The notes under the pieces were generated by a model. That model was not told where the DNA came from. It made no database searches and worked only from the letters and a program-made list of their open reading frames with translations. A program made the translations under genes and the position numbers. Shown here piece after piece: positions 1 through 64,000 of a DNA stretch of 64,000 nt. The DNA comes from Candidatus Eiseniibacteriota bacterium. Lineage in GTDB: Bacteria; Eisenbacteria; RBG-16-71-46; CAZAMP01. How positions within the stretch are numbered: position 1 is the first letter of the stretch; each line of letters starts with the position of its first letter. The stretch covers positions 2,084,148-2,148,147 of the forward strand of contig OZ245046.1 of NCBI GenBank assembly GCA_965224245.1, written 5' to 3'.

Positions 1-16
1 TAAGCGTAAGTCCCTT

Positions 17-2470
17 CTAGACAATACCTTGCTCTTCCAGGTAGTCGATGTCGACGAGGACGTCGCGCGCCTTGCTACCCTCATAACCCGTCACGATACC
101 GGCCTGCTCCAACTGATCCATCAGCCGCCCGGCCCGGGCGTAGCCGATCTTGAGCCGGCGCTGCAGGAAGGACGTCGAGGCCTGCCCCTGGAGCACGACG
201 AGCCGAGCCGCCTCTCCGAACAGGGAGTCGATCTCATCGTCGACCTCGCCCGGCGCCGCCGCCTTCTCTTCGATGTCGATCGGATCGACGCTGGAGGAGA
301 AGCCTCGCAGGTACCGGCAGATGGCCTCGATGTCCTCGTCGGGCAGGAACGCCCCGTGCAACCTCAGTGGCACCGAGCTCCCCGACGGCATATACAGCAT
401 GTCGCCGCGTCCGACCAGGCTCTCGGCGCCGTTCTGGTCCAGGATGGTACGGGAGTCGGTTCGCTGGGCAACCTGAAACGCGATCCGGGCCGGAAAGTTC
501 GCCTTGATGACGCCCGTCAGCACGTCGACCGACGGCCGCTGCGTGGCCAGAACCAGGTGGATGCCCACCGCGCGCGCCATCTGGGCCAGCCGCGCGATCG
601 GCGCCTCGACCTCGGACGCGGTGGTCATCATGAGGTCGGCCAGCTCGTCCACGATGCAGACGATGTACGGCATCCACTCGGGCGGAACCTCCTCGTCGTT
701 CCGGGCCTTTCGCGGCTTCCCGTTCTCGTAGTAGCGCTCGTGGTACGACTTGATGTTTCGGACACCTTTGCCGGACAGGAGGCGGTAGCGGCGCTCCATC
801 TCGCGGACCAGCCAGTTGAGCGCCTTGGTGGCCTCCTTGGGCTCGGTGACGACCGGCAGCGCGAGGTGCGGGATGTTGTTGTAGCCCGTCAGCTCGAGCA
901 TCTTCGGATCGATCAGGATCAGGCGCAGATCCTCGGGCCGGTGCCGGAAGAGCAAGCTGGCGATGAGCGTGTTCACGCACACCGATTTCCCCGATCCCGT
1001 GGTGCCGGCCACCAGCAGATGCGGCATCGTCTCCAGATGATCGGCAAACGGACGGCCCGCCGCGTCCTTGCCGAGCGCGAGCGTGAGCACGCCGAGAGGC
1101 TCGGTGAACACCGGCGACGTCATGACGTCGGTGAAGTGGATCAGCTCGCGCTCGTCGTTGGGGATCTCGATGCCCACGGCGGCCTTTCCCGGCACGCGGG
1201 TCAGGATGCGAACGCGATCGGTGCGAAGCGCCAGCGCAATGTCGTCCTCGCGGCTGACGATCTGATTGACCTTCACCCCCGGCGCCGGCTCGAAGTCGTA
1301 CCGGGTGATGACGGGGCCGGGGTGAACCTCGGAGATTCGGCCGCGGATTCCGAACTCCTCGAGCGTGCGGCGCAGGGTCTCCGACAGACTGAGGATCGCC
1401 TGGCGATCGGTGCGCATCCTGGACGGCGGGGGTGTGGACAGGAGCGAGACCGGGGGCGGGCGGTACTCCGAGGCCGGACGCTTTCGCACCTCCTCGTCGC
1501 GCCGCACCTTGCGTGCCGGCGTGCGAGGCGAAACGTCCGACGCGGAGGGAAGCGGCTCGGGCTCGACGATCCCCGGTGGCGCATCGTCGAGGGGATCCTG
1601 CGCGCCGGGATCGGGCGGAGTGCCCTCTTCGGGCTGGGTTCCGGCAGACCGGGACGTGCCGGCACCGTTGGTCCTCTCCCCGATCGCCGCGCCACCTGCG
1701 AGCGCATCGACGCCGGCCTCGCCAGCGGACGGCTCGGGTGCCACGGATCGAATGGGCCGGGTCGCCGCCGCCCGGGACGCAGCGGCGGCGAGCTCGCGCC
1801 GGCGGGCCAACGCATCGGCGGCCGCGCGCCGGCGGGCCTCTCGGCGCTCTTCGCGCATCGCCGCCAGCGCCCGGCGGCGGCCGGCGAGCCAGCCCGCCAC
1901 CGTGGCCAGCTCGTCGACGAGACGGAGCCGGAGCGCCGAGGTGAGCGTGAGGACCCGGCGACCCACCGGATCGAGTCTCCCCGCGAGCCGGCCGAGCCGC
2001 AGAACGTCGCCGGCCAGAATGGCGGCCGCGATGATGATGGCGACGACCGCGATCCAGGCGCCCGCCCGCCCCACGACGCGTGTGAGGCCGGTGGCGACCA
2101 GGTCCCCGTAGGCGCCACCGGCGCCCGCGGACGCCAGAGCCGAGATCGGCGGCCACCCGAGGACGACGCCGACGAGGATGTTCCGGACGCGCGTGACGGG
2201 GGCCCCGGCCACCAGGCCGACCCCGACGATCGCCACGGCCAGGGGAAGCGCCGGCGCCGCCACCCCGCCGAGCACGTGCAGCGTGAAGCGGGCCAGGTAC
2301 AGTCCGGCCGAGCCGGTCACGTCCGGAGGAAGTGCCGGAATGCGCAACGTCTGCACCGCGACGTCGGAGACGCTCACGAGCGCGAGCAGCCAGAACGACG
2401 CGATCGCGACCGCGAGAACGCCCGCCAGTCTCACGTCTCGCGGGTGCGCTCGTCTTCGTGACCCTGCCAC
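17..2470 (-). CDS. ftsK: DNA translocase FtsK
   Basis: 817-aa ORF: N-terminal hydrophobic segments, Pro/Ala-rich linker, motor domain with Walker A 'GTTGSGKS', 'ATQRPSVDV', and C-terminal gamma domain 'FLQRRLKIGYARAGRLMDQLE'. Confidence 0.9.
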   Translation of the reverse strand: MAGSRRRAHPRDVRLAGVLAVAIASFWLLALVSVSDVAVQTLRIPALPPDVTGSAGLYLARFTLHVLGGVAAPALPLAVAIVGVGLVAGAPVTRVRNILVGVVLGWPPISALASAGAGGAYGDLVATGLTRVVGRAGAWIAVVAIIIAAAILAGDVLRLGRLAGRLDPVGRRVLTLTSALRLRLVDELATVAGWLAGRRRALAAMREERREARRRAAADALARRRELAAAASRAAATRPIRSVAPEPSAGEAGVDALAGGAAIGERTNGAGTSRSAGTQPEEGTPPDPGAQDPLDDAPPGIVEPEPLPSASDVSPRTPARKVRRDEEVRKRPASEYRPPPVSLLSTPPPSRMRTDRQAILSLSETLRRTLEEFGIRGRISEVHPGPVITRYDFEPAPGVKVNQIVSREDDIALALRTDRVRILTRVPGKAAVGIEIPNDERELIHFTDVMTSPVFTEPLGVLTLALGKDAAGRPFADHLETMPHLLVAGTTGSGKSVCVNTLIASLLFRHRPEDLRLILIDPKMLELTGYNNIPHLALPVVTEPKEATKALNWLVREMERRYRLLSGKGVRNIKSYHERYYENGKPRKARNDEEVPPEWMPYIVCIVDELADLMMTTASEVEAPIARLAQMARAVGIHLVLATQRPSVDVLTGVIKANFPARIAFQVAQRTDSRTILDQNGAESLVGRGDMLYMPSGSSVPLRLHGAFLPDEDIEAICRYLRGFSSSVDPIDIEEKAAAPGEVDDEIDSLFGEAARLVVLQGQASTSFLQRRLKIGYARAGRLMDQLEQAGIVTGYEGSKARDVLVDIDYLEEQGIV

Positions 2471-2479
2471 GGACGGCCT

Positions 2480-3652
2480 CTAGTTGCCGGCGACCGAGGT
2501 CAACCGTTCCGCGGACTTCCTGATGGCGTCTTTCCTGTCGGTGGCTTCCCAGGTGAAGCTGTCCAGCTCGCGTCCGAAATGACCGTAGGCCGCGGTCCGA
2601 CGATAGATCGGCCGCCACAGGTCGAGCATCTGGATGATGCCCGCCGGTGTCAGCTGGAAGTGCTCGCGTACGATCTGCTCGAGCGACGCGTCGGGCACGA
2701 CACCGGTCCCCAGCGTGTCGACCATCACCGAGACCGGTTCGGCCACCCCGATCGCATACGCGAGCTGCACCTCGCACCGGCGGCACAGTCCGGCCGCGAC
2801 GAGGTTCTTGGCCACGTAGCGGGCGGCGTAGCAAGCGGATCGGTCGACCTTGGTCGGGTCCTTCCCGCTGAACGCCCCACCGCCGTGCCGGCCCCACCCG
2901 CCGTACGTGTCGACGATGATCTTGCGTCCCGTGAGCCCCGTGTCGGCCTTGGGCCCGCCCTCGACGAACCGGCCGGTCGGATTGATGTGATAGACGACGT
3001 CGTCGTGAACGAGCGCGTCGGGCAGACACGGCTTGATCACCTCTTCACGGATCGCCTCGGTGAGCGCGTTCGTCGAGATGCTCGGCGCGTGCTGCGTGGA
3101 CACCACCACGGTGTGCACCCGGCGTGGTCGTCCGTCGTCACCATACTCGATCGTGACCTGGCTCTTGCCGTCGGGACGCAGCCAGGAGAGGGTGCCGTCC
3201 TTTCGCAGATCCGCGAGGCGATGGGTGATGCGATGCGCGATCAGAATCGGCGTCGGCATCAGCTCGTCGGTCTCGTCGGATGCGTAGCCGAACATCAAGC
3301 CCTGGTCGCCGGCACCGATCCCGTCGCTGCCGTCCACGCCCATCGCGATGTCCGGGGACTGCGCGTCGATGCTCGTGAGCACGGCGCAGGTGTCGGCGTC
3401 GAATCCGTAGTCGGCGTCGGTGTAGCCGATCTCGCGGATCACCCGCCGCACGACCTCGGGGATCTCGACGTAGCCGTTGGTGCGGATCTCGGCCGAGATG
3501 AACGCCAGACCCGTGGTCACCAGCGTCTCGCAGGCCACGCGCGCGTTCTCGTCCTGCCCGATGATCTCGTCGAGAATGCCGTCGGAAACCTGGTCGGACA
3601 CCTTGTCGGGATGTCCTTCGGTCACCGATTCCGACGTAAACAGAAAGCTCAT
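2480..3652 (-). CDS. metK: S-adenosylmethionine synthetase
   Basis: 390-aa ORF with MetK signatures '[14 protein letters not shown]', '[12 protein letters not shown]', '[16 protein letters not shown]'. Confidence 0.95.
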
Positions 3653-3808
3653 TTAGCACTCCCTCGGCGGGGGTGAGCGACTCGGGGCCAGCGAACGCAC
3701 GACACACGGCGCCACGACGTGACCGACGGCGACGAGACGCGTTCTCCAGGGAAGGATCCGACCCGGATGTGGCACTAGCAGCCAGAGGCGGGCCGTGACC
3801 GACCCGGT

Positions 3809-3837
3809 AATGTACGGATGCGTCGAACGCCTGTCAA
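3809..3837 (-). promoter_or_regulatory. putative sigma70-type promoter upstream of metK
   Basis: On the minus strand: perfect -35 TTGACA (revcomp of 3832-3837), 17-nt spacer, -10 TACATT (revcomp of 3809-3814); about 150 nt upstream of the metK ATG. Confidence 0.4.
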
Positions 3838-3863
3838 CGGGCGCCTCCGGCTGCGGGCGCGCG

Positions 3864-5663
3864 TCAGAGCCCTCGGACCGCGGCCAGCTCGGGGAAACGG
3901 TCGGCCAGGAAACCGCCGAGGAGCGACGCGACGTCCGCGGCGGTCGACATCCGCACCGCGCGAGTGGCCACGTCCCGGCTCTCGGCGTAGGAGATGGTGC
4001 GGATCACCTGCTTCACCTCGGGCAGTAGCGAGGGCGTCATCGACAGATCGTCGATCCCCAGCCCCACCAGGAGCACGGTGGCCAGCGTGTCCGCCGCGAG
4101 CTCGCCGCACAGGCTGACCCGGCAGCCCTCCCGGTGGGCGGCCTCGACGGTGGCGTGAATGGCCCGGAGCACGCTCGGGTGCAGCGGATTGAACAGATAG
4201 CCGAGCTTGGCGTTGGTGCGATCGACGGCCAGCGCATACTGAGTCAGGTCGTTGGATCCGATGGAGAAAAAGTCCACCGAGCGAGCCAGCACGTCCGCCA
4301 TCAGCACCGCGGCCGGCGTCTCGATCATGATCCCGATCGTGACGTGCCGATCGAACTCCACCCCCGCGTTCGTGAGCTCCTGCATCACCGCGTCGAGATG
4401 TTCGCGCACGCGATCGAGCTCCTCGGGCGTCGTGATCATGGGGAACAGGAGGCGGACCGGGCCGAACGCGCTCGCCCGGAGCGCGGCGCGCAGCTGCGCG
4501 CGGAACACGTCCTCGTGTCCCAGGAGATAGCGAATCCCCCGGAGTCCGAGAAACGGGTTCTTCTCTCGATCGGCGCCGATGTACGACGCGAACTTGTCGC
4601 CGCCGACGTCGAGCGTCCGGATCACCACCGGCTTGGGCGACAGCAGCTCGAGCGCCCGCCGGTAGATCGCGAACTGCTCGTCCTCGGACGCGAGGTGCGC
4701 GCGCTGCATCAACAGGAACTCGGTGCGGAACAGTCCGACGCCGCTGGCCCCGTAGCGATGCACGGCGTCGATCTCGAGCGGCATCTCGATGTTCGCCAGG
4801 AGGTGGATCTCGCGCCCGTCGGTGGTGACCGACGGCATCTCGCGTGACAGCTCCAGACGATCCATCATCTCGGCGTAGTGACGGCGCACGCGTTCGTACC
4901 GGCGCTCGTCCTCGTCGGTGGGATCGAGGATCAGCCGACCCCGCCAGCCGTCGAGGATCGCGCGACCACCGGCCGCGGTCTCGTCCAGAAGGTTCTCGAT
5001 GCCGAACACGGCGGGTAGCCCGCGCGCGCGGGCCATGATCGCGGCGTGCGCGGTGGCGCCGCCCCGCTCGGTCGCGAGCCCCCGCGCGCTCGTGCCCGCG
5101 ACCGCCACCGTGTCGCCGGGAGTCAGCTCGCGTGCGACGATGATGGCATCCTCGGCCGACACGGTGAGCCCGTCACGATCGTCCTCGGCCAGCCGCCGCA
5201 GGACGCGCCGCTTGACGTCGCGGATGTCGGCCGCGCGCTCGCGAAACAGCCCGCTCTGCATGCGATCGAACGTCTCGAGCACGCGGAGCACGTTCTGACG
5301 GAAGGCATACCCGGCGTTCCGGCGATGCTCTCGGATGTCGGTCTCGGTCGCATCGATGGCCAGGGGGTCGCTCAGGATCATCAGCTGTGCATCGAAGATC
5401 TCGGCGGACTCCGCCCCCAGCTCCTCCACCATCGCGTCGCGCAGGCCCGAGATCTCGTCGATGACGGCGCCCACCGCGGCCCGGAAGCGATCGATCTCCG
5501 CGTCGACGCCGTCGGCCTCGATCAGGAACTCGCCCACCACGACCTCGTTGGGCTCGGCGGTCGCGATGTCGCCGATGGCGATCCCGGGGGAAACCGCGAT
5601 GCCGTGAAGCACGCGCCGGCCGCTGCCGGCGCCCCCGGCTCCGGGAGTGACGCCGGCGGTCAC
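3864..5663 (-). CDS. ptsI: phosphoenolpyruvate-protein phosphotransferase (PTS enzyme I)
   Basis: 599-aa ORF with EI motifs 'GGATAHAAIMARARGLPAV', 'GLFRTEFLL', 'FFSIGSNDLTQY', 'SLCGELA'; 4-nt overlap with the upstream HPr gene. Confidence 0.9.
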   Translation of the reverse strand: MTAGVTPGAGGAGSGRRVLHGIAVSPGIAIGDIATAEPNEVVVGEFLIEADGVDAEIDRFRAAVGAVIDEISGLRDAMVEELGAESAEIFDAQLMILSDPLAIDATETDIREHRRNAGYAFRQNVLRVLETFDRMQSGLFRERAADIRDVKRRVLRRLAEDDRDGLTVSAEDAIIVARELTPGDTVAVAGTSARGLATERGGATAHAAIMARARGLPAVFGIENLLDETAAGGRAILDGWRGRLILDPTDEDERRYERVRRHYAEMMDRLELSREMPSVTTDGREIHLLANIEMPLEIDAVHRYGASGVGLFRTEFLLMQRAHLASEDEQFAIYRRALELLSPKPVVIRTLDVGGDKFASYIGADREKNPFLGLRGIRYLLGHEDVFRAQLRAALRASAFGPVRLLFPMITTPEELDRVREHLDAVMQELTNAGVEFDRHVTIGIMIETPAAVLMADVLARSVDFFSIGSNDLTQYALAVDRTNAKLGYLFNPLHPSVLRAIHATVEAAHREGCRVSLCGELAADTLATVLLVGLGIDDLSMTPSLLPEVKQVIRTISYAESRDVATRAVRMSTAADVASLLGGFLADRFPELAAVRGL

Positions 5664-5974
5664 GACGCCCGCCCTTCGGCGGCTCGCGACTTCTCGACGT
5701 CGAGGACCTCGTCGTCGAACTCCGAGGCGAACAGACGCTCGATCGCACCGACGGCCAGCTCCTCGTCCTCGCCGTCCGCGGAGATCGTCAGACGCGTGCC
5801 CGTGATCGCGGCCAGCATCAGGATGCCCATGATGCTCTTGCAGTCGACGCTCTGGTTGGCGCCGTCGGTCAGTGCGATGCGGCTCCGGAAGCGCGCGGCC
5901 AGGCTGGCCAGCATGCTCGCCGGGCGCGTGTGGAGCCCGGGGTCGTTCAGGACGACGACGTCTCGCTCAACCAT
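5660..5974 (-). CDS. ptsH: phosphocarrier protein HPr
   Basis: Internal ATG at 5972-5974 of the listed ORF gives a 104-aa protein 'MVERDVVVLNDPGLHTRPAS...DCKSIMGILMLAAITG' with the His-15 and Ser-46 sites; the upstream part of the listed ORF is Arg-rich read-through. Confidence 0.85.
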   Translation of the reverse strand: MVERDVVVLNDPGLHTRPASMLASLAARFRSRIALTDGANQSVDCKSIMGILMLAAITGTRLTISADGEDEELAVGAIERLFASEFDDEVLDVEKSRAAEGRAS

Positions 5975-5976
5975 CG

Positions 5977-8112
5977 TCACACCCCGGCATCGTCGCCCTC
6001 GGCCGCGGTGACCGGCTCGGGGACACGTGCGTCGGTGGACAGGATCTCGAGCGACGCGCGCAACGTGACGCGGCCGCGATCGGGCACCAGCGGCCAGACC
6101 AGAAACACCCGCGTGGACTGGAACACGCGGGTCGGAGCATGTCCGTTCAGCGACACCGTCTCGATCGGGAAGCGCAGCACGCGCACCCGCGGCTCCAGCG
6201 AGACGTTGACCTCGAAGCCTCTGCGCTCGTCGACGATCCCCCACCGGTCGACGTCGGGGATCTCGTCCTCGGTCCCGATGTCGTGCGACTCGCCTTCTGC
6301 GAATCGCATGTAGCGCCCGGCGCGTCCCGGGGCGCCCAGGCCGAACGTCCACTCCGTGGCGTACTGCATCCACCCGTCCGGCAGACCGTCGGGGAACGCG
6401 AGATGCCACACGACGTCGAAGCGTGCCCGCTCGGGATCGAGAACGACCTCGCGCTCGATCTCGACCACCGAGCTCTCGACCCGGCAGTTCGCGAAGAGGC
6501 GCAGCCGACCGGGCCCCTCGCGCTCCCACTCGTAGCGGGTGCGGGCGGGCGGCGCGCTGAGGGTGCGGAGGTCCTTGATCGTGGCCAGGGTCACGTCGTC
6601 GTCGAACACGTGATCGCGGAGGCTGTACAGCGGGAAGGGATCGTAGTTCAGGTACGAGGCCAGGTCGCTCTTCGACTGGCGGCGGCGCCCGCCCTTCGAG
6701 CCCGATGCGTCATCGCGCCGCTCCCGGATCGCCGAGTGGTACGACTCCTCGCGACGTGCGACCGTGTCGCACAGGTTCACCGCCCTGGGCTTCAGGTCCA
6801 GCGCGATCAGCGTGCCGCCGTCGTGGGGCGCCAGCGTCAGCGCCAGCTCGCGGTTCTCGACCACGACCTCGTCGTCTCCGTCCAGGTCGATGTCGCGATG
6901 ACTGAAGCGCTGGAACGGCTCGTCGCCGTGCTCCATCCGATCCATCAGCTCCCAGGCGCGGATCTGGTTGGTGAACACGGCGCGACGCAGCTGCGGCGCG
7001 TACACGCCCCCGTGTACGCCGTGCCAGTACGCGCCGTGACTCAGCGAGCGCCAGACCAGTCGCCGTGCCTCGGCGACCCGTTCGGGATCGGCCCCGCGAT
7101 CCTCCAGCGCCTGCACCCGACGCAGGAGATCCAGGCCGCGCTTGTGCATCCAGTTGGCCTCGGGGTAGCGCACGAGAAAGTTGCGCCAGTAGCCCATACC
7201 GAGGAATCGATCGAGTCCGTTGCCTTCCTGCTCCAGACGCGTGCGCAGCGAGTGATGGCGGCGCTGTGCCTCGGGGGGGATGGACCACTCCATCATCTCG
7301 CCGTACGTTCCGGTGGGCAGGTAGAGCTGCCCGGCGGCCTCGACGCCCTCGACCACCTCTTCCAGCGTGCACGTCTGGAGTCGATGGTGCTCGCGCTCGA
7401 GAAGCGCGAAGAAACGGGAGAGCCAGCGTCCCTCCTGGACGCGCTCGAACGAGCCCGGCCACGCGCCGAACTTGGCGCCGTCGTCGGCGAAGACGGCCAC
7501 CCTTCCGCCGCCGGTCTGGCGCTTCAGGAGCTGCGCGACGACCTCCTCGGGCTTCGCCGCGGGGATGAGATCGCGGAGGCTCCGCGGGACCGGAAAGACG
7601 CGGATGGGCATTCCCTCGTCCTCGGTCACGAACGAGTCGTACAGGCGCTTGTCGAGCACACCGATCCGCAGAAACGGCGTGTCGTCCAGCGGCATGTACT
7701 CGATGCCCGCCTGGCCGATGACCTTGGGCAGGGACGGCTCCCAGACGCGCTCGGCGAGCCACAGCCCCCTGGGCACGACGCCGAAGGTGCGCTCGATCAG
7801 CTCCTGGTGGGCGCGGATCTGCGCGACGCGCTCGCGCTCGGGGATGATCGCGAGAATGGGTTCGAAGATCGGCGACGAGAGCAGCTCGACCTGTCCCCGG
7901 TCGACCAGCTGCGAGAGGAGCTCCACGTACGCGGGCCGGCTGGCGATGAGCCACTCGAGCAGCGAGCCCGAGTTGTGGAGAACCACGCGAATCGACGGAT
8001 GCTCGGAGATGGTCACGAGGACCGGCCAGTACGCGCGCTCGTACGCCTCCTCCACGGCGCGGCGGGACTGCCCTTCGGGCTGGTGGTTGTGCAAGCAGAA
8101 CACGAACCTCAT
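5977..8112 (-). CDS. glycoside hydrolase family 57 enzyme (4-alpha-glucanotransferase / alpha-amylase type)
   Basis: 711-aa ORF; N-terminus 'FVFCLHNHQPEG...EEAYERAYWPVL...HNSGSLLEWL...RGQVELLSSPIFEPILAIIP...WLAERVWEP' matches the GH57 catalytic domain along its length (e.g. Pyrococcus 4-alpha-glucanotransferase 'FIFGIHNHQPLG...RGQVEIVVAGFYEPVLASIP...WLTERVWQP'). Confidence 0.8.
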   Translation of the reverse strand: MRFVFCLHNHQPEGQSRRAVEEAYERAYWPVLVTISEHPSIRVVLHNSGSLLEWLIASRPAYVELLSQLVDRGQVELLSSPIFEPILAIIPERERVAQIRAHQELIERTFGVVPRGLWLAERVWEPSLPKVIGQAGIEYMPLDDTPFLRIGVLDKRLYDSFVTEDEGMPIRVFPVPRSLRDLIPAAKPEEVVAQLLKRQTGGGRVAVFADDGAKFGAWPGSFERVQEGRWLSRFFALLEREHHRLQTCTLEEVVEGVEAAGQLYLPTGTYGEMMEWSIPPEAQRRHHSLRTRLEQEGNGLDRFLGMGYWRNFLVRYPEANWMHKRGLDLLRRVQALEDRGADPERVAEARRLVWRSLSHGAYWHGVHGGVYAPQLRRAVFTNQIRAWELMDRMEHGDEPFQRFSHRDIDLDGDDEVVVENRELALTLAPHDGGTLIALDLKPRAVNLCDTVARREESYHSAIRERRDDASGSKGGRRRQSKSDLASYLNYDPFPLYSLRDHVFDDDVTLATIKDLRTLSAPPARTRYEWEREGPGRLRLFANCRVESSVVEIEREVVLDPERARFDVVWHLAFPDGLPDGWMQYATEWTFGLGAPGRAGRYMRFAEGESHDIGTEDEIPDVDRWGIVDERRGFEVNVSLEPRVRVLRFPIETVSLNGHAPTRVFQSTRVFLVWPLVPDRGRVTLRASLEILSTDARVPEPVTAAEGDDAGV

Positions 8113-8609
8113 GTGCCCTCGATCCTCTCGTTCACCGCGTGCACGCTCGGGAGCGGCACGGCATCGTCGCCCGGGAGCGCCCGAAACGTGCTTCGTATGC
8201 CGGCCGTGGCCAGGCGCTCGAACGCGGCCGCCTCGGCGCGCGTCAGCTGTAGATCGTCGCGGAAGCGCACCCGATCCGGGGCCGCGTGCAGGCCGCCGAC
8301 GTTGATCTCATGCACCCGCACCCCTCGCTCGACCAGCGCTTCGACCGCCTCGGGTCCGCGCACCAGCACCAGCGTGACCGGGGCGTCGAACCGCCCCGCC
8401 GCGTAGGCCGTGGTGAACGCGTCGATCGTGATCACCTCGACCGGAACGTCGTCGGGCGCCGATGCCTCGTACACCTCGCGCTCCCACGCGTCCGCGGCCG
8501 CGCGGTCGTCGGCCACGACGATCCGATCGAGCGCCATCGTCGGCACCCACCCGTGGGAGACCTGACCGTGAAGCAGGCGATCGTCGACCCGCACCAGTGC
8601 GATCGGCAC
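8109..8609 (-). CDS. PTS mannose-family EIIB domain protein
   Basis: 166-aa ORF starting 'MPIALVRVDDRLLHGQV', the EIIB-Man signature; ATGA overlap with the GH57 start. Confidence 0.8.
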   Translation of the reverse strand: MPIALVRVDDRLLHGQVSHGWVPTMALDRIVVADDRAAADAWEREVYEASAPDDVPVEVITIDAFTTAYAAGRFDAPVTLVLVRGPEAVEALVERGVRVHEINVGGLHAAPDRVRFRDDLQLTRAEAAAFERLATAGIRSTFRALPGDDAVPLPSVHAVNERIEGT

Positions 8610-8610
8610 G

Positions 8611-9006
8611 TCAGCCGCTCTCCGTGCGGGCGTCGTGAATCCCGCGCCGTCCCTTCATGATGACGCGCTCCACGAGCGCCCCGGCCTCCAGCCGGGCGCG
8701 ATAGTGACAGAACTCGAGCAGCATGGGAAGGTTGACCCCGGCAACACTCTGACATCGTGTGTGTTGCGAGGCCAGGAGCCGGCACGCGGTCTCGCAGCTG
8801 CCTCCCGCGAGGTCGGTGAAGAGGACCAGGTCGTCGCCCGGCCCGAGCGCCTCGATGGCGCCCTCTACCCGCTCGCGGATCGCGTCGGCCGAGAGCCCGG
8901 CGTTGGAGATGACGTTCACGCCGTCCTGGGGCCCGAGAAAGCCCTCCACCGCCTCCACGAGCGCCTCACCCACGCGGCCGTGTGTGACGAGGAGCGCGCG
9001 GATCAC
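8611..9006 (-). CDS. PTS mannose-family EIIA domain protein
   Basis: 131-aa ORF 'MIRALLVTHGRVGEAL...LVLFTDLAGGS', EIIA-Man fold signature. Confidence 0.8.
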   Translation of the reverse strand: MIRALLVTHGRVGEALVEAVEGFLGPQDGVNVISNAGLSADAIRERVEGAIEALGPGDDLVLFTDLAGGSCETACRLLASQHTRCQSVAGVNLPMLLEFCHYRARLEAGALVERVIMKGRRGIHDARTESG

Positions 9007-9046
9007 CGCCGGCCTCTCCGCCCGAGGGGCCGCGGCCCGCGGCGCG

Positions 9047-10021
9047 TCACTCGCGATCCCCGCGCGCGATGGCCTGGAACTGCAGGCGCTTCTTCTGCTC
9101 CATCGTGCGCAGAAGGCGCTCGGAGAAGGCCTGCGCCGGATTGTACCCGTAGGCCTTCACGAGATAGTTCAGCGCGATGACCTCGGCGATGACCGTGATG
9201 TTCTTGCCCGGGAAAATGGGAATCTCGACCATCGGGATCTCGACCCCGAGGATCCGGGCGGTCTTGTTCTCGAGCCCCAGACGTTCGTAGTCCTCGCTGG
9301 AGTCCCAGTCCCGGAGATTGACCTCGACCTCGACGCGCTTCTGTCCGCGGATAGCCCGGATTCCGAACACGGCCTGCACGTCGATGATCCCCAGTCCGCG
9401 GATCTCCACGTGGTGGGTGACGACCGCGTTCGAGGCCCCGATCAGGATGTTGTCCTGGACCCGCTTGATCGACACGATGTCGTCGGCGACCAGCCGGTGG
9501 CCGCGCTCGACGAGATCCAGTGCACACTCGCTCTTGCCGATGGCCGAGCGCCCGGTGAACAGGAGCCCCACGCCGTACACGTCGACCAGGCTCGCGTGCA
9601 CGCTCAGCTCGGGCGCGAACGCCTCCTCGAGGATCGCCGCCAGTCGATGCTGGAAGGTCGTCGTGCCCAGCTCGGTCTGGAACAGCGGCGTTCCCGAGCG
9701 GTTCGCCTCCTGGATGAGGAGATCCTGGGCGGACGTGGTGTGCGCCACCACCACGCACGGCATCTTGAACGAGAAGAGCCGCTCGATGGCGATGCGCTGG
9801 TTGTCGGCATCGAGCGACGACAGGTACGCCTGCTCGACCTCGCCCAGAACCTGCACGCGTTCGCTGAGGAACGACTCCCGATACCCCGCCAGAAGCAGCC
9901 CGGGTCGATTGAGGTCGGACTGGGTGATCGGGATGGGCCCCTCGACCTGCTCGGTGAGGGCGTTGAGCGAGAGCTCGGAGCGATGATCCTCATAAAACTG
10001 GGAGACGCTGATGGTCTTCAT
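9047..10021 (-). CDS. hprK: HPr kinase/phosphorylase
   Basis: 324-aa ORF with P-loop 'GRSAIGKSECALDLVERGHRLVADD' and 'HVEIRGLGII' typical of HprK. Confidence 0.9.
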   Translation of the reverse strand: MKTISVSQFYEDHRSELSLNALTEQVEGPIPITQSDLNRPGLLLAGYRESFLSERVQVLGEVEQAYLSSLDADNQRIAIERLFSFKMPCVVVAHTTSAQDLLIQEANRSGTPLFQTELGTTTFQHRLAAILEEAFAPELSVHASLVDVYGVGLLFTGRSAIGKSECALDLVERGHRLVADDIVSIKRVQDNILIGASNAVVTHHVEIRGLGIIDVQAVFGIRAIRGQKRVEVEVNLRDWDSSEDYERLGLENKTARILGVEIPMVEIPIFPGKNITVIAEVIALNYLVKAYGYNPAQAFSERLLRTMEQKKRLQFQAIARGDRE

Positions 10022-10075
10022 GGGGCTCTCTTCGGGGCCGCGTCGAGCCGTGCCCGATCGCGCCCCCGAGACGTC

Positions 10076-10447
10076 CTAGTCGGTTTCGGCGGCCTCGCCC
10101 GCCTCGGACTCGGCTTGCTTGGCCGCGATCACCGAGCTGGTCGACTCGGCCTTCTCGCGCCGATCGACGAGCTTGTTCTTGTGCTTCTTGACCTGGCGCT
10201 CGAGTCGGTCGATCGCGCCGTCGATCGACGTCACGACGTCGGTGGTCTCCTCGCGGCTCACGAGGTCGGGGCCTCCGGCCACCTTCAGCGAGATCTCGGT
10301 CTGGTAGCGGAACTTCTCCTTGGTGATCGTCACGGTGGCATCGAATATCTTGCCGAAGTAGCGATCGAGGCGCTGCAGCTTCTCCTCGGCGTGCTCGCGT
10401 GTCTTCGGACTCAGCTCGAAATGGCGTGCCGTGGTCGTGATGTCCAT
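10076..10447 (-). CDS. hpf: ribosome hibernation promoting factor (sigma-54 modulation protein)
   Basis: Start moved to the internal ATG at 10445-10447 (SD-like GGAGAGGA upstream); 'MDITTTARHFELSPKTREHAEEKLQRLDRYF' HPF/RaiA-type; position directly downstream of rpoN. Confidence 0.85.
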   Translation of the reverse strand: MDITTTARHFELSPKTREHAEEKLQRLDRYFGKIFDATVTITKEKFRYQTEISLKVAGGPDLVSREETTDVVTSIDGAIDRLERQVKKHKNKLVDRREKAESTSSVIAAKQAESEAGEAAETD

Positions 10448-10546
10448 CGGAGCGTCCTCTCCTTCTGCGACTCGATCCGCCGGGTTCTCGTCGCGTCGCG
10501 ACCGGTTCGGCGAAACACTCACACGATCGGCGACCCGATCACGCGC

Positions 10547-11956
10547 TCAGAACCGCTTCCGGTAGCGCGCGGTCGGGATGCCGAGTTGCTCACGATACTT
10601 CGCGACCGTGCGCCGCGCGATGCGCACGCCGCGGTCGCCCAGGATGTCGGCGATCTTCTGATCGGACAGCGGGCGTTGCTTGTCCTCCTCGTCGATCAGC
10701 TGCGAGATGATGTCTCGGGCGGAGCGGGCGCTCATGTCGCCGCCGTCGTGGCGGGCGATGGCGGCCGAGAAGAAGTACTTCAGCTCGAAGACCCCGCGCG
10801 GCGTCTGCACGTACTTCCCGCGGGTGACCCGGCTCACCGTGGACTCGTGCATCCCGATGCGATCGGCGATCTGGCTCAGGGTGAGCGGCTTCAGATGGCT
10901 GACACCCTTCTCGAAGAACTCGCTCTGCACGTCCACGATGCAGGTCATGACCTTGATCATCGTCTTCCGGCGCTGCTCGATCGTCTGGATGAGCCACCTC
11001 GCGCTGTTGAGCTTGCCCTCGATGTACTCGCGTGCGCCGTCGGCGTCCTTGCCGCCGCGCAGGACGCTCTCGTACGCCGAGCTGATGCGGATGCGCGGCA
11101 CGTTGCGATCGTTCAAGTAGACCTCGTACTTGCCGCTGACGCGCTCGACGACCAGATCGGGGATCACGTACCGCGGGTCCTCGGATTCGATCTCGCCGCC
11201 GGGGTTCAGGCTCAGCATGGCGAGATGATCCTTGGCCAGCTGGACGTCCTCGTCGGAGACCGACAGGGCACGGGCGATCTCGTGGTGTCGGTTCTTGAGC
11301 ATGTCGTCGTAGTGATCGTGAATGATCTGGTAGGCGAGCGTGTCGTCCTCGCCGCGAACCCGGAGCTGGATCAGGAGCCCCTCGCGGTGATCGCGCGCCC
11401 CGACGCCCGCGGGCTCGAAGGTCTGAATGACGGCCAGCACGTTCTCGAGCTGCTCGACCGTCCATCCCGACGTCTCGGCGATCGTCTCCAGCGGCTCGAC
11501 CAGGAAGCCCCGCTCGTCCAGCGATCCGATCAGGTACTCGCCGATCTCGAGCGCCTCGGCATCGCCGACGCCGAGCCGCAGCTGACCCAGGAGGTGCTCG
11601 TGCAGCGATACCTCGGTCACGCGGACCTTCTCGAAGAACTCGGTGTCCTCGGACTCGCGACGCACCGCCGCCATGTCTCGGTCGTCCTGGTAGAACTCGG
11701 CCCAGTCGGGCTCGGTGCGGTCCTCGGGACGCTCCTTGTCGTCGGGCGTCAGCTGCTCTTCCTGGACCTTCTCCGTCTCCTCGTTCTCGAGATTGAGATC
11801 GACCTCCTCGAGAATCGGGTTCGTCAGGATCTCTTCCTTGAGCATCTGCTCGAGCTCGAGCGCGGGCATCTGGAGGATCTTCAGCGCCTGCTGAAGCCGG
11901 GGGGTCATGATGAGCTGCTGGCTCTGTCGGAGCTGCAGCCCAGGCTTCATTTCCAT
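10547..11956 (-). CDS. rpoN: RNA polymerase sigma-54 factor
   Basis: Region I 'GLQLRQSQQLIMTPRLQQALKILQMP', C-terminal HTH and RpoN box 'ARRTVAKYREQLGIPTARYRKRF'; start taken at Met-28 of the listed ORF (GGAGGAA 12 nt upstream); Met-15/Met-30 are alternatives. Confidence 0.9.
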   Translation of the reverse strand: MEMKPGLQLRQSQQLIMTPRLQQALKILQMPALELEQMLKEEILTNPILEEVDLNLENEETEKVQEEQLTPDDKERPEDRTEPDWAEFYQDDRDMAAVRRESEDTEFFEKVRVTEVSLHEHLLGQLRLGVGDAEALEIGEYLIGSLDERGFLVEPLETIAETSGWTVEQLENVLAVIQTFEPAGVGARDHREGLLIQLRVRGEDDTLAYQIIHDHYDDMLKNRHHEIARALSVSDEDVQLAKDHLAMLSLNPGGEIESEDPRYVIPDLVVERVSGKYEVYLNDRNVPRIRISSAYESVLRGGKDADGAREYIEGKLNSARWLIQTIEQRRKTMIKVMTCIVDVQSEFFEKGVSHLKPLTLSQIADRIGMHESTVSRVTRGKYVQTPRGVFELKYFFSAAIARHDGGDMSARSARDIISQLIDEEDKQRPLSDQKIADILGDRGVRIARRTVAKYREQLGIPTARYRKRF

Positions 11957-12055
11957 CTGTGGCTTCCGTTCCTCCGCGACGGCGACGGCCGCCATCGTCG
12001 GACGACCCCGCGTCCGGGCGCGGCGCCGGGTCGACACGAGAGCGTCACTCCGGCG

Positions 12056-12790
12056 CTAGAGCCGAAACGCCGCTCCCAGATAGAGCTTTCTGGCCGTGGG
12101 GTCGTTCGCGAGCTCCTCGGGCGACCCCGAGATGAGTATGCGGCCTTCGAACATCAGGTACGCTCGATCGGTCGTGTTGAGCGTCTCACGGACGTTGTGA
12201 TCGGTTATGAGCACTCCGAGACCGCGTCTCTTCAGGTCGCCGACGATCTGTTGAATATCGGCGACCGCGATCGGATCGATACCGACAAACGGTTCGTCTA
12301 GCAAGATGAAAGATGGCTTCGTCACCAGCACACGCGCGATCTCGACGCGGCGGCGTTCGCCGCCGGACAGCTGATACCCGCGACGATCCACGATGTGACC
12401 GATGTCGAGCTCCTCGAGCGCTTGCTGGAGTCGCGAGGCGCGCGCCTCGCGGTCCAGATCGAGCGTCTCCAGGATCGCCATCACGTTGTCACGCACCGTG
12501 AGTTTACGAAAAATCGAGGGCTCTTGGGCGAGATATCCAATCCCGAGCCTCGCGCGGCGATGCATGGCGAGATCGGTGATGTCGCGCCGGTCCAGGTAGA
12601 TGCGCCCGCCGTCGGGGCGCTCGTTCCCGACGATCATTCGAAACGTCGTCGTCTTGCCCGCGCCGTTGGGGCCCAAGAGCCCCACCACCTCGCCGGGCTC
12701 GACGGCGAGATCGACCTCGCGCACCGCCTCCAGCTTCCCGTACCGCTTGACGAGCTGTTCGACCTCGAGCGCTCGTGTCGTCGTGTCCAC
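12056..12790 (-). CDS. lptB: LPS export ABC transporter ATP-binding protein
   Basis: Walker A 'GPNGAGKTTTF', signature 'LSGGERRRVEIARVL', Walker B 'ILLDEPF'; GTG start at 12788-12790 chosen because the upstream listed residues are Arg-rich and the preceding gene ends at 12798. Confidence 0.85.
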   Translation of the reverse strand: MDTTTRALEVEQLVKRYGKLEAVREVDLAVEPGEVVGLLGPNGAGKTTTFRMIVGNERPDGGRIYLDRRDITDLAMHRRARLGIGYLAQEPSIFRKLTVRDNVMAILETLDLDREARASRLQQALEELDIGHIVDRRGYQLSGGERRRVEIARVLVTKPSFILLDEPFVGIDPIAVADIQQIVGDLKRRGLGVLITDHNVRETLNTTDRAYLMFEGRILISGSPEELANDPTARKLYLGAAFRL

Positions 12791-12797
12791 GCGCCAC

Positions 12798-13481
12798 CTA
12801 CTCCGGGACGCCGACACCGCCGGTGCCGTCGGGGTCCGTGTCTCGGTCGGGAGCACCGTCGAGCGCATCGTCGTCCTCGATCACCGTGCCCTCGAAGTCC
12901 TCGAGGATCTCGAACGAATCCAGCTCGGGATCGGAGACGAGCCCGACCCCGGTGTACAGGTTTCGGCCTTGCACGATCCGGACGGCCGCATCGCTTCGGA
13001 TGAGGCGGTCGCGCTCGTTCCACTCCAGAACCTCGGTCTCCAGGCGCTCCCCGTCGGGCGTGATCACGACGACGTTCGAGCGCGCGACCAGACGCCGCGT
13101 GGGGCCGGTCACCTCACCCTCGTCCGCGGTCAGCGTGGAGGACAGCTCGCCGTCGGAGTCGAAGAATCGAACGGTCACGCCGTGCAGCTCGGTGTGTGGC
13201 GGATCCTCGTGCTGGCGCGCCTCTTCGGCCTCGAGCTCCCACTTCGTGCGCCCGAGCTCGGTCTCTCGCACGCGGAGGCCCCAGCTCTGCTGGGACGTGC
13301 TCAGCGTGTCGGTCACCGGCGAGGTCGCCTCGGGGTCGCGCGCGCATCCGAGCAACGCCAGCACCAGCGCCGAGCTCGTCACCACGACCCGGACCGTGAT
13401 GACCCGGGCCGCGACCACGCGGGCCCCGACTGCGCGGGCCGCGATCGCGCGTGCGGGTGTCCGCGCGCGATGCGGCCTCAT
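12798..13481 (-). CDS. LptC/LptA-family (OstA-like) LPS transport protein, start uncertain
   Basis: Hydrophobic N-terminal anchor with 'LLGC', then beta-rich 'VTVRFFDSDGELSSTLTADEG...SNVVVITPDGERLETEVLEW' typical of OstA-like jellyroll; sits immediately upstream of lptB. Confidence 0.5.
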   Translation of the reverse strand: MRPHRARTPARAIAARAVGARVVAARVITVRVVVTSSALVLALLGCARDPEATSPVTDTLSTSQQSWGLRVRETELGRTKWELEAEEARQHEDPPHTELHGVTVRFFDSDGELSSTLTADEGEVTGPTRRLVARSNVVVITPDGERLETEVLEWNERDRLIRSDAAVRIVQGRNLYTGVGLVSDPELDSFEILEDFEGTVIEDDDALDGAPDRDTDPDGTGGVGVPE

Positions 13482-13494
13482 CGGACCGCGCGCG

Positions 13495-14430
13495 TCAGGC
13501 GGGAGGCGCATCTTTCCACCGTTCATGAAACCAGGCCCACTGTGCGGGATCCTCCCGGATCCACTCCTCGATCGCGGCCGTCCACGCGGTCGTCAACCTC
13601 GAGACCTCGGCGTGCCGAGGTCTCGACGGGTCGGCGTGGAGCACGGGGCCGACGCGTACCTGCCAGCCGCCCCTCGCGGACCGGCGGACTACCATAGGAA
13701 CGATCGGCACGCGGCACAAGACGGCCAGTGTCGCCGGTCCTCCCGACAACCACGCCGGCGCCCCGAGAAAGGTTCCCGCGATGCGTCGTCCGCGGGGGGT
13801 CTGGTCGGCCGCGATGGTCAGTGTCTCGCCTCTTCCGAGCGCACGCGCACACGCCAGCGCATCGGCTCTCGAGATCAGACGCACCCCCGCGCGGGTCCTG
13901 AGCGCCCCGACGAGTCGATCCAGACGCGCTTCGCGAACCCTCCGCACCACCGCGGCCACGCCGCCGGCGCGGCGCCGGGCCAGGATCGACGGCAGGAGCT
14001 CCCAGGGGCCGAGATGCGCCGTCACCACGATCAGCCCGCCCCCGGGGAGCGCATCCCATCGTCCACGCTCGAGCGGGATCTGATCCAGCCACGACCGGCC
14101 GCGCCGCCCCAGGCGTGCGGTATCGACCGCGTGGCGGCCCATCTCGGCGAACGCGGCCACCCCGACCCGCCGGCGCCACGACGACGTGGCATCGGGGTAC
14201 GCCACCCGGAGCTGTTCGTCCACGAGACCACGCTGACCGGGCATCAGCGCGCGCACGAGGGGGGCCAGCGCCCCGACCAGACGGCCGGTGGGACGGGTCG
14301 GCGCGTGGGCCAGCGTGGCCACGAGGGCGCGCGCGACGTGATAGCGCATCCATCGACGGTGCGGCTTCAGCGCCCGCGGAACGAGTCCGCGACCGGCGCG
14401 CGTGCGCCGCGCCGCCAGACCGGCGGTCAT
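13495..14430 (-). CDS. lipid A biosynthesis acyltransferase (LpxL/HtrB family)
   Basis: 311 aa from the ATG that overlaps the kdsD stop (ATGA); 'VVTAHLGPWELL' fits the H-x4-D/E acyltransferase motif; LPS-gene context. Confidence 0.65.
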   Translation of the reverse strand: MTAGLAARRTRAGRGLVPRALKPHRRWMRYHVARALVATLAHAPTRPTGRLVGALAPLVRALMPGQRGLVDEQLRVAYPDATSSWRRRVGVAAFAEMGRHAVDTARLGRRGRSWLDQIPLERGRWDALPGGGLIVVTAHLGPWELLPSILARRRAGGVAAVVRRVREARLDRLVGALRTRAGVRLISRADALACARALGRGETLTIAADQTPRGRRIAGTFLGAPAWLSGGPATLAVLCRVPIVPMVVRRSARGGWQVRVGPVLHADPSRPRHAEVSRLTTAWTAAIEEWIREDPAQWAWFHERWKDAPPA

Positions 14431-15400
14431 GGCCGCAGGCACTCGTGCAGGTGCACGACGCCGATCGGGACGCCGGACGGATCCACGACCACGAGCGAGG
14501 TGATCGCCCCTCGCGGGTTGTTCTCCATGCGCTCGACCGCCGAGGCCACGAGCGCGTCGGGGCCGATCGTCTTGGGCTCGCGGGACATCACGTCGCCCAC
14601 GGGCAGCGCCATCGGGTTCTCGTGCTTCAGCAGGATCCGCTTGAGATCGCCGTCGGTCAGGACGCCGACCAGCTTGCCGCCGTCGTCGACGACGGTCGTC
14701 ATGCCGAGCGCGCCACGGAGGATCTCGACGAGCGCGTCGCGCAGGCTGGCCGCAGCCGGCACGCGCGGCAGCGCCTCACCCACCGCCATCACGTCACGGA
14801 CCCGCCGCGCGATCTGCCGGCCGATCACGCCGCCCGGATGCAGGAACGCGAAGTCGGCCTCGCGAAATCCCCGCTCCTCCATGACCACGACGGCCAGCGC
14901 ATCCCCCACCGCCAGCATCGCGGTCGTGCTCGTGGTCGGCACCAGGCTGACCGACCCCGCCTCGGGCGCGTCGCCGCATCTCACGATCGCGCCTGCCGCC
15001 CGGGCCAGCGGACTGTCGGCGCGCGCGGTCAGCACCACGATGGGCACGCCCACGCGTTCGAGCGCGGGCACCAGCCGCAGAAGCTCCTCGGTGGCGCCGG
15101 TCTTGGAGCACAGGATGGCCACGTCGTCGCGCCGGAGCACGCCGAGGTCGCCGTGCGCGGCGTCGACCGCGTGCATGAAGACCGCGGGAGATCCGGTGCT
15201 GGTCAGCGTCGCGGCGATCTTTCGCGCGACGAGGCCCGACTTCCCCACACCCACCAGCACCACGCGCCCGGTCGCCCCGAGGACGAGTTCGACGGCCTCC
15301 GCGAAGCCGTCGTCGAGCGACTCCGACGCGGCCGCGAGCCCGGATGCCTCCGACGCGATGACGTCCCGTGCCCGGCGGACGAGGCGCATTCGCCGTTCCG

Positions 15401-15404
<4 letters not shown>
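14427..15404 (-). CDS. kdsD: arabinose-5-phosphate isomerase (KpsF/KdsD; SIS plus tandem CBS domains)
   Basis: Internal ATG at 15402-15404; 'VVLVGVGKSGLVARKIAATLTSTGSPAVFMH', CBS pair at the C-terminus; the listed 577-aa ORF carries an Arg-rich spurious 5' extension. Confidence 0.9.
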
Positions 15405-18592
<3,188 letters not shown>

Positions 18593-18797
18593 CACGCATC
18601 CTGACGGCGGTGGTCGCCTCGGTGTGCCGGCCGAGTGCTCGACCGGAGTGCGCTGACCCGGGAACGCCGAGTGGGTAACACCAGGTCCCACGGAGATTAG
18701 AGACGTCGTGCGCGAGCGTCAACCGCGGAGATCGGGGCCGCCCGCCTCCCCGCCGCCGGGCGCGAGCAGACGTCGCGGCGAGCGCCGGACATGCGAA

Positions 18798-18822
18798 CGC
18801 CCGCACCGGACCGGCGCGGGCG
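18798..18822 (-). terminator. putative intrinsic terminator hairpin downstream of rpmA
   Basis: On the minus-strand transcript 'CGCCCGCGCCGG-U-CCGGUGCGGGCG' forms a stem of about 10-12 bp (one G-U), 24 nt after the rpmA stop; no U-tract, as is common in GC-rich genomes. Confidence 0.3.
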
Positions 18823-18845
18823 AAGACGAACGGGACCGGGGATGT

Positions 18846-19106
18846 CTACGACTCGACCGGATAGACCGAGATGCGCTTGCGGCGCTTGCCCACGCGCTCG
18901 AACGCGACGGTGCCGTCGATGATCGCGAACAGCGAGTCGTCGCCGGCGCGCTTCACGTTGTTGCCCGGGTGGAACTTCGTGCCACGCTGGCGAACCAGGA
19001 TCGACCCCGCGGTCACGCGCTCTCCCCCGAACGCCTTCACGCCCAGGTACTGCGGGTTCGAGTCGCGGCCGTTCCGGGAGCTGCCGCCGGCTTTCTTGTG
19101 CGCCAT
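18846..19106 (-). CDS. rpmA: 50S ribosomal protein L27
   Basis: 86-aa ORF '[24 protein letters not shown]...[14 protein letters not shown]'. Confidence 0.95.
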
Positions 19107-19161
19107 CTCGCGTATCCTCCAAGCCCGTTCCGGGCGACCGGCGGGGCCGGTCCGGCCGGGG

Positions 19162-19470
19162 TCAGGCCGAGATCTTCGTGATCTTCAGCTCGGTGAAGTC
19201 TTGACGGTGACCGTTCTTTCGGTGGTAGTCGCGCCGGCGCAGAAACTTGCCGACGAGCACCTTCTTGCCGCGTCCATGCGAGACCACCTCGGCTTCCACG
19301 GACGTGCCGTCCACCGTGGGAGAGCCGACGCGGACCTCGTCGCCGCCGACGAAGAGCACCCGATCCATCACGACGGTGGCGCCGACCGCCTCGTCGCACT
19401 TCGGCACGCGGATCGTCTGATCCTCGGCCACCTTGAACTGAAATCCCTTGAAATCGACAATGGCGTACAT
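19162..19470 (-). CDS. rplU: 50S ribosomal protein L21
   Basis: Internal ATG at 19468-19470 gives '[18 protein letters not shown]...'; immediately upstream of rpmA. Confidence 0.9.
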
Positions 19471-19570
19471 CGCCCGACGCTCCACTGGAAGGGCCCCCAC
19501 GAGCGGAGACCCGGACTACCCCTCGAAGATAATCAAAGGCGGGGATTATGGGGGACGGCCGCCCCTCGGG

Positions 19571-21163
19571 TCAACCCACGATTTCCTTGGTCACGTCTTT
19601 CCCGTTGTGCTGCAAGATGATGCGGACTTCCTCGCGCGACAGCCGCGGATCGTCGCGGAGATCCAGCTCCAGGTCGAGCTCCTTCTCGAGCTCGGTCAGG
19701 CGCTTGCCGTTTCGTTCGAAGACGAAGGTGGCCACCTCGGGGGCGACGCGGACCTGGATCTCGCGCTCCTTGTTGGTGGCGGCGAACCGTCGGAGGAACC
19801 GCTCGAGCCGCATCGCGACCGTCTCCAGGGAGTAGACGTTGCCGGTTCCCCCGCAGCACGGGCACTCCTCGCTGTAGTAGTGCAGCAGTGACTGGCGCTC
19901 GCGCTGGCGCGTCATCTCGATGAGGCCCAGATCGGAGACCTTGAACGTCTTGGTGCGGGACCGGTCGTTGCGCAGTCCGTTCCGGAGCGCGTCCTGGACG
20001 GCCCGCTTGTTCGCCTCGATCTCCATGTCGATGAAGTCGATGACGATGATCCCGCCCACGTCTCGCAGGCGGAGCTGGCGCGCGATCTCCCGAGCCGCCT
20101 CCAGGTTGGTCCGGAGGATCGTCTCCTCCTGGTCCTTCTTGCCCGTGTAGCGGCCGGTGTTCACGTCGATCGCGACCATGGCCTCGGACTGGTCGATGAC
20201 GATGTACCCGCCCCGCTTCAGCCAGACCTTGCGCTCGAAGCTCTTCTCGATCTCGCCCTCGATGCCGTACTCGTCGAAGATCGGCACCCGCCCCTTGTAG
20301 AGGTGCACCCGGCTGACGAGCTCGGGCGAGACCCACTCGAGATAGTCGATGATCTCCTTGTGGACGGCCTCGTCGTCGAGGACGACGCGGTCGACCTGAT
20401 CGGTGAACACGTCCCGGATGAGGCTCCCGGCCAGCGCCATCTCGCGATGGACCAGCGCGGGCGCCGAGACGCGTGCGGCCTTCTTCTCGACGGTCTCCCA
20501 GATCCTCGCCAGGTACGAGATGTCGTTGGCGATGGCCTGGCGATCGCGTCCGCCGGCGGCCGTGCGCGCGATCAGGCCGACACCGTCGGGCCTGAGCTCC
20601 TTCAGGAGCGACCGGAGGCGCGAGCGCTCCTCGCGCTCGTAGATCTTCCGGGAGACCCCCACGTAGTTGACCCCCGGGACGAGCACCAGGTACCGGCCCG
20701 GGAGCGAGAGACGCGCGTTCACCTTCGGGCCCTTCGTGCTGATGGGCTCCTTGGTGATCTGGACCAGCAGCTCCTGGCCCTTCTGGACGAAGTTCTCGAT
20801 CCGGAAGTCGGAGTCCCGCGATCGCCGGCGACCCCCGCGACCGCGAGGCGCCGACTGGCGCGGCTTCTCCTTCTCCTTCTCCTTCTCGTCGTCGTCGTCC
20901 CCCATGTCGAAGTCGCGCATGAAGCCGACCATGTCCGACGCGTGGAGGAAGGCGGTCTTGGGCAGGCCGATGTCCAGGAACGCCGCCTGAATGCCGGGCA
21001 GGACCGCGTTCACGCGGCCCTTGTAGATGTCCCCGACGATGCGGCGGTCCTGAGGACGCTCGACCAGGAGCTCGGTCAGCGCTCCGTCCTCGAGGATGGC
21101 CACGCGCGTCTCGAGCTTCTCGGCGTTGATCACGATTTCGCGGAACATACTCGGCTTGGTCAC
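19571..21163 (-). CDS. rng: Rne/Rng-family ribonuclease (RNase G-like)
   Basis: 530-aa ORF: S1 domain 'GDIYKGRVNAVLPGIQAAFLDIG', catalytic core, zinc-link 'CPCCGGTG'. Confidence 0.85.
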   Translation of the reverse strand: MTKPSMFREIVINAEKLETRVAILEDGALTELLVERPQDRRIVGDIYKGRVNAVLPGIQAAFLDIGLPKTAFLHASDMVGFMRDFDMGDDDDEKEKEKEKPRQSAPRGRGGRRRSRDSDFRIENFVQKGQELLVQITKEPISTKGPKVNARLSLPGRYLVLVPGVNYVGVSRKIYEREERSRLRSLLKELRPDGVGLIARTAAGGRDRQAIANDISYLARIWETVEKKAARVSAPALVHREMALAGSLIRDVFTDQVDRVVLDDEAVHKEIIDYLEWVSPELVSRVHLYKGRVPIFDEYGIEGEIEKSFERKVWLKRGGYIVIDQSEAMVAIDVNTGRYTGKKDQEETILRTNLEAAREIARQLRLRDVGGIIVIDFIDMEIEANKRAVQDALRNGLRNDRSRTKTFKVSDLGLIEMTRQRERQSLLHYYSEECPCCGGTGNVYSLETVAMRLERFLRRFAATNKEREIQVRVAPEVATFVFERNGKRLTELEKELDLELDLRDDPRLSREEVRIILQHNGKDVTKEIVG

Positions 21164-21173
21164 GGGAAAGAGG

Positions 21174-21842
21174 TCAGTGGCCGCTCGGGGGTGTCCGAAA
21201 CGCGGTCGCCGCGCCGAAGACGCGGTGTCCGGCGTCTTCGAGAGCGCGCCGGCATTCGGAGATCGTGGCCCCGGTCGTCCAAACGTCGTCGATTAGAACG
21301 AGGGGAAGATAGGGTGAACTCGGTCGCACTGCAATTGCGCTCTCGAGATTGACGGCGCGTGCCCGCCGCCCGAGGCGCGTCTGCGTGCCCCGCCCCTCCC
21401 GCCGCCCGAGGAGCTCGAACACGGCGTGACCGAGCTCGGCCCCCAGGACACGTGCGAGATCCAGCGACTGGTTGAAGCCTCGCAACCGAAGCCGCGACCG
21501 TGACAGCGGCACCGGCACGAGAACGGCCCGCGGCGGCGGGTCCAGGTCGCCCCACGCGGCCAGGACCCCGTACGCCATCGTCCCGGCCAGCCCCCGGATG
21601 CCCCGGTACTTCCAGCGGTGCACGAGCCGGTGGGCGGTCTCCCCCGCGTACTCGAACCCCGAAATCCCGCCGTCCGGGTGCTCGACGGTCGGCTCCAAAG
21701 CGGCGAGACAGCCCGCGCACACGAACGCGCCGCCGTCCACCCGGGCGCCACACGCCTCGCAGAGATCGGGGGCCACGAGCCGACCGAGGGCCGTTCCCGT
21801 GATCACCGCCTCACGCCGGAGGGTCCGGAAGATCGAGCGCAC
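21174..21842 (-). CDS. ComF-family protein (zinc ribbon plus phosphoribosyltransferase domain)
   Basis: 'CEACGARVDGGAFVCAGC' zinc ribbon and PRTase motif 'LVLIDDVWTTGAT'. Confidence 0.7.
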   Translation of the reverse strand: MRSIFRTLRREAVITGTALGRLVAPDLCEACGARVDGGAFVCAGCLAALEPTVEHPDGGISGFEYAGETAHRLVHRWKYRGIRGLAGTMAYGVLAAWGDLDPPPRAVLVPVPLSRSRLRLRGFNQSLDLARVLGAELGHAVFELLGRREGRGTQTRLGRRARAVNLESAIAVRPSSPYLPLVLIDDVWTTGATISECRRALEDAGHRVFGAATAFRTPPSGH

Positions 21843-22695
21843 GTTCCATCTCCGAGACCGGCACCGGGGGACCGAACCAGTACTCGAACGCGGCCGCCCC
21901 CTGGTGCACCAGCATCCGCCGGCCGTCTTCGGCGCACAGACCGTGCGCCCGGGCCAAGCCGACGAACGTGGAGCCGGGGCGACCGTAGTTCAGATCGATC
22001 CCGATCACGTGTTCGGGAAGCCTCGACCACGGAAGCTCGGGCAGACGAGTGCCCTCTCGACCGAGCGGCGTGGCCTGGATCACGAGCGAGGCGCTCTCGA
22101 ACGCCGGGTCGCAACCCCACACCACCGGGTCCCACGGCAAGAGCCGGCCTCCGGCGGTCTCGACCCAGGACGCACGAGCCGCGTTCCGCGCACAGACGAC
22201 GACGTCGCCGGCGAGCCCGCTGCGAGCGAGGGTGGTCAACACCGCACGCGCGGCGCCGCCCGCGCCGAGGCACACGACCGATCCGCCATCCCACCCCAGC
22301 GCCTCGGCCGCCCGCACGAACCCGATCCCGTCGGTGCTGGTGCCCACCAGACGCCGTCCCTCGACACGGATCGTGTTCACCGAATCCGCCTCGCGGGCGT
22401 CGTCCTCCAGCTCGTCGCAGAGATCGGCCGCCTCTCGCTTGAACGGGATCGTGACGTTCGCACCGGCCAGCCCGTCGTCCACGAGCGCCCGGAACGTCTC
22501 GGCGAACCCGTCGCGGGGAAGCGGCACGGGGAGATACACCGCCGGCAGGTCCCTCGCCCGGAGCGCGGCGTTCTGCAGCGGCGGCGAGAGCGTCTCCGTG
22601 AGGGGATGTCCGACGACCCCGTACCACGCGGTCGCGCCGCCGGGGGCCGGGGACCGGTCGGGACGGGAGTCGGGCTCGCCGGGGCCGATCGTCAC
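21811..22695 (-). CDS. aroE: shikimate dehydrogenase
   Basis: 'YGVVGHPLTETLSPPLQNAAL', Rossmann 'VVCLGAGGAARAV'; the listed first codon is GTG and overlaps the lgt stop; exact start uncertain. Confidence 0.8.
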   Translation of the reverse strand: MTIGPGEPDSRPDRSPAPGGATAWYGVVGHPLTETLSPPLQNAALRARDLPAVYLPVPLPRDGFAETFRALVDDGLAGANVTIPFKREAADLCDELEDDAREADSVNTIRVEGRRLVGTSTDGIGFVRAAEALGWDGGSVVCLGAGGAARAVLTTLARSGLAGDVVVCARNAARASWVETAGGRLLPWDPVVWGCDPAFESASLVIQATPLGREGTRLPELPWSRLPEHVIGIDLNYGRPGSTFVGLARAHGLCAEDGRRMLVHQGAAAFEYWFGPPVPVSEMERALDLPDPPA

Positions 22696-23483
22696 GCGGC
22701 GGCCTCGGCGACACGGCGGTACCGGATGCCGTAGCCGATCAGCCCCACCAGGATCACGACCACCGACAGGATCTGGCTGTCGGTGATCCGGAGCCCGGCC
22801 ACGAGCGTCTCCTGTGACGCCTCGTAGAAGCGGAAGAAGTCGGCGATCAGACGTGCGACACCCTCACCGATCACGAGCAGCCAGAACACCTCGCCGTCGA
22901 ACCGGCGGCGCCGCCAGGCGATCGAGAGCAGCCCGAACAGCACGAAGCCGATCAGCGACTGGTAGAGCTGGCTGGGGTGCAGGTGGTGCGGGTAGCCGAG
23001 GGTGGCCGACGCGTAGGAGTCCGCCGGGAACGTGACGCCCCAGGGGACCTCGCAGCTGCGACCGAAGCAGCATCCGTTCAGGAAGCACCCGATGCGCGTG
23101 AAGCCCTGACCCAGGCAGACGAACGGCGCGAGCGTGTCCGTGTACGCCCACGGTCGATCGGTTCGCCGCCGGAGATAGAAGATCGTGGCCAGCGTCGCGA
23201 GGATCAGGCCGCCGTACAGCGTGAGCCCACCCGACCAGAGTCGGAAGATCTCGAGGGGATCCGAGAGGAACGGGTCGGGATGCTGGAGCGCGAACAGGAT
23301 GCGCGCCCCCGCGACGCCGGACACCACGATGAGCCAGGCCATGCCCAGGATGATCTCGCCGTCGAGTCCGATCGTGCGCGCGCGCTTCGCCGCCCATGGA
23401 ATGCCCACGAGAAACGAGAGCGCCATGAGCGCGCCGAACGATCGCAACGTCAGGGGTCCCAGATGGAACAGTGTCGGAAACAC
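22692..23483 (-). CDS. lgt: prolipoprotein diacylglyceryl transferase
   Basis: 263-aa polytopic membrane protein 'LGPLTLRSFGALMAL...RIGCFLNGCCFG'. Confidence 0.9.
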   Translation of the reverse strand: MFPTLFHLGPLTLRSFGALMALSFLVGIPWAAKRARTIGLDGEIILGMAWLIVVSGVAGARILFALQHPDPFLSDPLEIFRLWSGGLTLYGGLILATLATIFYLRRRTDRPWAYTDTLAPFVCLGQGFTRIGCFLNGCCFGRSCEVPWGVTFPADSYASATLGYPHHLHPSQLYQSLIGFVLFGLLSIAWRRRRFDGEVFWLLVIGEGVARLIADFFRFYEASQETLVAGLRITDSQILSVVVILVGLIGYGIRYRRVAEAAA

Positions 23484-23523
23484 GTGATCTCCTCGGGATC
23501 GGCGGTACGCGCGGGTGCGTGGA

Positions 23524-24813
23524 TCAGTAGGCGTGCCGGCGCATCGCGACGCCCTCGAGGATGCCGGTCAGCGCCATCGTGGCCACGAGGAACGATCCTC
23601 CGTAGCTGATGAACGGTAACGGCAACCCCGTCACCGGCGCCAGTCCCATCGTCATGAACAGATTCACGAACACGTGGTACGCGAGCAATCCCACCGTGCC
23701 CGCGGCCAGGAGGCTCGCGAATCGGTCTCGCGCCAGGAACGCGATGCGCACACCTCGGATCAGCACGAGAAGAAACAGCCCCATGACCCCGACGCTGCCC
23801 ACGAAGCCGAGCTCTTCCCCGACCACCGAGAACACGAAGTCGGTGTGCTGCTGCGGCAGATAGGCCAGGGCCTTCTGGGTTCCCTTCATGTAGCCCTTGC
23901 CGGTCAGCTCGCCCGACCCGATCGCGATCTTCGACTGGATGACCTGATACCCGGCCCCCGATGGATCCCGCCCCGGGTTCAGGAACGTCAGCACGCGGCT
24001 GCGCTGGTAGTCCTCCAGCCGATGCCAGGCATGCGGCGCGGCGAGCCCGACGCCGACGTGGACCACGAGCGTCAGCGCCACCAGGTGGCGCGCGGTTCCA
24101 CGCCAGGTGGAGATCATCACCACCACGATCAGAAACGCGGTCCACAGCACCAGGAGCAGCGCGATCTCGCCAGTGCGGGTCACGGTCCCGGCGCTCTGGG
24201 CGGGGTCCAGCGCCACGCCGAACGGGGGCAGTCGAAACGTCATCAGTCCGGTCACGCCGAGCGCGGCCAGGTAGACGAGCCACGAGAACGGGGTCCCGGC
24301 CCAGAAGAGCGTGGCCACCACCAGCCCCACGAACGCGAGCGCCGTGCCCAGGTCCGGCTGGTTCAGGATGAGCCCCATCGGCAGGAGCGCCAGCAGGAGA
24401 ACGCGCAGAATCGTCCCCGGTCGCGTCGGATCCACGCGCTTGCCGGCCAGAAAGCGCGCGATGACGATCAGCGTCGCGACCTTCGCCATCTCCGACGGCT
24501 GAATCCGGAGCGGCCCGAGATAGAGCCACCGCTTCGCGCCGAAGCCGCTCACGCCGAACACGGCGACCAGGATCAACAGGATGATGCTCGTCGCGTAGAA
24601 CACGTAGGCCATCGAATCGAGGTATCGATACGGGAGCGACGCAGCGGCCACGAAGACCCCGATCCCAACACCCAGCGCCAGGAGGTGCCGGATGAACAGA
24701 GGATCGCGCGGCGATCCGGACGTCGTGCTGTGGATCACCGCGACGCCGACGACCGACAGGAGCAGCACGGCGATCAGGAGCCACCAGTCGGCGTATCGAA
24801 GGCGGCGTCTCAT
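23524..24813 (-). CDS. rodA: peptidoglycan glycosyltransferase RodA (SEDS family)
   Basis: Internal ATG at 24811-24813 (ATGA overlap with the mrdA stop) gives 'MRRRLRYADWWLLIAVLLLS...'; SEDS motifs 'IQPSEMAKV', 'HTDFVFSVVGEELGF'; the listed ORF has a long Arg-rich spurious extension. Confidence 0.85.
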   Translation of the reverse strand: MRRRLRYADWWLLIAVLLLSVVGVAVIHSTTSGSPRDPLFIRHLLALGVGIGVFVAAASLPYRYLDSMAYVFYATSIILLILVAVFGVSGFGAKRWLYLGPLRIQPSEMAKVATLIVIARFLAGKRVDPTRPGTILRVLLLALLPMGLILNQPDLGTALAFVGLVVATLFWAGTPFSWLVYLAALGVTGLMTFRLPPFGVALDPAQSAGTVTRTGEIALLLVLWTAFLIVVVMISTWRGTARHLVALTLVVHVGVGLAAPHAWHRLEDYQRSRVLTFLNPGRDPSGAGYQVIQSKIAIGSGELTGKGYMKGTQKALAYLPQQHTDFVFSVVGEELGFVGSVGVMGLFLLVLIRGVRIAFLARDRFASLLAAGTVGLLAYHVFVNLFMTMGLAPVTGLPLPFISYGGSFLVATMALTGILEGVAMRRHAY

Positions 24814-26681
24814 CCGACCGTCCCGTCCACGTCGCCGGCCAGGTGTGCGTCGCGCCAGTCTCGGTAGCGCTTCCAGAACTCGGCGGCGACCGGTGCGGCC
24901 ACGGCTCCCCCGTGCCCTCGTCGTTCGAGGATGACCACGAGCGCGACCTCGGGCTCGTCGGCGGGCGCAAAGGACACGAAGAGTGCATGGTCCTCGCCGT
25001 GCGGGTTCTGCGACGTGCCGGTCTTGCCGGCCACCGCGAGGCCGTCGATGCGAAGCGTGCGCGCGGTGCCGTTGGTGTCGGTGACGACCCGGCGCATCAT
25101 CCCGCGGACCTGGCCCAGCCAGCCCGCCAGATGCCGCGCGATCTCCGGGGGGGGCTCCGATCCGGGACGTCCGACCCCGGGCCGCTCCACCAGATGCGGA
25201 CGCACCAGACGCCCATCGTTGGCGATCGTGGCCACGTGCGACGCGAGCGCGAGGGGCGTCATCAGGAACTCTCCCTGGCCGATCGCCATGTTCAGTGCGG
25301 CCCCTCGGCTCCAGCCCCGCGATCCGTAGCGATCGGTCAGGTACGCCGCGTCGGGGACGAGCCCGCGTTCCTCGCCCCGGATGTCGATGCCGGTACGCCT
25401 GGCCACGCCGAACGCGTTGGCGTAGCGTGCGATCCCATCGACGCCCAGCATGTCGCCGAGCTGGTAGAAGTAGACGTCGCAGGACTGCGCCAGCGCGCCC
25501 GAGAGCGAGAGCGTGCCGTGGCCCGAGCGCTTCCAGCAGCCGAACGAGCGATTGCCGTAGCGGAACGACCCCCAGCACGGGCTCAGCTCCGTGGACGCAC
25601 GCACGAGCCCCGAGTCGAGCGCGGCGATCGCGATCAACATCTTGAACGTCGATCCCGGCGGGTAGCGGCCCTTCAGGACCCGGTTCAACAGCGGCTTCTC
25701 CGCGTCGGTGGAGAGCGCCGTCCAGCTCGCACGCCCCAGACCGGCCGCGAACTGGTTGGGGTCGAACGTCGGCCTGGAGGCCATCGCGAGGATGGCGCCG
25801 GTGTGGACGTCGAGCGCCACGCCCGCCCCGACGATGGGGGCCCCCCGACGCGGAGCCACCACGGCCACGCTGTCGGTTGCGTCGAGCGCGTTCTCGAGCG
25901 CTCGCTGCAGGTCGAGGTCGATCGTCAGTACCAGATCCTCGCCCGGGACCGCCGGTGTGGGTGTCCTGACGCTCGAGAAGTTCCGGGCGCGGCCGAACGC
26001 GTCGACCTCGACGTAGCTGACGCCGTTGCGCCCGTGGAGGGCGCGATCGAACGCCTCCTCGATCGCCGTCTTGCCCACCTGGTCGTCGGGCTCGTAGCCC
26101 TCCTCGGCCCGGTCCCGGTACTCGTCCGGACTGATCTCGCCGACGTATCCCAGGAGGTGCGCGGCGAGCTTGCCGTGCGGATAGCGGCGAAGCGGCTCCA
26201 CGCGCAGATCCACCCCCGGCAGCTCGGCCAGCGCCTCCGCGACCCGGGCCACGGCCTTCTCGGGAATGTTCTGAGCGACGCGAACGGGCAGATAGCTGCG
26301 GCGCCGGGCCGAGGCCACGCCGTCGAAGATCTCCGCCGAGTCGCGGTCCACGATCGCGGCGACGCGGCCGATCATCTCGGCGAGCCGATCCCCGCCCCGG
26401 AGCTCGGGTGCGTGGGGGTTGATCGTGACCACGAAGCTGGCGAAGTTGTCCACCAGCACGCGCCCCTGGCGGTCGAGGATGTGGCCGCGGCGCGCTCGGA
26501 GGACCTCCTTGCGGAACCGATTGTGGTCGGACATCTCGCGATTGTCCGAGCCCTCGATGACCTGAAGCTCGAAGAGCCGCCCCGCACCGGTCAGGAAGAT
26601 CGCGACCAGCGCGACCGAGAGCCCGATCATGCGACGCCGCCGTGCATCCTCGTTTCCGTACGCTCTCACCGCGCCCCCCAT
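24810..26681 (-). CDS. mrdA: penicillin-binding protein 2 (elongasome transpeptidase)
   Basis: 623-aa ORF with N-terminal anchor, dimerisation domain and transpeptidase motifs 'STFK', 'SRG', 'KTGT'. Confidence 0.9.
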   Translation of the reverse strand: MGGAVRAYGNEDARRRRMIGLSVALVAIFLTGAGRLFELQVIEGSDNREMSDHNRFRKEVLRARRGHILDRQGRVLVDNFASFVVTINPHAPELRGGDRLAEMIGRVAAIVDRDSAEIFDGVASARRRSYLPVRVAQNIPEKAVARVAEALAELPGVDLRVEPLRRYPHGKLAAHLLGYVGEISPDEYRDRAEEGYEPDDQVGKTAIEEAFDRALHGRNGVSYVEVDAFGRARNFSSVRTPTPAVPGEDLVLTIDLDLQRALENALDATDSVAVVAPRRGAPIVGAGVALDVHTGAILAMASRPTFDPNQFAAGLGRASWTALSTDAEKPLLNRVLKGRYPPGSTFKMLIAIAALDSGLVRASTELSPCWGSFRYGNRSFGCWKRSGHGTLSLSGALAQSCDVYFYQLGDMLGVDGIARYANAFGVARRTGIDIRGEERGLVPDAAYLTDRYGSRGWSRGAALNMAIGQGEFLMTPLALASHVATIANDGRLVRPHLVERPGVGRPGSEPPPEIARHLAGWLGQVRGMMRRVVTDTNGTARTLRIDGLAVAGKTGTSQNPHGEDHALFVSFAPADEPEVALVVILERRGHGGAVAAPVAAEFWKRYRDWRDAHLAGDVDGTVG

Positions 26682-27169
26682 CGAACGCGCCGCGGGATGA
26701 GGTGCCGTCCCACCAGTGCGAAGATCACCGCCGCCGCCACCAGGGTGTACAGGACGTCCGGGACGCGCGCCACGAAGAACTCCGCGAGGCCCACGAGCGG
26801 ACGTGTCAGGTGACGTGCGGTCGTGACCACGATCGCGTCGGTCAGCCCCGCGGCCGCCAGCAGGATGACCTGCACCGGGAGGCTCGTCGAGTCGACGTGC
26901 TCGGCGGCTCGTCCGAGTAGCCAGGCGGTGATCGACAGCGAGAGGGCGCGGGCGCCGAGATACTCCGGGGTCGACACGTCCAGAAACAGCCCCGACACGA
27001 ACCCCGCCCAGACGCCGACGTTCCCGCCGAAGCGCAGCGTGACCACGAACACGCCCATCAGCGCGAAGTCGGGTCGAACGCCCCGGATCGCGACGGCGTC
27101 CGGGAGCTTGTCGTGAATCACCAGCGCGGGCACCAGGATCGCCACGACCCGCCAGATCACGTCACGCAT
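26666..27169 (-). CDS. mreD: rod shape-determining protein MreD
   Basis: 167-aa polytopic membrane protein directly downstream of mreC; call rests on position and hydrophobicity. Confidence 0.7.
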   Translation of the reverse strand: MRDVIWRVVAILVPALVIHDKLPDAVAIRGVRPDFALMGVFVVTLRFGGNVGVWAGFVSGLFLDVSTPEYLGARALSLSITAWLLGRAAEHVDSTSLPVQVILLAAAGLTDAIVVTTARHLTRPLVGLAEFFVARVPDVLYTLVAAAVIFALVGRHLIPRRVRWGAR

Positions 27170-27200
27170 GTCGAAGATCCGTTCGGCGTGCGGCCGCGCG

Positions 27201-28037
27201 TCATGGCGTCAACCCCTCCGGCAGCTCGTCCAGCGTCGGCTGTCCCGGCGTCAGGAACACCTCCTCGAGCCGGGAGAACTCGACGAAGGGGTCCACCCAC
27301 ACCCGGCGGATGAGCTCGTTGTCCGACGGCTCCACGCGCGTGACCGTCCCCACCGGGATCCCTTTCGGAAAGATCGTGCCCAGCCCGCTCGTGACGAGCG
27401 TGTCGCCGGGCGCGACGTCCTCCTGCGTGGGCACGTGGTCCAGCCGGAGGCGCCGGCCGCCGGGCCCTTCGGAGCGCACGACGCCGGCGACCCGGCTTCG
27501 CCGGGTCAGGACGTGGACGGCGCTCCGCGAGGACGCCAGCGAGCGAACGAGCGCGAAGCCCAGACCGCGCTCCACCACGTGCCCGACCAGGCCGTCGGGC
27601 GTCAGCGCGACCAGCGACCGCGAGGCCAGCGAGTCGGGCAACGAGACCCGGAGCGTCAGGTAGTTCCAGTCCCGGTTGACGTCCTGACCGCGACCCACGA
27701 CACGCGCCGCGATGAGCGTGTCCGAACGCTGGGCGCGAAACCCCAGGAGCGCCGTCAGGCGCTCGTTCTCGGCCGAGGCCTCCACGAGACGTGCGATGTC
27801 CTGCTCGGCATCGGCCAGCGCCCGGCGGAGCTCCTCGTTCTCGGCCCGCACCTCCCACAGGTCCTTCAGGGTCGCGTCGACGGCGCCGGCCGGGTACAAG
27901 ATGGACGCACGGATCCCACGCACCAGCGACAGCTGAACGGTGTCGCCGAGAGAGAGGAAGAGAATCGACAAGAACGTCGTCGTGGCGAGAGGGCCCCAGC
28001 TCTGCCACCAGTGGGCGGGAATGAACCGCCAGATCAT
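27201..28037 (-). CDS. mreC: rod shape-determining protein MreC
   Basis: N-terminal anchor, coiled coil 'ENEELRRALADAEQD', C-terminal beta domain 'TSGLGTIFPKGIPVGTV'. Confidence 0.85.
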   Translation of the reverse strand: MIWRFIPAHWWQSWGPLATTTFLSILFLSLGDTVQLSLVRGIRASILYPAGAVDATLKDLWEVRAENEELRRALADAEQDIARLVEASAENERLTALLGFRAQRSDTLIAARVVGRGQDVNRDWNYLTLRVSLPDSLASRSLVALTPDGLVGHVVERGLGFALVRSLASSRSAVHVLTRRSRVAGVVRSEGPGGRRLRLDHVPTQEDVAPGDTLVTSGLGTIFPKGIPVGTVTRVEPSDNELIRRVWVDPFVEFSRLEEVFLTPGQPTLDELPEGLTP

Positions 28038-28125
28038 CGAATGCGTTCCTCGACCGAGTGGGACTTCGAGCCGCCCTCGAGCCCGCCCCCGGCGCGACGC
28101 GGGGTCGCGGGCCGGGGACGTGCCG

Positions 28126-29175
28126 TCAGCTCATGCTCCTCATGAGGACTTTCTCGTACTCCTCGAACTTCTCGTGGATTCGACCGGCCCCGAGCACCAC
28201 GCAGAGCAGGGGATCCTCGGCCACGAGGATGTTGAGGTTGGTGGCTTCCTTGAGGAGCTGGTCGAGGCCGCGCAGGAGCGCGCCGCCGCCGGTGAGCACG
28301 ATGCCGCGATCGACGATGTCGGCGGCGAGTTCGGGCGGCGTCCGCTCGAGCGTCTGCTTGAGTGCCTCGACGATCGAGTCGATGGGCTCCTTCAGCGCTT
28401 CGCGCACCTCGACGCTGGAGATCTTGATGCTCTTGGGGATGCCCGTGATCAGATCGCGCCCCTTGATCTCCATCTCTTCTTCCGGGTCGATCGGAAACGC
28501 CGATCCGATCTTGATCTTGATCTGCTCGGCGGTCTGATCCCCGATCAGGACGTTGTAGGCGCGCTTGACGTACTGGACCACGGCCTCGTCCGCCTTGTCG
28601 CCCGCGACGCGAACGCTGGTCGCGTTCACGATGCCGTTGAGCGTCATGACCGCGATCTCGCTGGTGCCGCCCCCGATGTCCAGGATCATGTTGCCGCAGG
28701 GCTTGCTGACCGGCAGCCCCACGCCGATGGCCGCCGCGATCGGCTCGGGCACGAGGTACACTTCGCGGGCCCCGGCCTGCTCGGCCGAGTCGCGGACGGC
28801 GCGCTTCTCGACCTCGGTGATGCCCGACGGAACCGAGATGATCACGCGCGGCCGCACCAGGAACCGCGACGTGATGACGCGGGAGATGAAGCGACGCAGG
28901 AGCTGCTCGGTGCTCTCGAAGTCGGCGATGACGCCGTCCTTCAACGGGCGAACCGCCTCGATCGTGCCGGGCACCTTCCCGACCATCGCCTTGGCGTCCT
29001 TGCCCACCGCGACGACCTTGCCGGTACTCTTCTCGACCGCCACCACCGAGGGCTCGTTCAGCACGAGGCCCTGGCCCTTGACGTAGACGAGCGTGTTGGC
29101 AGTGCCCAGGTCGATCGCGATGTTGTTGGTAAACATCGTCTTGAGACGATTGAACACGCTGGCGTTCCTCTTCAT
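28126..29175 (-). CDS. mreB: rod shape-determining protein MreB
   Basis: 'IAIDLGTANTLVYVKGQGLVLNEPSVVAV...DIGGGTSEIAV...LTGGGALLRGLD' aligns with E. coli MreB; start set at Met-18 of the listed ORF, Met-14 (29187) is equally possible. Confidence 0.9.
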   Translation of the reverse strand: MKRNASVFNRLKTMFTNNIAIDLGTANTLVYVKGQGLVLNEPSVVAVEKSTGKVVAVGKDAKAMVGKVPGTIEAVRPLKDGVIADFESTEQLLRRFISRVITSRFLVRPRVIISVPSGITEVEKRAVRDSAEQAGAREVYLVPEPIAAAIGVGLPVSKPCGNMILDIGGGTSEIAVMTLNGIVNATSVRVAGDKADEAVVQYVKRAYNVLIGDQTAEQIKIKIGSAFPIDPEEEMEIKGRDLITGIPKSIKISSVEVREALKEPIDSIVEALKQTLERTPPELAADIVDRGIVLTGGGALLRGLDQLLKEATNLNILVAEDPLLCVVLGAGRIHEKFEEYEKVLMRSMS

Positions 29176-29489
29176 GGTGGTCGTCATCGCGGGGTGGGAT
29201 CCTTTCGGTAGGAAGCGCGGCGACAATCGCCGCGGAACGTATCAGCCCCTTCCGTACAGCCGCAATACCTTTTCAATCGGACCACTCGCGTAACATCCTG
29301 AATCCGCTGATCTTGACCGGCCACACCGTCGGTGCTAGCGTCCGTCCCCCGACGCACCCGACGTCGTGACACGGCGTTCCGGCGATCGCGGCGGGAACCG
29401 CCGCGCGAGATCGCGGTTCAGACGGCTATGGACTCCAATCCTCGTCTCAGCGCCGCGCGGTGCGGCGCGCGAAACGGAAGGGTCGATCG

Positions 29490-29942
29490 ATGAAGCACTT
29501 CCTCATCGCCGTGACGGCGATCGCCCTGGCCGTCGGTCTCGCCGCGGGCCCGGCCTCGGCCCAGGACGAGCTGACCGGCTACACCGGCGTCGTCCGCGTT
29601 CAGGGGCAGCTCGACGGCTCACCCGCCGCGACGGTTCGCGCCTACGTCAGCGGCTTGCTGGTCGCCGAGGCCGAAGCCGGTCCCACGGGGTCGTACACGA
29701 TCGAGTTCGAGGTCTCGGGCGCGGTCGATCAGACCGTGGTCGTCTGGTTCATCCCCTCGGACGAGGACAAGGTGCCCGATCTCCTGATCCTGAAGGAGAG
29801 CTCGCGGGCCCGACGCAACCAGGTGTGGAACCCGTGTCTGCCGCGCGCCAAGGCCCAGGACCTCGTGCTGTACGACTGCCAGTTCAAGAGCGAGAAGGAC
29901 TACTTCGACGCCCTCGAGGGCAACGACTGCTGGAACGAGTAG
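29490..29942 (+). CDS. hypothetical secreted protein
   Basis: ATG at 29490 (GGAAGGG 8 nt upstream); signal peptide 'MKHFLIAVTAIALAVGLAAGPASA'; four Cys in the mature part; high GC3. Confidence 0.6.
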   Translation: MKHFLIAVTAIALAVGLAAGPASAQDELTGYTGVVRVQGQLDGSPAATVRAYVSGLLVAEAEAGPTGSYTIEFEVSGAVDQTVVVWFIPSDEDKVPDLLILKESSRARRNQVWNPCLPRAKAQDLVLYDCQFKSEKDYFDALEGNDCWNE

Positions 29943-29988
29943 TCACGCCCGGGCCGGCCGCCGCCCGGCCGATCCGACGGGCCGGGAC

Positions 29989-30813
29989 CTACATGGCCCT
30001 CGCGCGATAGGCGGCACGGAACCGATCGGCCAGGTCGGCATCGCGCCCCTCGGCCCACTCCCCGACGCGTACCCACGCTCTCGCGTGAATGAACCGGTCC
30101 CGGTCCAGCGCCAGACCGACGTGGCTGGCCCGCTCGCCCTCACCCCAGAAGATCACGTCGCCGGGGCGAAGGTCGGCCCGCTGGACGCGATCGCCGCGGG
30201 TGCGAAACCACTCCTCCTGCTGCCACGAATCGCGTGGCGCCGGCAGCCCGCCGGCGACCAGCGCCATCTGGACGAGGCCCGAACAGTCGACGCCGCTCGG
30301 CGTGCGCCCGCCCCATCGGTACGGGGTGCCCAGGAGCGCCGAGGCCAGCGCCAGCGACGTGGTTCCGACGTGAACGTCGTCGGCGTAGAACGGTCGTTCG
30401 GCGTCGGCGGGCACCTCGCCCGGCGTGCCGTCCGGGAGCACCACCGCATGTCCGCGGTGCGAGCGCCCTTCGCGGCGCAGGACGCCCCCGTACACCCAGG
30501 TCCGGATGGGGACCCCTTCGCGCGTGCGAACGATCGTCTCGCGCGCGCCGACGCGCACCGGAGACGGTCCGGGCCAGGTCGTGTCGACCCGGACGGTCTG
30601 CTCGGCGGGGACCCAGCCGGAGTATCGGTCGGGCATCGTCACGCGGAGCCACGTGTCGCCGTCCACGACGCGGACCTCCCCGACGTCGAGGGGCTCGCCG
30701 CCGAGCGCTTCCGAGACGCGCTCGGTCGCGCGGCTCGGCTCTCTTCGGAGCGCGACCAGCCCGACGTTGGGCGCCACGCGGGAGGTGTCGTTCCAATCGG
30801 TTGGTGATGTCAT
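29989..30813 (-). CDS. NlpC/P60 (C40) family peptidoglycan endopeptidase
   Basis: Catalytic 'YRWGGRTPSGVDCSGLVQ' and 'GDVIFWGEG...SHVGLAL'; start set at the ATG that overlaps the upstream gene stop (ATGA). Confidence 0.8.
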   Translation of the reverse strand: MTSPTDWNDTSRVAPNVGLVALRREPSRATERVSEALGGEPLDVGEVRVVDGDTWLRVTMPDRYSGWVPAEQTVRVDTTWPGPSPVRVGARETIVRTREGVPIRTWVYGGVLRREGRSHRGHAVVLPDGTPGEVPADAERPFYADDVHVGTTSLALASALLGTPYRWGGRTPSGVDCSGLVQMALVAGGLPAPRDSWQQEEWFRTRGDRVQRADLRPGDVIFWGEGERASHVGLALDRDRFIHARAWVRVGEWAEGRDADLADRFRAAYRARAM

Positions 30814-32183
30814 CGGAACACCTGTACCAAGTGATAGTCGCCGAGGCCGATCTCGTCGACGAACCGGAATTCGCGCCCGAGCGCCGCGTAATACCACACC
30901 TCGACCCACGGGCGCCCGCCGCTGGACGGAGTCCGGTCGATTCGATCAGGGTGTCCGTTCTGAAGCAACACGAAACCGCGATCGGTCTTCCAGCCCGGCT
31001 GCGTTCCCGTGCCGAAGTGCTGGTTCGCGAAGCGCAGCCGTCGAAAGAAGTCGTCGCGGTACTCGTTGGTCGGCGTGCTCGGATCCGGATCCCGCTCGGC
31101 CCAGAACGCGGCCCAGGCCTCGGCGCGATCCTCGGGGGCGACGTTGCGCAGTTCGTCCAGCTCGTCGTCGCTCGCGATCGCGTCGATGATCTCCAGCGTC
31201 TCGCTGAAGCCGGTACGCAGCGAGAGCAGCGACTCGTCGGCGCTGAACCAGATCTCGCGGTAGATCTCGTGGCTCTCTCGCGGGATCTTGACGCTCACCT
31301 CGACCCGGTAGTCGCCGAAGCCGAGGCTTCCCGTGTCGAGGGGCAGCATCACCAGCGTGCGGAACCCCTCGCAGGGCAGCTCCTCGGTCCGCGCCTGGAG
31401 CGTGCGCTCGTAGTCGTCCACGAGCCGATAGCTCACCCGGTAGCGCTCGCGGCAGCCGTGGGGCGCGTAGAGCTCCCCGACCAGGGTCAGCGACGTGGCG
31501 TCCCGGCCCACCACGCGGCTCACGATCGGGAACCCGAGATCGCCGGCCGGTCGGGCCACGATGCGACTCGCCGGCTCGGCCGATAGATACATCGTGCTCA
31601 GGGTGAACGGGGACTCCGAGATCGAGTCGATCCGGAGATCGCGCTTCACGCGCGAACGCCGTTCGGTTCCGGGTTGTCCGAGCTCCACCTGGAGCTGATA
31701 CCGGCCCGGGTCGAGCCGGATGGGAATGACCTGCAGCACGTGCCGATCCTCGGACACCGGATCGTCCACCGTGACCGACTGGGTCAGGACGTCGCCGTCC
31801 ACCTGCGTGCCGCCGCGCCGAACCTGCCACGCCACCACGTACTCGGTGGACGTCTCCCCGGGCTCGAAGAACAGGTGCGTGACCGCCAGGTCGAGTGTGA
31901 TCCAGACCGTGCCCTGGTCGCTGCCCTCGGTGTGGAAGACGAGAACGTCGGCCGTGAAGGGGTGGTTGCCGGCCGCCTCGAGAGGCGGCGGCTCCGCCCC
32001 CGCGGGACGGGGGCCGCCGATTGCGATCAGGGCCGCCAGAACAGCGACGCCGAGCGCGTGGTGGCCGCTCCACCGTCGCGCACGCGGCCCGGCGCGGCGC
32101 GAGGGGTGGCGACGCCGTCCGCGCCGAATGCCGGGGATCCGGTGCGCCGGCGTCGAAACGTCCGCTGTCGACATCGAGGTCAC
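30810..32183 (-). CDS. GWxTD domain-containing protein
   Basis: 457-aa ORF with signal peptide and the eponymous motif 'QPGWKTDRGFVLLQNGHPD'. Confidence 0.75.
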   Translation of the reverse strand: MTSMSTADVSTPAHRIPGIRRGRRRHPSRRAGPRARRWSGHHALGVAVLAALIAIGGPRPAGAEPPPLEAAGNHPFTADVLVFHTEGSDQGTVWITLDLAVTHLFFEPGETSTEYVVAWQVRRGGTQVDGDVLTQSVTVDDPVSEDRHVLQVIPIRLDPGRYQLQVELGQPGTERRSRVKRDLRIDSISESPFTLSTMYLSAEPASRIVARPAGDLGFPIVSRVVGRDATSLTLVGELYAPHGCRERYRVSYRLVDDYERTLQARTEELPCEGFRTLVMLPLDTGSLGFGDYRVEVSVKIPRESHEIYREIWFSADESLLSLRTGFSETLEIIDAIASDDELDELRNVAPEDRAEAWAAFWAERDPDPSTPTNEYRDDFFRRLRFANQHFGTGTQPGWKTDRGFVLLQNGHPDRIDRTPSSGGRPWVEVWYYAALGREFRFVDEIGLGDYHLVQVFR

Positions 32184-32190
32184 TCCGATC

Positions 32191-33072
32191 TCATCCGTAT
32201 GCGCGCCGGACGGTCTCTGTCAGCAGTCGGCGAAACGAGGCCGAAACCTTACCCGCGATCTCGGTGACCTCGTCGTGTGTGAGCTTGTGGGGCGAGAGGC
32301 CCGTGCCGAGGTTGCTGATGCACGAGATGGCCAGCACCTCCGGACCCGACAGTCGCGCCGCGATCGCCTCGGGCACGGTGGACATGCAGGCCGCATCGCC
32401 CCCCAACCACCGGTACAGCCGGACCTCGGCCGGGGTTTCGTACGAGGGACCGCGTCCGAACACGAGACACCCTTCGCGAAGCGCGATTCCGGTCGCGGCC
32501 GCCGCCTCGTGGGCGGCCGCGCGCAGACGTGGCGAGTAGAGCCAGTCACCGCCGAGTGCATCCCCACGGGCACCGCCGCGGCCCGCGGGCACGAGCGAGG
32601 CGACGTCGCCGCCGGCGATCGTCGGGGTCAGCCCGAGGCTGATGTGGTCGGCCACGAGCATCAGGCTTCCGGGCGTCAGATCCGACCGCATCGCGCCGGC
32701 CGCGTTGGTCAGCACGACGCCCCGCACCCCGAGGGCGGCCATCACGCGCACCATGTGCGTCACGGCCCCTGCGTCGTATCCCTCGTACCGATGTACGCGC
32801 CCCTGGAGCACCACGACCGGCACGCCCTCGACCCGACCCGCCACCACCCGACCCGCGTGACCGGCGACGGTGCTCACCGGCACGTGGGGCAGCGCGTCGG
32901 TCGGGACCGCGCGGGCGTCGTCCAGGGCGTCGGCGAACGGGCCCAGGCCCGAGCCGAGGACGACGCCGGCCCGGGGCTCGGCCTCGTCGGAGAGGCCGAG
33001 CGCGTCCCGCACCGCATCGGCGGTCTCACGAACCCGACGAGGCGGGACGACCCGGTCCAACGCGACCTCCAC
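32191..33072 (-). CDS. purine nucleoside phosphorylase (PNP/MTAP family)
   Basis: 'GVVLGSGLG', 'TVAGHAGRVVAGRVEGVPVVVLQGRVHRYEGY', 'CMSTVPEAIAA'. Confidence 0.85.
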   Translation of the reverse strand: MEVALDRVVPPRRVRETADAVRDALGLSDEAEPRAGVVLGSGLGPFADALDDARAVPTDALPHVPVSTVAGHAGRVVAGRVEGVPVVVLQGRVHRYEGYDAGAVTHMVRVMAALGVRGVVLTNAAGAMRSDLTPGSLMLVADHISLGLTPTIAGGDVASLVPAGRGGARGDALGGDWLYSPRLRAAAHEAAAATGIALREGCLVFGRGPSYETPAEVRLYRWLGGDAACMSTVPEAIAARLSGPEVLAISCISNLGTGLSPHKLTHDEVTEIAGKVSASFRRLLTETVRRAYG

Positions 33073-34798
33073 GTGGTCTCTGGATGCCGAACTTCTTCAT
33101 CTTGTACCGCAGGTTTCGCTCGGAGATCCCCAGCTCGCCGGCGGCGCGCGTCTGGATCCAGTCGTGCTTCTCGAGGGCCTGAACCAGCGCCGTCTGTTCG
33201 AGATCCTCGAGGGTGGCCCCGTCCAGGGAGAGCGAGCGTCCATCCCCGTCTCCGGCGGCCCGTACCTCGGGAGAGAGCAGATCGACGTCGATCGTCTCGT
33301 CCTGACTCAGCACCAGGGCGCGGGAGATCACGTTCTCGAGCTCTCGTACGTTGCCCGGCCAGTCGTACTTGCAGAGCGCATCCAGCGCGGCCGGCGTCAG
33401 CCGGCGCCCGGGGCTCTCGAACTGCTGTCCCAGCGTGGACAGAAAGTGATCGGCCAGGAGCGGGATGTCCTCGGGACGGTCGCGGAGCGCGGGCAGCGTC
33501 AGCTCGATCACCTTGAGCCGGTAGTAGAGGTCCTCGCGGAATCGCTTCTCGGCGATCGCGTTCTCCAGGTCGATGTTGGTGGCGGCGATGATCCGGACGT
33601 CCACGTCGATGGACTTGCGTCCCCCGACGCGCTCGAACTGCTTCTCCTGGACGACGCGGAGCACCTTGGCCTGCACGACGAGGCTCATGTCGCCGATCTC
33701 GTCCAGGAACAGCGTGCCTCCGTTCGCCTGCTCGAACTTCCCGGCACGCCCCTCCACACCGGTGGCGGTGCCCTTCTCGATCCCGAAGAGCTCGGACTCG
33801 ATCAACGTCTCGGGCAACGCCGCGCAGTTCACCGACACGAAGGGACCCGTGCGCGTGCCCTGGTAGTGGATGACCTTCGCGATCAGCTCCTTGCCGGTGC
33901 CGTTCTCTCCCCGGATCAAGACGCTGACCGGTTTTCGTCCCACTCGTTCGGCCAGGGCGAACACGTCGCGCATGGGTCGCGATCGGCCGATGATCCCGTG
34001 GAACGAGAACCGATCGGAGACCTCGGCGCGCAGGCGCGCGTTCTCCTCGGCCAGGCGAGATTCCTCGTGGCGCACCCGGGCGAACGCGAGGGAGTTGCGG
34101 AACGCCACGCCGGCATGGTCGCAGAACATGCGCAGGAAGGTGCGATCGGACTCGTCGAAGAGACCCTTCACCGAGCGGCTCTCGAGATACACGACGCCGT
34201 AGACCTCGCCGTCCAGCAGGATGGGCGCGGCGAGGACCGAGAGGATCTGCAGCGCGACCACGGACTGCTTCGAGCGCAGCGCGTCGTCGTCGAGCGCGTT
34301 TCGCGTGTAGTACGGCTCGCGGGTCTCGCGCACCTTCGCGACCACGGTCTGGCTGATCTCCCGCTCGGCGCCCTCGATCGTCTGCTGGTCCACGTTGCGG
34401 GCGGCCCGGATCACGAGATCGTCGCCGGCGCTCAGGAAGAAGAACCCGCGCTCGGCGCGCGAGTGCTCGATCACGAGATCCATGACCACGTCGAACAGCT
34501 CGTCCTCTTCGAGGACGGCCGACAGCGTCCGTGTCACCTCGAGGATCGTCCGCGCCATCGTCTCCGCCGCGCCGTCGCCGCCGGGCGCCTCGGTCCGGAG
34601 CTCGGGGAGCAGCGTCTCGCGTCCCTCACGCAGCAGCTGGTCCAGCCGACTCAGGGCCAGCCGGACCGTCTCGATCTCCGACCCGGTGATCGGCGCGTTC
34701 GGGTCCACCCCAGAGGCGAACTCGGCGGCCCGTCGCACGAGGCGATGCGCCTGATCGATCAGCTGGTCGAGACGCGCGAGCGCATCGGTGGACGACAT
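33026..34798 (-). CDS. sigma-54-dependent transcriptional activator (GAF sensor, AAA+ domain, Fis-type HTH)
   Basis: Internal ATG at 34796-34798 gives a 590-aa protein; Walker A 'GENGTGKE', GAFTGA-type loop 'ESELFGIEKGTATG', Walker B 'GGTLFLDEIG', C-terminal HTH; the listed ORF has an Arg-rich extension. Confidence 0.85.
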   Translation of the reverse strand: MSSTDALARLDQLIDQAHRLVRRAAEFASGVDPNAPITGSEIETVRLALSRLDQLLREGRETLLPELRTEAPGGDGAAETMARTILEVTRTLSAVLEEDELFDVVMDLVIEHSRAERGFFFLSAGDDLVIRAARNVDQQTIEGAEREISQTVVAKVRETREPYYTRNALDDDALRSKQSVVALQILSVLAAPILLDGEVYGVVYLESRSVKGLFDESDRTFLRMFCDHAGVAFRNSLAFARVRHEESRLAEENARLRAEVSDRFSFHGIIGRSRPMRDVFALAERVGRKPVSVLIRGENGTGKELIAKVIHYQGTRTGPFVSVNCAALPETLIESELFGIEKGTATGVEGRAGKFEQANGGTLFLDEIGDMSLVVQAKVLRVVQEKQFERVGGRKSIDVDVRIIAATNIDLENAIAEKRFREDLYYRLKVIELTLPALRDRPEDIPLLADHFLSTLGQQFESPGRRLTPAALDALCKYDWPGNVRELENVISRALVLSQDETIDVDLLSPEVRAAGDGDGRSLSLDGATLEDLEQTALVQALEKHDWIQTRAAGELGISERNLRYKMKKFGIQRPRGGRVGPGRPASSGS

Positions 34799-34854
34799 GG
34801 CGAGACCTTCCCCTTTCCGATGACGCGCCCGGTCAGTGAGCGGCCGGGGCGCGC

Positions 34855-36039
34855 TCAGGTGACGCGGAGCCGCTCCCAGACCCGTCGTGGCCAGTCTCGC
34901 ACGCCACGCACGCGTGCGCGCACGCTTCCCGACGCCGGCACGCCCGCCGCCGCGCAGTCGAGCAGTCCCAGGAGGCCGACCAGCGTCGAGTCGTCGTGCG
35001 CCGCGGGGGCGAACGCGTCGGGCACCCGGGCGCGACGGACCGACGTCCGCGCGACGCGCTCGGCGCGCTCGGTGGCGCCGGGGGCCTCGGCCGGCACACC
35101 GGCGATGACCCAGCCGCCGATCGTCGGCGGATGCTCGAGCCCCGCCCAGGTGTTGTCGAGGGCGCGACGAGCGGCCTGAAGCGTATCGTCGATGAAGTCG
35201 GCCACGATCCGCGAGAGCGGATCGCCGGCCGGCGAGACCGGCATCGTGGGCACCCGCCGACGCGCCTCGTCGGGCGTCATGGGAACCTCCAGCGCCAGCG
35301 CACTGGCCAGGGCCGAGAATCCCGGCTCGATGCTGCGATGGTAATAGAGACGGCGATCGCTGAAGACCGACAGCCGTGACGCGTCCCAGGCGATCTCGAG
35401 GTGTGCGGTCCCCTGGCGTCGCTCGTAGTCGGTCAGCGCGAACGGTGCCGCCGCCACGGACCCGAGCACGAGCTCGGCGCCGGTCAGCCCCAGCTCGTCG
35501 AACACGTCCTGGTAGTCGGCGTACGGGGCGGACTGCGCGTAGATCCCCAGCGCCTCGATGCCGAGCACGTCGCCCCGGAGCCCGACCGGGTTGTCGGTCT
35601 CGCGGTACTCGTCCAAAACGAAACGCCACGGCAGCACCTGCAGGAGCGCCCGATCGTCGGCGGCCCGTCTCGCGGTGTCGTGGACGAGGCGTGCGACGTC
35701 GTCGTCGGTCAGAGGACCGCCGGGCGGCAGCTCGCAGGATCGGGTCAGAAACTGGATCTCGATGAACGATCCGTGCACCCCGCACACGATCCGGTCGAGG
35801 GGCTGCGTCGCCGAGACGCGCTCGAGGCTCGTGACCAGGCGATCGAGGGCGTCGGCGAAGGCGGCGGCGTCGGCCACCGTCCCACCCCTGAGGCCCGCGC
35901 TCTCGGTCTGCTCGACGAAGTCGAGGGTTGCCAGGCGTCCCTCGCGTGCGCGACCGACTGCCAGCGTGAGCTTGTCCTCGTCGAAGGTCAGGGCCGCGAT
36001 CTTCCGCGAGCGCTCCGGATCACGTGAGGACAACGGCAT
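34855..36039 (-). CDS. hypothetical protein, possibly an actin-like ATPase of the FtsA/PilM type
   Basis: ATG at 36037-36039; 'KIAALTFDEDKLTLAV...ESAGLRGGTVAD' resembles the N-terminal region of FtsA/PilM-like proteins; weak assignment. Confidence 0.4.
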   Translation of the reverse strand: MPLSSRDPERSRKIAALTFDEDKLTLAVGRAREGRLATLDFVEQTESAGLRGGTVADAAAFADALDRLVTSLERVSATQPLDRIVCGVHGSFIEIQFLTRSCELPPGGPLTDDDVARLVHDTARRAADDRALLQVLPWRFVLDEYRETDNPVGLRGDVLGIEALGIYAQSAPYADYQDVFDELGLTGAELVLGSVAAAPFALTDYERRQGTAHLEIAWDASRLSVFSDRRLYYHRSIEPGFSALASALALEVPMTPDEARRRVPTMPVSPAGDPLSRIVADFIDDTLQAARRALDNTWAGLEHPPTIGGWVIAGVPAEAPGATERAERVARTSVRRARVPDAFAPAAHDDSTLVGLLGLLDCAAAGVPASGSVRARVRGVRDWPRRVWERLRVT

Positions 36040-36223
36040 CTCGCCCCTGTGTTTCGCGCGTACGTGCGCGTTTTCGCCGGCCGCCGCCGTCACCGGTCCC
36101 GGCGCGGCCCGGGCGGCGCGCACCAGCCGTTGACCCGCAAACCCGTGGGACTGCTAGAATGACCGGCTTCGAAGGACACGTCAGCCGCAATTTAGCCTAT
36201 TCGGCGATGAGGAGTACAGCCCC

Positions 36224-37339
36224 ATGGCGAAGTCCAAGGTCGTGGTGATCAAGACGACACCCGAAACCGTCGTGGACGACTACGTGCGCGGCATGAAGCT
36301 CGCGGGCGTGGACACGGCGATCGACAGGTCGGCCACGACCATTCTGAAGGACAACATCTCCTGGCACTTCCCGTTCCCGGGCGCGAACACGACGCCCTGG
36401 CAGCTGGAAGCGGCCATCGTGGGGTTGAGATCGTTCGGGAACGCCGACCTCGTGTGCGTGCAGAACAAGACCGTCGTCACCGACGCCCACAAGGGCGAGC
36501 GACTCAATCACTACGACTCGGTCTTCGAGGCCTACGACCTGCCCGTCCTCTACAACTTCAAGAAGTCCGACATGACCTGGTCGACGTACCAGCCCAAGGC
36601 TCGGATGCGGATCCTCCCTCACATCTATCCCGAGGGGATCCTGATTCCCGACTACTTCTTCGGAAAGAACATCGTCCACCTCCCCACCGTGAAGACGCAC
36701 ATCTACACGACCACCACCGGCGCCATGAAGAACGCGTTCGGGGGTCTCTTGAACACGCGGCGGCACTACACGCACAGCGTCATCCACGACACGCTGGTGG
36801 ATCTGCTCGCGATCCAGAAGGAGATCCACCCCGCGGTGGTGGCGATGATGGACGGAACCACCGCGGGATCGGGACCGGGGCCGCGCACGATGACGCCGCA
36901 CGAGAAGGACGTGATTCTCGTCTCCACCGACTCGGTGGCCATCGACGCCATCGCGGCCAAGATGATGGGCATCGATCCGATGAGCCTGAAGTACATCGCG
37001 CACGCGCACGAGGACGGGCTCGGCTGCGGCGACGTCCGCGACGTCGAGGTGATCGGCGAGGACATCTCGAACGTGAACTGGAAGTTCAGCGTGGGCAACA
37101 ACGGAGCCAGCCGCGTGGGCAACGTGATGTGGTTCGGGCCGCTCAAGTCGATCCAGAAGGTGTTCTTCCACACGCCGCTGGTGAACGTGTTCGTGATGGG
37201 GTCGTTCCTGTACCACGACTACGTCTGGTGGCCGACGTACGGCACGCGCATCTTCTCGGAGTGGCGAAAGACCAAGTGGGGCCGCCTGTTCGATCAGTAC
37301 CAGTCGTCGGTGCCCTCCCGCCCGACAGCCGCCTCGTAG
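36224..37339 (+). CDS. DUF362 domain-containing protein
   Basis: 371-aa ORF; GAGGAG 10 nt upstream; family-level resemblance only; high GC3. Confidence 0.65.
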   Translation: MAKSKVVVIKTTPETVVDDYVRGMKLAGVDTAIDRSATTILKDNISWHFPFPGANTTPWQLEAAIVGLRSFGNADLVCVQNKTVVTDAHKGERLNHYDSVFEAYDLPVLYNFKKSDMTWSTYQPKARMRILPHIYPEGILIPDYFFGKNIVHLPTVKTHIYTTTTGAMKNAFGGLLNTRRHYTHSVIHDTLVDLLAIQKEIHPAVVAMMDGTTAGSGPGPRTMTPHEKDVILVSTDSVAIDAIAAKMMGIDPMSLKYIAHAHEDGLGCGDVRDVEVIGEDISNVNWKFSVGNNGASRVGNVMWFGPLKSIQKVFFHTPLVNVFVMGSFLYHDYVWWPTYGTRIFSEWRKTKWGRLFDQYQSSVPSRPTAAS

Positions 37340-37374
37340 GCGTCGACGTGTCTCCTCGGAATCCGGATGGTGGC

Positions 37375-38505
37375 GTGCTCCGGTGCGCTCGGCGCCGCCG
37401 GTGGGGCCCTCGCGGCGCCCCTCTCCGGGCGACTGCGCCCCTCCTCGCGCTGGCGGCGACGCTCGCCGGGATCCCGCGCGAGGCGAGCGCCGGCGCGGCC
37501 GACGAGGCCGTCATCGCGCCGCTCCGGACCCGCGTCGACAACGAGCTCTATCCCCTGGCCGGCACGCGCTGGGGCGGGATCGACCTGAACCGGCGCTCCG
37601 GCTTCATCGAGTGGCAGCGCCGCAGCGCGCCTCCCGAGCTCTGGCGGGAGATCGCGCACACGTGCTCGACGCTCGTGGCGATCATGCCCACGGCCGCCGC
37701 GCGCCAGGAGCTCGTGGGGCTTCACCTGGCGGCCGCCGCGTACCCGTGGCTCCTCGATCCCGGGTTCGGCGACGACGCCTGGGCCGACATGATGGCCGCC
37801 CAGTCCCGCCTCTTCGAGGCCTGGCTGGACGTGTACCCCGACGTCCTGGATCCCGAAGGTCCCCAGCGGAGCGGCGCCCCCGGCGGCATCCGGCAGATGA
37901 CGATGGCGATGTCGGCCCTCCGCTCGACGACCCCCCCGCCTCCCTCGGAGGACGACCCCAACCCGCGCGAGCGCGTGTACTGCATCGAGTTCGCCGAGGG
38001 GGTGTCGGTCCTGGACCCGACCCTCTTCGCATGGCTCACCGTGCAGGTCATGCACACCTTCGTGGACCGCGCCACCGGGTTCGACTGTCCGTGCGTGTAC
38101 GACAACGCGATGTGCTTCTGGGTGGATCTCTTCGACGCACGTCACGACGAGCAGCCCTGGTCACCGTACGTGGAGACGGTTCGTGAGCGCGTGGCGCGGT
38201 CGTGGAGGCTCGATCGCGCTCGCATCCTGCGCTGCATCCGGCGCGGCTACGAGCAGATCGGCTCGGAGATGGACCTGGCCGGGATCGATCGCGGCGACGT
38301 GCTCGCGCTCGCGCTGGCCGGATCCGCCGAGCGCAACCGGTACCTTCGCTGGTGCGGCCTGCCCTCGAGATCGGGGACGTTCCCGGCGAATCCGGACGCG
38401 TTCTATCTGCCGTCGCCCGATGAGATCCGGGCCATCCTGGCCGGCGCCGATGCGGAGACGGTGACGTTCCCGACCCTCGACGCGTGGTGTCCGGGCGCCG
38501 AGTGA
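37375..38505 (+). CDS. hypothetical secreted protein
   Basis: Frame-1 ORF with high GC3; GTG at 37375 gives a signal-peptide-like N-terminus 'RCARRRRWGPRGAPLRATAPLLALAATLAGIPREASA'; the opposite-strand ORF 37294-38145 is Arg/Gly-rich and was rejected. Confidence 0.5.
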   Translation: MLRCARRRRWGPRGAPLRATAPLLALAATLAGIPREASAGAADEAVIAPLRTRVDNELYPLAGTRWGGIDLNRRSGFIEWQRRSAPPELWREIAHTCSTLVAIMPTAAARQELVGLHLAAAAYPWLLDPGFGDDAWADMMAAQSRLFEAWLDVYPDVLDPEGPQRSGAPGGIRQMTMAMSALRSTTPPPPSEDDPNPRERVYCIEFAEGVSVLDPTLFAWLTVQVMHTFVDRATGFDCPCVYDNAMCFWVDLFDARHDEQPWSPYVETVRERVARSWRLDRARILRCIRRGYEQIGSEMDLAGIDRGDVLALALAGSAERNRYLRWCGLPSRSGTFPANPDAFYLPSPDEIRAILAGADAETVTFPTLDAWCPGAE

Positions 38506-38533
38506 GCGCCGGCGACGGGGAGCGTGCCGGCGG

Positions 38534-39391
38534 TCACGTCGAGGCCGGCTTGCGGGCCACGACGGCGAACTCGGACGCCGCGGGATCGAACTCGCCTCCG
38601 GCCACGTCCCCGAGAACCTCCTCGACGACGAGACCGCTCCCCTCGACCTCACGCGTGAGCGCACCCGGATCGTAGTGCTGGAGCCAGTTGTAGACGACCC
38701 GTACCCGCGCCGGCTCCACGATCGTGTACCGGTCGAGCACCACTTTCTCCGCGTCGTACTTGAAGGTGCGGAGGAAACCGAAGTACGGCTCGGGCGACCA
38801 GAACCCCCCGAGGAGATCGCGGCCGACCTCGAGGCGCTCCTCCCGGCGCTCGAATGCGCCGAGCGACACGACGTCGAGGAGGAGCGCTCCGCCCGGCTCC
38901 AGGATCGCCTGGAACACGTCCAGCAGGCGGCGTCGCTGAACGGGACCGAGCGCGCAGAAGTCGCACATGATCATCGTGACGAGGTCGAACCGTTCACTCC
39001 ATCGGTGCTCGAGGTAGTCGGCGTGAACGTGATCGACCGAGACCCCCCGGCGCCGGGACAGCTCGCGCGCGTATCGGATCGAGCGCTCGGAGAAGTCGAT
39101 TCCGTGCACGCGAGCGCCGGCGGCCGCGAGCCGCGTGGTATAGAGCCCCGGCCCGCAGCCGAAGTCGGCCACGCGGGCGCCGCCCCCGAGTGCGAACCGA
39201 TCGGCGATCCAGGCCGCGGACCGATCGATGAACGCCCCCGATCGCGACGCCAGGTCGCTCGTTCCGTCCAGGTGACACTCCAGCATCCGGGCCGACGTGT
39301 GTGGATCGGTCCAGAGCTCGGCGACCGTGTGAACCTCGAACGGTGCCGGTCGCGCGTCGATGCTCTCGAGCGCGCCGTAGAGGTCGTTCAT
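38534..39391 (-). CDS. class I SAM-dependent methyltransferase
   Basis: Internal ATG at 39389-39391 (ATGA overlap with the permease stop); motif I 'VADFGCGPGLYT'. Confidence 0.8.
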   Translation of the reverse strand: MNDLYGALESIDARPAPFEVHTVAELWTDPHTSARMLECHLDGTSDLASRSGAFIDRSAAWIADRFALGGGARVADFGCGPGLYTTRLAAAGARVHGIDFSERSIRYARELSRRRGVSVDHVHADYLEHRWSERFDLVTMIMCDFCALGPVQRRRLLDVFQAILEPGGALLLDVVSLGAFERREERLEVGRDLLGGFWSPEPYFGFLRTFKYDAEKVVLDRYTIVEPARVRVVYNWLQHYDPGALTREVEGSGLVVEEVLGDVAGGEFDPAASEFAVVARKPAST

Positions 39392-40302
39392 GCGCGGCTC
39401 TCCTCGTCGTACGGAACGCCCACGTTCCCCGGCGGTGTCGATCGTCCGATGAAGCCGCACAGGACGACGAGCGTCAACACGTACGGAATCATCTGCACGA
39501 CGTGTGAGGGCACGTCCACGCCGAGCGAGGTCTGGAGCCTGATCTGGAGCGCCTCGGCGAACCCGAACACCAGGCTGGCCAGGACGGCCCCCCCGGGGCG
39601 CCACTTGCCCACGATCATCGCCGCCAGCGCGATGTATCCGCGTCCAGCGGTCATTCCGGACGTGAACGACGCCTGCTCGCTGGCCAGATACGCCCCCGCG
39701 AGCCCGGCCAGGAGGCCCGAGGCGAGAACGCCCGCCGTCCTCACCCGGCGCACGCGGATGCCGAGGCTCGCCGCCGCCACGGCGTGCTCGCCCACCGCGC
39801 GCAGCCGGAGCCCGAAGCGGGTCCGGTAGAGCACGACGTGCGAGGCCACCGCGATCAGGAGCGTGGCCAGGACGAGCGGATGCGAGAGGGTCGGGCCGAC
39901 CACCGGAATCGCCGACAGCCCCGACACCGCCCCCGGATCGAACCCGACGATGCGCGGCGAGTTCGAACTCGAGCCGAACACGAGCTTCAAGGTGAAGTCG
40001 GTGGCTCCGAGCATCGTCAGGTTGATCGCGATGCCCGAGACGATCTGCTCGCCGCGAAAGCGGATGGTCACGATCGCGTGCACGCCCGCCACGGCGAGAC
40101 CGACCAGGAGTGCCGCGAGCACGCCGAGCTCCGGAGCCTGACCGAAGTACGCACCGATCGCGAAGCCGAACGCGCCGGCGAGCATGATGCCCTCGAGCGC
40201 GATGTTCACCACCCCCCCGCGCTCGGAGAACATCCCCCCCAGCGACGCCAGCACGTACGGGATCGAGATGCGGAGTCCCTGGGCCACGAAGGCGATCTCC
40301 AT
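39388..40302 (-). CDS. ABC transporter permease (BMP/nucleoside-type system)
   Basis: 304-aa polytopic membrane protein, second permease of the operon. Confidence 0.8.
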   Translation of the reverse strand: MEIAFVAQGLRISIPYVLASLGGMFSERGGVVNIALEGIMLAGAFGFAIGAYFGQAPELGVLAALLVGLAVAGVHAIVTIRFRGEQIVSGIAINLTMLGATDFTLKLVFGSSSNSPRIVGFDPGAVSGLSAIPVVGPTLSHPLVLATLLIAVASHVVLYRTRFGLRLRAVGEHAVAAASLGIRVRRVRTAGVLASGLLAGLAGAYLASEQASFTSGMTAGRGYIALAAMIVGKWRPGGAVLASLVFGFAEALQIRLQTSLGVDVPSHVVQMIPYVLTLVVLCGFIGRSTPPGNVGVPYDEESRA

Positions 40303-40303
40303 G

Positions 40304-41368
40304 TCAGGACCTCCCGGCCAGTGCGGCCTTCGCGCGCTCGACCCGGAGCCGCTCGGCGACCGAGCGGCTCACCAGGATCATCAGGATCACGACACCCTGG
40401 AGGATCGAGACGATCTCCTTCGGCACGAGGTCGCTGACGGTCAGCCCGCCGTGCTGCATCGCCCCGAACAGGAGCGCGGCCAGCACGACGCCGATGGGCC
40501 GGCTCTGCCCCAGCATCGCCACCGCGATGCCCATGAAGCCGACGCCGTCGGAGAAGTTCGCTCCGAAGTAGTGCCGGTAGCCGAGCACCTCGTGCACCCC
40601 GACCAGCCCCGCCATCGCACCGCCCAGCACGAAGGCCGTCCGCTGGCGGGCCCCGACGGCGATGCCCGCCGCGCCGGCCGCGCGCGGGTTCAGCCCCACC
40701 GCGCGGAGCTCGAATCCGAGCGGGGTCCTCCACAGGAATACGTGGACGAGCGCGGCGACGACCAGCGCGACCGCGAGGGCGACGCTCACCGATGCGCCCC
40801 GGAAGGCCGGGATGATCGTCGAGAGCCGGGGCAGCCAGATCGACGACGGCACGTGCTCGGTATGGATGGTCTCGGGCACCGCCATGTGGTACGTCACGAC
40901 GTATCCGGTCAGCGCGATCGCGACGAAGTTCAGCATGATCGTGCTGATCACCTCGTGCGCGCCGAAGCGGCTCTTCAAGGCGCCGGCGATCCCGCCCCAG
41001 AGCGCGCCCCCGAGCGCCGCGGCGATCATCACGCCCGCGCACAGCATCGGTCCGGGCACGCCCGGCAACGCCAGCGCCAGCGCCGCGGCGGCGAACGCGC
41101 CGACGTAGAGCTGACCCTCGGCGCCGATGTTGAACAGCCCCGCGCGAAACGGAAGCGCCACCGCGAGCCCCGTGAAGATCAGCGGCGTGGCGTTGAACAG
41201 CGACTGCCCCAGGCCGTAGGGGGACAGGAGCGTCTCGGAGACGAGCCGCGCCAGCACCACCATCGGAGACGCACCGGCCACGGCGACCAGGATCGCGCCG
41301 ATGCCGAGCGTCAACGCAGCGGCGGCGACGGCGGTGACGAGATCGATCCGTCTCGCGTCGGTGCTCAT
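40304..41368 (-). CDS. ABC transporter permease (BMP/nucleoside-type system)
   Basis: Polytopic membrane protein; start at the ATG that overlaps the ATPase stop (ATGA). Confidence 0.8.
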   Translation of the reverse strand: MSTDARRIDLVTAVAAAALTLGIGAILVAVAGASPMVVLARLVSETLLSPYGLGQSLFNATPLIFTGLAVALPFRAGLFNIGAEGQLYVGAFAAAALALALPGVPGPMLCAGVMIAAALGGALWGGIAGALKSRFGAHEVISTIMLNFVAIALTGYVVTYHMAVPETIHTEHVPSSIWLPRLSTIIPAFRGASVSVALAVALVVAALVHVFLWRTPLGFELRAVGLNPRAAGAAGIAVGARQRTAFVLGGAMAGLVGVHEVLGYRHYFGANFSDGVGFMGIAVAMLGQSRPIGVVLAALLFGAMQHGGLTVSDLVPKEIVSILQGVVILMILVSRSVAERLRVERAKAALAGRS

Positions 41369-42912
41369 CGGACGCTCGCTCGACCGCCGAGCATCCACTC
41401 ACCCAGCACCTCGGGCGTGGCCTCCTCACCCGGAAGCTCGGCCACGATCGCACCGCGCACCATCACCAGGATGCGATGCGACAGCGTCGTCAGCTCGTCC
41501 AGCTCGGCGCTCACGAGCAGCACCCCCAGCCCGTCCGAGGCCGCCTCGGCCAGCATGCGGTGGAGCGACGCCACCGCGCCCACGTCCACGCCGCGCGTGG
41601 GCCCGGCCGCCACCAGGAGGACCGGATCTCCGGCCAGCGCGCGGGCCAGGACCACCTTCTGCTGATTGCCGCCCGAGAGTTCCTCCACCGGTGCCCCGGC
41701 GTCGGGCGGTCGCACGTCGTAGCGCCCGACGAGCGCCTCCGCCTCGCGGGTGACGGCCGCGCGATCGCGGAGGAGCGCGTTCGCGAACGGGCGGCGGCGA
41801 TGTCGGCCCAGGACGAGATTGTCCGCGACCGAGAACGTCGAGACGAGCCCCTCGTCCAGCCGGTCCTCGGGGACCAGTCCGATGCCGGCGTCGGCGAAGG
41901 CACCGCGGTCCCGCCCGCGGAGCTCGGTCGCGCCCAGCGTGATCCGCCCCGAGTCCGGCGCCCGCAGTCCGGACACGACCTCCACGAGCTCGGTCTGTCC
42001 GTTTCCGGCCACACCGGCCACGCCCACCACCTCGCCCGCGCGCACGCCGAGGGACACGTCGTCGAGAAGCGTGTGGCCGTGGGAGTCCGTCAGCGAGACC
42101 CGATCCAGCGACAGGAGCATCTCGCGCGAGCGCGGCGCCGTCCGCCGCGGCGGCACCGGCAGCGAGCGTCCGACCATCGCGTGCGCGAGAGACTCGATGG
42201 TCACGTCCGACACGGCGGACGTGGAGATGGTGCGACCGCGCCGCATGACGGTGGCGCGATCGGCCACCCGCACCACCTCGGACAGGCGGTGCGTGATCAG
42301 GATGATCGTGCGTCCCGACGCTGACAGCCCGGTCAGCGCACGGAACAGTCCGTCGGTCTCCTGGGGGGTCAGCACCGCGGTGGGCTCGTCGAGCACCAGC
42401 ACGCGGGCGCCCCGGTGCAGGAGCTTCAGGATCTCGACCTGCTGCTTTGCACCCACGCCGAGCGTGTCCACGCGAGCGCACGGATCGACCGGCATGCCGT
42501 GCTCGGCGCCCAGCTCCGCCACGCGCGTGTCCGCCCGGCCGCGGAGGTGGAAGCCGGCGCGTACCGGCTCGTGACCGAGGACGACGTTGTCGGCCACCGT
42601 GAGGGGTGCGACCAGCGTGAAGTGCTGGTGGACCATGCCGATGCCGGCCGCGATGGCGTCGCGCGGAGACCGGAGCTCGATCTCGCGTCCGTCGACGCGG
42701 ATCTGGCCCGCGTCGGGACGCGTCTCGCCGTAGAGGATGCGCATCAGCGTGGATTTGCCGGCGCCGTTCTCGCCCACGATCGCGTGGATCTCGCCCCGGT
42801 TCGCCGAGAACGACACGCCGTCGTTGGCGATCACACGCGCGAACCGCTTGACGATGCCGGTCAGCTCGACCGCGGGCGTCGTGCCGTTGTCCGCCCTCGC
42901 CCCGGGGGTCAT
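41365..42912 (-). CDS. ABC transporter ATP-binding protein with tandem nucleotide-binding domains
   Basis: Internal ATG at 42910-42912; first NBD 'GENGAGKST', 'VLVLDEPTA'; second NBD 'GVAGNGQTEL', 'LSGGNQQKV'; the listed ORF has an Arg-rich 5' extension. Confidence 0.85.
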   Translation of the reverse strand: MTPGARADNGTTPAVELTGIVKRFARVIANDGVSFSANRGEIHAIVGENGAGKSTLMRILYGETRPDAGQIRVDGREIELRSPRDAIAAGIGMVHQHFTLVAPLTVADNVVLGHEPVRAGFHLRGRADTRVAELGAEHGMPVDPCARVDTLGVGAKQQVEILKLLHRGARVLVLDEPTAVLTPQETDGLFRALTGLSASGRTIILITHRLSEVVRVADRATVMRRGRTISTSAVSDVTIESLAHAMVGRSLPVPPRRTAPRSREMLLSLDRVSLTDSHGHTLLDDVSLGVRAGEVVGVAGVAGNGQTELVEVVSGLRAPDSGRITLGATELRGRDRGAFADAGIGLVPEDRLDEGLVSTFSVADNLVLGRHRRRPFANALLRDRAAVTREAEALVGRYDVRPPDAGAPVEELSGGNQQKVVLARALAGDPVLLVAAGPTRGVDVGAVASLHRMLAEAASDGLGVLLVSAELDELTTLSHRILVMVRGAIVAELPGEEATPEVLGEWMLGGRASVR

Positions 42913-43985
42913 CGCGTGCGCGGCACCGTCACGCGCCCGGAGACGATGTCGTCCCGGTAGGCCTCGACCTGCGCGTGCACGTCGTCGTCGATCAGCTCCC
43001 GGTTGTGATCGTCGTAGACGTAGTCGACGCCCCGCTCGGCCAGTCCCAGCTCGCGCACGCCTCCCGAGAAGCGACCGGCCAGCTCGGCCTTGATCGTCTC
43101 GAAGACCGCGACGTCCACGCGCTTGACCATGCTGGACAGGATGCGCCCTGGCGCCTCCTCGTATTGATCGGAATCGACGCCGATCGCGAAGCGCCGCGTC
43201 TGGCGCGCCGCCTCGAACACGCCGAGACCGGTGGCGCCGGCCGCGTGGAAGATCACGTCCGCCCCGGACTCGTACTGCGCGAGGGCCAGCTCCTTGCCCT
43301 TCGACGGGTTCGCGAACGCCTCGCCGGTGACCCCGGCGTAGCTGACGAAGACGGTCACGTCCTCGCGCGCGTGCTCGGCGCCGGCCTCGTACCCCGCCTG
43401 GAAGCGATGGATCAGCGGGATGTCCATGCCGCCCACGAACCCGATCTTGCCCGTCTTCGACGTCAGCGCGGCCAGCGCGCCGACCAGGAACGAGCCCTCT
43501 TCCTCCCGGAACCGGAGCGCCGTCAGGTTCGGCGGCAGCGTCTCGCCGTCCTTCAGCGAGTAGTCCACGCAGGCGAAGTGCCGATCGGGGAACTCCTCGG
43601 CGATGTGCCGGATGTCGTCGGAGAACAGAAACCCGACCCCGAACACGAGCTTCAGGTCGGACGCCGCCATCTTCCTGAGCGACGGCTCGCGATCCGCGCC
43701 CGATGGTGGCTCCAGGATCTCGAAGTCGATCCCGAGCGAGTCGCGGGCCCGCAGGAGTCCCCGGTATGCGGCGTCGTTGAACGACTTGTCCCCGAGACCG
43801 CCCACGTCGAACACGAGCCCGACCACGGGACGGGACTGGCTGGACGACTGGTCCGCGCGGCATCCCCAGAGCACGACCGCCCCCAGCGAGAGGCCCACGA
43901 GCGCGGCCGACACCCCGCGGGCGAGGCGGCGCCGGGGCGGGTCCGGAACGCGCGTGCCACAGCGGTCGGCCATCATCCCTCCCTC
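42909..43985 (-). CDS. BMP-family ABC transporter substrate-binding lipoprotein (nucleoside-binding type)
   Basis: Start at 43983-43985 (GAGGGAGGG upstream); lipobox 'LWGC'; '[17 protein letters not shown]', 'FGVGFLF'. Confidence 0.8.
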
Positions 43986-44545
43986 GGCGGCTGGAAGCAG
44001 TGGCGGCATCGCGCCTCGTAGACGTCGGCGGCCCCGACCACGATGCGCTCGCCCGACGGTGTCTTGCGCTGGCTCCGATTGCCCGGCCCCCCGCACACCA
44101 CGCAGATGGCCAGCGTCTTGGTGATGTACTCGGCGATGGCCAGGAGCTCGGGGATCGGCTCGAACGGGCGACCGCGGTAGTCGGTGTCGAGCCCGGCGAC
44201 GATCACCCTCCGGCCGCCCGCCGCGAGATCCTGACACACACCGACCACGCGCGGACCGAAGAACTGCACCTCGTCGATGCCCACGACCTGGGCGTCGCCG
44301 GCCAGCTCGGCGATCTCGGCCGACGTGGACACGGCCTGCGACGGCAGGCTGATCTGACTGTGCGACACGATGTGATCGGCGCGGTAGCGGTCGTCGAGCT
44401 TGGGCTTGAAGATCGCCACCCGCTGCTTGGCGATCTCGGCGCGGCGCAGACGGCGAATGAGCTCCTCGGACTTTCCGCTGAACATGCTGCCGCAGATGAC
44501 TTCGACCCAGCCCGGCCGTCCGGCCGGATGCGGCGGTGGATTCAT
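43973..44545 (-). CDS. tdk: thymidine kinase
   Basis: '[17 protein letters not shown]', '[10 protein letters not shown]', C-terminal zinc ribbon 'CVVCGGPG...RCRHCF'. Confidence 0.85.
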
Positions 44546-44598
44546 GCGAGGACTCCCGACGACCGCCGGCGCCGTGGATCGCGCCGGGTCGTCCGCGT

Positions 44599-45237
44599 TC
44601 AGTTCATGCCCGCGAGCTGCGAGCGGATCTTGGTCTTCAACAGATCGACGGCCACGTGATTGTAGCCGCCCTCGGGAATGATGACGTCGGCGTAGCGCTT
44701 GGTGGGCTCGATGAACTGCTGGTGCATCGGCCGGACGTACGCCTCGTACTGCGCGATGATCGACTCGACCGAGCGCCCGCGCTCGAACACGTCCCGCTTG
44801 AGGCGGCGGATGAACCGCACGTCGGGATCGGTGTCGATGTACACCTTGATCCGCATCTTCTCGCGCAGTCGCCGGTCGTAGAACACGAGAATACCCTCCA
44901 GGATCACGATCCGCGAGCCGCCGGCGCGCGTGGTCTCCCGGGTGCGAACGTGGTTGACGTAGTCGTACACGGGGACGTCCACGTGCGTGCCGGACAGCAG
45001 CGTGTCGACGTGAGCCCGCAGGAGGTCGGTGTCGAACGCGTCTGGATGGTCGAAGTTGAACGCGGCGCGCTCGGGCTCGGGCATGTGGCCGAGGTCACGG
45101 TAGTAGTTGTCCTGCCGGAGGATGACGACCTTGTCGGGCCCCAGGTCGTCGTAGATGGACCGGGCCACCGACGTCTTGCCGGAGCCGCTGCCACCGGCGA
45201 TGCCGATCAGGATCCCCTCCTGCTCGCGCAGGATCAT
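44599..45237 (-). CDS. udk: uridine kinase
   Basis: Internal ATG at 45235-45237 gives 212 aa '[15 protein letters not shown]...LRQDNYYRD...YDYVNHVR'. Confidence 0.9.
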
Positions 45238-45539
45238 GCCCCACCTCCCCCGGAGTCCCGGCCGGACGACGGCGAGCGCGATACGTCGTCCACCACCCCG
45301 ACGATCATCGTGCGTACGGGACCACGGCCGGTCTCCATGACCACCGCGGCGCCGCCGCCTTCGTCGTTGACGAGGACCCGATCGCCCACACCCGCGTCCA
45401 CGCTGTCCAGCGCGATCACGTCGTCGGGCTCGAGCTCGCCGCGATCGTTCTCGTACGCGATCACGAGCAGCTTCCATCCCACGAGCGCGGGATGCTTGAC
45501 GGTGGACACCACCTCGCCGGTCACCCGCGCGACACGCAC
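45234..45539 (-). CDS. EutN/CcmL/PduN-family bacterial microcompartment vertex protein homolog
   Basis: GTG at 45537-45539 (GGAGGA 8 nt upstream, 1 nt after the dNK stop) gives 101 aa 'VRVARVTGEVVSTVKHPALVGWKLLVI...ALDSVDAGVGDRVLV...PVRTMIVGVVDDV', collinear with E. coli EutN; the stop overlaps the udk ATG. Confidence 0.7.
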   Translation of the reverse strand: MRVARVTGEVVSTVKHPALVGWKLLVIAYENDRGELEPDDVIALDSVDAGVGDRVLVNDEGGGAAVVMETGRGPVRTMIVGVVDDVSRSPSSGRDSGGGGA

Positions 45540-45540
45540 G

Positions 45541-46194
45541 TCAGTCCTCCGGTCCCGCGTCCAGCGCACCCAGGCGACGCGCGCGGGCCCGTACGTCTCG
45601 GTAGATCCGCTCGAGGCCGTCGTCGAGAAAGTCGGGCGCCTCGGTGTCGACCTCGAGCACCTCGAAGCGATCGCGCGCCTCGGCCATCCAGGCCGCATAC
45701 GCGTTCTCCAGCCGCTGCAGGTACTCGCGCGAGATCCCCTGCTCGCACTCGCGGCCCCGGCTCTGGATCCGCTCCACGTGGGTGTCGATCGACGCCTTGA
45801 GGTACAGGATGAGATCTGGCGGGCGAAGCCCGTCGACCATCTCCCAGAACAGCGATCGGTAGGTGTCGTAGTCGATGCGCGACATGTCCCCTTGCCGGAG
45901 CAATGTCGTCGCGAAGACCTCGGCGTCCTCGTAGATCGTGCGATCCTGGATGAACGAGCGTTTCTCCATCACGAAGCGCTTCTGGGCCTTGTAACGCTCG
46001 GAGAGAAAGTACATCTGCAGGTGGAACGACCACCGCGCCATGTCGGCGTAGAAGTCCTCGAGATACGGGTTCTCGATGACGGGCTCGTAGTACACCGGCC
46101 AGCCCAGTCGCTGGCTGAGCGTGCTCGAGACGTGCGTCTTGCCCACGCCGATGTTGCCGGCGACCGCCAGGAAGAAGCCGCGCCCGGCGCTCAC
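45541..46194 (-). CDS. deoxynucleoside kinase (dAK/dGK/dCK family)
   Basis: P-loop 'VAGNIGVGKTH', 'YYEPVIENPYLEDFY', 'ERS'-type motif region; GTGA overlap with the hpt stop. Confidence 0.85.
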   Translation of the reverse strand: MSAGRGFFLAVAGNIGVGKTHVSSTLSQRLGWPVYYEPVIENPYLEDFYADMARWSFHLQMYFLSERYKAQKRFVMEKRSFIQDRTIYEDAEVFATTLLRQGDMSRIDYDTYRSLFWEMVDGLRPPDLILYLKASIDTHVERIQSRGRECEQGISREYLQRLENAYAAWMAEARDRFEVLEVDTEAPDFLDDGLERIYRDVRARARRLGALDAGPED

Positions 46195-46718
46195 ACGCCC
46201 GCCTCGGCCGGATCGAGAACGCCGATGTAGGGCAGCTCGCGGTGCCGCTCGGCGTAGTCCATGCCGTACCCGACCACGAACTTGTCGGGGATCGCGAAGC
46301 CCACGTAGTCCACCTTCACGTCCACCTCGCGCCGATCCACCTTGTCCAGGAGCGCGCAGGTCCTGAAGGACCGGGGGCGCCGGATCTGGAGGCTATCGCG
46401 CATGTAGGCCAGCGAGCGACCCGAGTCCACGATGTCCTCGACGAGCAAGAGATCGCGGCCGGAGACGTCGGTGTCCAGGTCCTTCAGCAGGCGCACGACG
46501 CCGCTGGAGGACGTGCCGTCCCCGTACGAGGACACGGACATGAAGTCGACCTCGTGCGGGATCGGCAGCCTGCGCATGAGGTCCGACATGAACATGAACG
46601 AGCCCTTGAGGACGCCGACCAGGATCAGGTCGGCGTCGGGACCGTAATCGCGCGTGATCTCCCCGGCGAGCTCGTCGACCCGCCGGTCGATCGCCTCGCG
46701 CGTGATGAGTATCTCCAC
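46191..46718 (-). CDS. hpt: hypoxanthine phosphoribosyltransferase
   Basis: GTG at 46716-46718 (GGGGGGAG upstream) gives 175 aa; PRPP motif 'LLLVEDIVDSGRS', 'YVGFAIPDKFVVGYGMDYAERHR'. Confidence 0.85.
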   Translation of the reverse strand: MEILITREAIDRRVDELAGEITRDYGPDADLILVGVLKGSFMFMSDLMRRLPIPHEVDFMSVSSYGDGTSSSGVVRLLKDLDTDVSGRDLLLVEDIVDSGRSLAYMRDSLQIRRPRSFRTCALLDKVDRREVDVKVDYVGFAIPDKFVVGYGMDYAERHRELPYIGVLDPAEAGV

Positions 46719-46851
46719 GGCTGAGCTCCCCCCTGCGCGCGCTTGCGGAATTGAGTCGGCGAGGGTAGCGTCCCGCTCGAGAGGGGTCAATCGGTCTCCC
46801 CGGCACACGCCGCAACGCGGTACGGCTCCGAACGCTCGCCCCGAGGTCGCC

Positions 46852-47949
46852 ATGGCAGACGACGCCACCACCCATCCTCCGATCACCCGCGAGCTGATCC
46901 TCGCGCTTCCCAAGACCGACCTCCACGTACACCTGGACGGATCCCTCCGGCCGGAGACCGTGCTGGAGCTGGTCGGGCAGTACGGGATCGAGCACCCGGC
47001 GAGGACTCCCGCCGAGATGCAGCGCGCGCTCAGCGTGGACGGGTCCCGATCCCTCGAGGAGTACCTCGAGGTCTTCGAGTTCACGCTGCGCCTGCTCCAG
47101 GAGCGCTCGTCCATCGAGCGAGTGGCCTACGAGCTGGCCGTCGACGCGGCCGCCGAGAACGTCCGGCACCTGGAGGTGCGATTCGCCCCGATTCTCCATC
47201 AGAGTCAGGGCCTCTCGCTGGACGAGATCCTGGACGCGGCCCTCGCCGGGCTCTCGCGGGCGAACTCCGAGACCGGCATCCGGACCGGCGTCATCGTGTG
47301 CGGCATCCGGCACATCCGCCCCGAGCGCTCGCTCGATCTGGCCGACCTGGCCGTGCGCTACAAGCACCGGGGCGTGGTCGCGTTCGATCTGGCCGGCGCC
47401 GAGCGGGACAACCCCGCCAAGCATCACCTGGAGGCGTTCTACCGGGTCCTCAATGCGAACCTCAGCTGCACCGTGCACGCCGGTGAGGCGTTCGGCCCGG
47501 CCTCCATCCACCAGGCCATTCACTACTGCGGCGCGCACCGGATCGGGCACGGCACACGGCTTCGGGAGGACCCCGAGCTCCTGGCCTACGTCAACGATCA
47601 CCGGATCCCGATCGAGATGTGCCTCACGTCCAACCTGCACACCGGCGCGATCTCGCGCCTCGAGGACCATCCGTTCCGCGACTACTTCGACCTGGGGCTC
47701 CGGGTCACGCTGAACACCGACAACCGGCTCATCTCGAACACGACGGTCACCGACGAGCTGGTCCTGGCCTGCGAGATGTTCCGGCTCACGCCCGGCGAGC
47801 TACGCTACGTGATCCTGAACGGATTCAAGAGCGCCTTCCTGCCCTTCGCCGAGAAGGTCGAGATGATGGCCCGCGTCGTGGAGGAGCTGGATTCGGTGCT
47901 CCAGGCGCATCATCCCGACAGCTCCCACCACGGCCGGTCGATCCTCTGA
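46852..47949 (+). CDS. add: adenosine deaminase
   Basis: Internal ATG at 46852; 'LPKTDLHVHLDGSLRPET', 'HAGE', 'HRIGHG', 'TLNTDN'; the listed ORF has a spurious 5' extension. Confidence 0.9.
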   Translation: MADDATTHPPITRELILALPKTDLHVHLDGSLRPETVLELVGQYGIEHPARTPAEMQRALSVDGSRSLEEYLEVFEFTLRLLQERSSIERVAYELAVDAAAENVRHLEVRFAPILHQSQGLSLDEILDAALAGLSRANSETGIRTGVIVCGIRHIRPERSLDLADLAVRYKHRGVVAFDLAGAERDNPAKHHLEAFYRVLNANLSCTVHAGEAFGPASIHQAIHYCGAHRIGHGTRLREDPELLAYVNDHRIPIEMCLTSNLHTGAISRLEDHPFRDYFDLGLRVTLNTDNRLISNTTVTDELVLACEMFRLTPGELRYVILNGFKSAFLPFAEKVEMMARVVEELDSVLQAHHPDSSHHGRSIL

Positions 47950-47992
47950 ACATCCCCGTCCACGCGGTCCTCACCTCGTGGCGGGAACACGC

Positions 47993-47998
47993 TATAAT
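47993..47998 (+). promoter_or_regulatory. isolated consensus -10 hexamer (TATAAT)
   Basis: Perfect TATAAT 60 nt upstream of the 48059 ATG in a 70% GC background; no good -35 partner. Confidence 0.25.
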
Positions 47999-48058
47999 GG
48001 ACGGGTCGCGCATGCGCGGCGCGAACCGTCGACGCACATCCCCGGAGCTCCATTCGGC

Positions 48059-48517
48059 ATGCCTCAGCTCGAGCAAACGAAGGTCCGTGTCTCCCGCCAA
48101 ACCGTTCGAATCCTCTGGTGGGCCTACGCCGGCGCCGTGGCGCTCTCCACCGTCCTGACCCTGGTCGGAACGGGCACGCGTGGAGAGACCGGGACGACCT
48201 GGTCGATTCCGGTGGCCGTGTGCCTGGGGGCCGCGCTGGTGGCCGCCATCTTCTCCTACCAGGTCATGATGTCGCTGCCCGGAGCCGGACATCAGATCTT
48301 CGACACCGTCGGCGATCACTTCGAGCTGGCGATTCGCAACCTCTTCTTGCGATTCGTTCTCGCCGGCGGCGCGGCGACCGGCACCGGGCTCGTGGGGGCC
48401 GTCACGTTCGCGCTCGGTGCGAACGGCGTGCTCAGCCTGGCCGTGATCGGCCTGGCGTTCGGGCTCCTGTTGCTCCTCCGCCAGCGCGTCGCACCGCTGG
48501 TTCACTACCTGGCCTAG
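48059..48517 (+). CDS. hypothetical membrane protein
   Basis: ATG at 48059 (GGAG upstream); about 4 hydrophobic segments; high GC3; the opposite-strand ORF is Arg-rich. Confidence 0.55.
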   Translation: MPQLEQTKVRVSRQTVRILWWAYAGAVALSTVLTLVGTGTRGETGTTWSIPVAVCLGAALVAAIFSYQVMMSLPGAGHQIFDTVGDHFELAIRNLFLRFVLAGGAATGTGLVGAVTFALGANGVLSLAVIGLAFGLLLLLRQRVAPLVHYLA

Positions 48518-48593
48518 CTCACCGGACCCGTCGCGCGCGGGCACGGGAGCGGGCGCGCTGCACCGCGATCCCCCGGACGGGCACCGAGGTCGC

Positions 48594-48622
48594 TTGAACC
48601 GAACGCCTTACGCGGCTATGCT
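48594..48622 (+). promoter_or_regulatory. putative sigma70-type promoter
   Basis: TTGAAC (48594-48599), 17-nt spacer, TATGCT (48617-48622), about 90 nt upstream of the 48715 ATG. Confidence 0.35.
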
Positions 48623-48714
48623 GTGCGGCCTTCGAACGCCCCCGGGGCGAACGGGCGTCTCCGACGTGCTCCGTCCCGGCTCGATTTCTCCCCCAAACGG
48701 AGGGCTTCCCGAAC

Positions 48715-49359
48715 ATGCCCAAAGCGATCTGCGGAGTCGTACTCGCCGCCGGCTACGGATCGGTCGGTGAGCAGCGGAAGGTCCATCTGACGGTCGACCG
48801 GAAGACGCTGGTGCGTCGAGCCGTGGATCGCTTCGACGAGACCGGCGTCTCCAGCGTGCTGGCCGTCATCGACCCCCGGGACGAGACCACGCGCCGGTCC
48901 CTGGAAGGCAGCCGGGCCACGATCGTCGAGGCGGCCACCGCACAGGTGAGCGCCGGCGTCGCCGCGGCGCTGGAGGGCGCGACGCCCGACGCCGACGCCT
49001 ACGCGTTCGTGCCGGCCACGCTGGCGCTGATCACGCCCGAGCTCCTGGCTCAGTCCCTGTCGGCCTTCGAAGAGACCGCCGACGGGATCCTGGCCACGGT
49101 CTACCAGGCGGTCCCGGGCTATCCGATGATCGTCGAGCGCCGGTTCCGGGATCCGCTCCTGGCCGCGGTGAAGGAGCAGTCGGACCCCCTGGGGCTTCTC
49201 CTGCTCGACCACCCTCGGGACGTGTTCGATCTCCACGTGATCACCGACGCGCCGATCTTCGACGTCGACGACGAGAGCGACTACGAGGAGCTGCACCGGC
49301 GGCTGGGGCTGAGCGTGCCCGAGTCGAGCCCCTCGTCCTCCGAGGGAGCCGGCGTCTGA
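48715..49359 (+). CDS. nucleotidyltransferase-family protein (MobA/MocA-like)
   Basis: 'ICGVVLAAGYGS...G' N-terminal NTP-transferase motif and C-terminal 'DVDDESDYEEL', as in MocA-type cytidylyltransferases. Confidence 0.6.
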   Translation: MPKAICGVVLAAGYGSVGEQRKVHLTVDRKTLVRRAVDRFDETGVSSVLAVIDPRDETTRRSLEGSRATIVEAATAQVSAGVAAALEGATPDADAYAFVPATLALITPELLAQSLSAFEETADGILATVYQAVPGYPMIVERRFRDPLLAAVKEQSDPLGLLLLDHPRDVFDLHVITDAPIFDVDDESDYEELHRRLGLSVPESSPSSSEGAGV

Positions 49360-49409
49360 CGACGCGCACCCTGCGCCTCATCCAGCGCCGGCGTCCCGCC
49401 GGACACGAG

Positions 49410-49445
49410 AAACGCCTCCCCGGGCCGGTGCCCGGGGAGGCGTTT
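49410..49445. terminator. bidirectional intrinsic terminator hairpin
   Basis: Perfect 15-bp inverted repeat AAACGCCTCCCCGGG / CCCGGGGAGGCGTTT with a 6-nt loop, between convergent genes ending at 49359 (+) and 49511 (-). Confidence 0.6.
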
Positions 49446-49510
49446 CGTCGTGTCGTCCGAGACCGTTGCCGGCCGAGGCGGCCCGTGGCCGCCCCGGGTC
49501 GACATCCGGT

Positions 49511-51289
49511 CTAGCGATACTGGCTCTTGATCTGGCCCCAGCTCTTGCGGTGGATCGGGGTCGGGCAGCTGACGCCGTCCTCGATGTCCGTCCGCCGCCG
49601 CGGCAGGACCTGGTAGCCCTCGTCGTACGGCGAGGAGCTGTCGAACTGGCCCGCGATCCCGGTGATCGTGAACGGCATGACCGGAATGGCCGAGCCGTCG
49701 ATGTCGGTGTCGCTGTCCACGCGCATCTCCGAGGGACCGGTACCGTCGTCGATCACGAGGTTGACGCTCACGCCGTCGGCCGGCCACTCGCCCGAGATGA
49801 TCTCGACGCCGCAGATCTTGATCAGGCAGTCGTCGTAGGCCTCGCCGTTGGAGGCGTACTCGCCGGTCGTGATCTCGATGGGCTCCGGCAGCGGCGCGGT
49901 GCCGGAGATCACGAGGCTCGTGATGCTGGTGATCTCGGTCTTGCCGTTGAAGAAGTCCAGCGTCCCGACGACCTCGGTGATGAAGTCACCCTCGGCGATC
50001 GGGTTGGCGAAGGTGTCGTAGCTGAAGTCGAAGAGCGTGATGCAGCAGCCGGTCGACGGCTGGTAGACCTGGATCTCCAGGCCGCCCACCCGGAACACGT
50101 CGGTGGCCACGGTGGCCACGACGTCCGTGATGCGCACGAGCTCGCCGAAGTGAACCGGGAAGCCGTTCGCGTCGTTCTCGTCCAGCTGACAGACGGTGTA
50201 GTCGGTCGGATCGGTGACCGGATCGCAGTCCGGATCGTTGAACGCGCCCGGCGTGGGCGTGATGTCGGCCACGAAGTCCTCGGCGTTGTCGTCGGTGTCC
50301 ACGCCGTCGGGGCAACGCGCGATCGACGTGCCACCCGGGACGTCCGGCGCCGCGGTCCCGCCCTCGCAGACCAGGTCCGGATCCTCGCCGTAGCACACGC
50401 TGTCGATGTTCTCGGCGGGGTCGGTGATGTCGTATGTGCCGTCGCCGTTGGCGTCGAAGGCCAGGACGACCTGGTCCGGTCCGTTCTGCCAGTCGGCGGT
50501 CGCGTCGATGAAGTCGGCCTCGGCCACCGTCGCGTCCTGGGCCACCACGAAGTAGCCGTCGCCCGGGATCGCGTTGCCGTCGAGCACGAGCGTCGCGTAC
50601 ACGACGCCGCCGTTGCCGTTCACGCCGATGAGCGCGTGACCGTCGAGGCTCTGGCCCGCGTTGCCGTAGAGCTCGGTGAACATACCCACGTCGGTGCCCG
50701 AGCCGTCGTAGAGCACCTCGTTGATCACGAGCGCGACGCCCGTGCCGCAGACGAGATCGTTCTCGGCGCCCGGCGTCGGCGTGTCGTCGGCCAGGAAGTC
50801 GACCTCGTTGTCGTCGGTGTCGGAGCCGTCCGGACAGCGGGCGAGCGAGACGCCGCCGAAGACGTCCTCGGCGAAGGTGCCGCCCTCGCAGACGAGGTCG
50901 GGATCGGAGCCGTAGCACACGCTGTCGATGATGTTCACTCCCTGCACCAGGCGGACCTGATCGGGGCCGTTCTGCCAGTCCGCGGTGCCGTCGACGAGGT
51001 CGGCCTCGGTCACGGTCGCGTCCTGACCGACGACGAAGTAGCCGTCGGCGGGAATCACGGATCCGGTCAGATCGATCGTCGCGTACACGACGCCGCCGTT
51101 GCCGTTGACGCCCTCGAGCGCGTACCCGTCGAGGCTCGTGCCGGGCTCGCCCTTGAGCTCGGTGAACATGCCCGCATCGGTGCCCGGGCCGTCGTACAGC
51201 AGCTCGTTGATGACGATCTGCGCTCCTGCCGTCCCGGCGAACCCGGTCAGCGCGAGAACGGACGCGATCGTCACTTGCAACCGCTTCAT
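49511..51289 (-). CDS. secreted protein with two tandem lamin-tail-like domains
   Basis: Internal ATG at 51287-51289 (AAGGAG upstream); signal peptide 'MKRLQVTIASVLALTGFAGTAGA'; two ~162-aa repeats each with 'INE(L/V)LYDG.GTD.GMFTEL', 'GVNGNGGVVYAT', 'GYFVV.QDATV', 'DSVCYG.DPDLVCEGGT', 'ARCPDG.DTDDN'. Confidence 0.75.
   Translation of the reverse strand: MKRLQVTIASVLALTGFAGTAGAQIVINELLYDGPGTDAGMFTELKGEPGTSLDGYALEGVNGNGGVVYATIDLTGSVIPADGYFVVGQDATVTEADLVDGTADWQNGPDQVRLVQGVNIIDSVCYGSDPDLVCEGGTFAEDVFGGVSLARCPDGSDTDDNEVDFLADDTPTPGAENDLVCGTGVALVINEVLYDGSGTDVGMFTELYGNAGQSLDGHALIGVNGNGGVVYATLVLDGNAIPGDGYFVVAQDATVAEADFIDATADWQNGPDQVVLAFDANGDGTYDITDPAENIDSVCYGEDPDLVCEGGTAAPDVPGGTSIARCPDGVDTDDNAEDFVADITPTPGAFNDPDCDPVTDPTDYTVCQLDENDANGFPVHFGELVRITDVVATVATDVFRVGGLEIQVYQPSTGCCITLFDFSYDTFANPIAEGDFITEVVGTLDFFNGKTEITSITSLVISGTAPLPEPIEITTGEYASNGEAYDDCLIKICGVEIISGEWPADGVSVNLVIDDGTGPSEMRVDSDTDIDGSAIPVMPFTITGIAGQFDSSSPYDEGYQVLPRRRTDIEDGVSCPTPIHRKSWGQIKSQYR
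50219..51220 (-). repeat. intragenic tandem duplication (2 x about 486 bp)
   Basis: DNA-level repeat, e.g. 'cgtcgcgtacacgacgccgccgttgccgtt' at 50591-50620 and again at 51077-51106; period 486 nt equals the 162-aa protein repeat. Confidence 0.65.
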
Positions 51290-51530
51290 GCGATGCACTC
51301 CTTTTGCGTTGCTGGCACTGGACCGCCGGAGCCTCACCCGGCCGGGTCCCGCGCGCAGGCGGGCACCCTCCCGGCCGGCCGACACCCGAACGGTCGGTCG
51401 CTGGATCTCCCATGGTCGCGTCATTTGCGTCAAGTCTATCACCGGCCTCGGTTTGGTACCACATGCGCGGCCCCCATCGGGCCCCATCACGAAGTTCTCA
51501 TCCACCGGCGCGCTTGCTAGACTGCCGCGC

Positions 51531-51974
51531 ATGAGCGCTCACCCCAAGCGACCGGACGGCCCTGCGCGCCCCGATCCGGGCACACGGGCCGCCCTCGAGG
51601 GCCTCGTCTCCCGGTGCGGGCCGTCGCCCGGTGACCAGTGCCCCGCTCTCGCGGCCTGCGGCGACACCGCGGGCCCGATCGGGGTCGCGGTCACGGTCCG
51701 GAGCCAGACGCCCGGCCTCGGCGCCTGCGCGACCCGGCTCGTCCTGGCCCGCGCCGTGGCCGAGGGACGGGCCGCCACACACCTGGTCGTGGACGGCGAC
51801 TGGCAACGGCTGTGCGGGCTCTGCCTGCAGACCCTGCTCGAGCTGGCGCCCGAAGCCCCGGTCTTTCCGCTCGGCCCCAACCCCTCGGCCCCGGTGCCCT
51901 GGCGATCGTTGATCCCGGATCCGTTCGTCTCGTTCATCCCCGAGCCGGCCCCCGGAGGCCCCCGTGTCGACTGA
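51531..51974 (+). CDS. hypothetical Cys-containing protein
   Basis: ATG at 51531; high GC3; 147 aa with 'CGPSPGDQCPALAACGD' and 'CGLC'; its stop overlaps the rpiB start. Confidence 0.5.
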   Translation: MSAHPKRPDGPARPDPGTRAALEGLVSRCGPSPGDQCPALAACGDTAGPIGVAVTVRSQTPGLGACATRLVLARAVAEGRAATHLVVDGDWQRLCGLCLQTLLELAPEAPVFPLGPNPSAPVPWRSLIPDPFVSFIPEPAPGGPRVD

Positions 51975-52431
51975 CCGGCCGAGGCGGGTCGCCATCGGAG
52001 CCGACCATGCCGCCTATCGTTACAAGGTCTCGCTCATGGAGTGGATGAGAGAGGAGCTGGCGGGCGTGTCGGTCCTGGACTGCGGCACCCACTCCGAGGC
52101 CCCGGTCGACTACCCCGACATCGCGGCCGCGGTCGCGAACGCGGTCCGGACCGGCGAGGTGGACCGCGGCATCGTCATCGATCACGCCGGGATCGGATCC
52201 ACGATGGCCGCGAACAAGATCCGCGGGGTCCGGTGCGCGCTGTGCCACGACGAGGCGACCGTCCTCAACAGCCGCCGCCACAACGACGCGAACGTCCTGG
52301 CGCTGGGAAGCGCGGTCGTGAACGTCGGCTACGCGCGCACGCTCGTCCGCGTGTGGCTCGCCGCGCCGTTCGAGGGCGGACGGCACGCGCGGCGCGTGGA
52401 CAAGATCATGGCGCTCGAGGGCTCGTCGTGA
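51964..52431 (+). CDS. rpiB: ribose-5-phosphate isomerase B (RpiB/LacAB family)
   Basis: 'RVAIGADHAAY...VIDHAGIGSTMAANKIRGVRCAL...RRHNDANVLALG...EGGRHARRV' aligns with E. coli RpiB; GTG start. Confidence 0.85.
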   Translation: MSTDRPRRVAIGADHAAYRYKVSLMEWMREELAGVSVLDCGTHSEAPVDYPDIAAAVANAVRTGEVDRGIVIDHAGIGSTMAANKIRGVRCALCHDEATVLNSRRHNDANVLALGSAVVNVGYARTLVRVWLAAPFEGGRHARRVDKIMALEGSS

Positions 52432-53234
52432 TCGTCCCCGGCGGCAACGCCGTCCCGCCCGCGCTCCGCCGGGCCATCGAGGAGCGCGGCCCGAGCGCGA
52501 GTCCGGCGGCCGGGGGCCGTGCCCCGATCGCCTCGATCGCGTCGGTCGTCGACCACACGCTGCTCCGGGCCGACGCCTCGCAGACCCAGATCGAGACGCT
52601 CTGTGCCGAGGCGATCGAGTACGGCTTCGCGTCGGTGTGCGTGAATGCGATCTGGGTGCCGGTGGCCGCGCGCGCGCTCACCGGGTCGGACGTGAGCGTG
52701 TGCACGGTGGTCGGCTTTCCGCTGGGTGCCATGCGCTCGCCGATCAAGGCGCTCGAGGCCGAGACCGCCCGGGCACGCGGCGCGCGGGAGATCGACATGG
52801 TGGTGAACGTGGGCGAGCTGATCGGCGGCGGCGCCGACCGGGTCCGCGAGGACATCGCAACCGTCCGCCGCGTGCTGTCACCCGACGCCACGCTGAAAGT
52901 GATCCTGGAGACGGCGTTCCTCTCCGACGACCAGAAGCGACTGGGCGCCCGCGTGGCCGTCGAGGCCGGCGCGGACTTCGTGAAGACGTCCACCGGCTTC
53001 GGCCCCGGCGGAGCGACGGTGCCCGACGTGCGGCTGCTCGCCGAGACCGTGGGCGAGCGGTGCCGGGTCAAGGCCTCGGGCGGCATCCGGACGCTCGCCG
53101 CGGCGCGGGCCCTCGTCGAGGCGGGCGCGGCGCGCATCGGGGCCAGCGCCGGCGTGGCGATGGCGCGTGAGGAGCGCGGGCTCTCGACGACGACGACGAT
53201 CCCATCGGCCCCACCGCCTCACGGCGGCTACTGA
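52428..53234 (+). CDS. deoC: deoxyribose-phosphate aldolase
   Basis: GTG at 52428 overlapping the rpiB stop; 'VDHTLL', 'VVGFPLG', 'KVILET', Schiff-base lysine region 'AGADFVKTSTGF', 'KASGGIRT'. Confidence 0.85.
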   Translation: MIVPGGNAVPPALRRAIEERGPSASPAAGGRAPIASIASVVDHTLLRADASQTQIETLCAEAIEYGFASVCVNAIWVPVAARALTGSDVSVCTVVGFPLGAMRSPIKALEAETARARGAREIDMVVNVGELIGGGADRVREDIATVRRVLSPDATLKVILETAFLSDDQKRLGARVAVEAGADFVKTSTGFGPGGATVPDVRLLAETVGERCRVKASGGIRTLAAARALVEAGAARIGASAGVAMAREERGLSTTTTIPSAPPPHGGY

Positions 53235-53365
53235 GCCGGATCCGGCCTCGCTCCCGGCGGTCGCCGCGCCCGGGCCCACCCGGAAAAGGGTGGCGAACGC
53301 CCGAAGCGGAACACTAGACTCGCCCGCACGTGAACACCCGTCGACGACCCCAACGCTCCCGTGGG

Positions 53366-56269
53366 ATGCGCATGACGTTGCCGCTTCATCAGCGCCGCCG
53401 AGCCCTCCCGGGCCTCGTCGCGATCGTCCTGGTCACGCTGGCGACGCTCGTCGCGTCGACGACGACCGCCGGCCTCGCGCGCGCGGCGGACGCCCCCGCC
53501 GGTCAGACCGGCATCGTCCGGGGCACGGTCGTGGACGGCGACTCCCAGGAGCCCCTCCCCTTCGCCAGCATCATCGTCAAGGGGACCACGCGCGGCGCTC
53601 CGTCGCGCGACGACGGCTCGTTCGGCATTCGCGGCGTCGCCACCGGCAGCCAGGCGCTGCTGGTGACCTACGTCGGCTACTCGCCGATGGAGTTCCCCGT
53701 CCTCATCCATGCCGGCGAGGTGACCACGGTGCGCATCGAGCTGTCGCGGTCGGTCGGCTCGGTCGAGGAGGTCAAGGTCTTCGGAGACCGTCCCCTCGTG
53801 GACGTGCGCGAGACGTCCTCGTTGAAGACGCTCTCCACGCAGGACATCGACGACCTGACGATCGAGCCCACGCTGGAGTCGCTGCTGGGTCAGCAGGCCG
53901 GCGTGTCGGTCCAGGACGGTGAGATCCACATCCGGGGCGGACGATCCGACGAGACCGCGCTGATCGTGGACGGCGTGTCGCTGAAGGACGCCGTCTCGGG
54001 CGCGGCGGTGGCGGGCGCGCTCAGCGCCGGATCGGCGGCCGAGGTGTCGGTGGCCAAGGGCGGCTGGAGCTCCAAGCACGGTGACGCGATCAGCGGCGTC
54101 GTCGACGTGCGGGTGCGCGAGGGCACCGAGCAGTGGAAGGGCTCGGTCAGCTACACCACCGATGCGATGGTGGGCACGCAGTCGCTGCACTACGCCAATC
54201 TCCAGCTGAGCGGACCCAACGTGCTGTTGAAGCCGTTCTCGGCGCTGTTCGGCATCGACCGCTCGCAGCCGGCCACGTTCCACCTCGACCTGTCGACCGA
54301 GCTGTCGGACACGTACCTGCCCTCGGTCCGGGATCTCGGCCCGGGACGCCGGCGACTGAAGTCGTCGTACGTCAACACGCTCCTCGGGAAAGACCTCGAC
54401 TTCGGAGACTTCTTCACCCCGCGCGGCAGCAACGACTGGCGCTTGACCGCGAAGACGGGCTGGACGGTTCATCCCGCGCACAAGCTCACCGCCACGTACA
54501 TCAAGTCGCTCGGCTTCTCGAGCCAGTTCCAGGCGGTGGACATCGGGGAGGTGAACCAGAACATCACGCAGTACCCGTGGGCCTGGAGCCACCGCCTCGA
54601 CGACCACTACACGATCTCGACCGACTTCTACGCGCTGTCGCTGCAGTGGAAGCACTCGCTGGGCGACACGAAGTACCATCAGCTGCGCACCAAGTATCGC
54701 TTCTCGGCCACGCACCAGGACGTCCGCGGCCTGAACTGGGCCGACTACGAGGAGCCGTCGGACGAGATTCTCGACGACGATCACCCGTACTTCGTCGACT
54801 CCGGCACCGCGCCCCAGTACCACGACCGCTACTCCGAGCTGGCCGGCATCGACTGGGACTTCGTGTCCAACGGCGAGCACCACGACGTCGAGTTCGGGGT
54901 CAGTGCCGGCTACGAGGACGTGCAGTACTTCAGCCTCGACGCCTACAGCGTGACCCAGGACGCGCCCCTCGGTGACGAGTACGACCTCTTCCGCGTCTTC
55001 CCGGCCAAGGGCAGCTTCTACGTCGACGACAAGATCGAGTATCCCGGCATCGTCATGCGCGTGGGTGTGCGCGGCGACGTCTTCTTCCCGGGCGAACGCG
55101 TGGAGCGCCTGTTCGACGCGGCCGATCGACCGGGCTTCAACGAGGCCACGCGGGCGGAGTGGTACGACGCCACGAACGAGATCTTCGGGCGGCGCTACAA
55201 GATCCGCTTCAGTCCGAGCCTGGGGATCAGCCATCCGATCACCGATCGCAGCAACTTCTTCTTCAACTACGGTCGGTTCACGAAGTGGCCCACGTACTTC
55301 TACATGTACGCGGCCACGGGCGGCATCTCGTCGCCGGAGTTCGCCAACATCGGCAACCCCAACCTCGACCCACAGATCTCCGCGCAGTACGAGTTCGGTG
55401 TGGGGCACCGGCTCTCGGATCGGCTCTCGCTTCGCGCACAGGTCTTCTTCAAGGACATCTACGACTACCCGACGTCGGTGCCCGTGGAGCTCGGCACCCG
55501 CGAGACCCGGCGCCAGACGTTCTTCGTCTACCGCAACGCCGACTACGGGCGATCGCGTGGAATCGAGATCGAGGTGCAGCGCCGGCGCGAGCGCTACGCC
55601 TGGTACTCGGCCAGCTACTCGTTCTCGGTGGCCTCCGGCAAGTCGTCCGATCCTAATGCGCTCAACGTCGTGCAGTCGCTCGGTGGCGACGCGCGAGAGA
55701 CCGATCTCGAGGAGCAGTTCCTGTGGTGGCATCGCCCACACAAGCTGACGCTGTCGGGCGGCTATCAGGTCGACGCCGATCAGCGCGCCCCGAAGCTCTT
55801 CGGGTGGAGGCTTCCCAGGGAGTGGAAGCTGAGCTTCTTCTGGCTTCTCCAGTCCGGCGAGGCCTACACGCCGACCACCCCGCTGGGTACGCGCATCGAC
55901 AAGAGCTACTCGCGCAACGGCCCCATCGACAGCGTGTTCGATCTGAACGTGGTCAAGACGTTCCGGGTGGGCGATCGGCCCTTCCAGCTCACGTTCTCGG
56001 CCCGCAACCTTTTCAACCACCGGACGGTGCTCGAGATCGACTCGGCCACCGGAGACTCGCCGCGATCGGGGCTGGGCTCGAACTGGCGACCCGCCGAGAG
56101 CCCGCAGGAGCTCGTCGCCGTGGGCTACACGGTGCGTGAGACCGACACGCTGTACGAGGAGCTGGCCGGCTTGAACGACGCCATCGTGCGTTCGATGACC
56201 GGGCTGTTGAACCCCGCGTACATCGCCGCGCCGCGCAGCCTCCGGGTGGGCATCGGCTATGAGTGGTAG
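53366..56269 (+). CDS. TonB-dependent receptor, SusC-like (carboxypeptidase-regulatory-like domain, plug, beta-barrel)
   Basis: Signal peptide; 'GIVRGTVVDGDSQEPLPFASIIVKG...YVGYSP' CarboxypepD_reg-like; plug 'VEEVKVFGDRPLVD...IHIRGGRSDETALIVDGVSL'; barrel ending in an aromatic residue '...RVGIGYEW'; start could be 53330 (GTG), 53366 or 53372. Confidence 0.8.
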   Translation: MRMTLPLHQRRRALPGLVAIVLVTLATLVASTTTAGLARAADAPAGQTGIVRGTVVDGDSQEPLPFASIIVKGTTRGAPSRDDGSFGIRGVATGSQALLVTYVGYSPMEFPVLIHAGEVTTVRIELSRSVGSVEEVKVFGDRPLVDVRETSSLKTLSTQDIDDLTIEPTLESLLGQQAGVSVQDGEIHIRGGRSDETALIVDGVSLKDAVSGAAVAGALSAGSAAEVSVAKGGWSSKHGDAISGVVDVRVREGTEQWKGSVSYTTDAMVGTQSLHYANLQLSGPNVLLKPFSALFGIDRSQPATFHLDLSTELSDTYLPSVRDLGPGRRRLKSSYVNTLLGKDLDFGDFFTPRGSNDWRLTAKTGWTVHPAHKLTATYIKSLGFSSQFQAVDIGEVNQNITQYPWAWSHRLDDHYTISTDFYALSLQWKHSLGDTKYHQLRTKYRFSATHQDVRGLNWADYEEPSDEILDDDHPYFVDSGTAPQYHDRYSELAGIDWDFVSNGEHHDVEFGVSAGYEDVQYFSLDAYSVTQDAPLGDEYDLFRVFPAKGSFYVDDKIEYPGIVMRVGVRGDVFFPGERVERLFDAADRPGFNEATRAEWYDATNEIFGRRYKIRFSPSLGISHPITDRSNFFFNYGRFTKWPTYFYMYAATGGISSPEFANIGNPNLDPQISAQYEFGVGHRLSDRLSLRAQVFFKDIYDYPTSVPVELGTRETRRQTFFVYRNADYGRSRGIEIEVQRRRERYAWYSASYSFSVASGKSSDPNALNVVQSLGGDARETDLEEQFLWWHRPHKLTLSGGYQVDADQRAPKLFGWRLPREWKLSFFWLLQSGEAYTPTTPLGTRIDKSYSRNGPIDSVFDLNVVKTFRVGDRPFQLTFSARNLFNHRTVLEIDSATGDSPRSGLGSNWRPAESPQELVAVGYTVRETDTLYEELAGLNDAIVRSMTGLLNPAYIAAPRSLRVGIGYEW

Positions 56270-57284
56270 CGCGCACGCAGCCGCGGCGATCGGCGCTGCC
56301 CGCGCGGCCGCCGCCGCTCTCGCGGCGATGGCGGTCCTCTCGTGCCTGGCGGGCCCCGTCTCGGCCATCGGCGACCAGCGCTCGGGCACCAGCTCGGGCA
56401 CGTTCCTCAAGATCGCCGCCGATCCCCGGGGCGCCGCGATGGGCAACGCCGTGGTGGCCGACGCGCCCGGGATCACCGCGCTCGTCTGGAACCCGGCATC
56501 GCTGACCACGCTGGGCACGATGCAGCTCATGGCGTCGTACACGCGCTGGCCGGGCGAGATCGACTACTCGTACGCGGCGCTGGCCAGCTACGTCGGGCGC
56601 TTCTCCGGCACCGTGGGGCTCCAGATCGGCCACCTCGGCGTCGTCATGGAGGAGACGACCGAGGCCAATCCGACCGGGACCGGCGAGAACTTCGGCGTCC
56701 GGGACTGGTTTCTGGCGGGAACCTACGCGCGCCGGTTCACCGACCGGCTCTCGTTCGGCCTCACCGCCCGGTTGGTGCGCGAGGAGCTCGGCACCGAGAT
56801 CGGCGGTCCGTCCTCCACGAACGTGCTGTTCGACTTCGGGACGCTCTACTACATGGACTTCCTCGATCTGAAGCTGGCGTTCGCGCTCCAGCACTTCGGT
56901 CCCGAGTTTCAGCCCAGCGGTGAGTACGTCTCGGCCGCGACCGGCGCGGAGACGAGCTACGAGCCCTTCGCCCCTCCCACGACGTTCCGCCTCGGCGTTT
57001 CGGGTCCCATCCATCGCACCGAGCACACGCTGATCCGGGGCAACGTCGAGATGAACCACTTCTCGGACGCCGACGAGACGCTCCGCGTGGGCACCGAGTT
57101 CGGCTTCGACGACATGTTCTTCGTGCGCGCCGGATACGACATCGCCGCGGACGCGATGAAGTTCTCGGCTGGAGCGGGCTTCCACACGCGTTTCGGATTC
57201 AGCACCGGAGACGCGGACTACGCGTTCACCGATGCCGGCCCACTGGGAGTGGTACACCGCGTTGCGATTCGCATCGATCTGTAG
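56259..57284 (+). CDS. PorV/PorQ-like (FadL-fold) outer-membrane beta-barrel protein
   Basis: Signal peptide; N-terminal 'GTFLKIAADPRGAAMGNAVVADAPGITALVWNPASL' matches the FadL/PorV-family motif; amphipathic beta-strand pattern; start overlaps the last codons of the receptor gene. Confidence 0.5.
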   Translation: MSGSAHAAAAIGAARAAAAALAAMAVLSCLAGPVSAIGDQRSGTSSGTFLKIAADPRGAAMGNAVVADAPGITALVWNPASLTTLGTMQLMASYTRWPGEIDYSYAALASYVGRFSGTVGLQIGHLGVVMEETTEANPTGTGENFGVRDWFLAGTYARRFTDRLSFGLTARLVREELGTEIGGPSSTNVLFDFGTLYYMDFLDLKLAFALQHFGPEFQPSGEYVSAATGAETSYEPFAPPTTFRLGVSGPIHRTEHTLIRGNVEMNHFSDADETLRVGTEFGFDDMFFVRAGYDIAADAMKFSAGAGFHTRFGFSTGDADYAFTDAGPLGVVHRVAIRIDL

Positions 57285-57312
57285 ACCGGCGCACCCCGGC
57301 GCCCCTGGGCGC

Positions 57313-59274
57313 GTGGGCCGCGCCCGGAGGATCCTGGCGCTCTGGGGGACGGGTACGATCGTGATCGGTTGTGCCGAGAAGTTCGACCTGCCGCCGGTGC
57401 CCGAGCCGTTCATCCCGGTACCCGGTGCGTACAACTTCGACCACGAGTGGCGCGGCATGGGACGCGTCGTGGACATGGCGATGACGGGCGTGCAGCTGTA
57501 CGTGCTGACCGAGCGCGACGGCAGCCGCACCGTGGAGGGCTACCTGGCCACCGCGGCCGAGCCGGTCGAGCTCCCGGACTTCCTGATCGGCGACTACGCC
57601 GGCGCCCGGCGCCCGGTCGCGATTGCGCAGCAGGGCGATCACCTGTACGTGGCCGATGCACGCGGCCCCGACGCCTTGACCCTCGAACGCGAGTGCGGCG
57701 GCGACGACTGCGCGCTTCGGCTGACCGCGGGCGCCGGCGGCTCGATCCAGCACCTGGCCGGCCGCGACCTCGTCGAGCGCGTCCGACAGGACTTCCGGCT
57801 CGACATGCGCTTCCGCCTCGACGCGTTCCCCGACGGGTCGCGCGCGTGGATCACGCTGGGGACGGCACCCGGGCGGCCGGCGATCTGGCTCGAGGTGGGG
57901 CGCGATCGGTTCATCCGGCCCGTGCGCTCGGACGGCGCGTTCCCGGTGGACTCGCTGGCCTTCGGGCTCGGCGAATGGCACGACATCTCGATTCGTCACG
58001 ATTGGGCCGGAAGCACGTACGCGGTCACGATGGACGGCACGCGCTTCACGACCAACGTCCCCGTCTACTATCCGCTGGAGGACGACGCCATCGGCGCGCT
58101 GTCGATCCGGCTGACCGGCGACGGTGTCTCGGGCGCCGTGGACGACGTCGTGCTGTCGATCGACCAGAGGGCGCCGGGCGCGATCACCGATCTGACCGTC
58201 GAGCCGGTCAGCGCGGCGGCGGTGCGTCTGCGCTGGACGGCACCCGGCGACGACGGCGACACCGGCACCGTGGAGCGATACGAGATCCTGTGGGCTCGCC
58301 GCGAGGCGCTGCTCGAGGACGGCACTCCGGTACCGGGGCCCACCCCGCTGCCGGCGGGGAGCCTCCAGACGTTCGATCTCCTGGGCCTGGGAGGCGCCGA
58401 TTCGGTCTACGTGTACGTGACCGCATACGACGAGAGCGACAACGCGGGTCCCCCGTCGAACCTGGCGGTCACCGCCGTGACGTCGCCGCATCGCGTCCCG
58501 CGGGCTGCGCGAGCGGGACGGCCGGCCCGCACGCTTCCGGACACGCTCCTCGTCATCGACTTCGAGGACGTGTCGGAGCTGGACGCGTGGACTCTCGGTC
58601 CGTTCTTCACCAACGACCCGGCCCCGGCCGTCCTGCGCTACGATCTCCGCGAGGGCGGCGACCCGGAGCTCGCGATGACGAACCCCGACTGGTATCACGT
58701 GCACGGGATCGCGGTCTCCCCCACGCGCATCGTGTACGTGTCGGTGGAGACGCGCGACCCGGCCGATCCGTCCGGGGTGCTCCGGCTGGGCGAGATCCAG
58801 CGCTTCGACGCCGCGGGGCGCCCGCTCGAGCCCCTGGCCGAGAGCGGGAGCGGCGCCGGCTTCGTCTCCTCGCCGCGTGGCATCTACTTCGACAGCGAGA
58901 ACGTGCTCGTGGCCGACGCCGAGCTGAACCGCGTGCAGAAGCTGGACGCGTCCACCACCAACGAGGGTCTCGTGCAGATCCCTCCGCTCGACGTCAGCGA
59001 GGCCTGGTTCAGCGCGCCCACCGAGGTGGTCAGCGACGAGCGGCTGTTCATCTACGTCGCGGACACCGGCTCGGATCGCATCCTCCGCTTCGACCGCGAG
59101 GGTGCGTTCGCGGACACCGTGTACGCCCCGATGTACGAGCCGACCATCGGCGCCGGCGTCCTCGCGCGCCCCAGCGCGATCGAGGCCGACTCCGCCAGCG
59201 TGTGGGTGGCCGACCCGGCAAACGAGCGCATCGTCGTCCTGACGCGGGCGGGCACGATCTCGGGAGGTGGATGA
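57313..59274 (+). CDS. lipoprotein with fibronectin-III-like and NHL-repeat-like regions
   Basis: GTG at 57313 gives signal plus lipobox 'RILALWGTGTIVIGC'; 'VRLRWTAPGDDGDTGTVERYEIL' Fn3-like; repeated 'LY(V/I)AD...R(I/V)..LD' NHL-like blades; the ATG at 57232 is an alternative start. Confidence 0.6.
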   Translation: MGRARRILALWGTGTIVIGCAEKFDLPPVPEPFIPVPGAYNFDHEWRGMGRVVDMAMTGVQLYVLTERDGSRTVEGYLATAAEPVELPDFLIGDYAGARRPVAIAQQGDHLYVADARGPDALTLERECGGDDCALRLTAGAGGSIQHLAGRDLVERVRQDFRLDMRFRLDAFPDGSRAWITLGTAPGRPAIWLEVGRDRFIRPVRSDGAFPVDSLAFGLGEWHDISIRHDWAGSTYAVTMDGTRFTTNVPVYYPLEDDAIGALSIRLTGDGVSGAVDDVVLSIDQRAPGAITDLTVEPVSAAAVRLRWTAPGDDGDTGTVERYEILWARREALLEDGTPVPGPTPLPAGSLQTFDLLGLGGADSVYVYVTAYDESDNAGPPSNLAVTAVTSPHRVPRAARAGRPARTLPDTLLVIDFEDVSELDAWTLGPFFTNDPAPAVLRYDLREGGDPELAMTNPDWYHVHGIAVSPTRIVYVSVETRDPADPSGVLRLGEIQRFDAAGRPLEPLAESGSGAGFVSSPRGIYFDSENVLVADAELNRVQKLDASTTNEGLVQIPPLDVSEAWFSAPTEVVSDERLFIYVADTGSDRILRFDREGAFADTVYAPMYEPTIGAGVLARPSAIEADSASVWVADPANERIVVLTRAGTISGGG

Positions 59275-61307
59275 TGCGGCGGTGGTTCGAACGAGGGGTG
59301 TGTGCTCTCGGACGCGTGGCGATCGCCGCCGGGATGGGTGCGCTCGTCGCGGGCCCGCTCACCGAGGCGGCGGCCCAGATCACCGCGTTCGACGAACGCG
59401 TCACCACCGCCGGCAACATCGGCCTCACGGTCTCCAACTACGCCAGACAGGGGAACGACTTCCGCAACCGATCCTCGTCGTTCGAGTTTCCCGCCCGGAG
59501 CGGCGAGGAGCACATGACGCGGGGCGGAATCTGGATCGGCGGCATCGTCCTGAACGCCGCCGACGCGTCGCTGGACACCCTCGTGACCACGTCGGTCAGC
59601 GACGACTACGGCGGTGCCGAGCTGGGCTCGAGCGCCGAGTTCACGCCGGTGCGCGGCGCGGGCTGGCCTCCGGGCACGTCGATGCTCGAGCGATCCGCCC
59701 AGCCCTCGAGCGCGTTCTTCTCGCCGCAGGCCATCGCCGATCAGGAGTTCGTGGCCATCTGCGTGGACACCGTGCGCGTGGGGACCGGCGTGGATCGACA
59801 TCGCCCCCTGAACGTCAAGCTGCGCCAGGAGGCACTGGTCTGGGGCTTCAACCCGTACGACGGGATCGTGTTCATCAACTTCGAGCTGACGAACCTGAGC
59901 CGCACCCGCAACGTCTTCGACGTCTACGTGGGTCTCTACACCGAGCTGACCAGCGGCAACAAGGACGCCGCCGATCGGTGGCCGCCGCCGGGCGCGTGGT
60001 ACGGCACGAAGAACATCGCGTGGGTCGACTCGCTGCGCTATCTGGCCGAGCAGCGCGCGCCGGGGCTGTCGGGCGACCCGTACGAGGTGTCCTCCTGGTG
60101 CGGCGCTCAGATGCTGGGCATCTCCACGTCGATCCCGGGGGACGACTCCACGATCGACGACAAGACGACCACGTTCGTGTGGTGGGAGTGGCAGGACGAG
60201 ACCCCGGAGACCGATCGGGAGCGATACGAGGTCATGTCCTCGGGCGAGACCACGCCGACGCAGTTCGACGAGTTCAGCGATCTCGGCGCCGATCCGGTCT
60301 CCCTGACCTCGATCGGGCCGTTCTCCACGCTGTCCGCCAACGAGGCCGACACGGTGCGCTTCTCGATCGCGTACATCGGCGGGCTGGACGCCGAGGACCT
60401 CAACGACCGAGCGAAGATCGCGCTCGACGCGTACCGCCAGGGCTTCCGCATCCCGAAGCCGCCACCGGCCCCGGACTACCTCGTGGAGCCCGGACCGAAC
60501 GAGATCACGATCCGCTGGGACGACACGGCCGAGCGCACGCCCGACCCGCAGACGGGCCTGATCGACTTCGAGGGCTACCGGCTCTATCTGGGCCGATCGT
60601 CCGAGTCGACCGCGCTGGATCTCCTGAAGGAGGTCGACGTCGTGGACGACTACACGTACTCGCCCGACGCCACGCAGGAGGACATCCGCTTCAACACGGG
60701 GCTGGAGTCGGTCCTGTCCGACGATCCGATCATCGTCGTGGACGGCGAGGACACGCTGCGCTACGTGTACGAGTACGTGATCCGCGACCTCCGTGACGGG
60801 TTCAAGTACTGGACGTCGCTGACCGCGTTCGACAAGGGCACGCAGGAGATCGGTCCCCTGGAGAGCGGCCTGGCGCTGACCCAGCGCCTGTCGATACCGG
60901 GATCGAGCCCGGTGCCGGTCGACGACGGGTCGGGGCGCGTGTCGGTGTTTCCGAACCCGTACCGGGGATCGGCGGCCTGGGACGGCGAGCAGCTCCGCGA
61001 TCGCTATCTCTGGTTCCGCAATCTGCCCCAGCGGGCGCGCATCCGGATCTACACGCTGGGCGGGGATCTCGTGGATTCGTTCGACTTCGACGGCGACACC
61101 TACGACGCGCGGGACGTGCGCGGCATCTACGATCCGACCGACCCGCGGAACCCGGAGATCGATCTCCCCGTCATGTCCGGCGGCATGGCGGCCTGGGACC
61201 TGATCACGCGAGACGACCAGGCGATCGCCACCGGACTCTATCTGTTCAGCGTCGAGGACCTGGCGACCGGCCGCCGGGACCTCGGGAAGTTCCTGGTTCT
61301 GAAGTAG
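59271..61307 (+). CDS. secreted protein with C-terminal sorting-type domain (FlgD-Ig / T9SS-CTD-like)
   Basis: ATG overlapping the upstream stop; signal peptide 'ALGRVAIAAGMGALVAGPLTEAAAQ'; last ~110 aa 'VSVFPNPYRGS...RIRIYTLGGDLVDSFDFDG...AAWDLITRDDQAIATGLYLFSVED...GKFLVLK'. Confidence 0.6.
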   Translation: MMRRWFERGVCALGRVAIAAGMGALVAGPLTEAAAQITAFDERVTTAGNIGLTVSNYARQGNDFRNRSSSFEFPARSGEEHMTRGGIWIGGIVLNAADASLDTLVTTSVSDDYGGAELGSSAEFTPVRGAGWPPGTSMLERSAQPSSAFFSPQAIADQEFVAICVDTVRVGTGVDRHRPLNVKLRQEALVWGFNPYDGIVFINFELTNLSRTRNVFDVYVGLYTELTSGNKDAADRWPPPGAWYGTKNIAWVDSLRYLAEQRAPGLSGDPYEVSSWCGAQMLGISTSIPGDDSTIDDKTTTFVWWEWQDETPETDRERYEVMSSGETTPTQFDEFSDLGADPVSLTSIGPFSTLSANEADTVRFSIAYIGGLDAEDLNDRAKIALDAYRQGFRIPKPPPAPDYLVEPGPNEITIRWDDTAERTPDPQTGLIDFEGYRLYLGRSSESTALDLLKEVDVVDDYTYSPDATQEDIRFNTGLESVLSDDPIIVVDGEDTLRYVYEYVIRDLRDGFKYWTSLTAFDKGTQEIGPLESGLALTQRLSIPGSSPVPVDDGSGRVSVFPNPYRGSAAWDGEQLRDRYLWFRNLPQRARIRIYTLGGDLVDSFDFDGDTYDARDVRGIYDPTDPRNPEIDLPVMSGGMAAWDLITRDDQAIATGLYLFSVEDLATGRRDLGKFLVLK

Positions 61308-61318
61308 GGGTATCGCCG

Positions 61319-62839
61319 ATGGAGTCGAGTCGATCGATTGGAGCCATCGGGGCGCGCGCGGCTCTCGCGGCGGCCTCGGTGGTGCTGGTCGTGGCCGGCT
61401 GCGAGGCCCCCACCGGCTCCCGGGTCGGCAACCTGCCGCCCGAGACGTACCTGTTCATCAGTGACGCCGAGACCGACACCACGAGCTACGTCGTGGACCT
61501 CCACTGGTGGGGATCGGACCCCGACGGCGACGTGGTCGAGTATCAGTTCCGGATCGACAGCCTGTGGACTCCCGATCCGACCGATACGTTGACCGCCGAC
61601 GACCCGCCGTGGGTCCGCACGGTCCGCACCGAGCGGACGTTCACGCTGCCGGTCGAGGGCACCGGCCGGTCGGCGGTGGTGACGTTCCGCGCCGTCGACG
61701 ACGCGGGCGCGATCGACCCGATGCCGGTCACCCAGACCTTCCACCTCCGGAACCGAAAGCCGACGCTGGAGTTCGGCACAGACCTGGCTCGGCCCACCCG
61801 CTCGCTGCCCGCGGTCACGTTCTCGGTGGTCGCCGAGGACCCCGAGGGCGACGAGACGATCGTCGGCTACCGCGTGTGGTTCGACGGCGAGGACCGGGAG
61901 ACGGACGCGCGCACGATCCCCGGGCCCGCGGTGGCCCAGATCGCGCTCGGTCCCGACGACTTCCCGAGCGCCGGCGCGCTGACGATCAACATCGTGGCCG
62001 TCGACGACTCGAACACCGAGAGTGACCGGGTGCTCCGGCACACGTGGGACGTCATCGACACCGAGGCCAAGCGGGTCCTCATCGTCGATCAGTATCCCGC
62101 CGGTGGGCTGTTCGACGCGGACATCGCCGCGTTCTGGCGGAACGTCACCGAGGCGCGCCTGTCACCGGACGAGATCATCACGTTCGACTACACGGCCGAC
62201 GGCGGCTTTCGCACGACGGCCGAGGTGGAGCTGAGCTTCTCGGCATTCGAGGCGGTCATCTGGTACTCGGGGCTCCAGCCGAACAACCTGACCCAGACGC
62301 TCCGGCGCATCCAGGAGCTCAGGCGGGCCAGCCAGGCGATGGAGCGATACACCGCCGGCGGCGGGAACGTGCTCCTGTCGAGCACGTTCGCGTTCGGAAA
62401 TGCAGTGAACCCGACCGAGGGTGCGGCGTCGGCCGCCTGGGATTCCGCCGCCACGTATCGCCTCTTGCGGATCACGCGCGAGTTCACGAACCCTCAGGGC
62501 AACACGAACTTCCTGTTGTTCCCGACGATCACGTTCGGCTTTCCGGCCGAGTGGGCACTCCCGACCACGCATCCGCAGGGACTGCTGAACTACGTGGACT
62601 TCCTGGCCGTCCCGACCCGCATGACCCGGCTCATGTGGGTGCCTCCGGGGTCTCTCAACGTGGGCTTCGACGATGACGGCAACTTCGTCCAGAACGAGGT
62701 CGACTACGACTGCGCGTTCCGGATCGACACCGAGGGCGGCGGCGCGTTCGTCATCGCCACGCTGCCGCTGTCGCGGCTGAACCCGATCACCTCGGGCGAG
62801 ACGTTCGTGAACCGGGCGTTCGATGCGTTCGGGCTCTGA
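61319..62839 (+). CDS. hypothetical lipoprotein
   Basis: AGGGG 10 nt upstream; signal plus lipobox 'AALAAASVVLVVAGC'; 506 aa with no recognisable catalytic motif. Confidence 0.55.
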   Translation: MESSRSIGAIGARAALAAASVVLVVAGCEAPTGSRVGNLPPETYLFISDAETDTTSYVVDLHWWGSDPDGDVVEYQFRIDSLWTPDPTDTLTADDPPWVRTVRTERTFTLPVEGTGRSAVVTFRAVDDAGAIDPMPVTQTFHLRNRKPTLEFGTDLARPTRSLPAVTFSVVAEDPEGDETIVGYRVWFDGEDRETDARTIPGPAVAQIALGPDDFPSAGALTINIVAVDDSNTESDRVLRHTWDVIDTEAKRVLIVDQYPAGGLFDADIAAFWRNVTEARLSPDEIITFDYTADGGFRTTAEVELSFSAFEAVIWYSGLQPNNLTQTLRRIQELRRASQAMERYTAGGGNVLLSSTFAFGNAVNPTEGAASAAWDSAATYRLLRITREFTNPQGNTNFLLFPTITFGFPAEWALPTTHPQGLLNYVDFLAVPTRMTRLMWVPPGSLNVGFDDDGNFVQNEVDYDCAFRIDTEGGGAFVIATLPLSRLNPITSGETFVNRAFDAFGL

Positions 62840-63106
62840 GGTCCGAGGCCGCCCCGCGGCCCGGCCGGGATCCCGGTCGCGCTGACCGGACGGACACCCG
62901 CGTCGAGCCCCGCATCTGTTGTCGGCTCCGAGGGCCATGTGATAGACTCTGCGCGCTCGAAACAGACGAGACGCGCGCCGCACCGACAACGCAACTTCGC
63001 CATTTACAGCCACTTGCGGCCGTCATCCAGAAACGGAAACAAGGGCGACGGACGCCGCAGATCGCGTCGGCGGCCCCGGCACCGCATCCGATCGAAGGAG
63101 CCTCTC

Positions 63107-64000
63107 ATGCAGCGAGCCATCGGCTCTCTCGTGTGCGCCGGCGTGGCGTTGACCGCGATGGTCGCCCCCGCCGTCGCCGACCTGACCATCTACGACATCC
63201 AGGGATACGGAGCTGTGACGCCGGGCAATCCCGTGGACGTCGACGGCGTCGTCGTCACGGGCATCTACGCGTTCGGGTTCATGGCGCAGGAGCCCGACGA
63301 GGATGCCGGGTCGTCGATGTTCGGCCGCACGTACGGCGGGATCTGGGTGTACACCGGCGGCGCGCCGGACGTCGAGTTCGGCGATCTCGTGGACCTGGAA
63401 GGCGAGTACCAGGAGTTCTTCGACGAGTCCGAGATCGACGTGACGGTGGCCGGCAGCAGCGTGATGATCGTCGGAACCGCCCCGCAGCCGCCGTACCTTC
63501 CGGTCGTCATCACCGACATCAACGACGAGCTCGCCGGTGAGCCGTGGGAGGGCGTCCTGATCGAGACCACGCAGCCGAACATGGTCTCCACCGATACCCT
63601 CAACACCGGCTGCGGCAGCGCCTCCCCGACGCGCTGGGGCGTCTACCAGACCAGCGCGCCGACCGACTCGCTCTTCGTGCGAAACTCGGTCACCACGCAC
63701 GAGATCCCGATCCCCGGATCGCCGATCTCGTACCTCCGTGGCCCGATGAGCTTCCACCGGTGCCTCCGGAAGGTCATTCCCCGGGACAACGACGACATCG
63801 GCTACATCGCCGCGCCCAACATCGTCTGGGCGTACTCGACCGGCAACACGTCGTGCGACATCGTGTTCAGCCGCGACGTCACCCAGGCCAGCGCCGAGGA
63901 TGTGCTCAACTACTTCTTCGCCTCCGGGGTCGCGGTTCTCGCCGCCGAGCGCGACGCGAGCGACTTCAGCGTCGTCCACCTGACGACGTCGACACAGTTC
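63107..64000 (+). CDS. hypothetical secreted protein, 3'-truncated by the window edge
   Basis: Not in the ORF track because it has no stop; ATG at 63107 with AAGGAG 7 nt upstream; 298 codons open to the window end; signal peptide 'MQRAIGSLVCAGVALTAMVAPAVA'; high GC3. Confidence 0.55.
   Translation, partial: MQRAIGSLVCAGVALTAMVAPAVADLTIYDIQGYGAVTPGNPVDVDGVVVTGIYAFGFMAQEPDEDAGSSMFGRTYGGIWVYTGGAPDVEFGDLVDLEGEYQEFFDESEIDVTVAGSSVMIVGTAPQPPYLPVVITDINDELAGEPWEGVLIETTQPNMVSTDTLNTGCGSASPTRWGVYQTSAPTDSLFVRNSVTTHEIPIPGSPISYLRGPMSFHRCLRKVIPRDNDDIGYIAAPNIVWAYSTGNTSCDIVFSRDVTQASAEDVLNYFFASGVAVLAAERDASDFSVVHLTTSTQF

Follow-up and report, generated by a model that had tools for sequence, protein, structure and literature searches.

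The closest described relatives of the locus analyzed here are the fragmented FRAG microcompartments and the compact SPU microcompartments. In the FRAG types, shell genes are found in up to six places of the genome (Sutter 2021, Nat Commun 12:3809; PMC8217296). In that catalog, which takes the 12 ORFs around a shell gene as its neighborhood, FRAG8 occurs mostly in Gemmatimonadetes and combines a BMC-P triplet with one BMC-H and, in almost all loci, the aldolase DeoC, and in FRAG3 DeoC adjoins a lone BMC-P (PMC8217296). FRAG shell genes are mostly far from known enzymes, the catalogued FRAG genomes have BMC-H elsewhere, and the grey and orange clades of the BMC-P triplet always co-occur (PMC8217296). 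The catalog has no EP-HMM matches in FRAG genomes, and encapsulation peptides are not a requirement for FRAG (PMC8217296). SPU microcompartments have been proposed to catabolize deoxyribose derived from DNA; why there are three BMC-P paralogs when twelve pentamers suffice is an open question, and an additional role for the extra paralogs has been hinted at (PMC8217296; PMC11585597). Shell paralogs away from the main locus, for which separate regulation is thought possible, are also represented by the cyanobacterial ccmK3/ccmK4 satellites, but these are hexamer genes only, and none is embedded in an enzyme operon.

Here, we analyzed a lone BMC-P gene that lies between two nucleoside kinase genes in a 64-kb stretch of DNA (the window). 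A preliminary description had presented it as an orphan vertex gene in an arrangement of which no description was known. That novelty is not supported, since FRAG8 and FRAG3 cover a lone BMC-P with DeoC (PMC8217296), and our findings suggest that the gene most likely belongs, as one dispersed part, to a fragmented, deoxyribose-degrading microcompartment of a type already in the catalog, and is not a shell-less orphan.

The BMC-P gene and its product

The BMC-P gene (PF03319) occupies positions 45234..45539 on the (-) strand, with 101 codons for 101 aa between a GTG start at 45539 and a TGA stop at 45234. It begins 1 nt past the stop codon of dNK, and its own stop overlaps the start of udk, as had been reported from the preliminary reading; the two junctions are TGA-C-GTG and ATGA, and a GGAGGA Shine-Dalgarno sequence, graded strong, stands ahead of the start. 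A public protein collection lists the exact 101-aa product, on a contig of 6,451,234 bp. The earlier assignment to the EutN/CcmL family, and the homology to E. coli EutN, were borne out. In a Pfam scan, the product matched PF03319 (EutN_CcmL) over profile positions 1-83/83 with 76.1 bits (E=3.2e-21), against a gathering cut-off of 25 bits, and it matched the solved E. coli EutN (2hd3, E=1.1e-9) and CcmL (4jvz, E=5e-12) in sequence. Its scores fell below the NCBIfam cut-offs for the equivalogs of EutN (NF011992, 47 bits versus 118) and CcmL (NF053795, 66.8 bits versus 125). CcmL and EutN, the canonical single vertex proteins, belong to the same Pfam family and are alike in predicted fold, but they carry GSSAR and PxD motifs where the window protein has EGGGA and PVR, and the window protein probably falls in a triplet-only clade. 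Judged by these profiles, it is a member of the PF03319 family but neither EutN nor CcmL proper.

The AF2 single-chain model of the product (pLDDT 85.4, pTM 0.76) is predicted to have the small beta-barrel fold of the solved vertex proteins. The best 47 PDB fold matches are all BMC-P chains (TM 0.75-0.81, rmsd 1.3-2.0 A), and EutN 2hd3 matches with TM 0.80. Residues 1-86 form the core with the vertex-protein fold; residues 87-101 are an unconstrained Ser/Gly-rich tail, where the ribosome-binding site of udk is encoded as well. The product is most likely a functional BMC-P subunit, and it would assemble into pentamers.

The nucleoside salvage operon

The first gene of the operon is hpt, encoding hypoxanthine phosphoribosyltransferase (46191..46718 (-); TIGR01203, 221.9 bits, cut-off 150), with a probable GTG start at 46718 and a Shine-Dalgarno sequence read from the DNA. 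Its stop overlaps, as GTGA, the start of dNK, which encodes a deoxynucleoside kinase (45541..46194 (-); PF01712, 179.6 bits). Beyond BMC-P are the genes for uridine kinase, udk (44599..45237 (-); NF004018, 297 bits), and, after a gap of 53 nt, thymidine kinase, tdk (43973..44545 (-); NF003296, 245.9 bits; PF00265); the exact products of both are in the public record. The matches of hpt, dNK, udk and tdk all exceed curated cut-offs. The tdk stop overlaps, as ATGA, the start of a gene for a Bmp-family lipoprotein with the lipobox LWGC (42909..43976 (-)), which was assigned by tblastn and by synteny with PF02608 Bmp genes of the related loci L001 and L002, and which supplies the substrate-binding component of a nucleoside-type ABC importer. 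Another ATGA joins bmp to the gene for the importer's ABC ATPase (41365-42912 (-)), followed by those for two BPD_transp_2 permeases (40304-41398 and 39388-40368, both (-); PF02653, 143.7 bits for the frame 39391-40368). The ATPase and permeases together span 39388..42912 (-) and were assigned by synteny with L001, L002 and L027. Divergent from hpt, and separated from it by an intergenic region of 133 bp, is an adenosine deaminase gene (46852..47949 (+); PF00962, 320.8 bits; TIGR01430, 305.8 bits) that is kept in L001, L002, L009 and L027. At a distance of 12 kb is a gene for a purine-nucleoside phosphorylase (32191..33096 (-); NF006054, 277 bits, cut-off 218; PF01048), an enzyme that could free (deoxy)ribose-1-phosphate from nucleosides after their import. 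The overlaps between genes are the basis on which we infer that the salvage operon, BMC-P included, is co-transcribed.

No sigma-70-like promoter was found between 38.5 and 53.5 kb, and the same interval held 1 terminator-like site where 3.1 were expected. Matches to the sigma-54 consensus stood at chance level (16 versus 13 expected), no Rfam family matched in the window, and the hairpin between udk and tdk was no more stable than its shuffles (z=-0.68). A defense-system reading was rejected: in PADLOC, dNK showed no more than weak similarity to P-loop kinases, and BMC-P, udk, hpt and tdk had no match. At 90% clustering, six of the window's proteins, among housekeeping and operon products, had no cluster mates.

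Conservation of the arrangement and of the protein

The preliminary description had made its reading depend on a conserved gene order and reading frame, and both are conserved. The order hpt-dNK-BMC-P-udk is kept in six other loci: L001, L002, L009, L025/26 and L027/28 have the full hpt-dNK-BMC-P-udk-tdk-Bmp-ABC order, and the first four genes are the only ones visible on the 1.5-kb contig of L030. Across these six loci BMC-P is 62-88% identical to the window protein, and dNK is 73-76% identical to the copies in L001, L002 and L009. The frame, start and stop of BMC-P are kept in all seven loci, and neither frameshifts nor stop codons were seen in the close relatives. Relative to the nearest relative, L030, dN/dS is 0.10 for the BMC-P core (0.07 for dNK) and 0.96 for the 15 C-terminal residues, which evolve neutrally; relative to distant relatives, the BMC-P values are 0.14-0.30. 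As estimated from these alignments, the core is under purifying selection.

In a quick neighbor-joining tree, which is one without support values, the salvage-type BMC-Ps form a single clade. Its sister is the BMC-P that comes third in complete loci, exemplified by L005 and L021, with the gene set BMC-H, BMC-P, AldDh, BMC-T, BMC-P, BMC-P. According to this tree, BMC-P apparently relocated once from a complete shell locus. The third BMC-P of L005 and L021 (Candidatus Eisenbacteria-type contigs) and those of the HO/ACI-like L003, L007 and L011 are, at 49-61% identity, its closest relatives in sequence beyond the salvage clade. All of them have the motifs GEVVxTxKH, DAGVGDRVLV and DEGxxA in common with the window protein, and the closest, of the L005/L021 type, share RGPVRT as well. 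Their BMC-P genes adjoin BMC-H, BMC-T, AldDh and two further BMC-Ps, whereas the window gene lies outside such a set.

Loci that carry the same BMC-P lineage outside the salvage operon include L010 (a Delongbacteria chromosome) and L023/24, with the order phosphomutase-BMC-P-deoC-deoA, and L015, with BMC-P-deoC. L013 (a Planctomycetota contig) has BMC-P, rpiB, BMC-P, BMC-P and deoC. In gene order, the lineage is repeatedly tied to deoC and rpiB, in other phyla too.

DeoC and RpiB near the operon

The orphan view is further weakened by two genes that had been overlooked, those for ribose-5-phosphate isomerase B, RpiB (51964..52431 (+); PF02502, 171.3 bits; TIGR01120, 148.5 bits), and deoxyribose-phosphate aldolase, DeoC (52428..53234 (+); TIGR00126, 247.9 bits, match from residue 37; PF01791). 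The deoC start and rpiB stop overlap as GTGA, and the pair lies 6.9 kb and nine ORFs from BMC-P, DeoC being the ninth. Both genes are near the salvage operon in L002 and L009 as well, and rpiB is in L025; neither was found within 8 kb of the L001 operon. A small conserved gene upstream of rpiB (51531..51974 (+)), with homologs in L002, L009 and L025, possibly encodes a divergent cytidine-deaminase-like protein; this assignment is tentative, as PF00383 gave 18.9 and 15.6 bits on homologs, below the cut-off of 25, and no match on the window copy.

In L002, DeoC and RpiB each have an amphipathic helix near the N-terminus with a linker after it, DVLVQAITREVIRRL and SLERLVEEVAAEFL, and the same is true in L009, with ALVRDITREVMKRL and ELEKLVESVAREMI. 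As read from their residues, these extensions have the classic layout of encapsulation peptides and are clearly encapsulation-peptide-like. When the N-termini were compared with those of L002 and L009, window RpiB had no such extension. Window DeoC has a 36-aa N-terminal extension with a short, weak amphipathic helix that two prolines interrupt. Its amphipathic moment of 0.58 is reached by 6% of shuffles, and a single-sequence AF2 model places a helix of 9 residues at 11-19 with low confidence (pLDDT 47). The MAFFT alignment of the DeoC N-terminal extensions is unreliable. DeoC would be encapsulated in a shell if the reading favored below is correct.

Shell genes in the window and beyond

[quoted passage not shown] A Pfam scan of about 50 selected reading frames, a subset of the ORFs, contained no PF00936, PF00171 or phosphotransacylase family. 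The window BMC-P is the sole PF03319/PF00936 gene found in the 64 kb by these two approaches, in agreement with the earlier statement that no hexamer or trimer shell gene, AldDh or PTAC occurs there. The compact SPU main locus, with contiguous BMC-H, BMC-P, AldDh, DeoC and RpiB, was not found in the window, and the stretches covered for the six other salvage-type loci contained no shell genes besides BMC-P. A BMC-H profile search built on nine sequences had no match from the contig of BMC-P itself among the best 120 of 8000 matches. Likewise, a search with BMC-P2 of L021 had none from that contig among the best 120 of 954, all of which are at least 71% identical to the query. If the reading favored below is correct, this genome would have a BMC-H gene and two further BMC-Ps at other sites.

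Comparison with FRAG and SPU microcompartments

The window BMC-P is isolated from other shell genes within the 64 kb, and DeoC (PF01791), together with RpiB (PF02502), lies within 12 ORFs of it, as described for FRAG8. The locus resembles FRAG8, and FRAG3 and FRAG5 besides, in having a lone BMC-P of the green/grey/orange triplet system, the shell genes of FRAG being scattered over the genome, in having DeoC and, as is sometimes seen, RpiB in the neighborhood of the shell gene, and in the frequent lack of AldDh from that neighborhood. The 69% GC of the window and its FCB-group features, a TonB receptor carrying a CarboxypepD_reg domain plus a PorV-like gene, would fit the Gemmatimonadetes that dominate FRAG8. 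The insertion of the gene between nucleoside kinases and its link to a Bmp/ABC importer are features that the catalog text leaves unmentioned (PMC8217296). With SPU (Axen 2014; Sutter 2021; PMC11585597) the locus shares DeoC and RpiB as a pair of signature enzymes, a BMC-P of a type included in the SPU triplet, the N-terminal extension of DeoC and the proposed catabolism of deoxyribose from nucleic acid. SPU loci, however, are compact operons with BMC-H, BMC-T, AldDh and three BMC-Ps, whereas the window has one BMC-P, eight genes apart from DeoC and RpiB, and SPU RpiB has a typical encapsulation peptide, which window RpiB lacks.

Discussion

We propose, with a probability of about 0.6, that the window BMC-P is the "third" paralog of the triplet typical of SPU, HO, ACI and FRAG systems, standing as a single-gene satellite to a dispersed microcompartment that is SPU-like and of the FRAG8 type, with DeoC, with or without RpiB, as cargo. 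In such a system, the Bmp/ABC transporter would import nucleosides, and hpt, dNK, udk, tdk and adenosine deaminase would salvage part of them. Surplus deoxyribose-5-phosphate would be converted by DeoC, within the protein shell, into glyceraldehyde-3-phosphate and toxic acetaldehyde. Given that BMC-P is translationally coupled between dNK and udk, its pentamer would be produced each time the cell expresses the operon for nucleoside uptake and salvage, and capping of the shell, or an extra role of this paralog, would thus be tied to nucleoside supply. The preliminary description had offered two options. The first, a satellite of a distant microcompartment, is the one we favor; for the second, a pentamer recruited to a non-shell role, the positive support is confined to the weak or absent encapsulation peptides of this locus.

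That second option, in which the microcompartment was lost or never went with this paralog and the pentamer acts with the salvage enzymes, for instance by scaffolding or regulating dNK/udk or the importer, appears unlikely to us. It would account for the lack of shell genes in the 64 kb by tblastn and in the stretches covered for the six other salvage-type loci, and for the tight translational coupling between two kinases that is kept across salvage loci. It is also consistent with a BMC-P core at dN/dS 0.10 even though RpiB is without, and DeoC nearly without, a tag helix, and with the five fixed changes specific to the salvage clade, R22W among them. We know of no precedent for a BMC-P acting without a shell. 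Constraint on the protein has not shifted either: all of the family-wide conserved columns (21/21) are retained in the salvage clade, and mean column conservation is 0.80, versus 0.83 in the sister clade inside shell loci. L002 and L009 have the same arrangement, and the clear tags that DeoC and RpiB carry there, which resemble encapsulation peptides, are sensible only with a shell and thus argue against a role independent of one. In the literature, the hint of an additional role for extra BMC-Ps (PMC8217296; PMC11585597) stands against the presence of BMC-H elsewhere in catalogued FRAG genomes (PMC8217296). A more specific version, in which this lineage, of which few members have been sampled, has lost its shell or no longer depends on it, and the extra BMC-P of triplet type serves nucleoside kinases and import in a role independent of any shell, is decidedly unlikely; it is kept alive by the eroded encapsulation peptides of RpiB and DeoC in combination with the strongly constrained core.

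We considered it very unlikely that the gene, as a genuine satellite vertex gene of a non-nucleoside microcompartment elsewhere, came to lie in the salvage operon by chance. Lone BMC-Ps of the same lineage do occur in unrelated contexts, such as the one adjoining recO in L029; the remoteness of most FRAG shell genes from known enzymes (PMC8217296) and the sister loci, which have AldDh with or without class II aldolase and no assigned function, are likewise in keeping with such an accident. However, the link to nucleosides and deoxyribose recurs in at least two gene orders and several phyla, as the salvage operon, as phosphomutase-BMC-P-deoC-deoA, and as the triplet with rpiB and deoC, and the salvage position is constant across lineages that have diverged to saturation at synonymous sites (dS about 1 or more). 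A decaying relic or chance ORF without function, to which the neutral tail (dN/dS 0.96) and the frequency of long spurious ORFs in a 69% GC genome might point, has almost nothing left in its favor, being refuted by the conservation of frame, start and stop in seven loci and by the dN/dS of the core, with the full-length Pfam match, the confident fold prediction and the strong Shine-Dalgarno sequence also against it.

If the satellite reading is right, this locus would provide genomic support for SPU and FRAG microcompartments serving the catabolism of nucleic acid and deoxyribose, with one BMC-P paralog hard-wired to nucleoside uptake and salvage or, in other phyla, to the phosphomutase-BMC-P-deoC-deoA order. 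For annotation, the wider neighborhood should be checked for DeoC and RpiB before a lone EutN-family gene is named an orphan. A shell-independent job, if true, would be the first concrete handle on why many microcompartments keep three BMC-P paralogs. The locus offers an entry to that three-paralog question, with one paralog that is apparently regulated together with substrate supply and is open to separate study.

Results

The vertex gene and its operon. The 101-codon gene for a microcompartment vertex (pentamer) protein, BMC-P, lies on the minus strand at 45234-45539, with a GTG start at 45539 and a TGA stop. The GTG is preceded by a GGAGGA Shine-Dalgarno sequence six bases 5' and sits one base past the stop of the deoxynucleoside kinase gene, dNK (TGA-C-GTG, read from the sequence), and the BMC-P stop overlaps the uridine kinase (udk) ATG as ATGA, in agreement with the tight packing between these genes reported in the preliminary description. 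The same frame stays open further upstream to an ATG at 45698 in a mechanical ORF list; the 101-aa form is the product deposited in the public protein collection (P0001). Membership in the EutN/CcmL family was confirmed, given that PF03319 (EutN_CcmL) gave the expected significant match, over the full profile (Pfam; 76.1 bits, cut-off 25, E=3.2e-21), and that the best 47 PDB fold matches of an AlphaFold2 model (41-sequence alignment; pLDDT 85.4, pTM 0.76) were all vertex proteins (TM 0.75-0.81, rmsd 1.3-2.0 A), including CcmL, EutN, GrpN and pentamers of HO and synthetic carboxysome shells. The closest solved relative by sequence is CcmL 4jvz (E=5e-12). EutN proper and CcmL proper were both ruled out, as each NCBIfam equivalog score fell well under cut-off.

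BMC-P comes third in a closely packed chain of minus-strand genes: hpt (hypoxanthine phosphoribosyltransferase; 46191-46718), dNK (45541-46194), BMC-P, udk (44599-45237), tdk (thymidine kinase; 43973-44545), a Bmp lipoprotein (42909-43976), an ABC ATPase (41365-42912) and two permeases (39388-41398). The four enzyme genes were assigned at curated cut-offs, and the predicted udk and tdk products are also present in the public collection. Five of the checked junctions are 4-nt start/stop overlaps or a 1-nt gap; udk and tdk are separated by 53 nt. The chain makes up a unit for nucleoside import and salvage, and an adenosine deaminase gene (ada; 46852-47949) diverges from it. Nothing around the operon stands out as a consensus promoter, a terminator, a sigma-54 site or an Rfam element, so it is the gene overlaps that suggest co-transcription of BMC-P with its neighbors. 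Elsewhere in the window, a purine-nucleoside phosphorylase gene (32191-33096, minus; Pfam and curated cut-offs) is followed by a GAF-domain sigma-54 activator gene (together 32191-36019, minus), and rpoN lies at 10550-12055; sigma-54 promoter matches near the salvage operon were at chance level, and none was convincing.

Shell and cargo genes. No further shell gene was found in the 64 kb by tblastn with three classical hexameric shell proteins (BMC-H) and the BMC-H and trimeric BMC-T of a related locus, nor were aldehyde dehydrogenase (AldDh) or class II aldolase found with that locus's proteins as queries. Pfam scans of ~50 selected reading frames detected no other shell, AldDh or phosphotransacylase family, and the earlier statement that BMC-P has no shell companions in the window thus stands. 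No BMC-H or additional BMC-P of this genome was among the best 120 matches listed in either of two database searches. The preliminary description overlooked plus-strand rpiB (PF02502; 51964-52431) and deoC (PF01791; 52428-53234), which overlap as GTGA and lie 6.9 kb and nine ORFs from BMC-P. These encode the two signature enzymes of sugar-phosphate-utilization (SPU) microcompartments (PMC8217296; PMC11585597).

Other genes surround this pair (window GC, 69%). The ada-rpiB interval (47978-51532) is syntenic in four relatives' loci (L001, L002, L009 and L027) and encodes a 150-aa hypothetical protein with no Pfam match, a MobA-like NTP transferase (48715-49359) and a large secreted lamin-tail-domain (LTD) protein (49511-51532, minus). 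A conserved small gene directly 5' of rpiB (51531-51974, plus; homologues at L002 2383-2802, L025 201-614 and L009 about 856-1272) has Cys motifs that recall cytidine deaminase; PF00383 scored 18.9 and 15.6 bits on homologues (cut-off 25) and did not match the window copy. The gene may encode a deaminase that has diverged or lost its activity. Directly 3' of deoC (53330-59274, plus) are a TonB-dependent receptor with a CarboxypepD_reg domain, a weak PorV-like gene and an NHL-repeat protein, which could together take up substrates derived from nucleic acids across the outer membrane; a similar receptor adjoins deoC in L002. The GC content, the receptor and the PorV-like gene would suit a Gemmatimonadota-like host of the FCB group.

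Relatives and genomic settings. The window BMC-P had 109 relatives in a protein search. The same hpt-dNK-BMC-P-udk-tdk-Bmp-ABC operon occurs in L001, L002, L009, L025/26, L027/28 and L030 (BMC-P identity, 62-88%; L030, a 1.5-kb contig, covers hpt-dNK-BMC-P-udk only), so the gene order is conserved, and its neighbor genes are 62-77% identical to the window counterparts. L002 and L009 have both RpiB and DeoC a few kb upstream, and L025 has RpiB there; neither occurs within 8 kb in L001. In complete shell loci (L003, L005, L007, L011, L017-L019 and L021; 39-61%), the homologue is the third of three BMC-P beside BMC-H, BMC-T, AldDh and, in some, class II aldolase. A nucleoside catabolic operon, phosphomutase-BMC-P-deoC-deoA, carries it in L010 (a closed Delongbacteria chromosome) and L023/24 (53-54%). 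Other arrangements are BMC-P-deoC in L015 (49%), BMC-P, rpiB, BMC-P, BMC-P, deoC in L013 (Planctomycetota; 49%) and a lone BMC-P in L029 (8882-9172; 52%), another case of a scattered shell gene, which is flanked by a hypothetical gene and recO and has no metabolic or shell gene closer than 9 kb. In L027, the stretch after the salvage operon (11298-13552) encodes part of a phage-type integrase and a HicA/HicB toxin-antitoxin pair. The window lineage is very sparsely sampled, given that its ribosomal L27 (18849-19106) and ribosomal L21 (19165-19470), MetK (2483-3652), hibernation factor (10079-10447), tdk (43976-44545) and udk (44602-45237) proteins each stand alone in their 90%-identity clusters within a collection of 15 billion proteins.

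Cargo tags. DeoC and RpiB of L002 (1029-2386; N termini DVLVQAITREVIRRL and SLERLVEEVAAEFL) and of L009 (about 20-950; N termini ALVRDITREVMKRL and ELEKLVESVAREMI) each open with an amphipathic helix that leads into a Pro/Ser-rich linker, the layout typical of encapsulation peptides. The same layout is found on DeoC beside the lone BMC-P of L010, L013, L015, L017 and L023. Such tags argue that these genomes probably possess shells. In L017 (Holophagae MAG contig, about 4540-5937), RpiB and DeoC apparently form one frame with no stop between, a short way upstream of the complete shell locus; a Pro-rich linker and an encapsulation-peptide-like helix (EDLVRIVARLEAL) connect the two. Comparison of N termini showed no extension on the window RpiB. 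The window DeoC has a 36-residue extension whose short helix (nine residues in a low-confidence model) is interrupted by two prolines, with an amphipathic moment of 0.58, matched by 6% of shuffles. This lineage may be losing or altering its cargo targeting, and these weak or absent tags coexist with strongly purifying selection on the BMC-P core.

Paralog identity and constraint. In a quick neighbor-joining tree without support values, the salvage-embedded proteins form one clade, sister to the third BMC-P of L005/L021-type loci; the simplest history would be that the third paralog moved once, out of a shell locus and into a salvage operon. Close relatives of the L021 BMC-P2 carry Candidatus Eisenbacteria names among the matches listed. 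That tree also places the first BMC-P of complete loci with CcmL. This paralog retains the canonical GSSAR and PxD motifs, from which the second and third deviate. Since a triplet joins a grey and an orange member to a third that is green, blue or purple (Sutter et al. 2021, PMC8217296) and the first paralog is CcmL-like, the window BMC-P would be expected among the grey or orange "extra" paralogs.

The salvage clade retains 21/21 columns conserved lineage-wide, with mean column conservation of 0.80 versus 0.83 in the sister clade and only five fixed changes (F2R, R22W, A63G, L68M and V78M). Against L030, the nearest relative, dN/dS is 0.10 (dS 0.41) for residues 2-86, compared to 0.07 (dS 0.46) for dNK as reference; against four distant relatives it is 0.14-0.30, with dS near saturation. 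This conservation and low dN/dS show that the gene is functional in the window's own lineage, with no sign of altered constraint. The Ser/Gly-rich tail (residues 87-101; 45234-45278) evolves neutrally (dN/dS 0.96, dS 0.38 against L030), and varies in length among relatives; the DNA coding for it also contains the ribosome-binding site of udk. Unlike the DNA-binding tails reported for archaeal vertex proteins (bioRxiv 10.1101/2025.11.08.687404), this tail is not rich in Lys/Arg.

Discussion

Fragmented (FRAG) microcompartments spread their shell genes over up to six genomic places, always including a BMC-P triplet (Sutter et al. 2021, PMC8217296). DeoC adjoins a lone BMC-P in FRAG3, which weakens the earlier view that a vertex gene without a shell inside a kinase operon is an undescribed arrangement; FRAG5 (Planctomycetes) has DeoC and RpiB. 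FRAG8, mostly from Gemmatimonadetes, has a BMC-P triplet together with a single basal BMC-H; nearly every locus includes DeoC, two include RpiB and 3/7 include AldDh (PMC8217296). That catalog counts as neighbors the genes at most 12 ORFs from a shell gene; the window DeoC and RpiB fall inside this range, as in FRAG, and by that rule belong to the BMC-P satellite. The catalog text, locus diagrams aside, says nothing of a BMC-P placed between nucleoside kinases or tied to a Bmp/ABC importer, as in the window.

The BMC-P gene is real, and its arrangement is both conserved and under selection. We consider it fairly probable (about 60%) that it is a one-gene satellite of a fragmented SPU-like (FRAG8-type), deoxyribose-catabolizing microcompartment, co-expressed with nucleoside uptake and salvage. 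A shell-independent role for the "extra" pentamer is unlikely; it stays in play mainly because the window DeoC tag is weak and RpiB is tagless, whereas the unchanged constraint in the salvage clade gives no sign of an altered job. That the position of the gene is a neutral accident is more doubtful still, and a relic or chance ORF is hardly credible given the core dN/dS. Fragmented microcompartments with a lone BMC-P and DeoC nearby were already known from the FRAG types of Sutter et al. (2021); the satellite described here adds the detail that two distinct operon designs tie one particular BMC-P paralog firmly to nucleoside metabolism.

Follow-up and report, generated by a model that had tools for sequence, protein, structure and literature searches.

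The window, a 64,000 nucleotide stretch of Eisenbacteria DNA (contig OZ245046.1), carries a reverse-strand gene for a 592 aa protein that consists of a signal peptide, two Ig-like lamin-tail domains (LTDs), a tandem OB-fold module and a short basic tail (Table 1). The earlier note had placed this gene, and the ORF, a ribosome-binding site (RBS) and a signal-peptide-like N-terminus were all found. The start was picked from the RBS and the signal peptide, and the cleavage site was assigned by inspection and not with a prediction tool. A database protein, P0001, is identical to the 592 aa product. That the protein is secreted is predicted from its signal peptide and from its cysteines, 14 in all, which are in repeated positions.

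Table 1. Features of the LTD gene and its surroundings, with positions counted from the first letter of the window
Feature	Position	Strand	Basis and remarks
Nucleoside uptake and salvage block	39388..49359		Pfam; same order in L120, L121, L123 and L128
Hairpin between the convergent LTD and NTP transferase genes	49405..49451	-	RNA fold -51.2 kcal/mol, z = -7.4
CDS of the LTD-LTD-tandem-OB protein, 592 aa	49511..51289	-	ORF; stop codon 49511-49513
Basic C-terminal tail TPIHRKSWGQIKSQYR, 17 aa	49514..49564	-	Core tag SWGQIKSQYR at 49514-49543
Tandem OB-fold module, aa 356-575, divergent DUF5689/DdbD-like domain	49565..50224	-	AF2 model, profile relatives
Lamin-tail domain 2, aa 187-355, with 12 aa insertion and 4 Cys at equivalent positions	50225..50731	-	Second Pfam LTD stretch
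Lamin-tail domain 1, aa 25-181, 4 Cys	50747..51217	-	Best stretch of Pfam PF00932, aa 20-127; repeat boundaries
Sec (SPI-type) signal peptide, aa 1-24, without lipobox cysteine	51218..51289	-	Cleavage after MKRLQVTIASVLALTGFAGTAGA, before Q
Shine-Dalgarno sequence AAGGAG	51298..51303	-	8 nt 5' of the ATG at 51289; read from sequence
Divergent intergenic region, 241 bp	51290..51530		Between the LTD gene and the small ORF-rpiB-deoC-receptor operon
Small conserved ORF (147 aa), rpiB and deoC	51531..53234	+	Pfam LacAB_rpiB, DeoC
TonB-dependent receptor with N-terminal carboxypeptidase-regulatory-like domain	53330..56269	+	Pfam domains
PorV/FadL-like outer-membrane protein	56259..57284	+	Weak Pfam PorV, Toluene_X; 11 nt overlap with receptor gene

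On one side of the LTD gene lies the nucleoside uptake and salvage block. Its transport genes encode two permeases, an ABC ATPase and a Bmp/PnrA-like binding protein, and its kinases are a thymidine kinase, a uridine kinase and a deoxynucleoside kinase. The remainder comprises a EutN-like protein, an HPRT-type phosphoribosyltransferase, adenosine deaminase, a 179 aa protein of no assigned family and a MobA-like NTP transferase. The hairpin that separates the NTP transferase gene from the LTD gene is likely a bidirectional terminator, and was not called by a scan for consensus terminators because it has no T-run.

On the other side, an operon that includes rpiB (51964-52431), deoC (ending at 53234) and the TonB-dependent receptor gene starts divergently from the LTD gene, with the receptor gene 2 kb off. 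The product of the 147 aa ORF at 51531 has no Pfam match, and its orthologue in L121 has a weak match to dCMP_cyt_deam_1. The receptor matches CarbopepD_reg_2, CarboxypepD_reg, Plug, TonB_dep_Rec_b-barrel and OMP_b-brl_3, and the PorV/FadL-like gene adjoins the receptor gene in L120, L121, L123 and L128. No Rfam family or sigma-70 consensus was found in the divergent intergenic region, a consensus promoter scan found none, and an Rfam search of 44000-58000 returned no riboswitch that would tie the gene to purines or nucleosides. No nuclease or nucleotidase was found among the genes scanned from 39388 to 62839; several ORFs there have no Pfam match of any kind. The adenosine deaminase, rpiB and deoC genes that the earlier note had named as neighbours are present by Pfam. 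The divergent receptor operon had escaped it, as had the OB folds, the extreme acidity of the protein and the conserved tail motif.

In five of ten related loci the LTD gene retains its place in this 18 kb cluster for the salvage and catabolism of nucleosides. The salvage-LTD-rpiB-deoC-receptor arrangement is found, local insertions notwithstanding, at the loci of P0005, P0008, P0009 and P0022, which encode proteins with 53-63% identity. Five other family members are in unrelated contexts that are also clade-conserved, and some of the synteny may therefore reflect nothing more than common descent.

Two stretches of the protein match the Pfam LTD model PF00932 above its threshold (E = 2.2e-12; 47.8 bits, where 34.3 are required), as expected from the two lamin-tail-like domains proposed previously. 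When aa 25-181 were aligned with aa 187-355, the copies were identical at 116/157 amino acids (74%) and 368/471 nucleotides (78%), and the local alignment score of 585 is far beyond chance. A repeat search returned a 270 nt pair (50461-50730 and 50947-51216) that is 81% identical with a spacing of 486, and a 185 nt pair (50224-50408 and 50746-50930) that is 77% identical with a spacing of 522, the spacing having increased because copy 2 contains a 36 nt (12 aa) insertion. The identity is 77-81% (78% for the whole unit) rather than the approximately 85% of the earlier note. Tandem Repeats Finder reported no 486 bp array in 49000-52000 because the copies are too diverged and gapped for its threshold. 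When the LTD pair was used as a sequence query against the PDB, nothing meaningful was returned.

The duplication had been taken to be recent or subject to ongoing concerted evolution. The nucleotide identity of the copies across 471 nt favours this, and the LTD1 and LTD2 of the window protein (74% identical) and of P0002 (70%) are slightly more alike than those of P0003-P0006 (64-66%). However, the same two-LTD layout is common to five orthologues, P0002-P0006, whose identity to the window protein is just 62-71%, and LTD1 of the window protein resembles its own LTD2 less than it does the LTD1 of P0002-P0004 (77-78%). The copies are also separated by the 12 aa indel and by a dS of 0.48 (dN 0.20, dN/dS 0.42), although a GC3 of 95% in this gene compresses synonymous divergence. 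A recent or concerted origin is largely refuted by these comparisons, and we regard it as highly improbable; they place the duplication prior to the divergence of at least six lineages. As the copies are more alike in the window protein and P0002, and a neighbour-joining tree puts the LTD2 of both proteins nearer the LTD1 group, some past gene conversion is possible.

Structure prediction for aa 350-592 supplied the OB folds. The AF2 model contains two beta-barrels (pLDDT 94.6, pTM 0.87), and its best Foldseek matches were Teb1-AB and the HIN-200 domains of AIM2, IFI16 and p202 (including 4jbm), with probabilities of approximately 1.0. The nearest structures, HIN-200, Teb1 and RPA, are nucleic-acid-binding OB domains, and on the strength of the model we assign the C-terminal 220 aa to two OB folds of this nucleic-acid-binding superfamily. 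A DxDTDxDG loop is invariant in the module, which also has a WP motif. Its likeness to HIN-200 proteins is one of fold and does not extend to membership of that sequence family, and a profile of the module found no PDB sequence at an E below 0.048.

The OB module is a divergent member of the DUF5689 (PF18942) lineage, a membership that is reached through intermediates, the direct Pfam score of the window module being below threshold (14.6 bits against the 28.6 needed, E = 0.032, profile positions 116-217). The full-length window protein has no match to PF18942 at E <= 1. Among 21 close orthologues, 12 have modules that match PF18942 (best 5.6e-06), and a precomputed match is recorded for the orthologue P0004. 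The profile of the OB module found 7485 cluster representatives, and in a sample of 51 of these relatives PF18942 was matched by 29 (best 2.9e-33) and the tRNA_anti-codon OB fold by 29, while 28 include a T9SS C-terminal domain, 13 include an LTD and none includes an endonuclease/exonuclease/phosphatase (EEP) or other nuclease domain. Calx-beta, CBM_56 and cupredoxin domains, and up to six copies of the module, are found in relatives.

The earlier note had seen no nuclease domain in the protein, and Pfam and NCBIfam scans for nuclease families found none. At E <= 1 the NCBIfam scan returned no ExeM or NucH model, just a spurious match to MalG (0.11). The mature protein contains 103 D+E and 16 K+R, for a net charge of -87, and the OB module alone has a net charge of -31 with 8 K/R; the whole family is also acidic. 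HIN and RPA domains touch the DNA backbone through basic residues, and the acidity of the window protein, unlike that of these DNA-binding domains, counts against nucleic-acid capture. The HIN-200 proteins AIM2, IFI16 and p202, together with RPA, Teb1 and POT1, resemble the window module in having two consecutive OB barrels and are its best structural matches, but share only 8-15% sequence identity with it, at low whole-module TM-scores of 0.3-0.4. They are eukaryotic proteins of the cytosol or nucleus whose DNA-binding faces are basic, whereas the window protein is strongly acidic, disulfide-rich and predicted to be secreted.

The protein ends with SWGQIKSQYR-COOH; the general form of this tail is ...(T/V)P(V/T)Exx(S/T)WGxIKx(L/M)YR-COOH. 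Of 120 family homologues, 49 keep this motif at the very C-terminus, and in Eisenbacteria-type genomes it terminates at least 167 unrelated ORFs of secreted type from many families. The tail, modelled as a short helix (pLDDT approximately 70-80), has a net charge of +4, whereas that of the mature protein as a whole is -87. In other homologues its position is held by T9SS or other anchor signals (a T9SS domain in P0066, P0067 and P0073, for example). The window protein has no T9SS C-terminal beta-sandwich domain (PF18962, PF13860, CHU_C) and no hydrophobic helix in its tail, and a hydrophobic window was found in the last 40 aa of only 6 of 97 tagged ORFs. NCBIfam sorting-domain models matched neither the window protein nor the tagged ORFs. 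Among the passengers of the tagged ORFs are domains that elsewhere bear PEP-CTERM, MYXO-CTERM or GlyGly-CTERM anchors, as well as 'choice-of-anchor' domains. When 593 ORFs from 119 loci were clustered, no convincing candidate for a processing enzyme was found beside the tagged genes, and the only recurrent untagged neighbours were T9SS-type cargo, peptidase-like proteins and transporters. Literature searches found no relevant paper describing the tail motif or Eisenbacteria sorting signals.

Two candidate identities for the tail were rejected: it is not a BAM beta-signal, as it belongs to a soluble multi-domain protein and ends in Tyr-Arg and not in an aromatic residue, and it is not a truncated T9SS domain, as it is too short and there are no shared motifs. 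In signals of the sortase, exosortase and rhombosortase types, a transmembrane helix and a basic cluster come after a signature motif. Like T9SS C-terminal domains, PEP-CTERM, GlyGly-CTERM, MYXO-CTERM and LPXTG, the tail is found at the C-terminal end of many unrelated signal-peptide proteins, is limited to one lineage and takes the place of such signals on homologous passengers. It differs from them in being only approximately 10-17 residues long, with no transmembrane helix, no beta-sandwich domain, no invariant Cys, Gly-Gly or Pro-Glu-Pro, and no processing enzyme found. We see about an even chance that the tail represents a new type of C-terminal sorting or anchoring signal, previously undescribed and Eisenbacteria-wide. 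Such a signal would be an amphipathic basic peptide of approximately 10-17 residues that requires a free C-terminus, lacks a membrane span or folded domain, and sends many unrelated Sec-exported proteins, the window protein among them, to a specific envelope destination via machinery not yet known.

Proteins related to the OB module have been linked to DNA handling in Bacteroidota. In B. thetaiotaomicron, ddbABCDEF is needed for DNA depletion, and for DdbD, which is annotated as DUF5689, docking on the TonB-dependent transporter DdbC is predicted and a resemblance to the p202 HIN domain, PDB 4JBM, is reported (bioRxiv 10.1101/2025.03.18.642099). Natural transformation of Riemerella anatipestifer requires the DUF5689 protein RA0C_RS04920 and RA0C_RS04915, an outer-membrane protein with a carboxypeptidase-regulatory domain (PMC8459023). 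The window module shares the DUF5689 lineage with DdbD and RA0C_RS04920, though its own score is below the Pfam threshold, and has the same structural neighbours as DdbD (p202/AIM2 HIN, PDB 4JBM). Its locus, likewise devoted to nucleic-acid building blocks, encodes a receptor with a carboxypeptidase-regulatory-like domain that is likened to the DdbCD system by domain make-up. However, the window protein comes from another phylum, has two N-terminal LTDs, and combines an SPI signal with the tail motif, while DdbD and RA0C_RS04920 probably have an SPII lipoprotein anchor, judging from PUL lipoprotein partners and the 'choice-of-anchor J'/DUF5017 annotation of RA0C_RS04920. Unlike the adjacent ddbC and ddbD, the window receptor gene is separated from the LTD gene by rpiB-deoC, and the window locus includes no nucleases.

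A different set of similarities is seen with extracellular nucleases. The nuclease activity of ExeM of Shewanella and Xds of Vibrio cholerae depends on an OB region, which in both proteins follows an LTD (PMC6085458, PMC6746945). The window protein resembles ExeM, Xds and NucH in having a signal peptide, LTD, OB-fold region and, putatively, a C-terminal envelope-anchoring signal in that order, and in extracellular DNA handling, which for the window protein is proposed. It differs from them in lacking an EEP domain and an NCBIfam ExeM/NucH match, and in having two LTDs and the tail motif instead of GlyGly-CTERM.

The best explanation is that an Eisenbacteria-like bacterium exports the 592 aa product by the Sec route as a binding protein without catalytic function. 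Beyond this, we propose, with confidence that is evenly balanced, that it is a surface nucleic-acid capture protein that serves an outer-membrane importer and nucleoside salvage. The tail would sort the protein to the cell envelope or tether it there, with the surface as the most likely site; in homologues a T9SS C-terminal domain is found at this position. The tandem OB module would bind extracellular DNA, RNA or oligonucleotides, probably with the aid of divalent cations given its acidic surface and the invariant DxDTDxDG loop, and the two LTDs may act as spacers or provide extra polymer contacts. Captured material would be handed to the TonB-dependent receptor, whose gene is part of the divergent operon with rpiB and deoC, and broken down by nucleases and phosphatases encoded elsewhere. 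The resulting nucleosides would then enter via the Bmp-type ABC importer, to be salvaged by the uridine, thymidine and deoxynucleoside kinases and HPRT, or catabolised by adenosine deaminase, DeoC and RpiB. Overall, a function like that of DdbD and RA0C_RS04920 would be fused to lamin-tail domains as in ExeM and Xds, minus the nuclease.

That the protein binds extracellular nucleic acid and feeds salvage had been hinted at in the earlier note. The OB module, the kinship with DUF5689 and the conserved position in the salvage cluster make this link plausible, while the acidity and the lack of a nuclease or nucleotidase in the cluster speak against it. Further observations against capture are that the OB-fold likeness leaves the ligand unspecified and comes with low whole-module TM-scores, that the protein scores below the DUF5689 threshold and matches no ExeM/NucH model, that the receptor gene is not adjacent as in ddbCD and is itself adjoined by the PorV/FadL-like gene, and that DNA binding by DdbD is a structural inference in the report that describes it (bioRxiv 10.1101/2025.03.18.642099).

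Alternatively, the protein could be a general surface or matrix adhesin for polysaccharide, cationic polymer, metal ions or mineral surfaces, with the gene order inherited without functional coupling. The extreme acidity and the calcium-type DxDTDxDG loop are consistent with this, as are the Calx-beta, CBM_56, cupredoxin and multiple-module relatives, which look like adhesin or binding arrays. OB folds bind oligosaccharides too, bacterial LTDs have been described alongside oligosaccharide-binding domains (PMC6085458), and half of the examined family loci are in unrelated, themselves clade-conserved contexts. We nonetheless consider an adhesin rather unlikely, as every one of its closest folds is an OB domain of the nucleic-acid-binding kind, DUF5689 proteins are tied genetically to DNA uptake and DNA depletion, and synteny with the salvage cluster and a DdbC-type receptor survives adjacent insertions in four diverged genomes.

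We assign a much lower probability to the possibility that the protein corresponds to an extracellular ExeM/Xds/NucH-type nuclease minus its catalytic half, the EEP domain having been lost or never present, and acts in trans as a subunit that holds substrate for a nuclease encoded by another gene. The order of its parts, with two putative OB folds between the LTD and the C-terminal anchor signal, is that of ExeM and Xds, in which the OB region is essential and the LTD dispensable, and one tail-tagged Eisenbacteria ORF matches the NCBIfam ExeM model (5.5e-27). But the window protein has no such match at E <= 1, the OB-module profile finds one family member among the 97 tagged ORFs and this is not the ExeM-like ORF, and neither the 51 sampled relatives nor the nearby genes supplied a nuclease. 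A periplasmic binding or chaperone protein for nucleotides or oligonucleotides taken in through the outer membrane, with the tail as a signal for retention in the periplasm or at the inner leaflet of the outer membrane, seems just as improbable. It would be in keeping with the SPI signal peptide without a lipobox and with a tail that has no transmembrane segment or known secretion domain, and the coexistence of T9SS-type cargo in the same genomes implies that the tail marks a different destination. Within the family, however, some members have a T9SS C-terminal domain where others have the tail, and such domains take cargo across the outer membrane; moreover, the tagged passengers are domains that elsewhere bear surface anchors (PEP-CTERM, MYXO-CTERM, GlyGly-CTERM) or are 'choice-of-anchor' domains. 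By analogy with these, a surface location appears most likely.

If nucleic-acid capture is the function of this protein, the handling of extracellular DNA by DUF5689 proteins and TonB-dependent transporters, a mode described only in 2021-2025, in natural transformation and DNA foraging by Bacteroidota, would extend beyond that phylum. The Eisenbacteria version would have been rebuilt with lamin-tail domains and a different anchor, and capture would be wired directly to a complete cluster for nucleoside import, salvage and deoxyribose catabolism, providing a candidate route by which uncultured soil and sediment Eisenbacteria may scavenge environmental DNA. The window protein is also a nuclease-free subject for asking what bacterial LTDs and DUF5689 modules bind. 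The tail motif is a testable clue that may lead to a new pathway of protein sorting, and supplies a simple sequence rule by which the exported proteome could be predicted in a phylum without a cultured model.

The minus-strand ORF that ends at 49511 has a longest possible version beginning at 51532. The gene probably starts at the ATG at 51289, which was preferred because AAGGAG lies 8 nt upstream and the resulting N-terminus is a typical Sec signal peptide (read from the sequence as MKRLQVTIASVLALTGFAGTAGA, followed by Q). The product, here called the LTD-OB protein, is then 592 aa, the length given in an earlier note made from the sequence alone and borne out by the ORF, the AAGGAG and the signal peptide together. 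One database record (P0001), encoded on a contig of 6.45 Mb, is identical to it. As that note had proposed, two stretches match the Pfam lamin-tail domain PF00932 (47.8 bits, cut-off 34.3), here LTD1 (aa 25–181) and LTD2 (aa 187–355), and no nuclease domain was seen in Pfam or NCBIfam scans.

The internal repeat is real, being recovered by repeat search and by comparison of the full units; Tandem Repeats Finder did not call the array. Repeat search returned a 270 nt pair with 81% identity and a spacing of 486, and a 185 nt pair with 77% identity and a spacing of 522, the register changing because the second copy carries 12 inserted residues. LTD1 and LTD2 share 116/157 residues (74%) and 368/471 bases (78%), with a dN of 0.20 and a dS of 0.48 in a gene with a GC3 of 95%, and the previous estimate of about 85% DNA identity was too high. 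The duplication had also been considered recent, which is wrong. The two-LTD layout is common to five close homologues (P0002–P0006; 574–593 aa, 62–71% identical to the window protein), while many close homologues are approximately 400–420 aa with a single LTD. When all LTD units were aligned, the window LTD1 was 77–78% identical to LTD1 of P0002, P0003 and P0004, closer than to its own LTD2, and the LTD2 units of P0003–P0006 formed a group of their own. This pattern indicates that the duplication is older than the divergence of the lineages that carry it, and that since then the copies have evolved for the most part independently. A slight extra likeness between the two copies in the window protein and in P0002 leaves room for limited, old gene conversion. 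As the single-LTD proteins P0008, P0009 and P0022 are encoded at the same genomic position as the window gene, the extra LTD was gained within this orthologous group.

Residues 350–592, aligned with 68 homologues, were predicted to fold as two successive beta-barrels (pLDDT 94.6, pTM 0.87). The top Foldseek match in the PDB was Teb1-AB, a tandem-OB DNA binder, followed by a long series of HIN-200 domains of AIM2, IFI16, p202 and p204, including 4jbm, with probabilities of ~1.0, yet TM-scores of just 0.3–0.4. The C-terminal region, which the earlier note had left to structure prediction, now has a confident model, and from the two barrels and the tandem-OB matches its predicted fold is a double OB that belongs to the nucleic-acid-binding superfamily. 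At E ≤ 1e-3, a profile of 21 trimmed OB modules matched 7485 cluster representatives, of which 763 remained at E ≤ 1e-30; in many, the module is present three to six times. Among 51 sampled matches, DUF5689 and the tRNA_anti-codon OB fold were each found in 29, a T9SS C-terminal domain in 28, an LTD in 13 and a nuclease domain in none. DUF5689 was matched by 12 of the 21 close modules and the window module fell below threshold (E = 0.032), so the latter is taken here to be related to DUF5689 but divergent, and outside the family as Pfam defines it. This DUF5689-like module occurs in thousands of large proteins (P0121–P0264 among them), in up to six copies, with cupredoxin, Calx-beta, CBM_56 or T9SS domains and, among those sampled, never with a nuclease. 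They are a large, essentially uncharacterised class of surface proteins.

The LTD-OB protein ends ...CPTPIHRKSWGQIKSQYR. The same ending is found in 49 of 120 family homologues, whatever is inserted upstream, and others have a T9SS C-terminal domain there. A scan of one genome per species with the pattern TGGGGCNNNATCAAGNNNNNNTAYCGNTRR returned at least 119 loci, where approximately nine were expected by chance (calculated for uniform base composition). The matches listed came nearly all from Candidatus Eisenbacteria, Krumholzibacteriia and unlabelled MAGs, and all 129 were in frame at the end of an ORF. Outside the pattern, Ser/Thr before Trp (95%), Leu/Met at position -3 (69%) and a (T/V)-P-(V/T)-E stretch six residues upstream are also conserved. 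The same loci contain 38 further peptide-pattern matches missed by the DNA pattern, of which 30 run right up to the stop codon and another six stop within three residues of it, hence the motif belongs to the free C-terminus. The consensus (T/V)P(V/T)Exx(S/T)WGxIKx(L/M)YR-stop closes at least 167 ORFs in genomes of the Eisenbacteria type, from many unrelated families of secreted-type proteins; the 64-kb window has a single such ORF. Tagged genes are often adjacent (six in locus L021, four each in L070 and L106).

Among 97 aligned carriers, an N-terminal hydrophobic segment is present in 85 and a C-terminal one in just six. Their domains include beta-helix, PMP, NHL, PD40, FG-GAP, MAM, CBM, metallophosphatase and LTD, and the NCBIfam families they match either have 'choice-of-anchor' names or occur elsewhere with PEP-CTERM, MYXO-CTERM or rhombosortase signals. 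One of the 97 matches the NCBIfam ExeM exonuclease model (5.5e-27), so Eisenbacteria have ExeM-like nucleases with this tail instead of GlyGly-CTERM. As T9SS-type cargo genes adjoin tail-tagged genes, the tail marks a separate route. No convincing candidate for the machinery was found at the tail-tagged loci, NCBIfam has no model for the tail, and literature searches found no publication on it. In the predicted structure the tail is a short helix that carries Trp, Ile and Tyr on the same side (moderate confidence), and its charge is +4 against an acidic body.

The LTD-OB gene is monocistronic. It ends at a strong hairpin (-51.2 kcal/mol, z = -7.4) shared with the convergent MobA-like NTP-transferase gene, and 241 bp separates it from a divergent operon that consists, in order, of a small conserved ORF, rpiB, deoC, and genes for a TonB-dependent receptor and a PorV/FadL-like protein. 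No riboswitch or other Rfam family was found in the region.

Features of the LTD-OB gene and its surroundings
Feature	Position	Strand	Details
Nucleoside phosphorylase	32191-33072		
Nucleoside block	39388-49359		Adenosine deaminase, HPRT-type phosphoribosyltransferase, deoxynucleoside kinase, EutN-like protein, uridine kinase, thymidine kinase, Bmp/PnrA-type binding protein, ABC ATPase, two permeases
EutN/CcmL-family small protein	45234-45698	-	Microcompartment vertex type; counterparts L120 16998-17288, L121 14185-14469, L123 14115-14390, L128 13021-13287
Membrane-like protein	47978-48517	+	179 aa
MobA-like NTP transferase	48715-49359	+	
LTD-OB gene	49511-51289	-	
C-terminal tail	49514-49564	-	Last 17 aa
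LTDs and OB module	49565-51217	-	14 cysteines
First ORF of divergent operon	51531-51974	+	147 aa, no Pfam match
TonB-dependent receptor			979 aa; CarboxypepD_reg, Plug and barrel domains
PorV/FadL-like outer-membrane protein	56259-57284	+	341 aa, weak similarity; overlaps receptor gene end by 11 nt
Large ORFs downstream of receptor operon	57232-62839	+	680, 509 and 506 aa; NHL/fn3 traces or no Pfam match

At the loci of P0005, P0008, P0009 and P0022, whose proteins are 53–63% identical to the window protein, the genes are arranged as in the window and the LTD-OB gene holds its place, an arrangement that survives a subtilase or FG-GAP gene inserted beside the LTD-OB gene. The PorV/FadL-like protein is kept beside the receptor in four related loci; in Bacteroidota transporter pairs, a substrate-binding partner holds that place. 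Five more distant family members sit elsewhere and two pairs among them share other conserved contexts, thus a link to nucleoside genes does not hold across the whole family, and the synteny may in part be mere inheritance. These pairs (L124 with L127, L125 with L126) are subfamilies with their own neighbourhoods, one containing M16 peptidases, Yip1, YchF and ATP synthase, the other an MFS transporter and a SpoU methylase. This suggests that a genome has several paralogous LTD-OB lineages, which either differ in role or have simply inherited their positions.

In all five syntenic loci, the EutN/CcmL gene separates the deoxynucleoside kinase gene from the uridine kinase gene and, as no further microcompartment shell genes are nearby, is odd in a nucleoside operon. 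The 179-aa protein and the MobA-like transferase, between adenosine deaminase and the LTD-OB gene, also keep their position across the syntenic loci. The L121 positional orthologue of the 147-aa ORF has a weak cytidine/dCMP deaminase match, and this ORF may be a degenerate or divergent deaminase. ORFs of 517–522 aa in L120 and L128 (weak NHL or no Pfam match) are apparent positional counterparts of the large downstream ORFs, among which any missing nuclease or phosphatase could be hidden.

In Bacteroides thetaiotaomicron, depletion of exogenous DNA requires ddbABCDEF, which encodes the TonB-dependent transporter DdbC. According to an AlphaFold3 prediction, DdbD, annotated as DUF5689, docks on this transporter; DdbD is also similar to the HIN domain with which p202 binds dsDNA (PDB 4JBM) (bioRxiv 10.1101/2025.03.18.642099). 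The same structural neighbours were found independently for the window OB module. The most economical reading of the observed architecture and context, held with about even confidence, is that the LTD-OB protein is a DdbD-like surface protein that captures extracellular nucleic acid for the neighbouring receptor, with ligand, location and receptor partnership inferred. Sec would export the protein, the tail would place it in the envelope, and the double OB module would bind nucleic acid and feed it to the receptor. The Bmp-ABC system would then take up the products, which would either enter salvage by phosphorylation or be deaminated, the sugars passing through DeoC and RpiB. The earlier hint at nucleic-acid or polymer binding that feeds salvage was reasonable and now has a specific precedent in DdbD, nucleic acid still being the presumed ligand.

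Several observations count against capture. The mature protein has 103 acidic and 16 basic residues (net -87), and the OB module has a charge of -31 with eight K/R, in a family that is acidic in general, unlike known DNA-binding OB or HIN surfaces. Binding would have to use conserved aromatics and divalent cations. An invariant DxDTDxDG loop in the OB module (DSDTDIDG, aa 525–532), which from its sequence looks like a calcium site, fits cation-aided binding and proves nothing. Of the 14 cysteines in the mature protein, six lie in the OB module and each LTD has four, at matching positions. An adhesin for something other than nucleic acid is unlikely, though the least improbable of the alternatives. 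No nuclease or nucleotidase is visible in the nucleoside cluster, which weighs against capture too. The extracellular nucleases ExeM and Xds share the LTD-then-OB order, and their OB region is essential for activity while the LTD is dispensable (PMC6085458, PMC6746945); we nonetheless doubt strongly that the LTD-OB protein is an ExeM-like subunit, itself without a nuclease, acting in trans. Lastly, the receptor gene is not adjacent to the LTD-OB gene, its immediate neighbour encoding a different protein. A periplasmic role seems as improbable as the ExeM-like subunit.

DdbD-like capture remains our preferred reading. On that reading, the window protein brings a DUF5689/DdbD-type binder together with lamin-tail domains of the ExeM type, and does so in a new phylum. 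It differs from the DdbD- and ExeM-type systems in having no nuclease and a different C-terminal signal, and that signal is its most novel element.

Follow-up and report, generated by a model that had tools for sequence, protein, structure and literature searches.

The core of the SPU metabolosome is a pair of proteins, a deoxyribose-phosphate aldolase (DERA, DeoC) and a protein related to ribose-5-phosphate isomerase (RPI, RpiB) (Axen 2014; Sutter 2021; Dwyer, Sutter & Kerfeld 2024). The SPU organelle is among the most widespread microcompartment types. All SPU RPIs have been reported to carry a Cys66 to Asp substitution, an SPU-type RPI had negligible R5P isomerase activity, and the Chloroflexi SPU pair was shown biochemically to form a DERA-RPI complex of about 1:1 (Dwyer et al. 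2024, PMC11585597). The same authors proposed that the SPU RPI may survive solely as a packaging factor bearing an encapsulation peptide (EP), and in their hands the EP made the Chloroflexi DERA and RPI proteins insoluble (Dwyer et al. 2024, PMC11585597). In FRAG8, which is mostly known from Gemmatimonadetes, the shell genes are dispersed, almost all loci contain pfam01791, and two contain pfam02502; in FRAG3 of the Calditrichaeota, DeoC adjoins a BMC-P; and EP-HMM searches of the FRAG loci as a group did not yield matches although the genomes have shell genes (Sutter 2021, Suppl. Data 2). Loci in which deoC has a vertex gene nearby and the shell genes are scattered over other sites are thus already in the catalogue (FRAG8/FRAG3). 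HO genomes (Haliangium-like) encode a remote pfam01791 enzyme, sometimes with an EP-like extension (Sutter 2021).

The window, by which we mean the whole 64-kb stretch of DNA that was analysed, contains an rpiB-family gene that overlaps a deoC gene (Table 1). We favour, with a probability of roughly 0.6, that this pair encodes an SPU-family DERA-RPI complex that has lost its EPs and resides untargeted in the cytoplasm, and that it is a de-compartmentalised descendant of an SPU/FRAG-type system. The coordinates of the overlapping pair in the preliminary description are exact. Products identical to the two proteins and to the 101-aa vertex protein encoded nearby are on record from one contig of 6,451,234 bp, and an independent gene caller has therefore arrived at the same ORFs. 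At the junction (...TCG TCG TGA) the GTG of deoC occupies 52428-52430 and the TGA of rpiB 52429-52431, and a GAGG is found at 52417-52420, 6 nt 5' of the deoC start. The junction could be read in six lineages, five of which have ATGA or GTGA (the window, L081, L084, L088, and L099); the L098 junction has an in-frame ATG that overlaps the stop likewise, and the recorded deoC call begins 36 nt further downstream. Because the overlap is retained across lineages it is not a product of chance. The coupled translation would yield equal amounts of DERA and RPI, and equal amounts would allow a complex of about 1:1 as in the Chloroflexi pair, with the RPI-like subunit as a non-isomerising or differently specific partner. 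Such an untargeted complex would serve nucleoside and DNA scavenging in the cytoplasm. An EP hidden in another frame at the junction was also considered and rejected, as frames +1 and +2 of 52421-52500 do not contain an EP-like peptide when inspected by eye. A scan of 51200-53450 for promoters and terminators found none.

Table 1. Positions of the genes and features discussed, numbered from the first nucleotide of the window.
Feature	Position	Strand	Basis and remarks
Purine nucleoside phosphorylase-family gene	32191..33096	-	Pfam PNP_UDP_1, E=1.5e-40; 19 kb upstream
Probable nucleoside ABC importer (Bmp/PnrA-like binding protein, ATPase, two permeases)	39388..43950	-	Pfam Bmp, ABC_tran x2, BPD_transp_2 x2
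Nucleoside-salvage operon around the vertex gene	43973..46760	-	NCBIfam equivalogs HPRT, Udk, Tdk; Pfam dNK
Tdk	43973-44545	-	NCBIfam equivalog
Udk	44599-45237	-	NCBIfam equivalog
BMC-P (EutN/CcmL-family vertex protein), between dNK and Udk	45234..45539	-	101 aa; BMC-P profile, E=3.3e-34
dNK	45541-46194	-	Pfam dNK
HPRT	about 46191-46760	-	NCBIfam equivalog
Adenosine deaminase	46654..47949	+	Pfam A_deaminase, E=1.2e-95
Cytidine-deaminase-like ORF	51531..51974	+	147 aa, ATG start; opens the three-gene unit
RpiB-family gene (SPU-type RPI)	51964..52431	+	155 aa, GTG start; Pfam and NCBIfam matches
GTGA overlap (deoC start GTG, rpiB stop TGA)	52428..52431	+	Read directly; translational coupling
deoC (deoxyribose-phosphate aldolase, DERA)	52428..53234	+	268 aa, GTG start; TIGR00126, PDB DERA alignment
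TonB-dependent receptor, directly 3' of deoC	53330..56269	+	Pfam CarbopepD_reg_2, Plug, TonB_dep_Rec

The pair constitutes the second and third gene of a unit of three, the first being a cytidine-deaminase-like ORF whose last 11 nt overlap the start of rpiB. An ORF of 135-150 aa overlapping the rpiB start is also present in L081, L084, L088, L098, L099, and L102, and the sequences were read in the first five of these relatives. The L084 ortholog scores above the threshold of Pfam dCMP_cyt_deam_1 (25.6 bits); the window ORF has no Pfam match. Both Cys of the PCGxC motif are retained, and the catalytic CAE motif has become CAT in the window, L088, and L098, CAL in L081 and L084, and CAP in L099. 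This protein was considered as an EP carrier on which the pair might piggy-back, and was rejected because its N-terminal helix is presumably the normal first helix of the fold, judged against the Bacillus subtilis enzyme. The TonB-dependent receptor follows deoC also in L081, L084, L088, L098, and L099, and a terminator consensus was not found between the two genes.

Based on profile matches both proteins of the pair would be assigned to ordinary enzymes. RpiB matches Pfam LacAB_rpiB (E=9.8e-51) and exceeds the cutoff of NCBIfam TIGR01120 rpiB (148.5 bits vs. 138.65), and DeoC matches Pfam DeoC and exceeds the cutoff of TIGR00126 deoC (247.9 bits vs. 117.3). These equivalog assignments would be expected of a housekeeping pair, in which RpiB works in the pentose-phosphate pathway and DeoC in deoxynucleoside catabolism, the adjacency of the genes is fortuitous or serves pentose metabolism in general, and the vertex gene is an unrelated relic. 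The core-chromosomal surroundings of the pair fit this explanation as well. However, the RPI sequence is that of the SPU type. In the alignment to 3HE8 it has Asp at the catalytic Cys position ('IDHAGIGS' vs. 'ICGTGLGI'), and the same column of the mafft alignment contains Asp in the window RPI and Cys in C. thermocellum. Asp is found at the Cys66 position also in all six sequenced relatives and in four true SPU loci, and a non-BMC RpiB (L044) retains Cys. Of the 30 cluster representatives nearest to the RPI, Asp is found in 23, and an N-terminal extension of at least 25 aa in 22, in most cases with a visible EP-like helix. Over the entire RPI set, extensions are found in 63 of 82 Asp-type vs. 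18 of 53 Cys-type proteins. A housekeeping isomerase would be expected neither to share the substitution of SPU RPIs with negligible isomerase activity nor to have mostly EP-tagged nearest relatives. The preliminary description had called the protein RpiB. Considering the negligible activity of the SPU type and its binding of DERA at about 1:1, this name needs correcting, as the window protein very likely does not function as a ribose-5-phosphate isomerase.

Judged by its sequence, the DeoC of the window belongs to the class I deoxyribose-5-phosphate aldolases and is intact. Residues 36-247, which form its core, can be aligned to solved DERAs with E=2e-66, and D123, K186, and K215, the equivalents of D102/K167/K201, are invariant in the family alignment and have the same spacing as in Dwyer 2024. 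The core is preceded by a 35-aa N-terminal remnant, which consists of a PGGNAVPP motif and a 9-residue helix, and is followed by a C-terminal tail ending in Tyr. The extension motif, RPGGNA[LV]P, is conserved. In the AlphaFold model of the window DeoC (mean pLDDT 89.6) the N-terminus contains only helix 11-19 with a pLDDT of about 72, and the model of the L084 ortholog has a 25-residue helix (residues 2-26, pLDDT 92-94). In a neighbour-joining tree of the DeoC cores the lineage forms its own clade, which is not nested inside the DeoCs of SPU loci. This position would suit a housekeeping aldolase and counts against a descent of the pair from an SPU system. Therefore, the case for such a descent is made by the RPI hallmark, by the EPs found in the sister lineages, and by the gene adjacency, and not by the DeoC core.

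The adjacency itself is rare. A scan of the genome collection with DeoC provided a background of 80 diverse deoC loci (all listed matches at most 62% identical), and rpiB is directly upstream of deoC in four of these. All four hold a BMC-P, three a BMC-H, and in one an aldehyde dehydrogenase (AldDH) is shown, so that among the 80 listed loci the adjacency otherwise occurs in shell loci alone. The preliminary description had allowed for a pairing that is ubiquitous irrespective of BMC genes and is not found together with the vertex gene. Instead, pair and vertex gene share a contig in six further lineages, that is in all seven including the window; both were read in six of the seven (L102 excepted), and they are at most 10 kb apart where the distance is readable. 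Orthologs in identical synteny even have EPs on both proteins (see below). Thus, the unrelated housekeeping pair is already largely refuted, and we regard it as highly improbable.

The vertex gene, placed at about 6 kb from the pair in the preliminary description, is indeed a BMC-P by profile and structures and is located 6.4 kb from rpiB. The NCBIfam models CcmL and EutN match the protein below their cutoffs, and it matches CcmL and BMC-P structures of the PDB over the full length. The neighbours that had been named, a PNP, an adenosine deaminase, and nucleoside kinases (dNK, Udk, and Tdk), were all recovered with Pfam and NCBIfam models. The position of the vertex gene in the operon is the same in eight lineages, and the gene order of the ABC importer is the same in L087 and L088. 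Besides one BMC-P gene, the conserved neighbourhood comprises genes for nucleoside uptake, salvage kinases, and deaminases, a TonB receptor, and a secreted protein with a lamin-tail domain. A metagenome scan with the BMC-P yielded nine loci, of which seven are on contigs no longer than about 3 kb. The rest of the 64 kb is core chromosome (FtsK, MetK, RpoN, L21/L27, MreBC, PBP2), and a member of the FCB/Gemmatimonadetes group would be compatible with the GC content of 69% and with the TonB/CarboxypepD_reg, T9SS-type, PorV-like, and GWxTD proteins.

Whether the complex is targeted to a shell can be judged from a comparison with the sister lineages. EP helices are present on both RpiB and DeoC in L081, L084, L088, and L102 (taking P0068 as the DeoC of L102), and are absent from both proteins of the window, of L098, and of L099. 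The EP status of the two proteins therefore agrees in seven of seven lineages. EP mini-HMMs built solely from unrelated sequences gave 0.2 bits for the window RPI vs. 7-10.7 bits for those of L081, L084, and L088, and -0.7 bits for the window DeoC; the EP-bearing set as a whole gave 4.5-10.7 bits. This set has hydrophobic moments of 0.6-0.73, and a comparable helix is absent from the window. Neither AlphaFold nor the EP mini-HMM revealed the amphipathic helix of about 25 aa on the window DERA, and neither the upstream frame nor the mini-HMM revealed an EP on the window RPI. Only seven residues precede the RPI core, and a longer N-terminus is impossible because the frame has a stop at 51910-51912 and does not offer a start codon between this stop and the GTG at 51964. 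The search for EPs that had been suggested for DeoC and RpiB was thus negative for both window proteins and positive for four sister lineages. Since both window proteins do not have targeting helices, the pair is probably untargeted and cytoplasmic, and given the helices on the sister proteins the window complex is most likely not directed to a shell.

The shell genes and the remaining pathway were sought in the window. In six-frame profile searches the best BMC-H (pfam00936) match had E of about 1, the single BMC-T match (E=0.0016) was in a frame antisense to PBP2, and a class II aldolase was not found. Thus, there are no shell genes between pair and vertex gene, as had been described. The 64 kb hold exactly one BMC-P and not a BMC-P triplet. 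A phmmer search with two BMC AldDHs against the six frames gave a best E of 0.07, and Aldedh of Pfam did not match any of the scanned window ORFs. The scanned ORFs also do not include a phosphopentomutase, nor deoA, deoB, or deoD adjoining deoC, and an acetaldehyde-consuming enzyme was not found in the window. The missing phosphopentomutase and acetaldehyde consumer, which would complete a cytosolic pathway, count against our explanation. The preliminary description had left the choice between a shell-less relative of the SPU system and an independent module. The Asp hallmark, the Asp-type EP-bearing relatives, the adjacency, and the co-occurrence with the vertex gene speak for SPU descent; 'shell-less' is unproven, as the window alone was scanned.

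It could therefore be possible that the pair is the cargo of a working, fragmented organelle similar to FRAG8, with BMC-H, two more BMC-P, BMC-T, and AldDH encoded elsewhere in the 6.45-Mb genome. Packaging would then be independent of EPs and could be mediated by the N-terminal motif or short helix of DERA, by piggy-backing on a tagged protein, or by BMC-P. The precedents are the dispersed shell genes of FRAG8, the DeoC next to BMC-P in FRAG3, and the FRAG group without EP-HMM matches; because those genomes have shell genes, a missing recognisable EP does not disprove encapsulation. In addition, the BMC-P is as conserved as its neighbours also in the EP-less lineages (56-73% identity), and an intact BMC-P under constraint 6.4 kb from an EP-less pair would be accounted for more readily by a shell that is still present. 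Of its non-syntenic homologs the closest (57-59% identity) occupy the place of the third BMC-P in the complete HO-like main loci L085 and L100, and in L101 a BMC-P 53% identical to that of the window directly precedes an EP-tagged DeoC. The conserved RPGGNA[LV]P motif points in the same direction, and the retention of the 35-aa extension with this motif and the short helix is, like the intact BMC-P, an observation against our explanation. However, both EP helices are missing in step in three lineages and both are kept in four sisters, which is the pattern expected once targeting is no longer needed, and the 64-kb window contains neither a shell hexamer nor an AldDH. Weak evidence is that no other protein of the 6,451,234-bp contig is found among all 109 matches to the window BMC-P or among the best 120 of 1426 matches to the a-type BMC-P of L085, searches of limited reach. 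Taken together we consider a working fragmented organelle possible but doubtful.

A loss of the microcompartment might even be in progress. The pair would be the EP-tagged cargo of a dispersed shell in four lineages, and in three lineages both helices would have been deleted in step, possibly more than once, leaving a cytosolic complex in which the Asp-type RPI is still coupled to DERA at translation, with the BMC-P retained within the nucleoside-kinase operon. We consider this scenario unlikely in this specific form. If true, the SPU RPI would have a function independent of encapsulation, either as obligate subunit of DERA or as an unknown catalyst, and BMC-P would have a role beyond shell capping. 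The persistence of an Asp-type RPI that does not carry an EP and is still coupled to DERA argues for a packaging-independent role. As the EP caused the insolubility of the Chloroflexi proteins, the EP-free pairs represent naturally soluble material for biochemistry. EP-bearing and EP-less sister lineages in identical synteny provide a comparative system for the release of cargo from a compartment, and they also bear on why organisms keep several BMC-P paralogs. Finally, the locus ties the FRAG loci to a physiological setting, nucleoside uptake and salvage, and probably extracellular DNA too.

Compared to the known systems, the window pair resembles the DERA-RPI core of the SPU metabolosome in having a pfam01791 DERA with the D/K/K active site, a pfam02502 RPI with the Cys66 to Asp change and a retained His99, adjacent and co-oriented genes with rpiB before deoC, a context of nucleic-acid breakdown, and sister-lineage orthologs whose N-termini bear amphipathic helices as in SPU cargo. 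A DeoC motif, 'ITREVL', is moreover shared with the SPU-locus DeoCs of L021 and L074. Unlike in SPU loci, both proteins are EP-free, a single BMC-P takes the place of a triplet, an AldDH, BMC-H, BMC-T, or class II aldolase was not found within 64 kb, and the pair adjoins a cytidine-deaminase-like ORF and a cluster with a TonB receptor instead of shell genes. With the classical deo operon (deoCABD), which is cytosolic and known from enterobacteria and Bacillus, the locus shares the DeoC chemistry and the link to nucleoside uptake and catabolism, but thymidine phosphorylase and phosphopentomutase do not adjoin, the DeoC has an N-terminal remnant, and its partner is an Asp-type RPI, which is absent from deo operons. 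The similarity to HO-type BMCs is in the BMC-P, which among non-syntenic relatives is closest to the third BMC-P of HO-like loci; in contrast to an HO-type BMC with an EP-tagged DeoC the window DeoC is untagged, and the 64 kb do not show an HO main locus. FRAG8 and FRAG3 are matched by the BMC-P near pfam01791 and pfam02502, the missing local shell hexamer, and the undetectable EP. Membership would require that the genome, of which the 64-kb window was read here, encode a BMC-H and two more BMC-P at other sites. What distinguishes the locus from FRAG8 and FRAG3 as catalogued are the nucleoside-kinase operon around the BMC-P and the EP-bearing sister lineages.

The rpiB-deoC pair forms the last two genes of a three-gene unit opened by a cytidine-deaminase-like ORF (table). 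Residues 36-247 of DeoC, the core, align to solved deoxyribose-phosphate aldolases (DERAs) with E=2e-66, and D123, K186, and K215, spaced like D102/K167/K201 of E. coli, are invariant. The GTGA overlap claimed in the preliminary description is borne out by direct reading of the junction DNA (TCG TCG TGA), in which the GTG of deoC occupies 52428-52430 and the TGA of rpiB 52429-52431; the 4-nt overlap is conserved across relatives (five of the six lineages read at the junction). Identical products of 155, 268, and 101 residues are all on record from a single contig of 6,451,234 bp, and an independent gene caller therefore agrees with the ORFs of the window (69% GC). An ORF of similar size is found at the cytidine-deaminase-like position in seven lineages. 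In the six lineages whose motifs were read, the CAE motif has lost its catalytic glutamate (CAT in the window and the comparison loci L088 and L098, CAL in L081 and L084, CAP in L099) and both cysteines of PCGxC are retained. The protein may be a pseudo-enzyme, or a deaminase fold with another role.

Features of the rpiB-deoC neighbourhood
Feature	Position	Strand	Remarks
Nucleoside-salvage operon (HPRT-dNK-BMC-P-Udk-Tdk-Bmp-ABC)	43973-46760	-	encloses BMC-P
BMC-P vertex gene, 101 aa	45234..45539	-	BMC-P profile E=3e-34; full-length match to CcmL/BMC-P structures
HPRT, long ORF	46191-47126	-	
Adenosine deaminase, long ORF	46648-47949	+	
Secreted protein with two lamin-tail domains	49511-51289	-	beside the pair
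Cytidine-deaminase-like ORF	51531..51974	+	11-nt overlap with rpiB start
RpiB/LacAB-family protein, 155 aa	51964..52431	+	Pfam PF02502 E=9.8e-51; NCBIfam TIGR01120 148.5 bits (cutoff 138.65)
Deoxyribose-phosphate aldolase, 268 aa, GTG start	52428..53234	+	TIGR00126 247.9 bits (cutoff 117.3)
RPGGNA[LV]P motif, DeoC residues 2-11	52431-52460		
TonB-dependent receptor, PorV/FadL-like protein, NHL-repeat protein	53330-59274	+	downstream of the pair

Judged from sequence comparison, the pair is related to microcompartments by descent, for which four independent lines of evidence argue: a gene adjacency survey, an aspartate hallmark, the nearest relatives of RpiB, and orthologs tagged with encapsulation peptides (EPs). 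Firstly, of the 80 diverse deoC loci listed, only L015, L021, L050, and L074 have rpiB immediately before deoC; all four have a gene for the vertex protein BMC-P and three a match to the shell hexamer BMC-H. Pfam scans confirmed BMC-P in L015 and L074, and BMC-H and aldehyde dehydrogenase (AldDH) in L074. The three-gene unit shares a contig with BMC-P in six lineages besides the window, at a distance of at most about 10 kb where readable. Secondly, RpiB of the window has an aspartate at the position of the catalytic cysteine ('IDHAGIGS' versus 'ICGTGLGI' of 3HE8), as do the four RpiB-family partners (RPIs) from loci of sugar-phosphate-utilising (SPU) microcompartments and all six relatives; the non-microcompartment RpiB of L044 has the cysteine. 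All SPU RPIs carry this substitution, and the SPU RPI has negligible R5P isomerase activity and a typical EP and complexes with the SPU DERA at roughly 1:1 (Dwyer, Sutter & Kerfeld 2024, PMC11585597). Thirdly, when RpiB was searched against 1.84 billion cluster representatives, 23 of the 30 nearest were Asp-type and 22 had an N-terminal extension of at least 25 residues, with a [LIV]xx[LIV][LIV]xx[LIV][LIV] helix visible in most of the extended ones. Extensions occur in 63 of 82 Asp-type versus 18 of 53 Cys-type representatives (set P0351-P0500). The 19 Asp-type representatives without extension, some possibly truncated gene calls, mean that EP-less SPU-type RPIs may be fairly common outside the lineage of the window. 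Fourthly, both RpiB (181-196 residues) and DeoC have N-terminal amphipathic helices in L081, L084, L088, and L102 (e.g. LEKLVEGVAREIL and ALVRVVTREVLRRL), and the DeoC motif 'ITREVL' also occurs in the DeoCs of SPU loci. The preliminary description had offered a shell-less SPU relative or an independent module; SPU descent has stood, and a housekeeping pair unrelated to microcompartments is very unlikely.

The EPs that had been considered for DeoC and RpiB are absent from the window. Its RpiB has seven residues before the core, the upstream frame being closed by a stop with no start codon in between, and its DeoC, beginning with MIVPGGNAVPPALRRAIEERG..., has no segment of qualifying hydrophobic moment (0.6-0.73 in the EP-bearing set). 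EP mini-HMMs trained exclusively on unrelated sequences scored EP-bearing orthologs at 4.5-10.7 bits and the window proteins at about 0. For DeoC of L084, AlphaFold predicts a helix of 25 residues (2-26, pLDDT 92-94); for DeoC of the window, it predicts only a short one of nine (11-19, pLDDT about 72). L098 and L099 also have no EP on either protein, and EP status matches between RpiB and DeoC in all seven lineages, four with and three without (the L102 DeoC is presumed to be the representative P0068). All EP-less DeoCs (window, P0006, P0010, P0032, and P0052) share the N-terminal motif RPGGNA[LV]P. In DeoC of L088 and P0007, a related motif (KGGNMMP, PRGNAVP) follows the EP helix and precedes the core by about 20 residues; the EP-less proteins therefore seem to have lost the helix and the first linker by deletion. 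The EP-less genomes do not cluster by pairwise identity, which tentatively hints at more than one loss.

The nearest relatives of DeoC (57-65% identity) belong to uncultured bacteria sharing the gene order (L081-083, L084, L088, L098, L099, and L102; L087 spans the kinase side only). BMC-P is located between dNK and Udk in all syntenic loci, including L087, and the order of the salvage operon is found in eight divergent lineages. In the window, deoC is followed by the TonB-dependent receptor gene, and no terminator-like site was found between them. On the other side of the pair are the lamin-tail protein, a MobA-like nucleotidyltransferase, a small membrane protein, and adenosine deaminase, and then, on the minus strand, HPRT, dNK, BMC-P, Udk, Tdk, a Bmp-type binding protein, an ABC ATPase, and two permeases. 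The reported PNP, adenosine deaminase, and nucleoside kinases (dNK, Udk, and Tdk) are hence present, with the PNP-family gene 19 kb from the pair. The long ORFs of HPRT and adenosine deaminase, which run in opposite directions, share several hundred bases; the positions of the domain matches suggest true starts at about 46750 and 46900, respectively, with a short divergent promoter region between. Core chromosomal genes (FtsK, MetK, RpoN, L21/L27, RNase G, PBP2, and MreBC) make up the remainder of the window. Lamin-tail, TonB, PorV/FadL-like, and NHL-repeat genes also flank the pair in L081, L084, L088, L098, and L099, and suggest an envelope uptake system for extracellular DNA or nucleosides.

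The stop codon of BMC-P overlaps the start of Udk, and the conservation of BMC-P matches that of its neighbours whether or not a lineage has EPs (56-73% identity). A six-frame profile search of the entire 64 kb revealed no BMC-H, BMC-T (another shell class), AldDH, or class II aldolase, in agreement with the earlier statement that no shell genes separate the pair from the vertex gene; BMC-H was also not found in the 12-21 kb retrieved per syntenic locus. Outside the syntenic loci, BMC-P of the window is closest (57-59%) to the third BMC-P of complete main loci resembling the catalogued HO type (L085:6951-11105 and L100:6790-10270; order BMC-H, BMC-P, AldDH, BMC-T, BMC-P, BMC-P). A class II aldolase is also encoded in L085, the AldDH of L100 shows an EP-like N-terminus, and both hosts are high-GC bacteria with T9SS-type proteins. 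A 53% homolog is part of an operon (L101:8630-12674) with a PGM/PMM-family mutase, an EP-tagged DeoC (315 residues, EP SLVDRIVREVLGA), and a pyrimidine nucleoside phosphorylase, and PduA tblastn gave no BMC-H match in the 20 kb retrieved. This compact module resembles the catalogued type FRAG3 and joins a vertex protein to deoxynucleoside breakdown. Given these homolog loci, the BMC-P clade of the window travels with nucleoside catabolism.

With a probability of about 0.6, the coupled genes would work as follows: translational coupling would yield equimolar DERA and Asp-type RPI, which would form an SPU-type complex; lacking EPs, this would be cytosolic, and its DERA would cleave deoxyribose-5-phosphate from scavenged deoxynucleosides. 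The main rival, less likely, is that a shell dispersed elsewhere in the genome still packages the pair by other means; the intact BMC-P favours it, as does the precedent of FRAG8 (Sutter 2021, Suppl. Data 2), a type mostly from Gemmatimonadetes (including a 71%-GC MAG) that has a BMC-P triplet and BMC-H, with pfam01791 in nearly every locus and pfam02502 in two. We found no description in the literature of lineages with and without EPs within identical synteny, or of a nucleoside-kinase operon around BMC-P. In the catalogue, the fragmented group overall is scattered across up to six genomic sites, BMC-P adjoins DeoC in FRAG3, and EP-HMM searches of FRAG genomes gave no matches (Sutter 2021, Suppl. 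Data 2). The window agrees with these catalogued types, and its arrangement as such is therefore not new.
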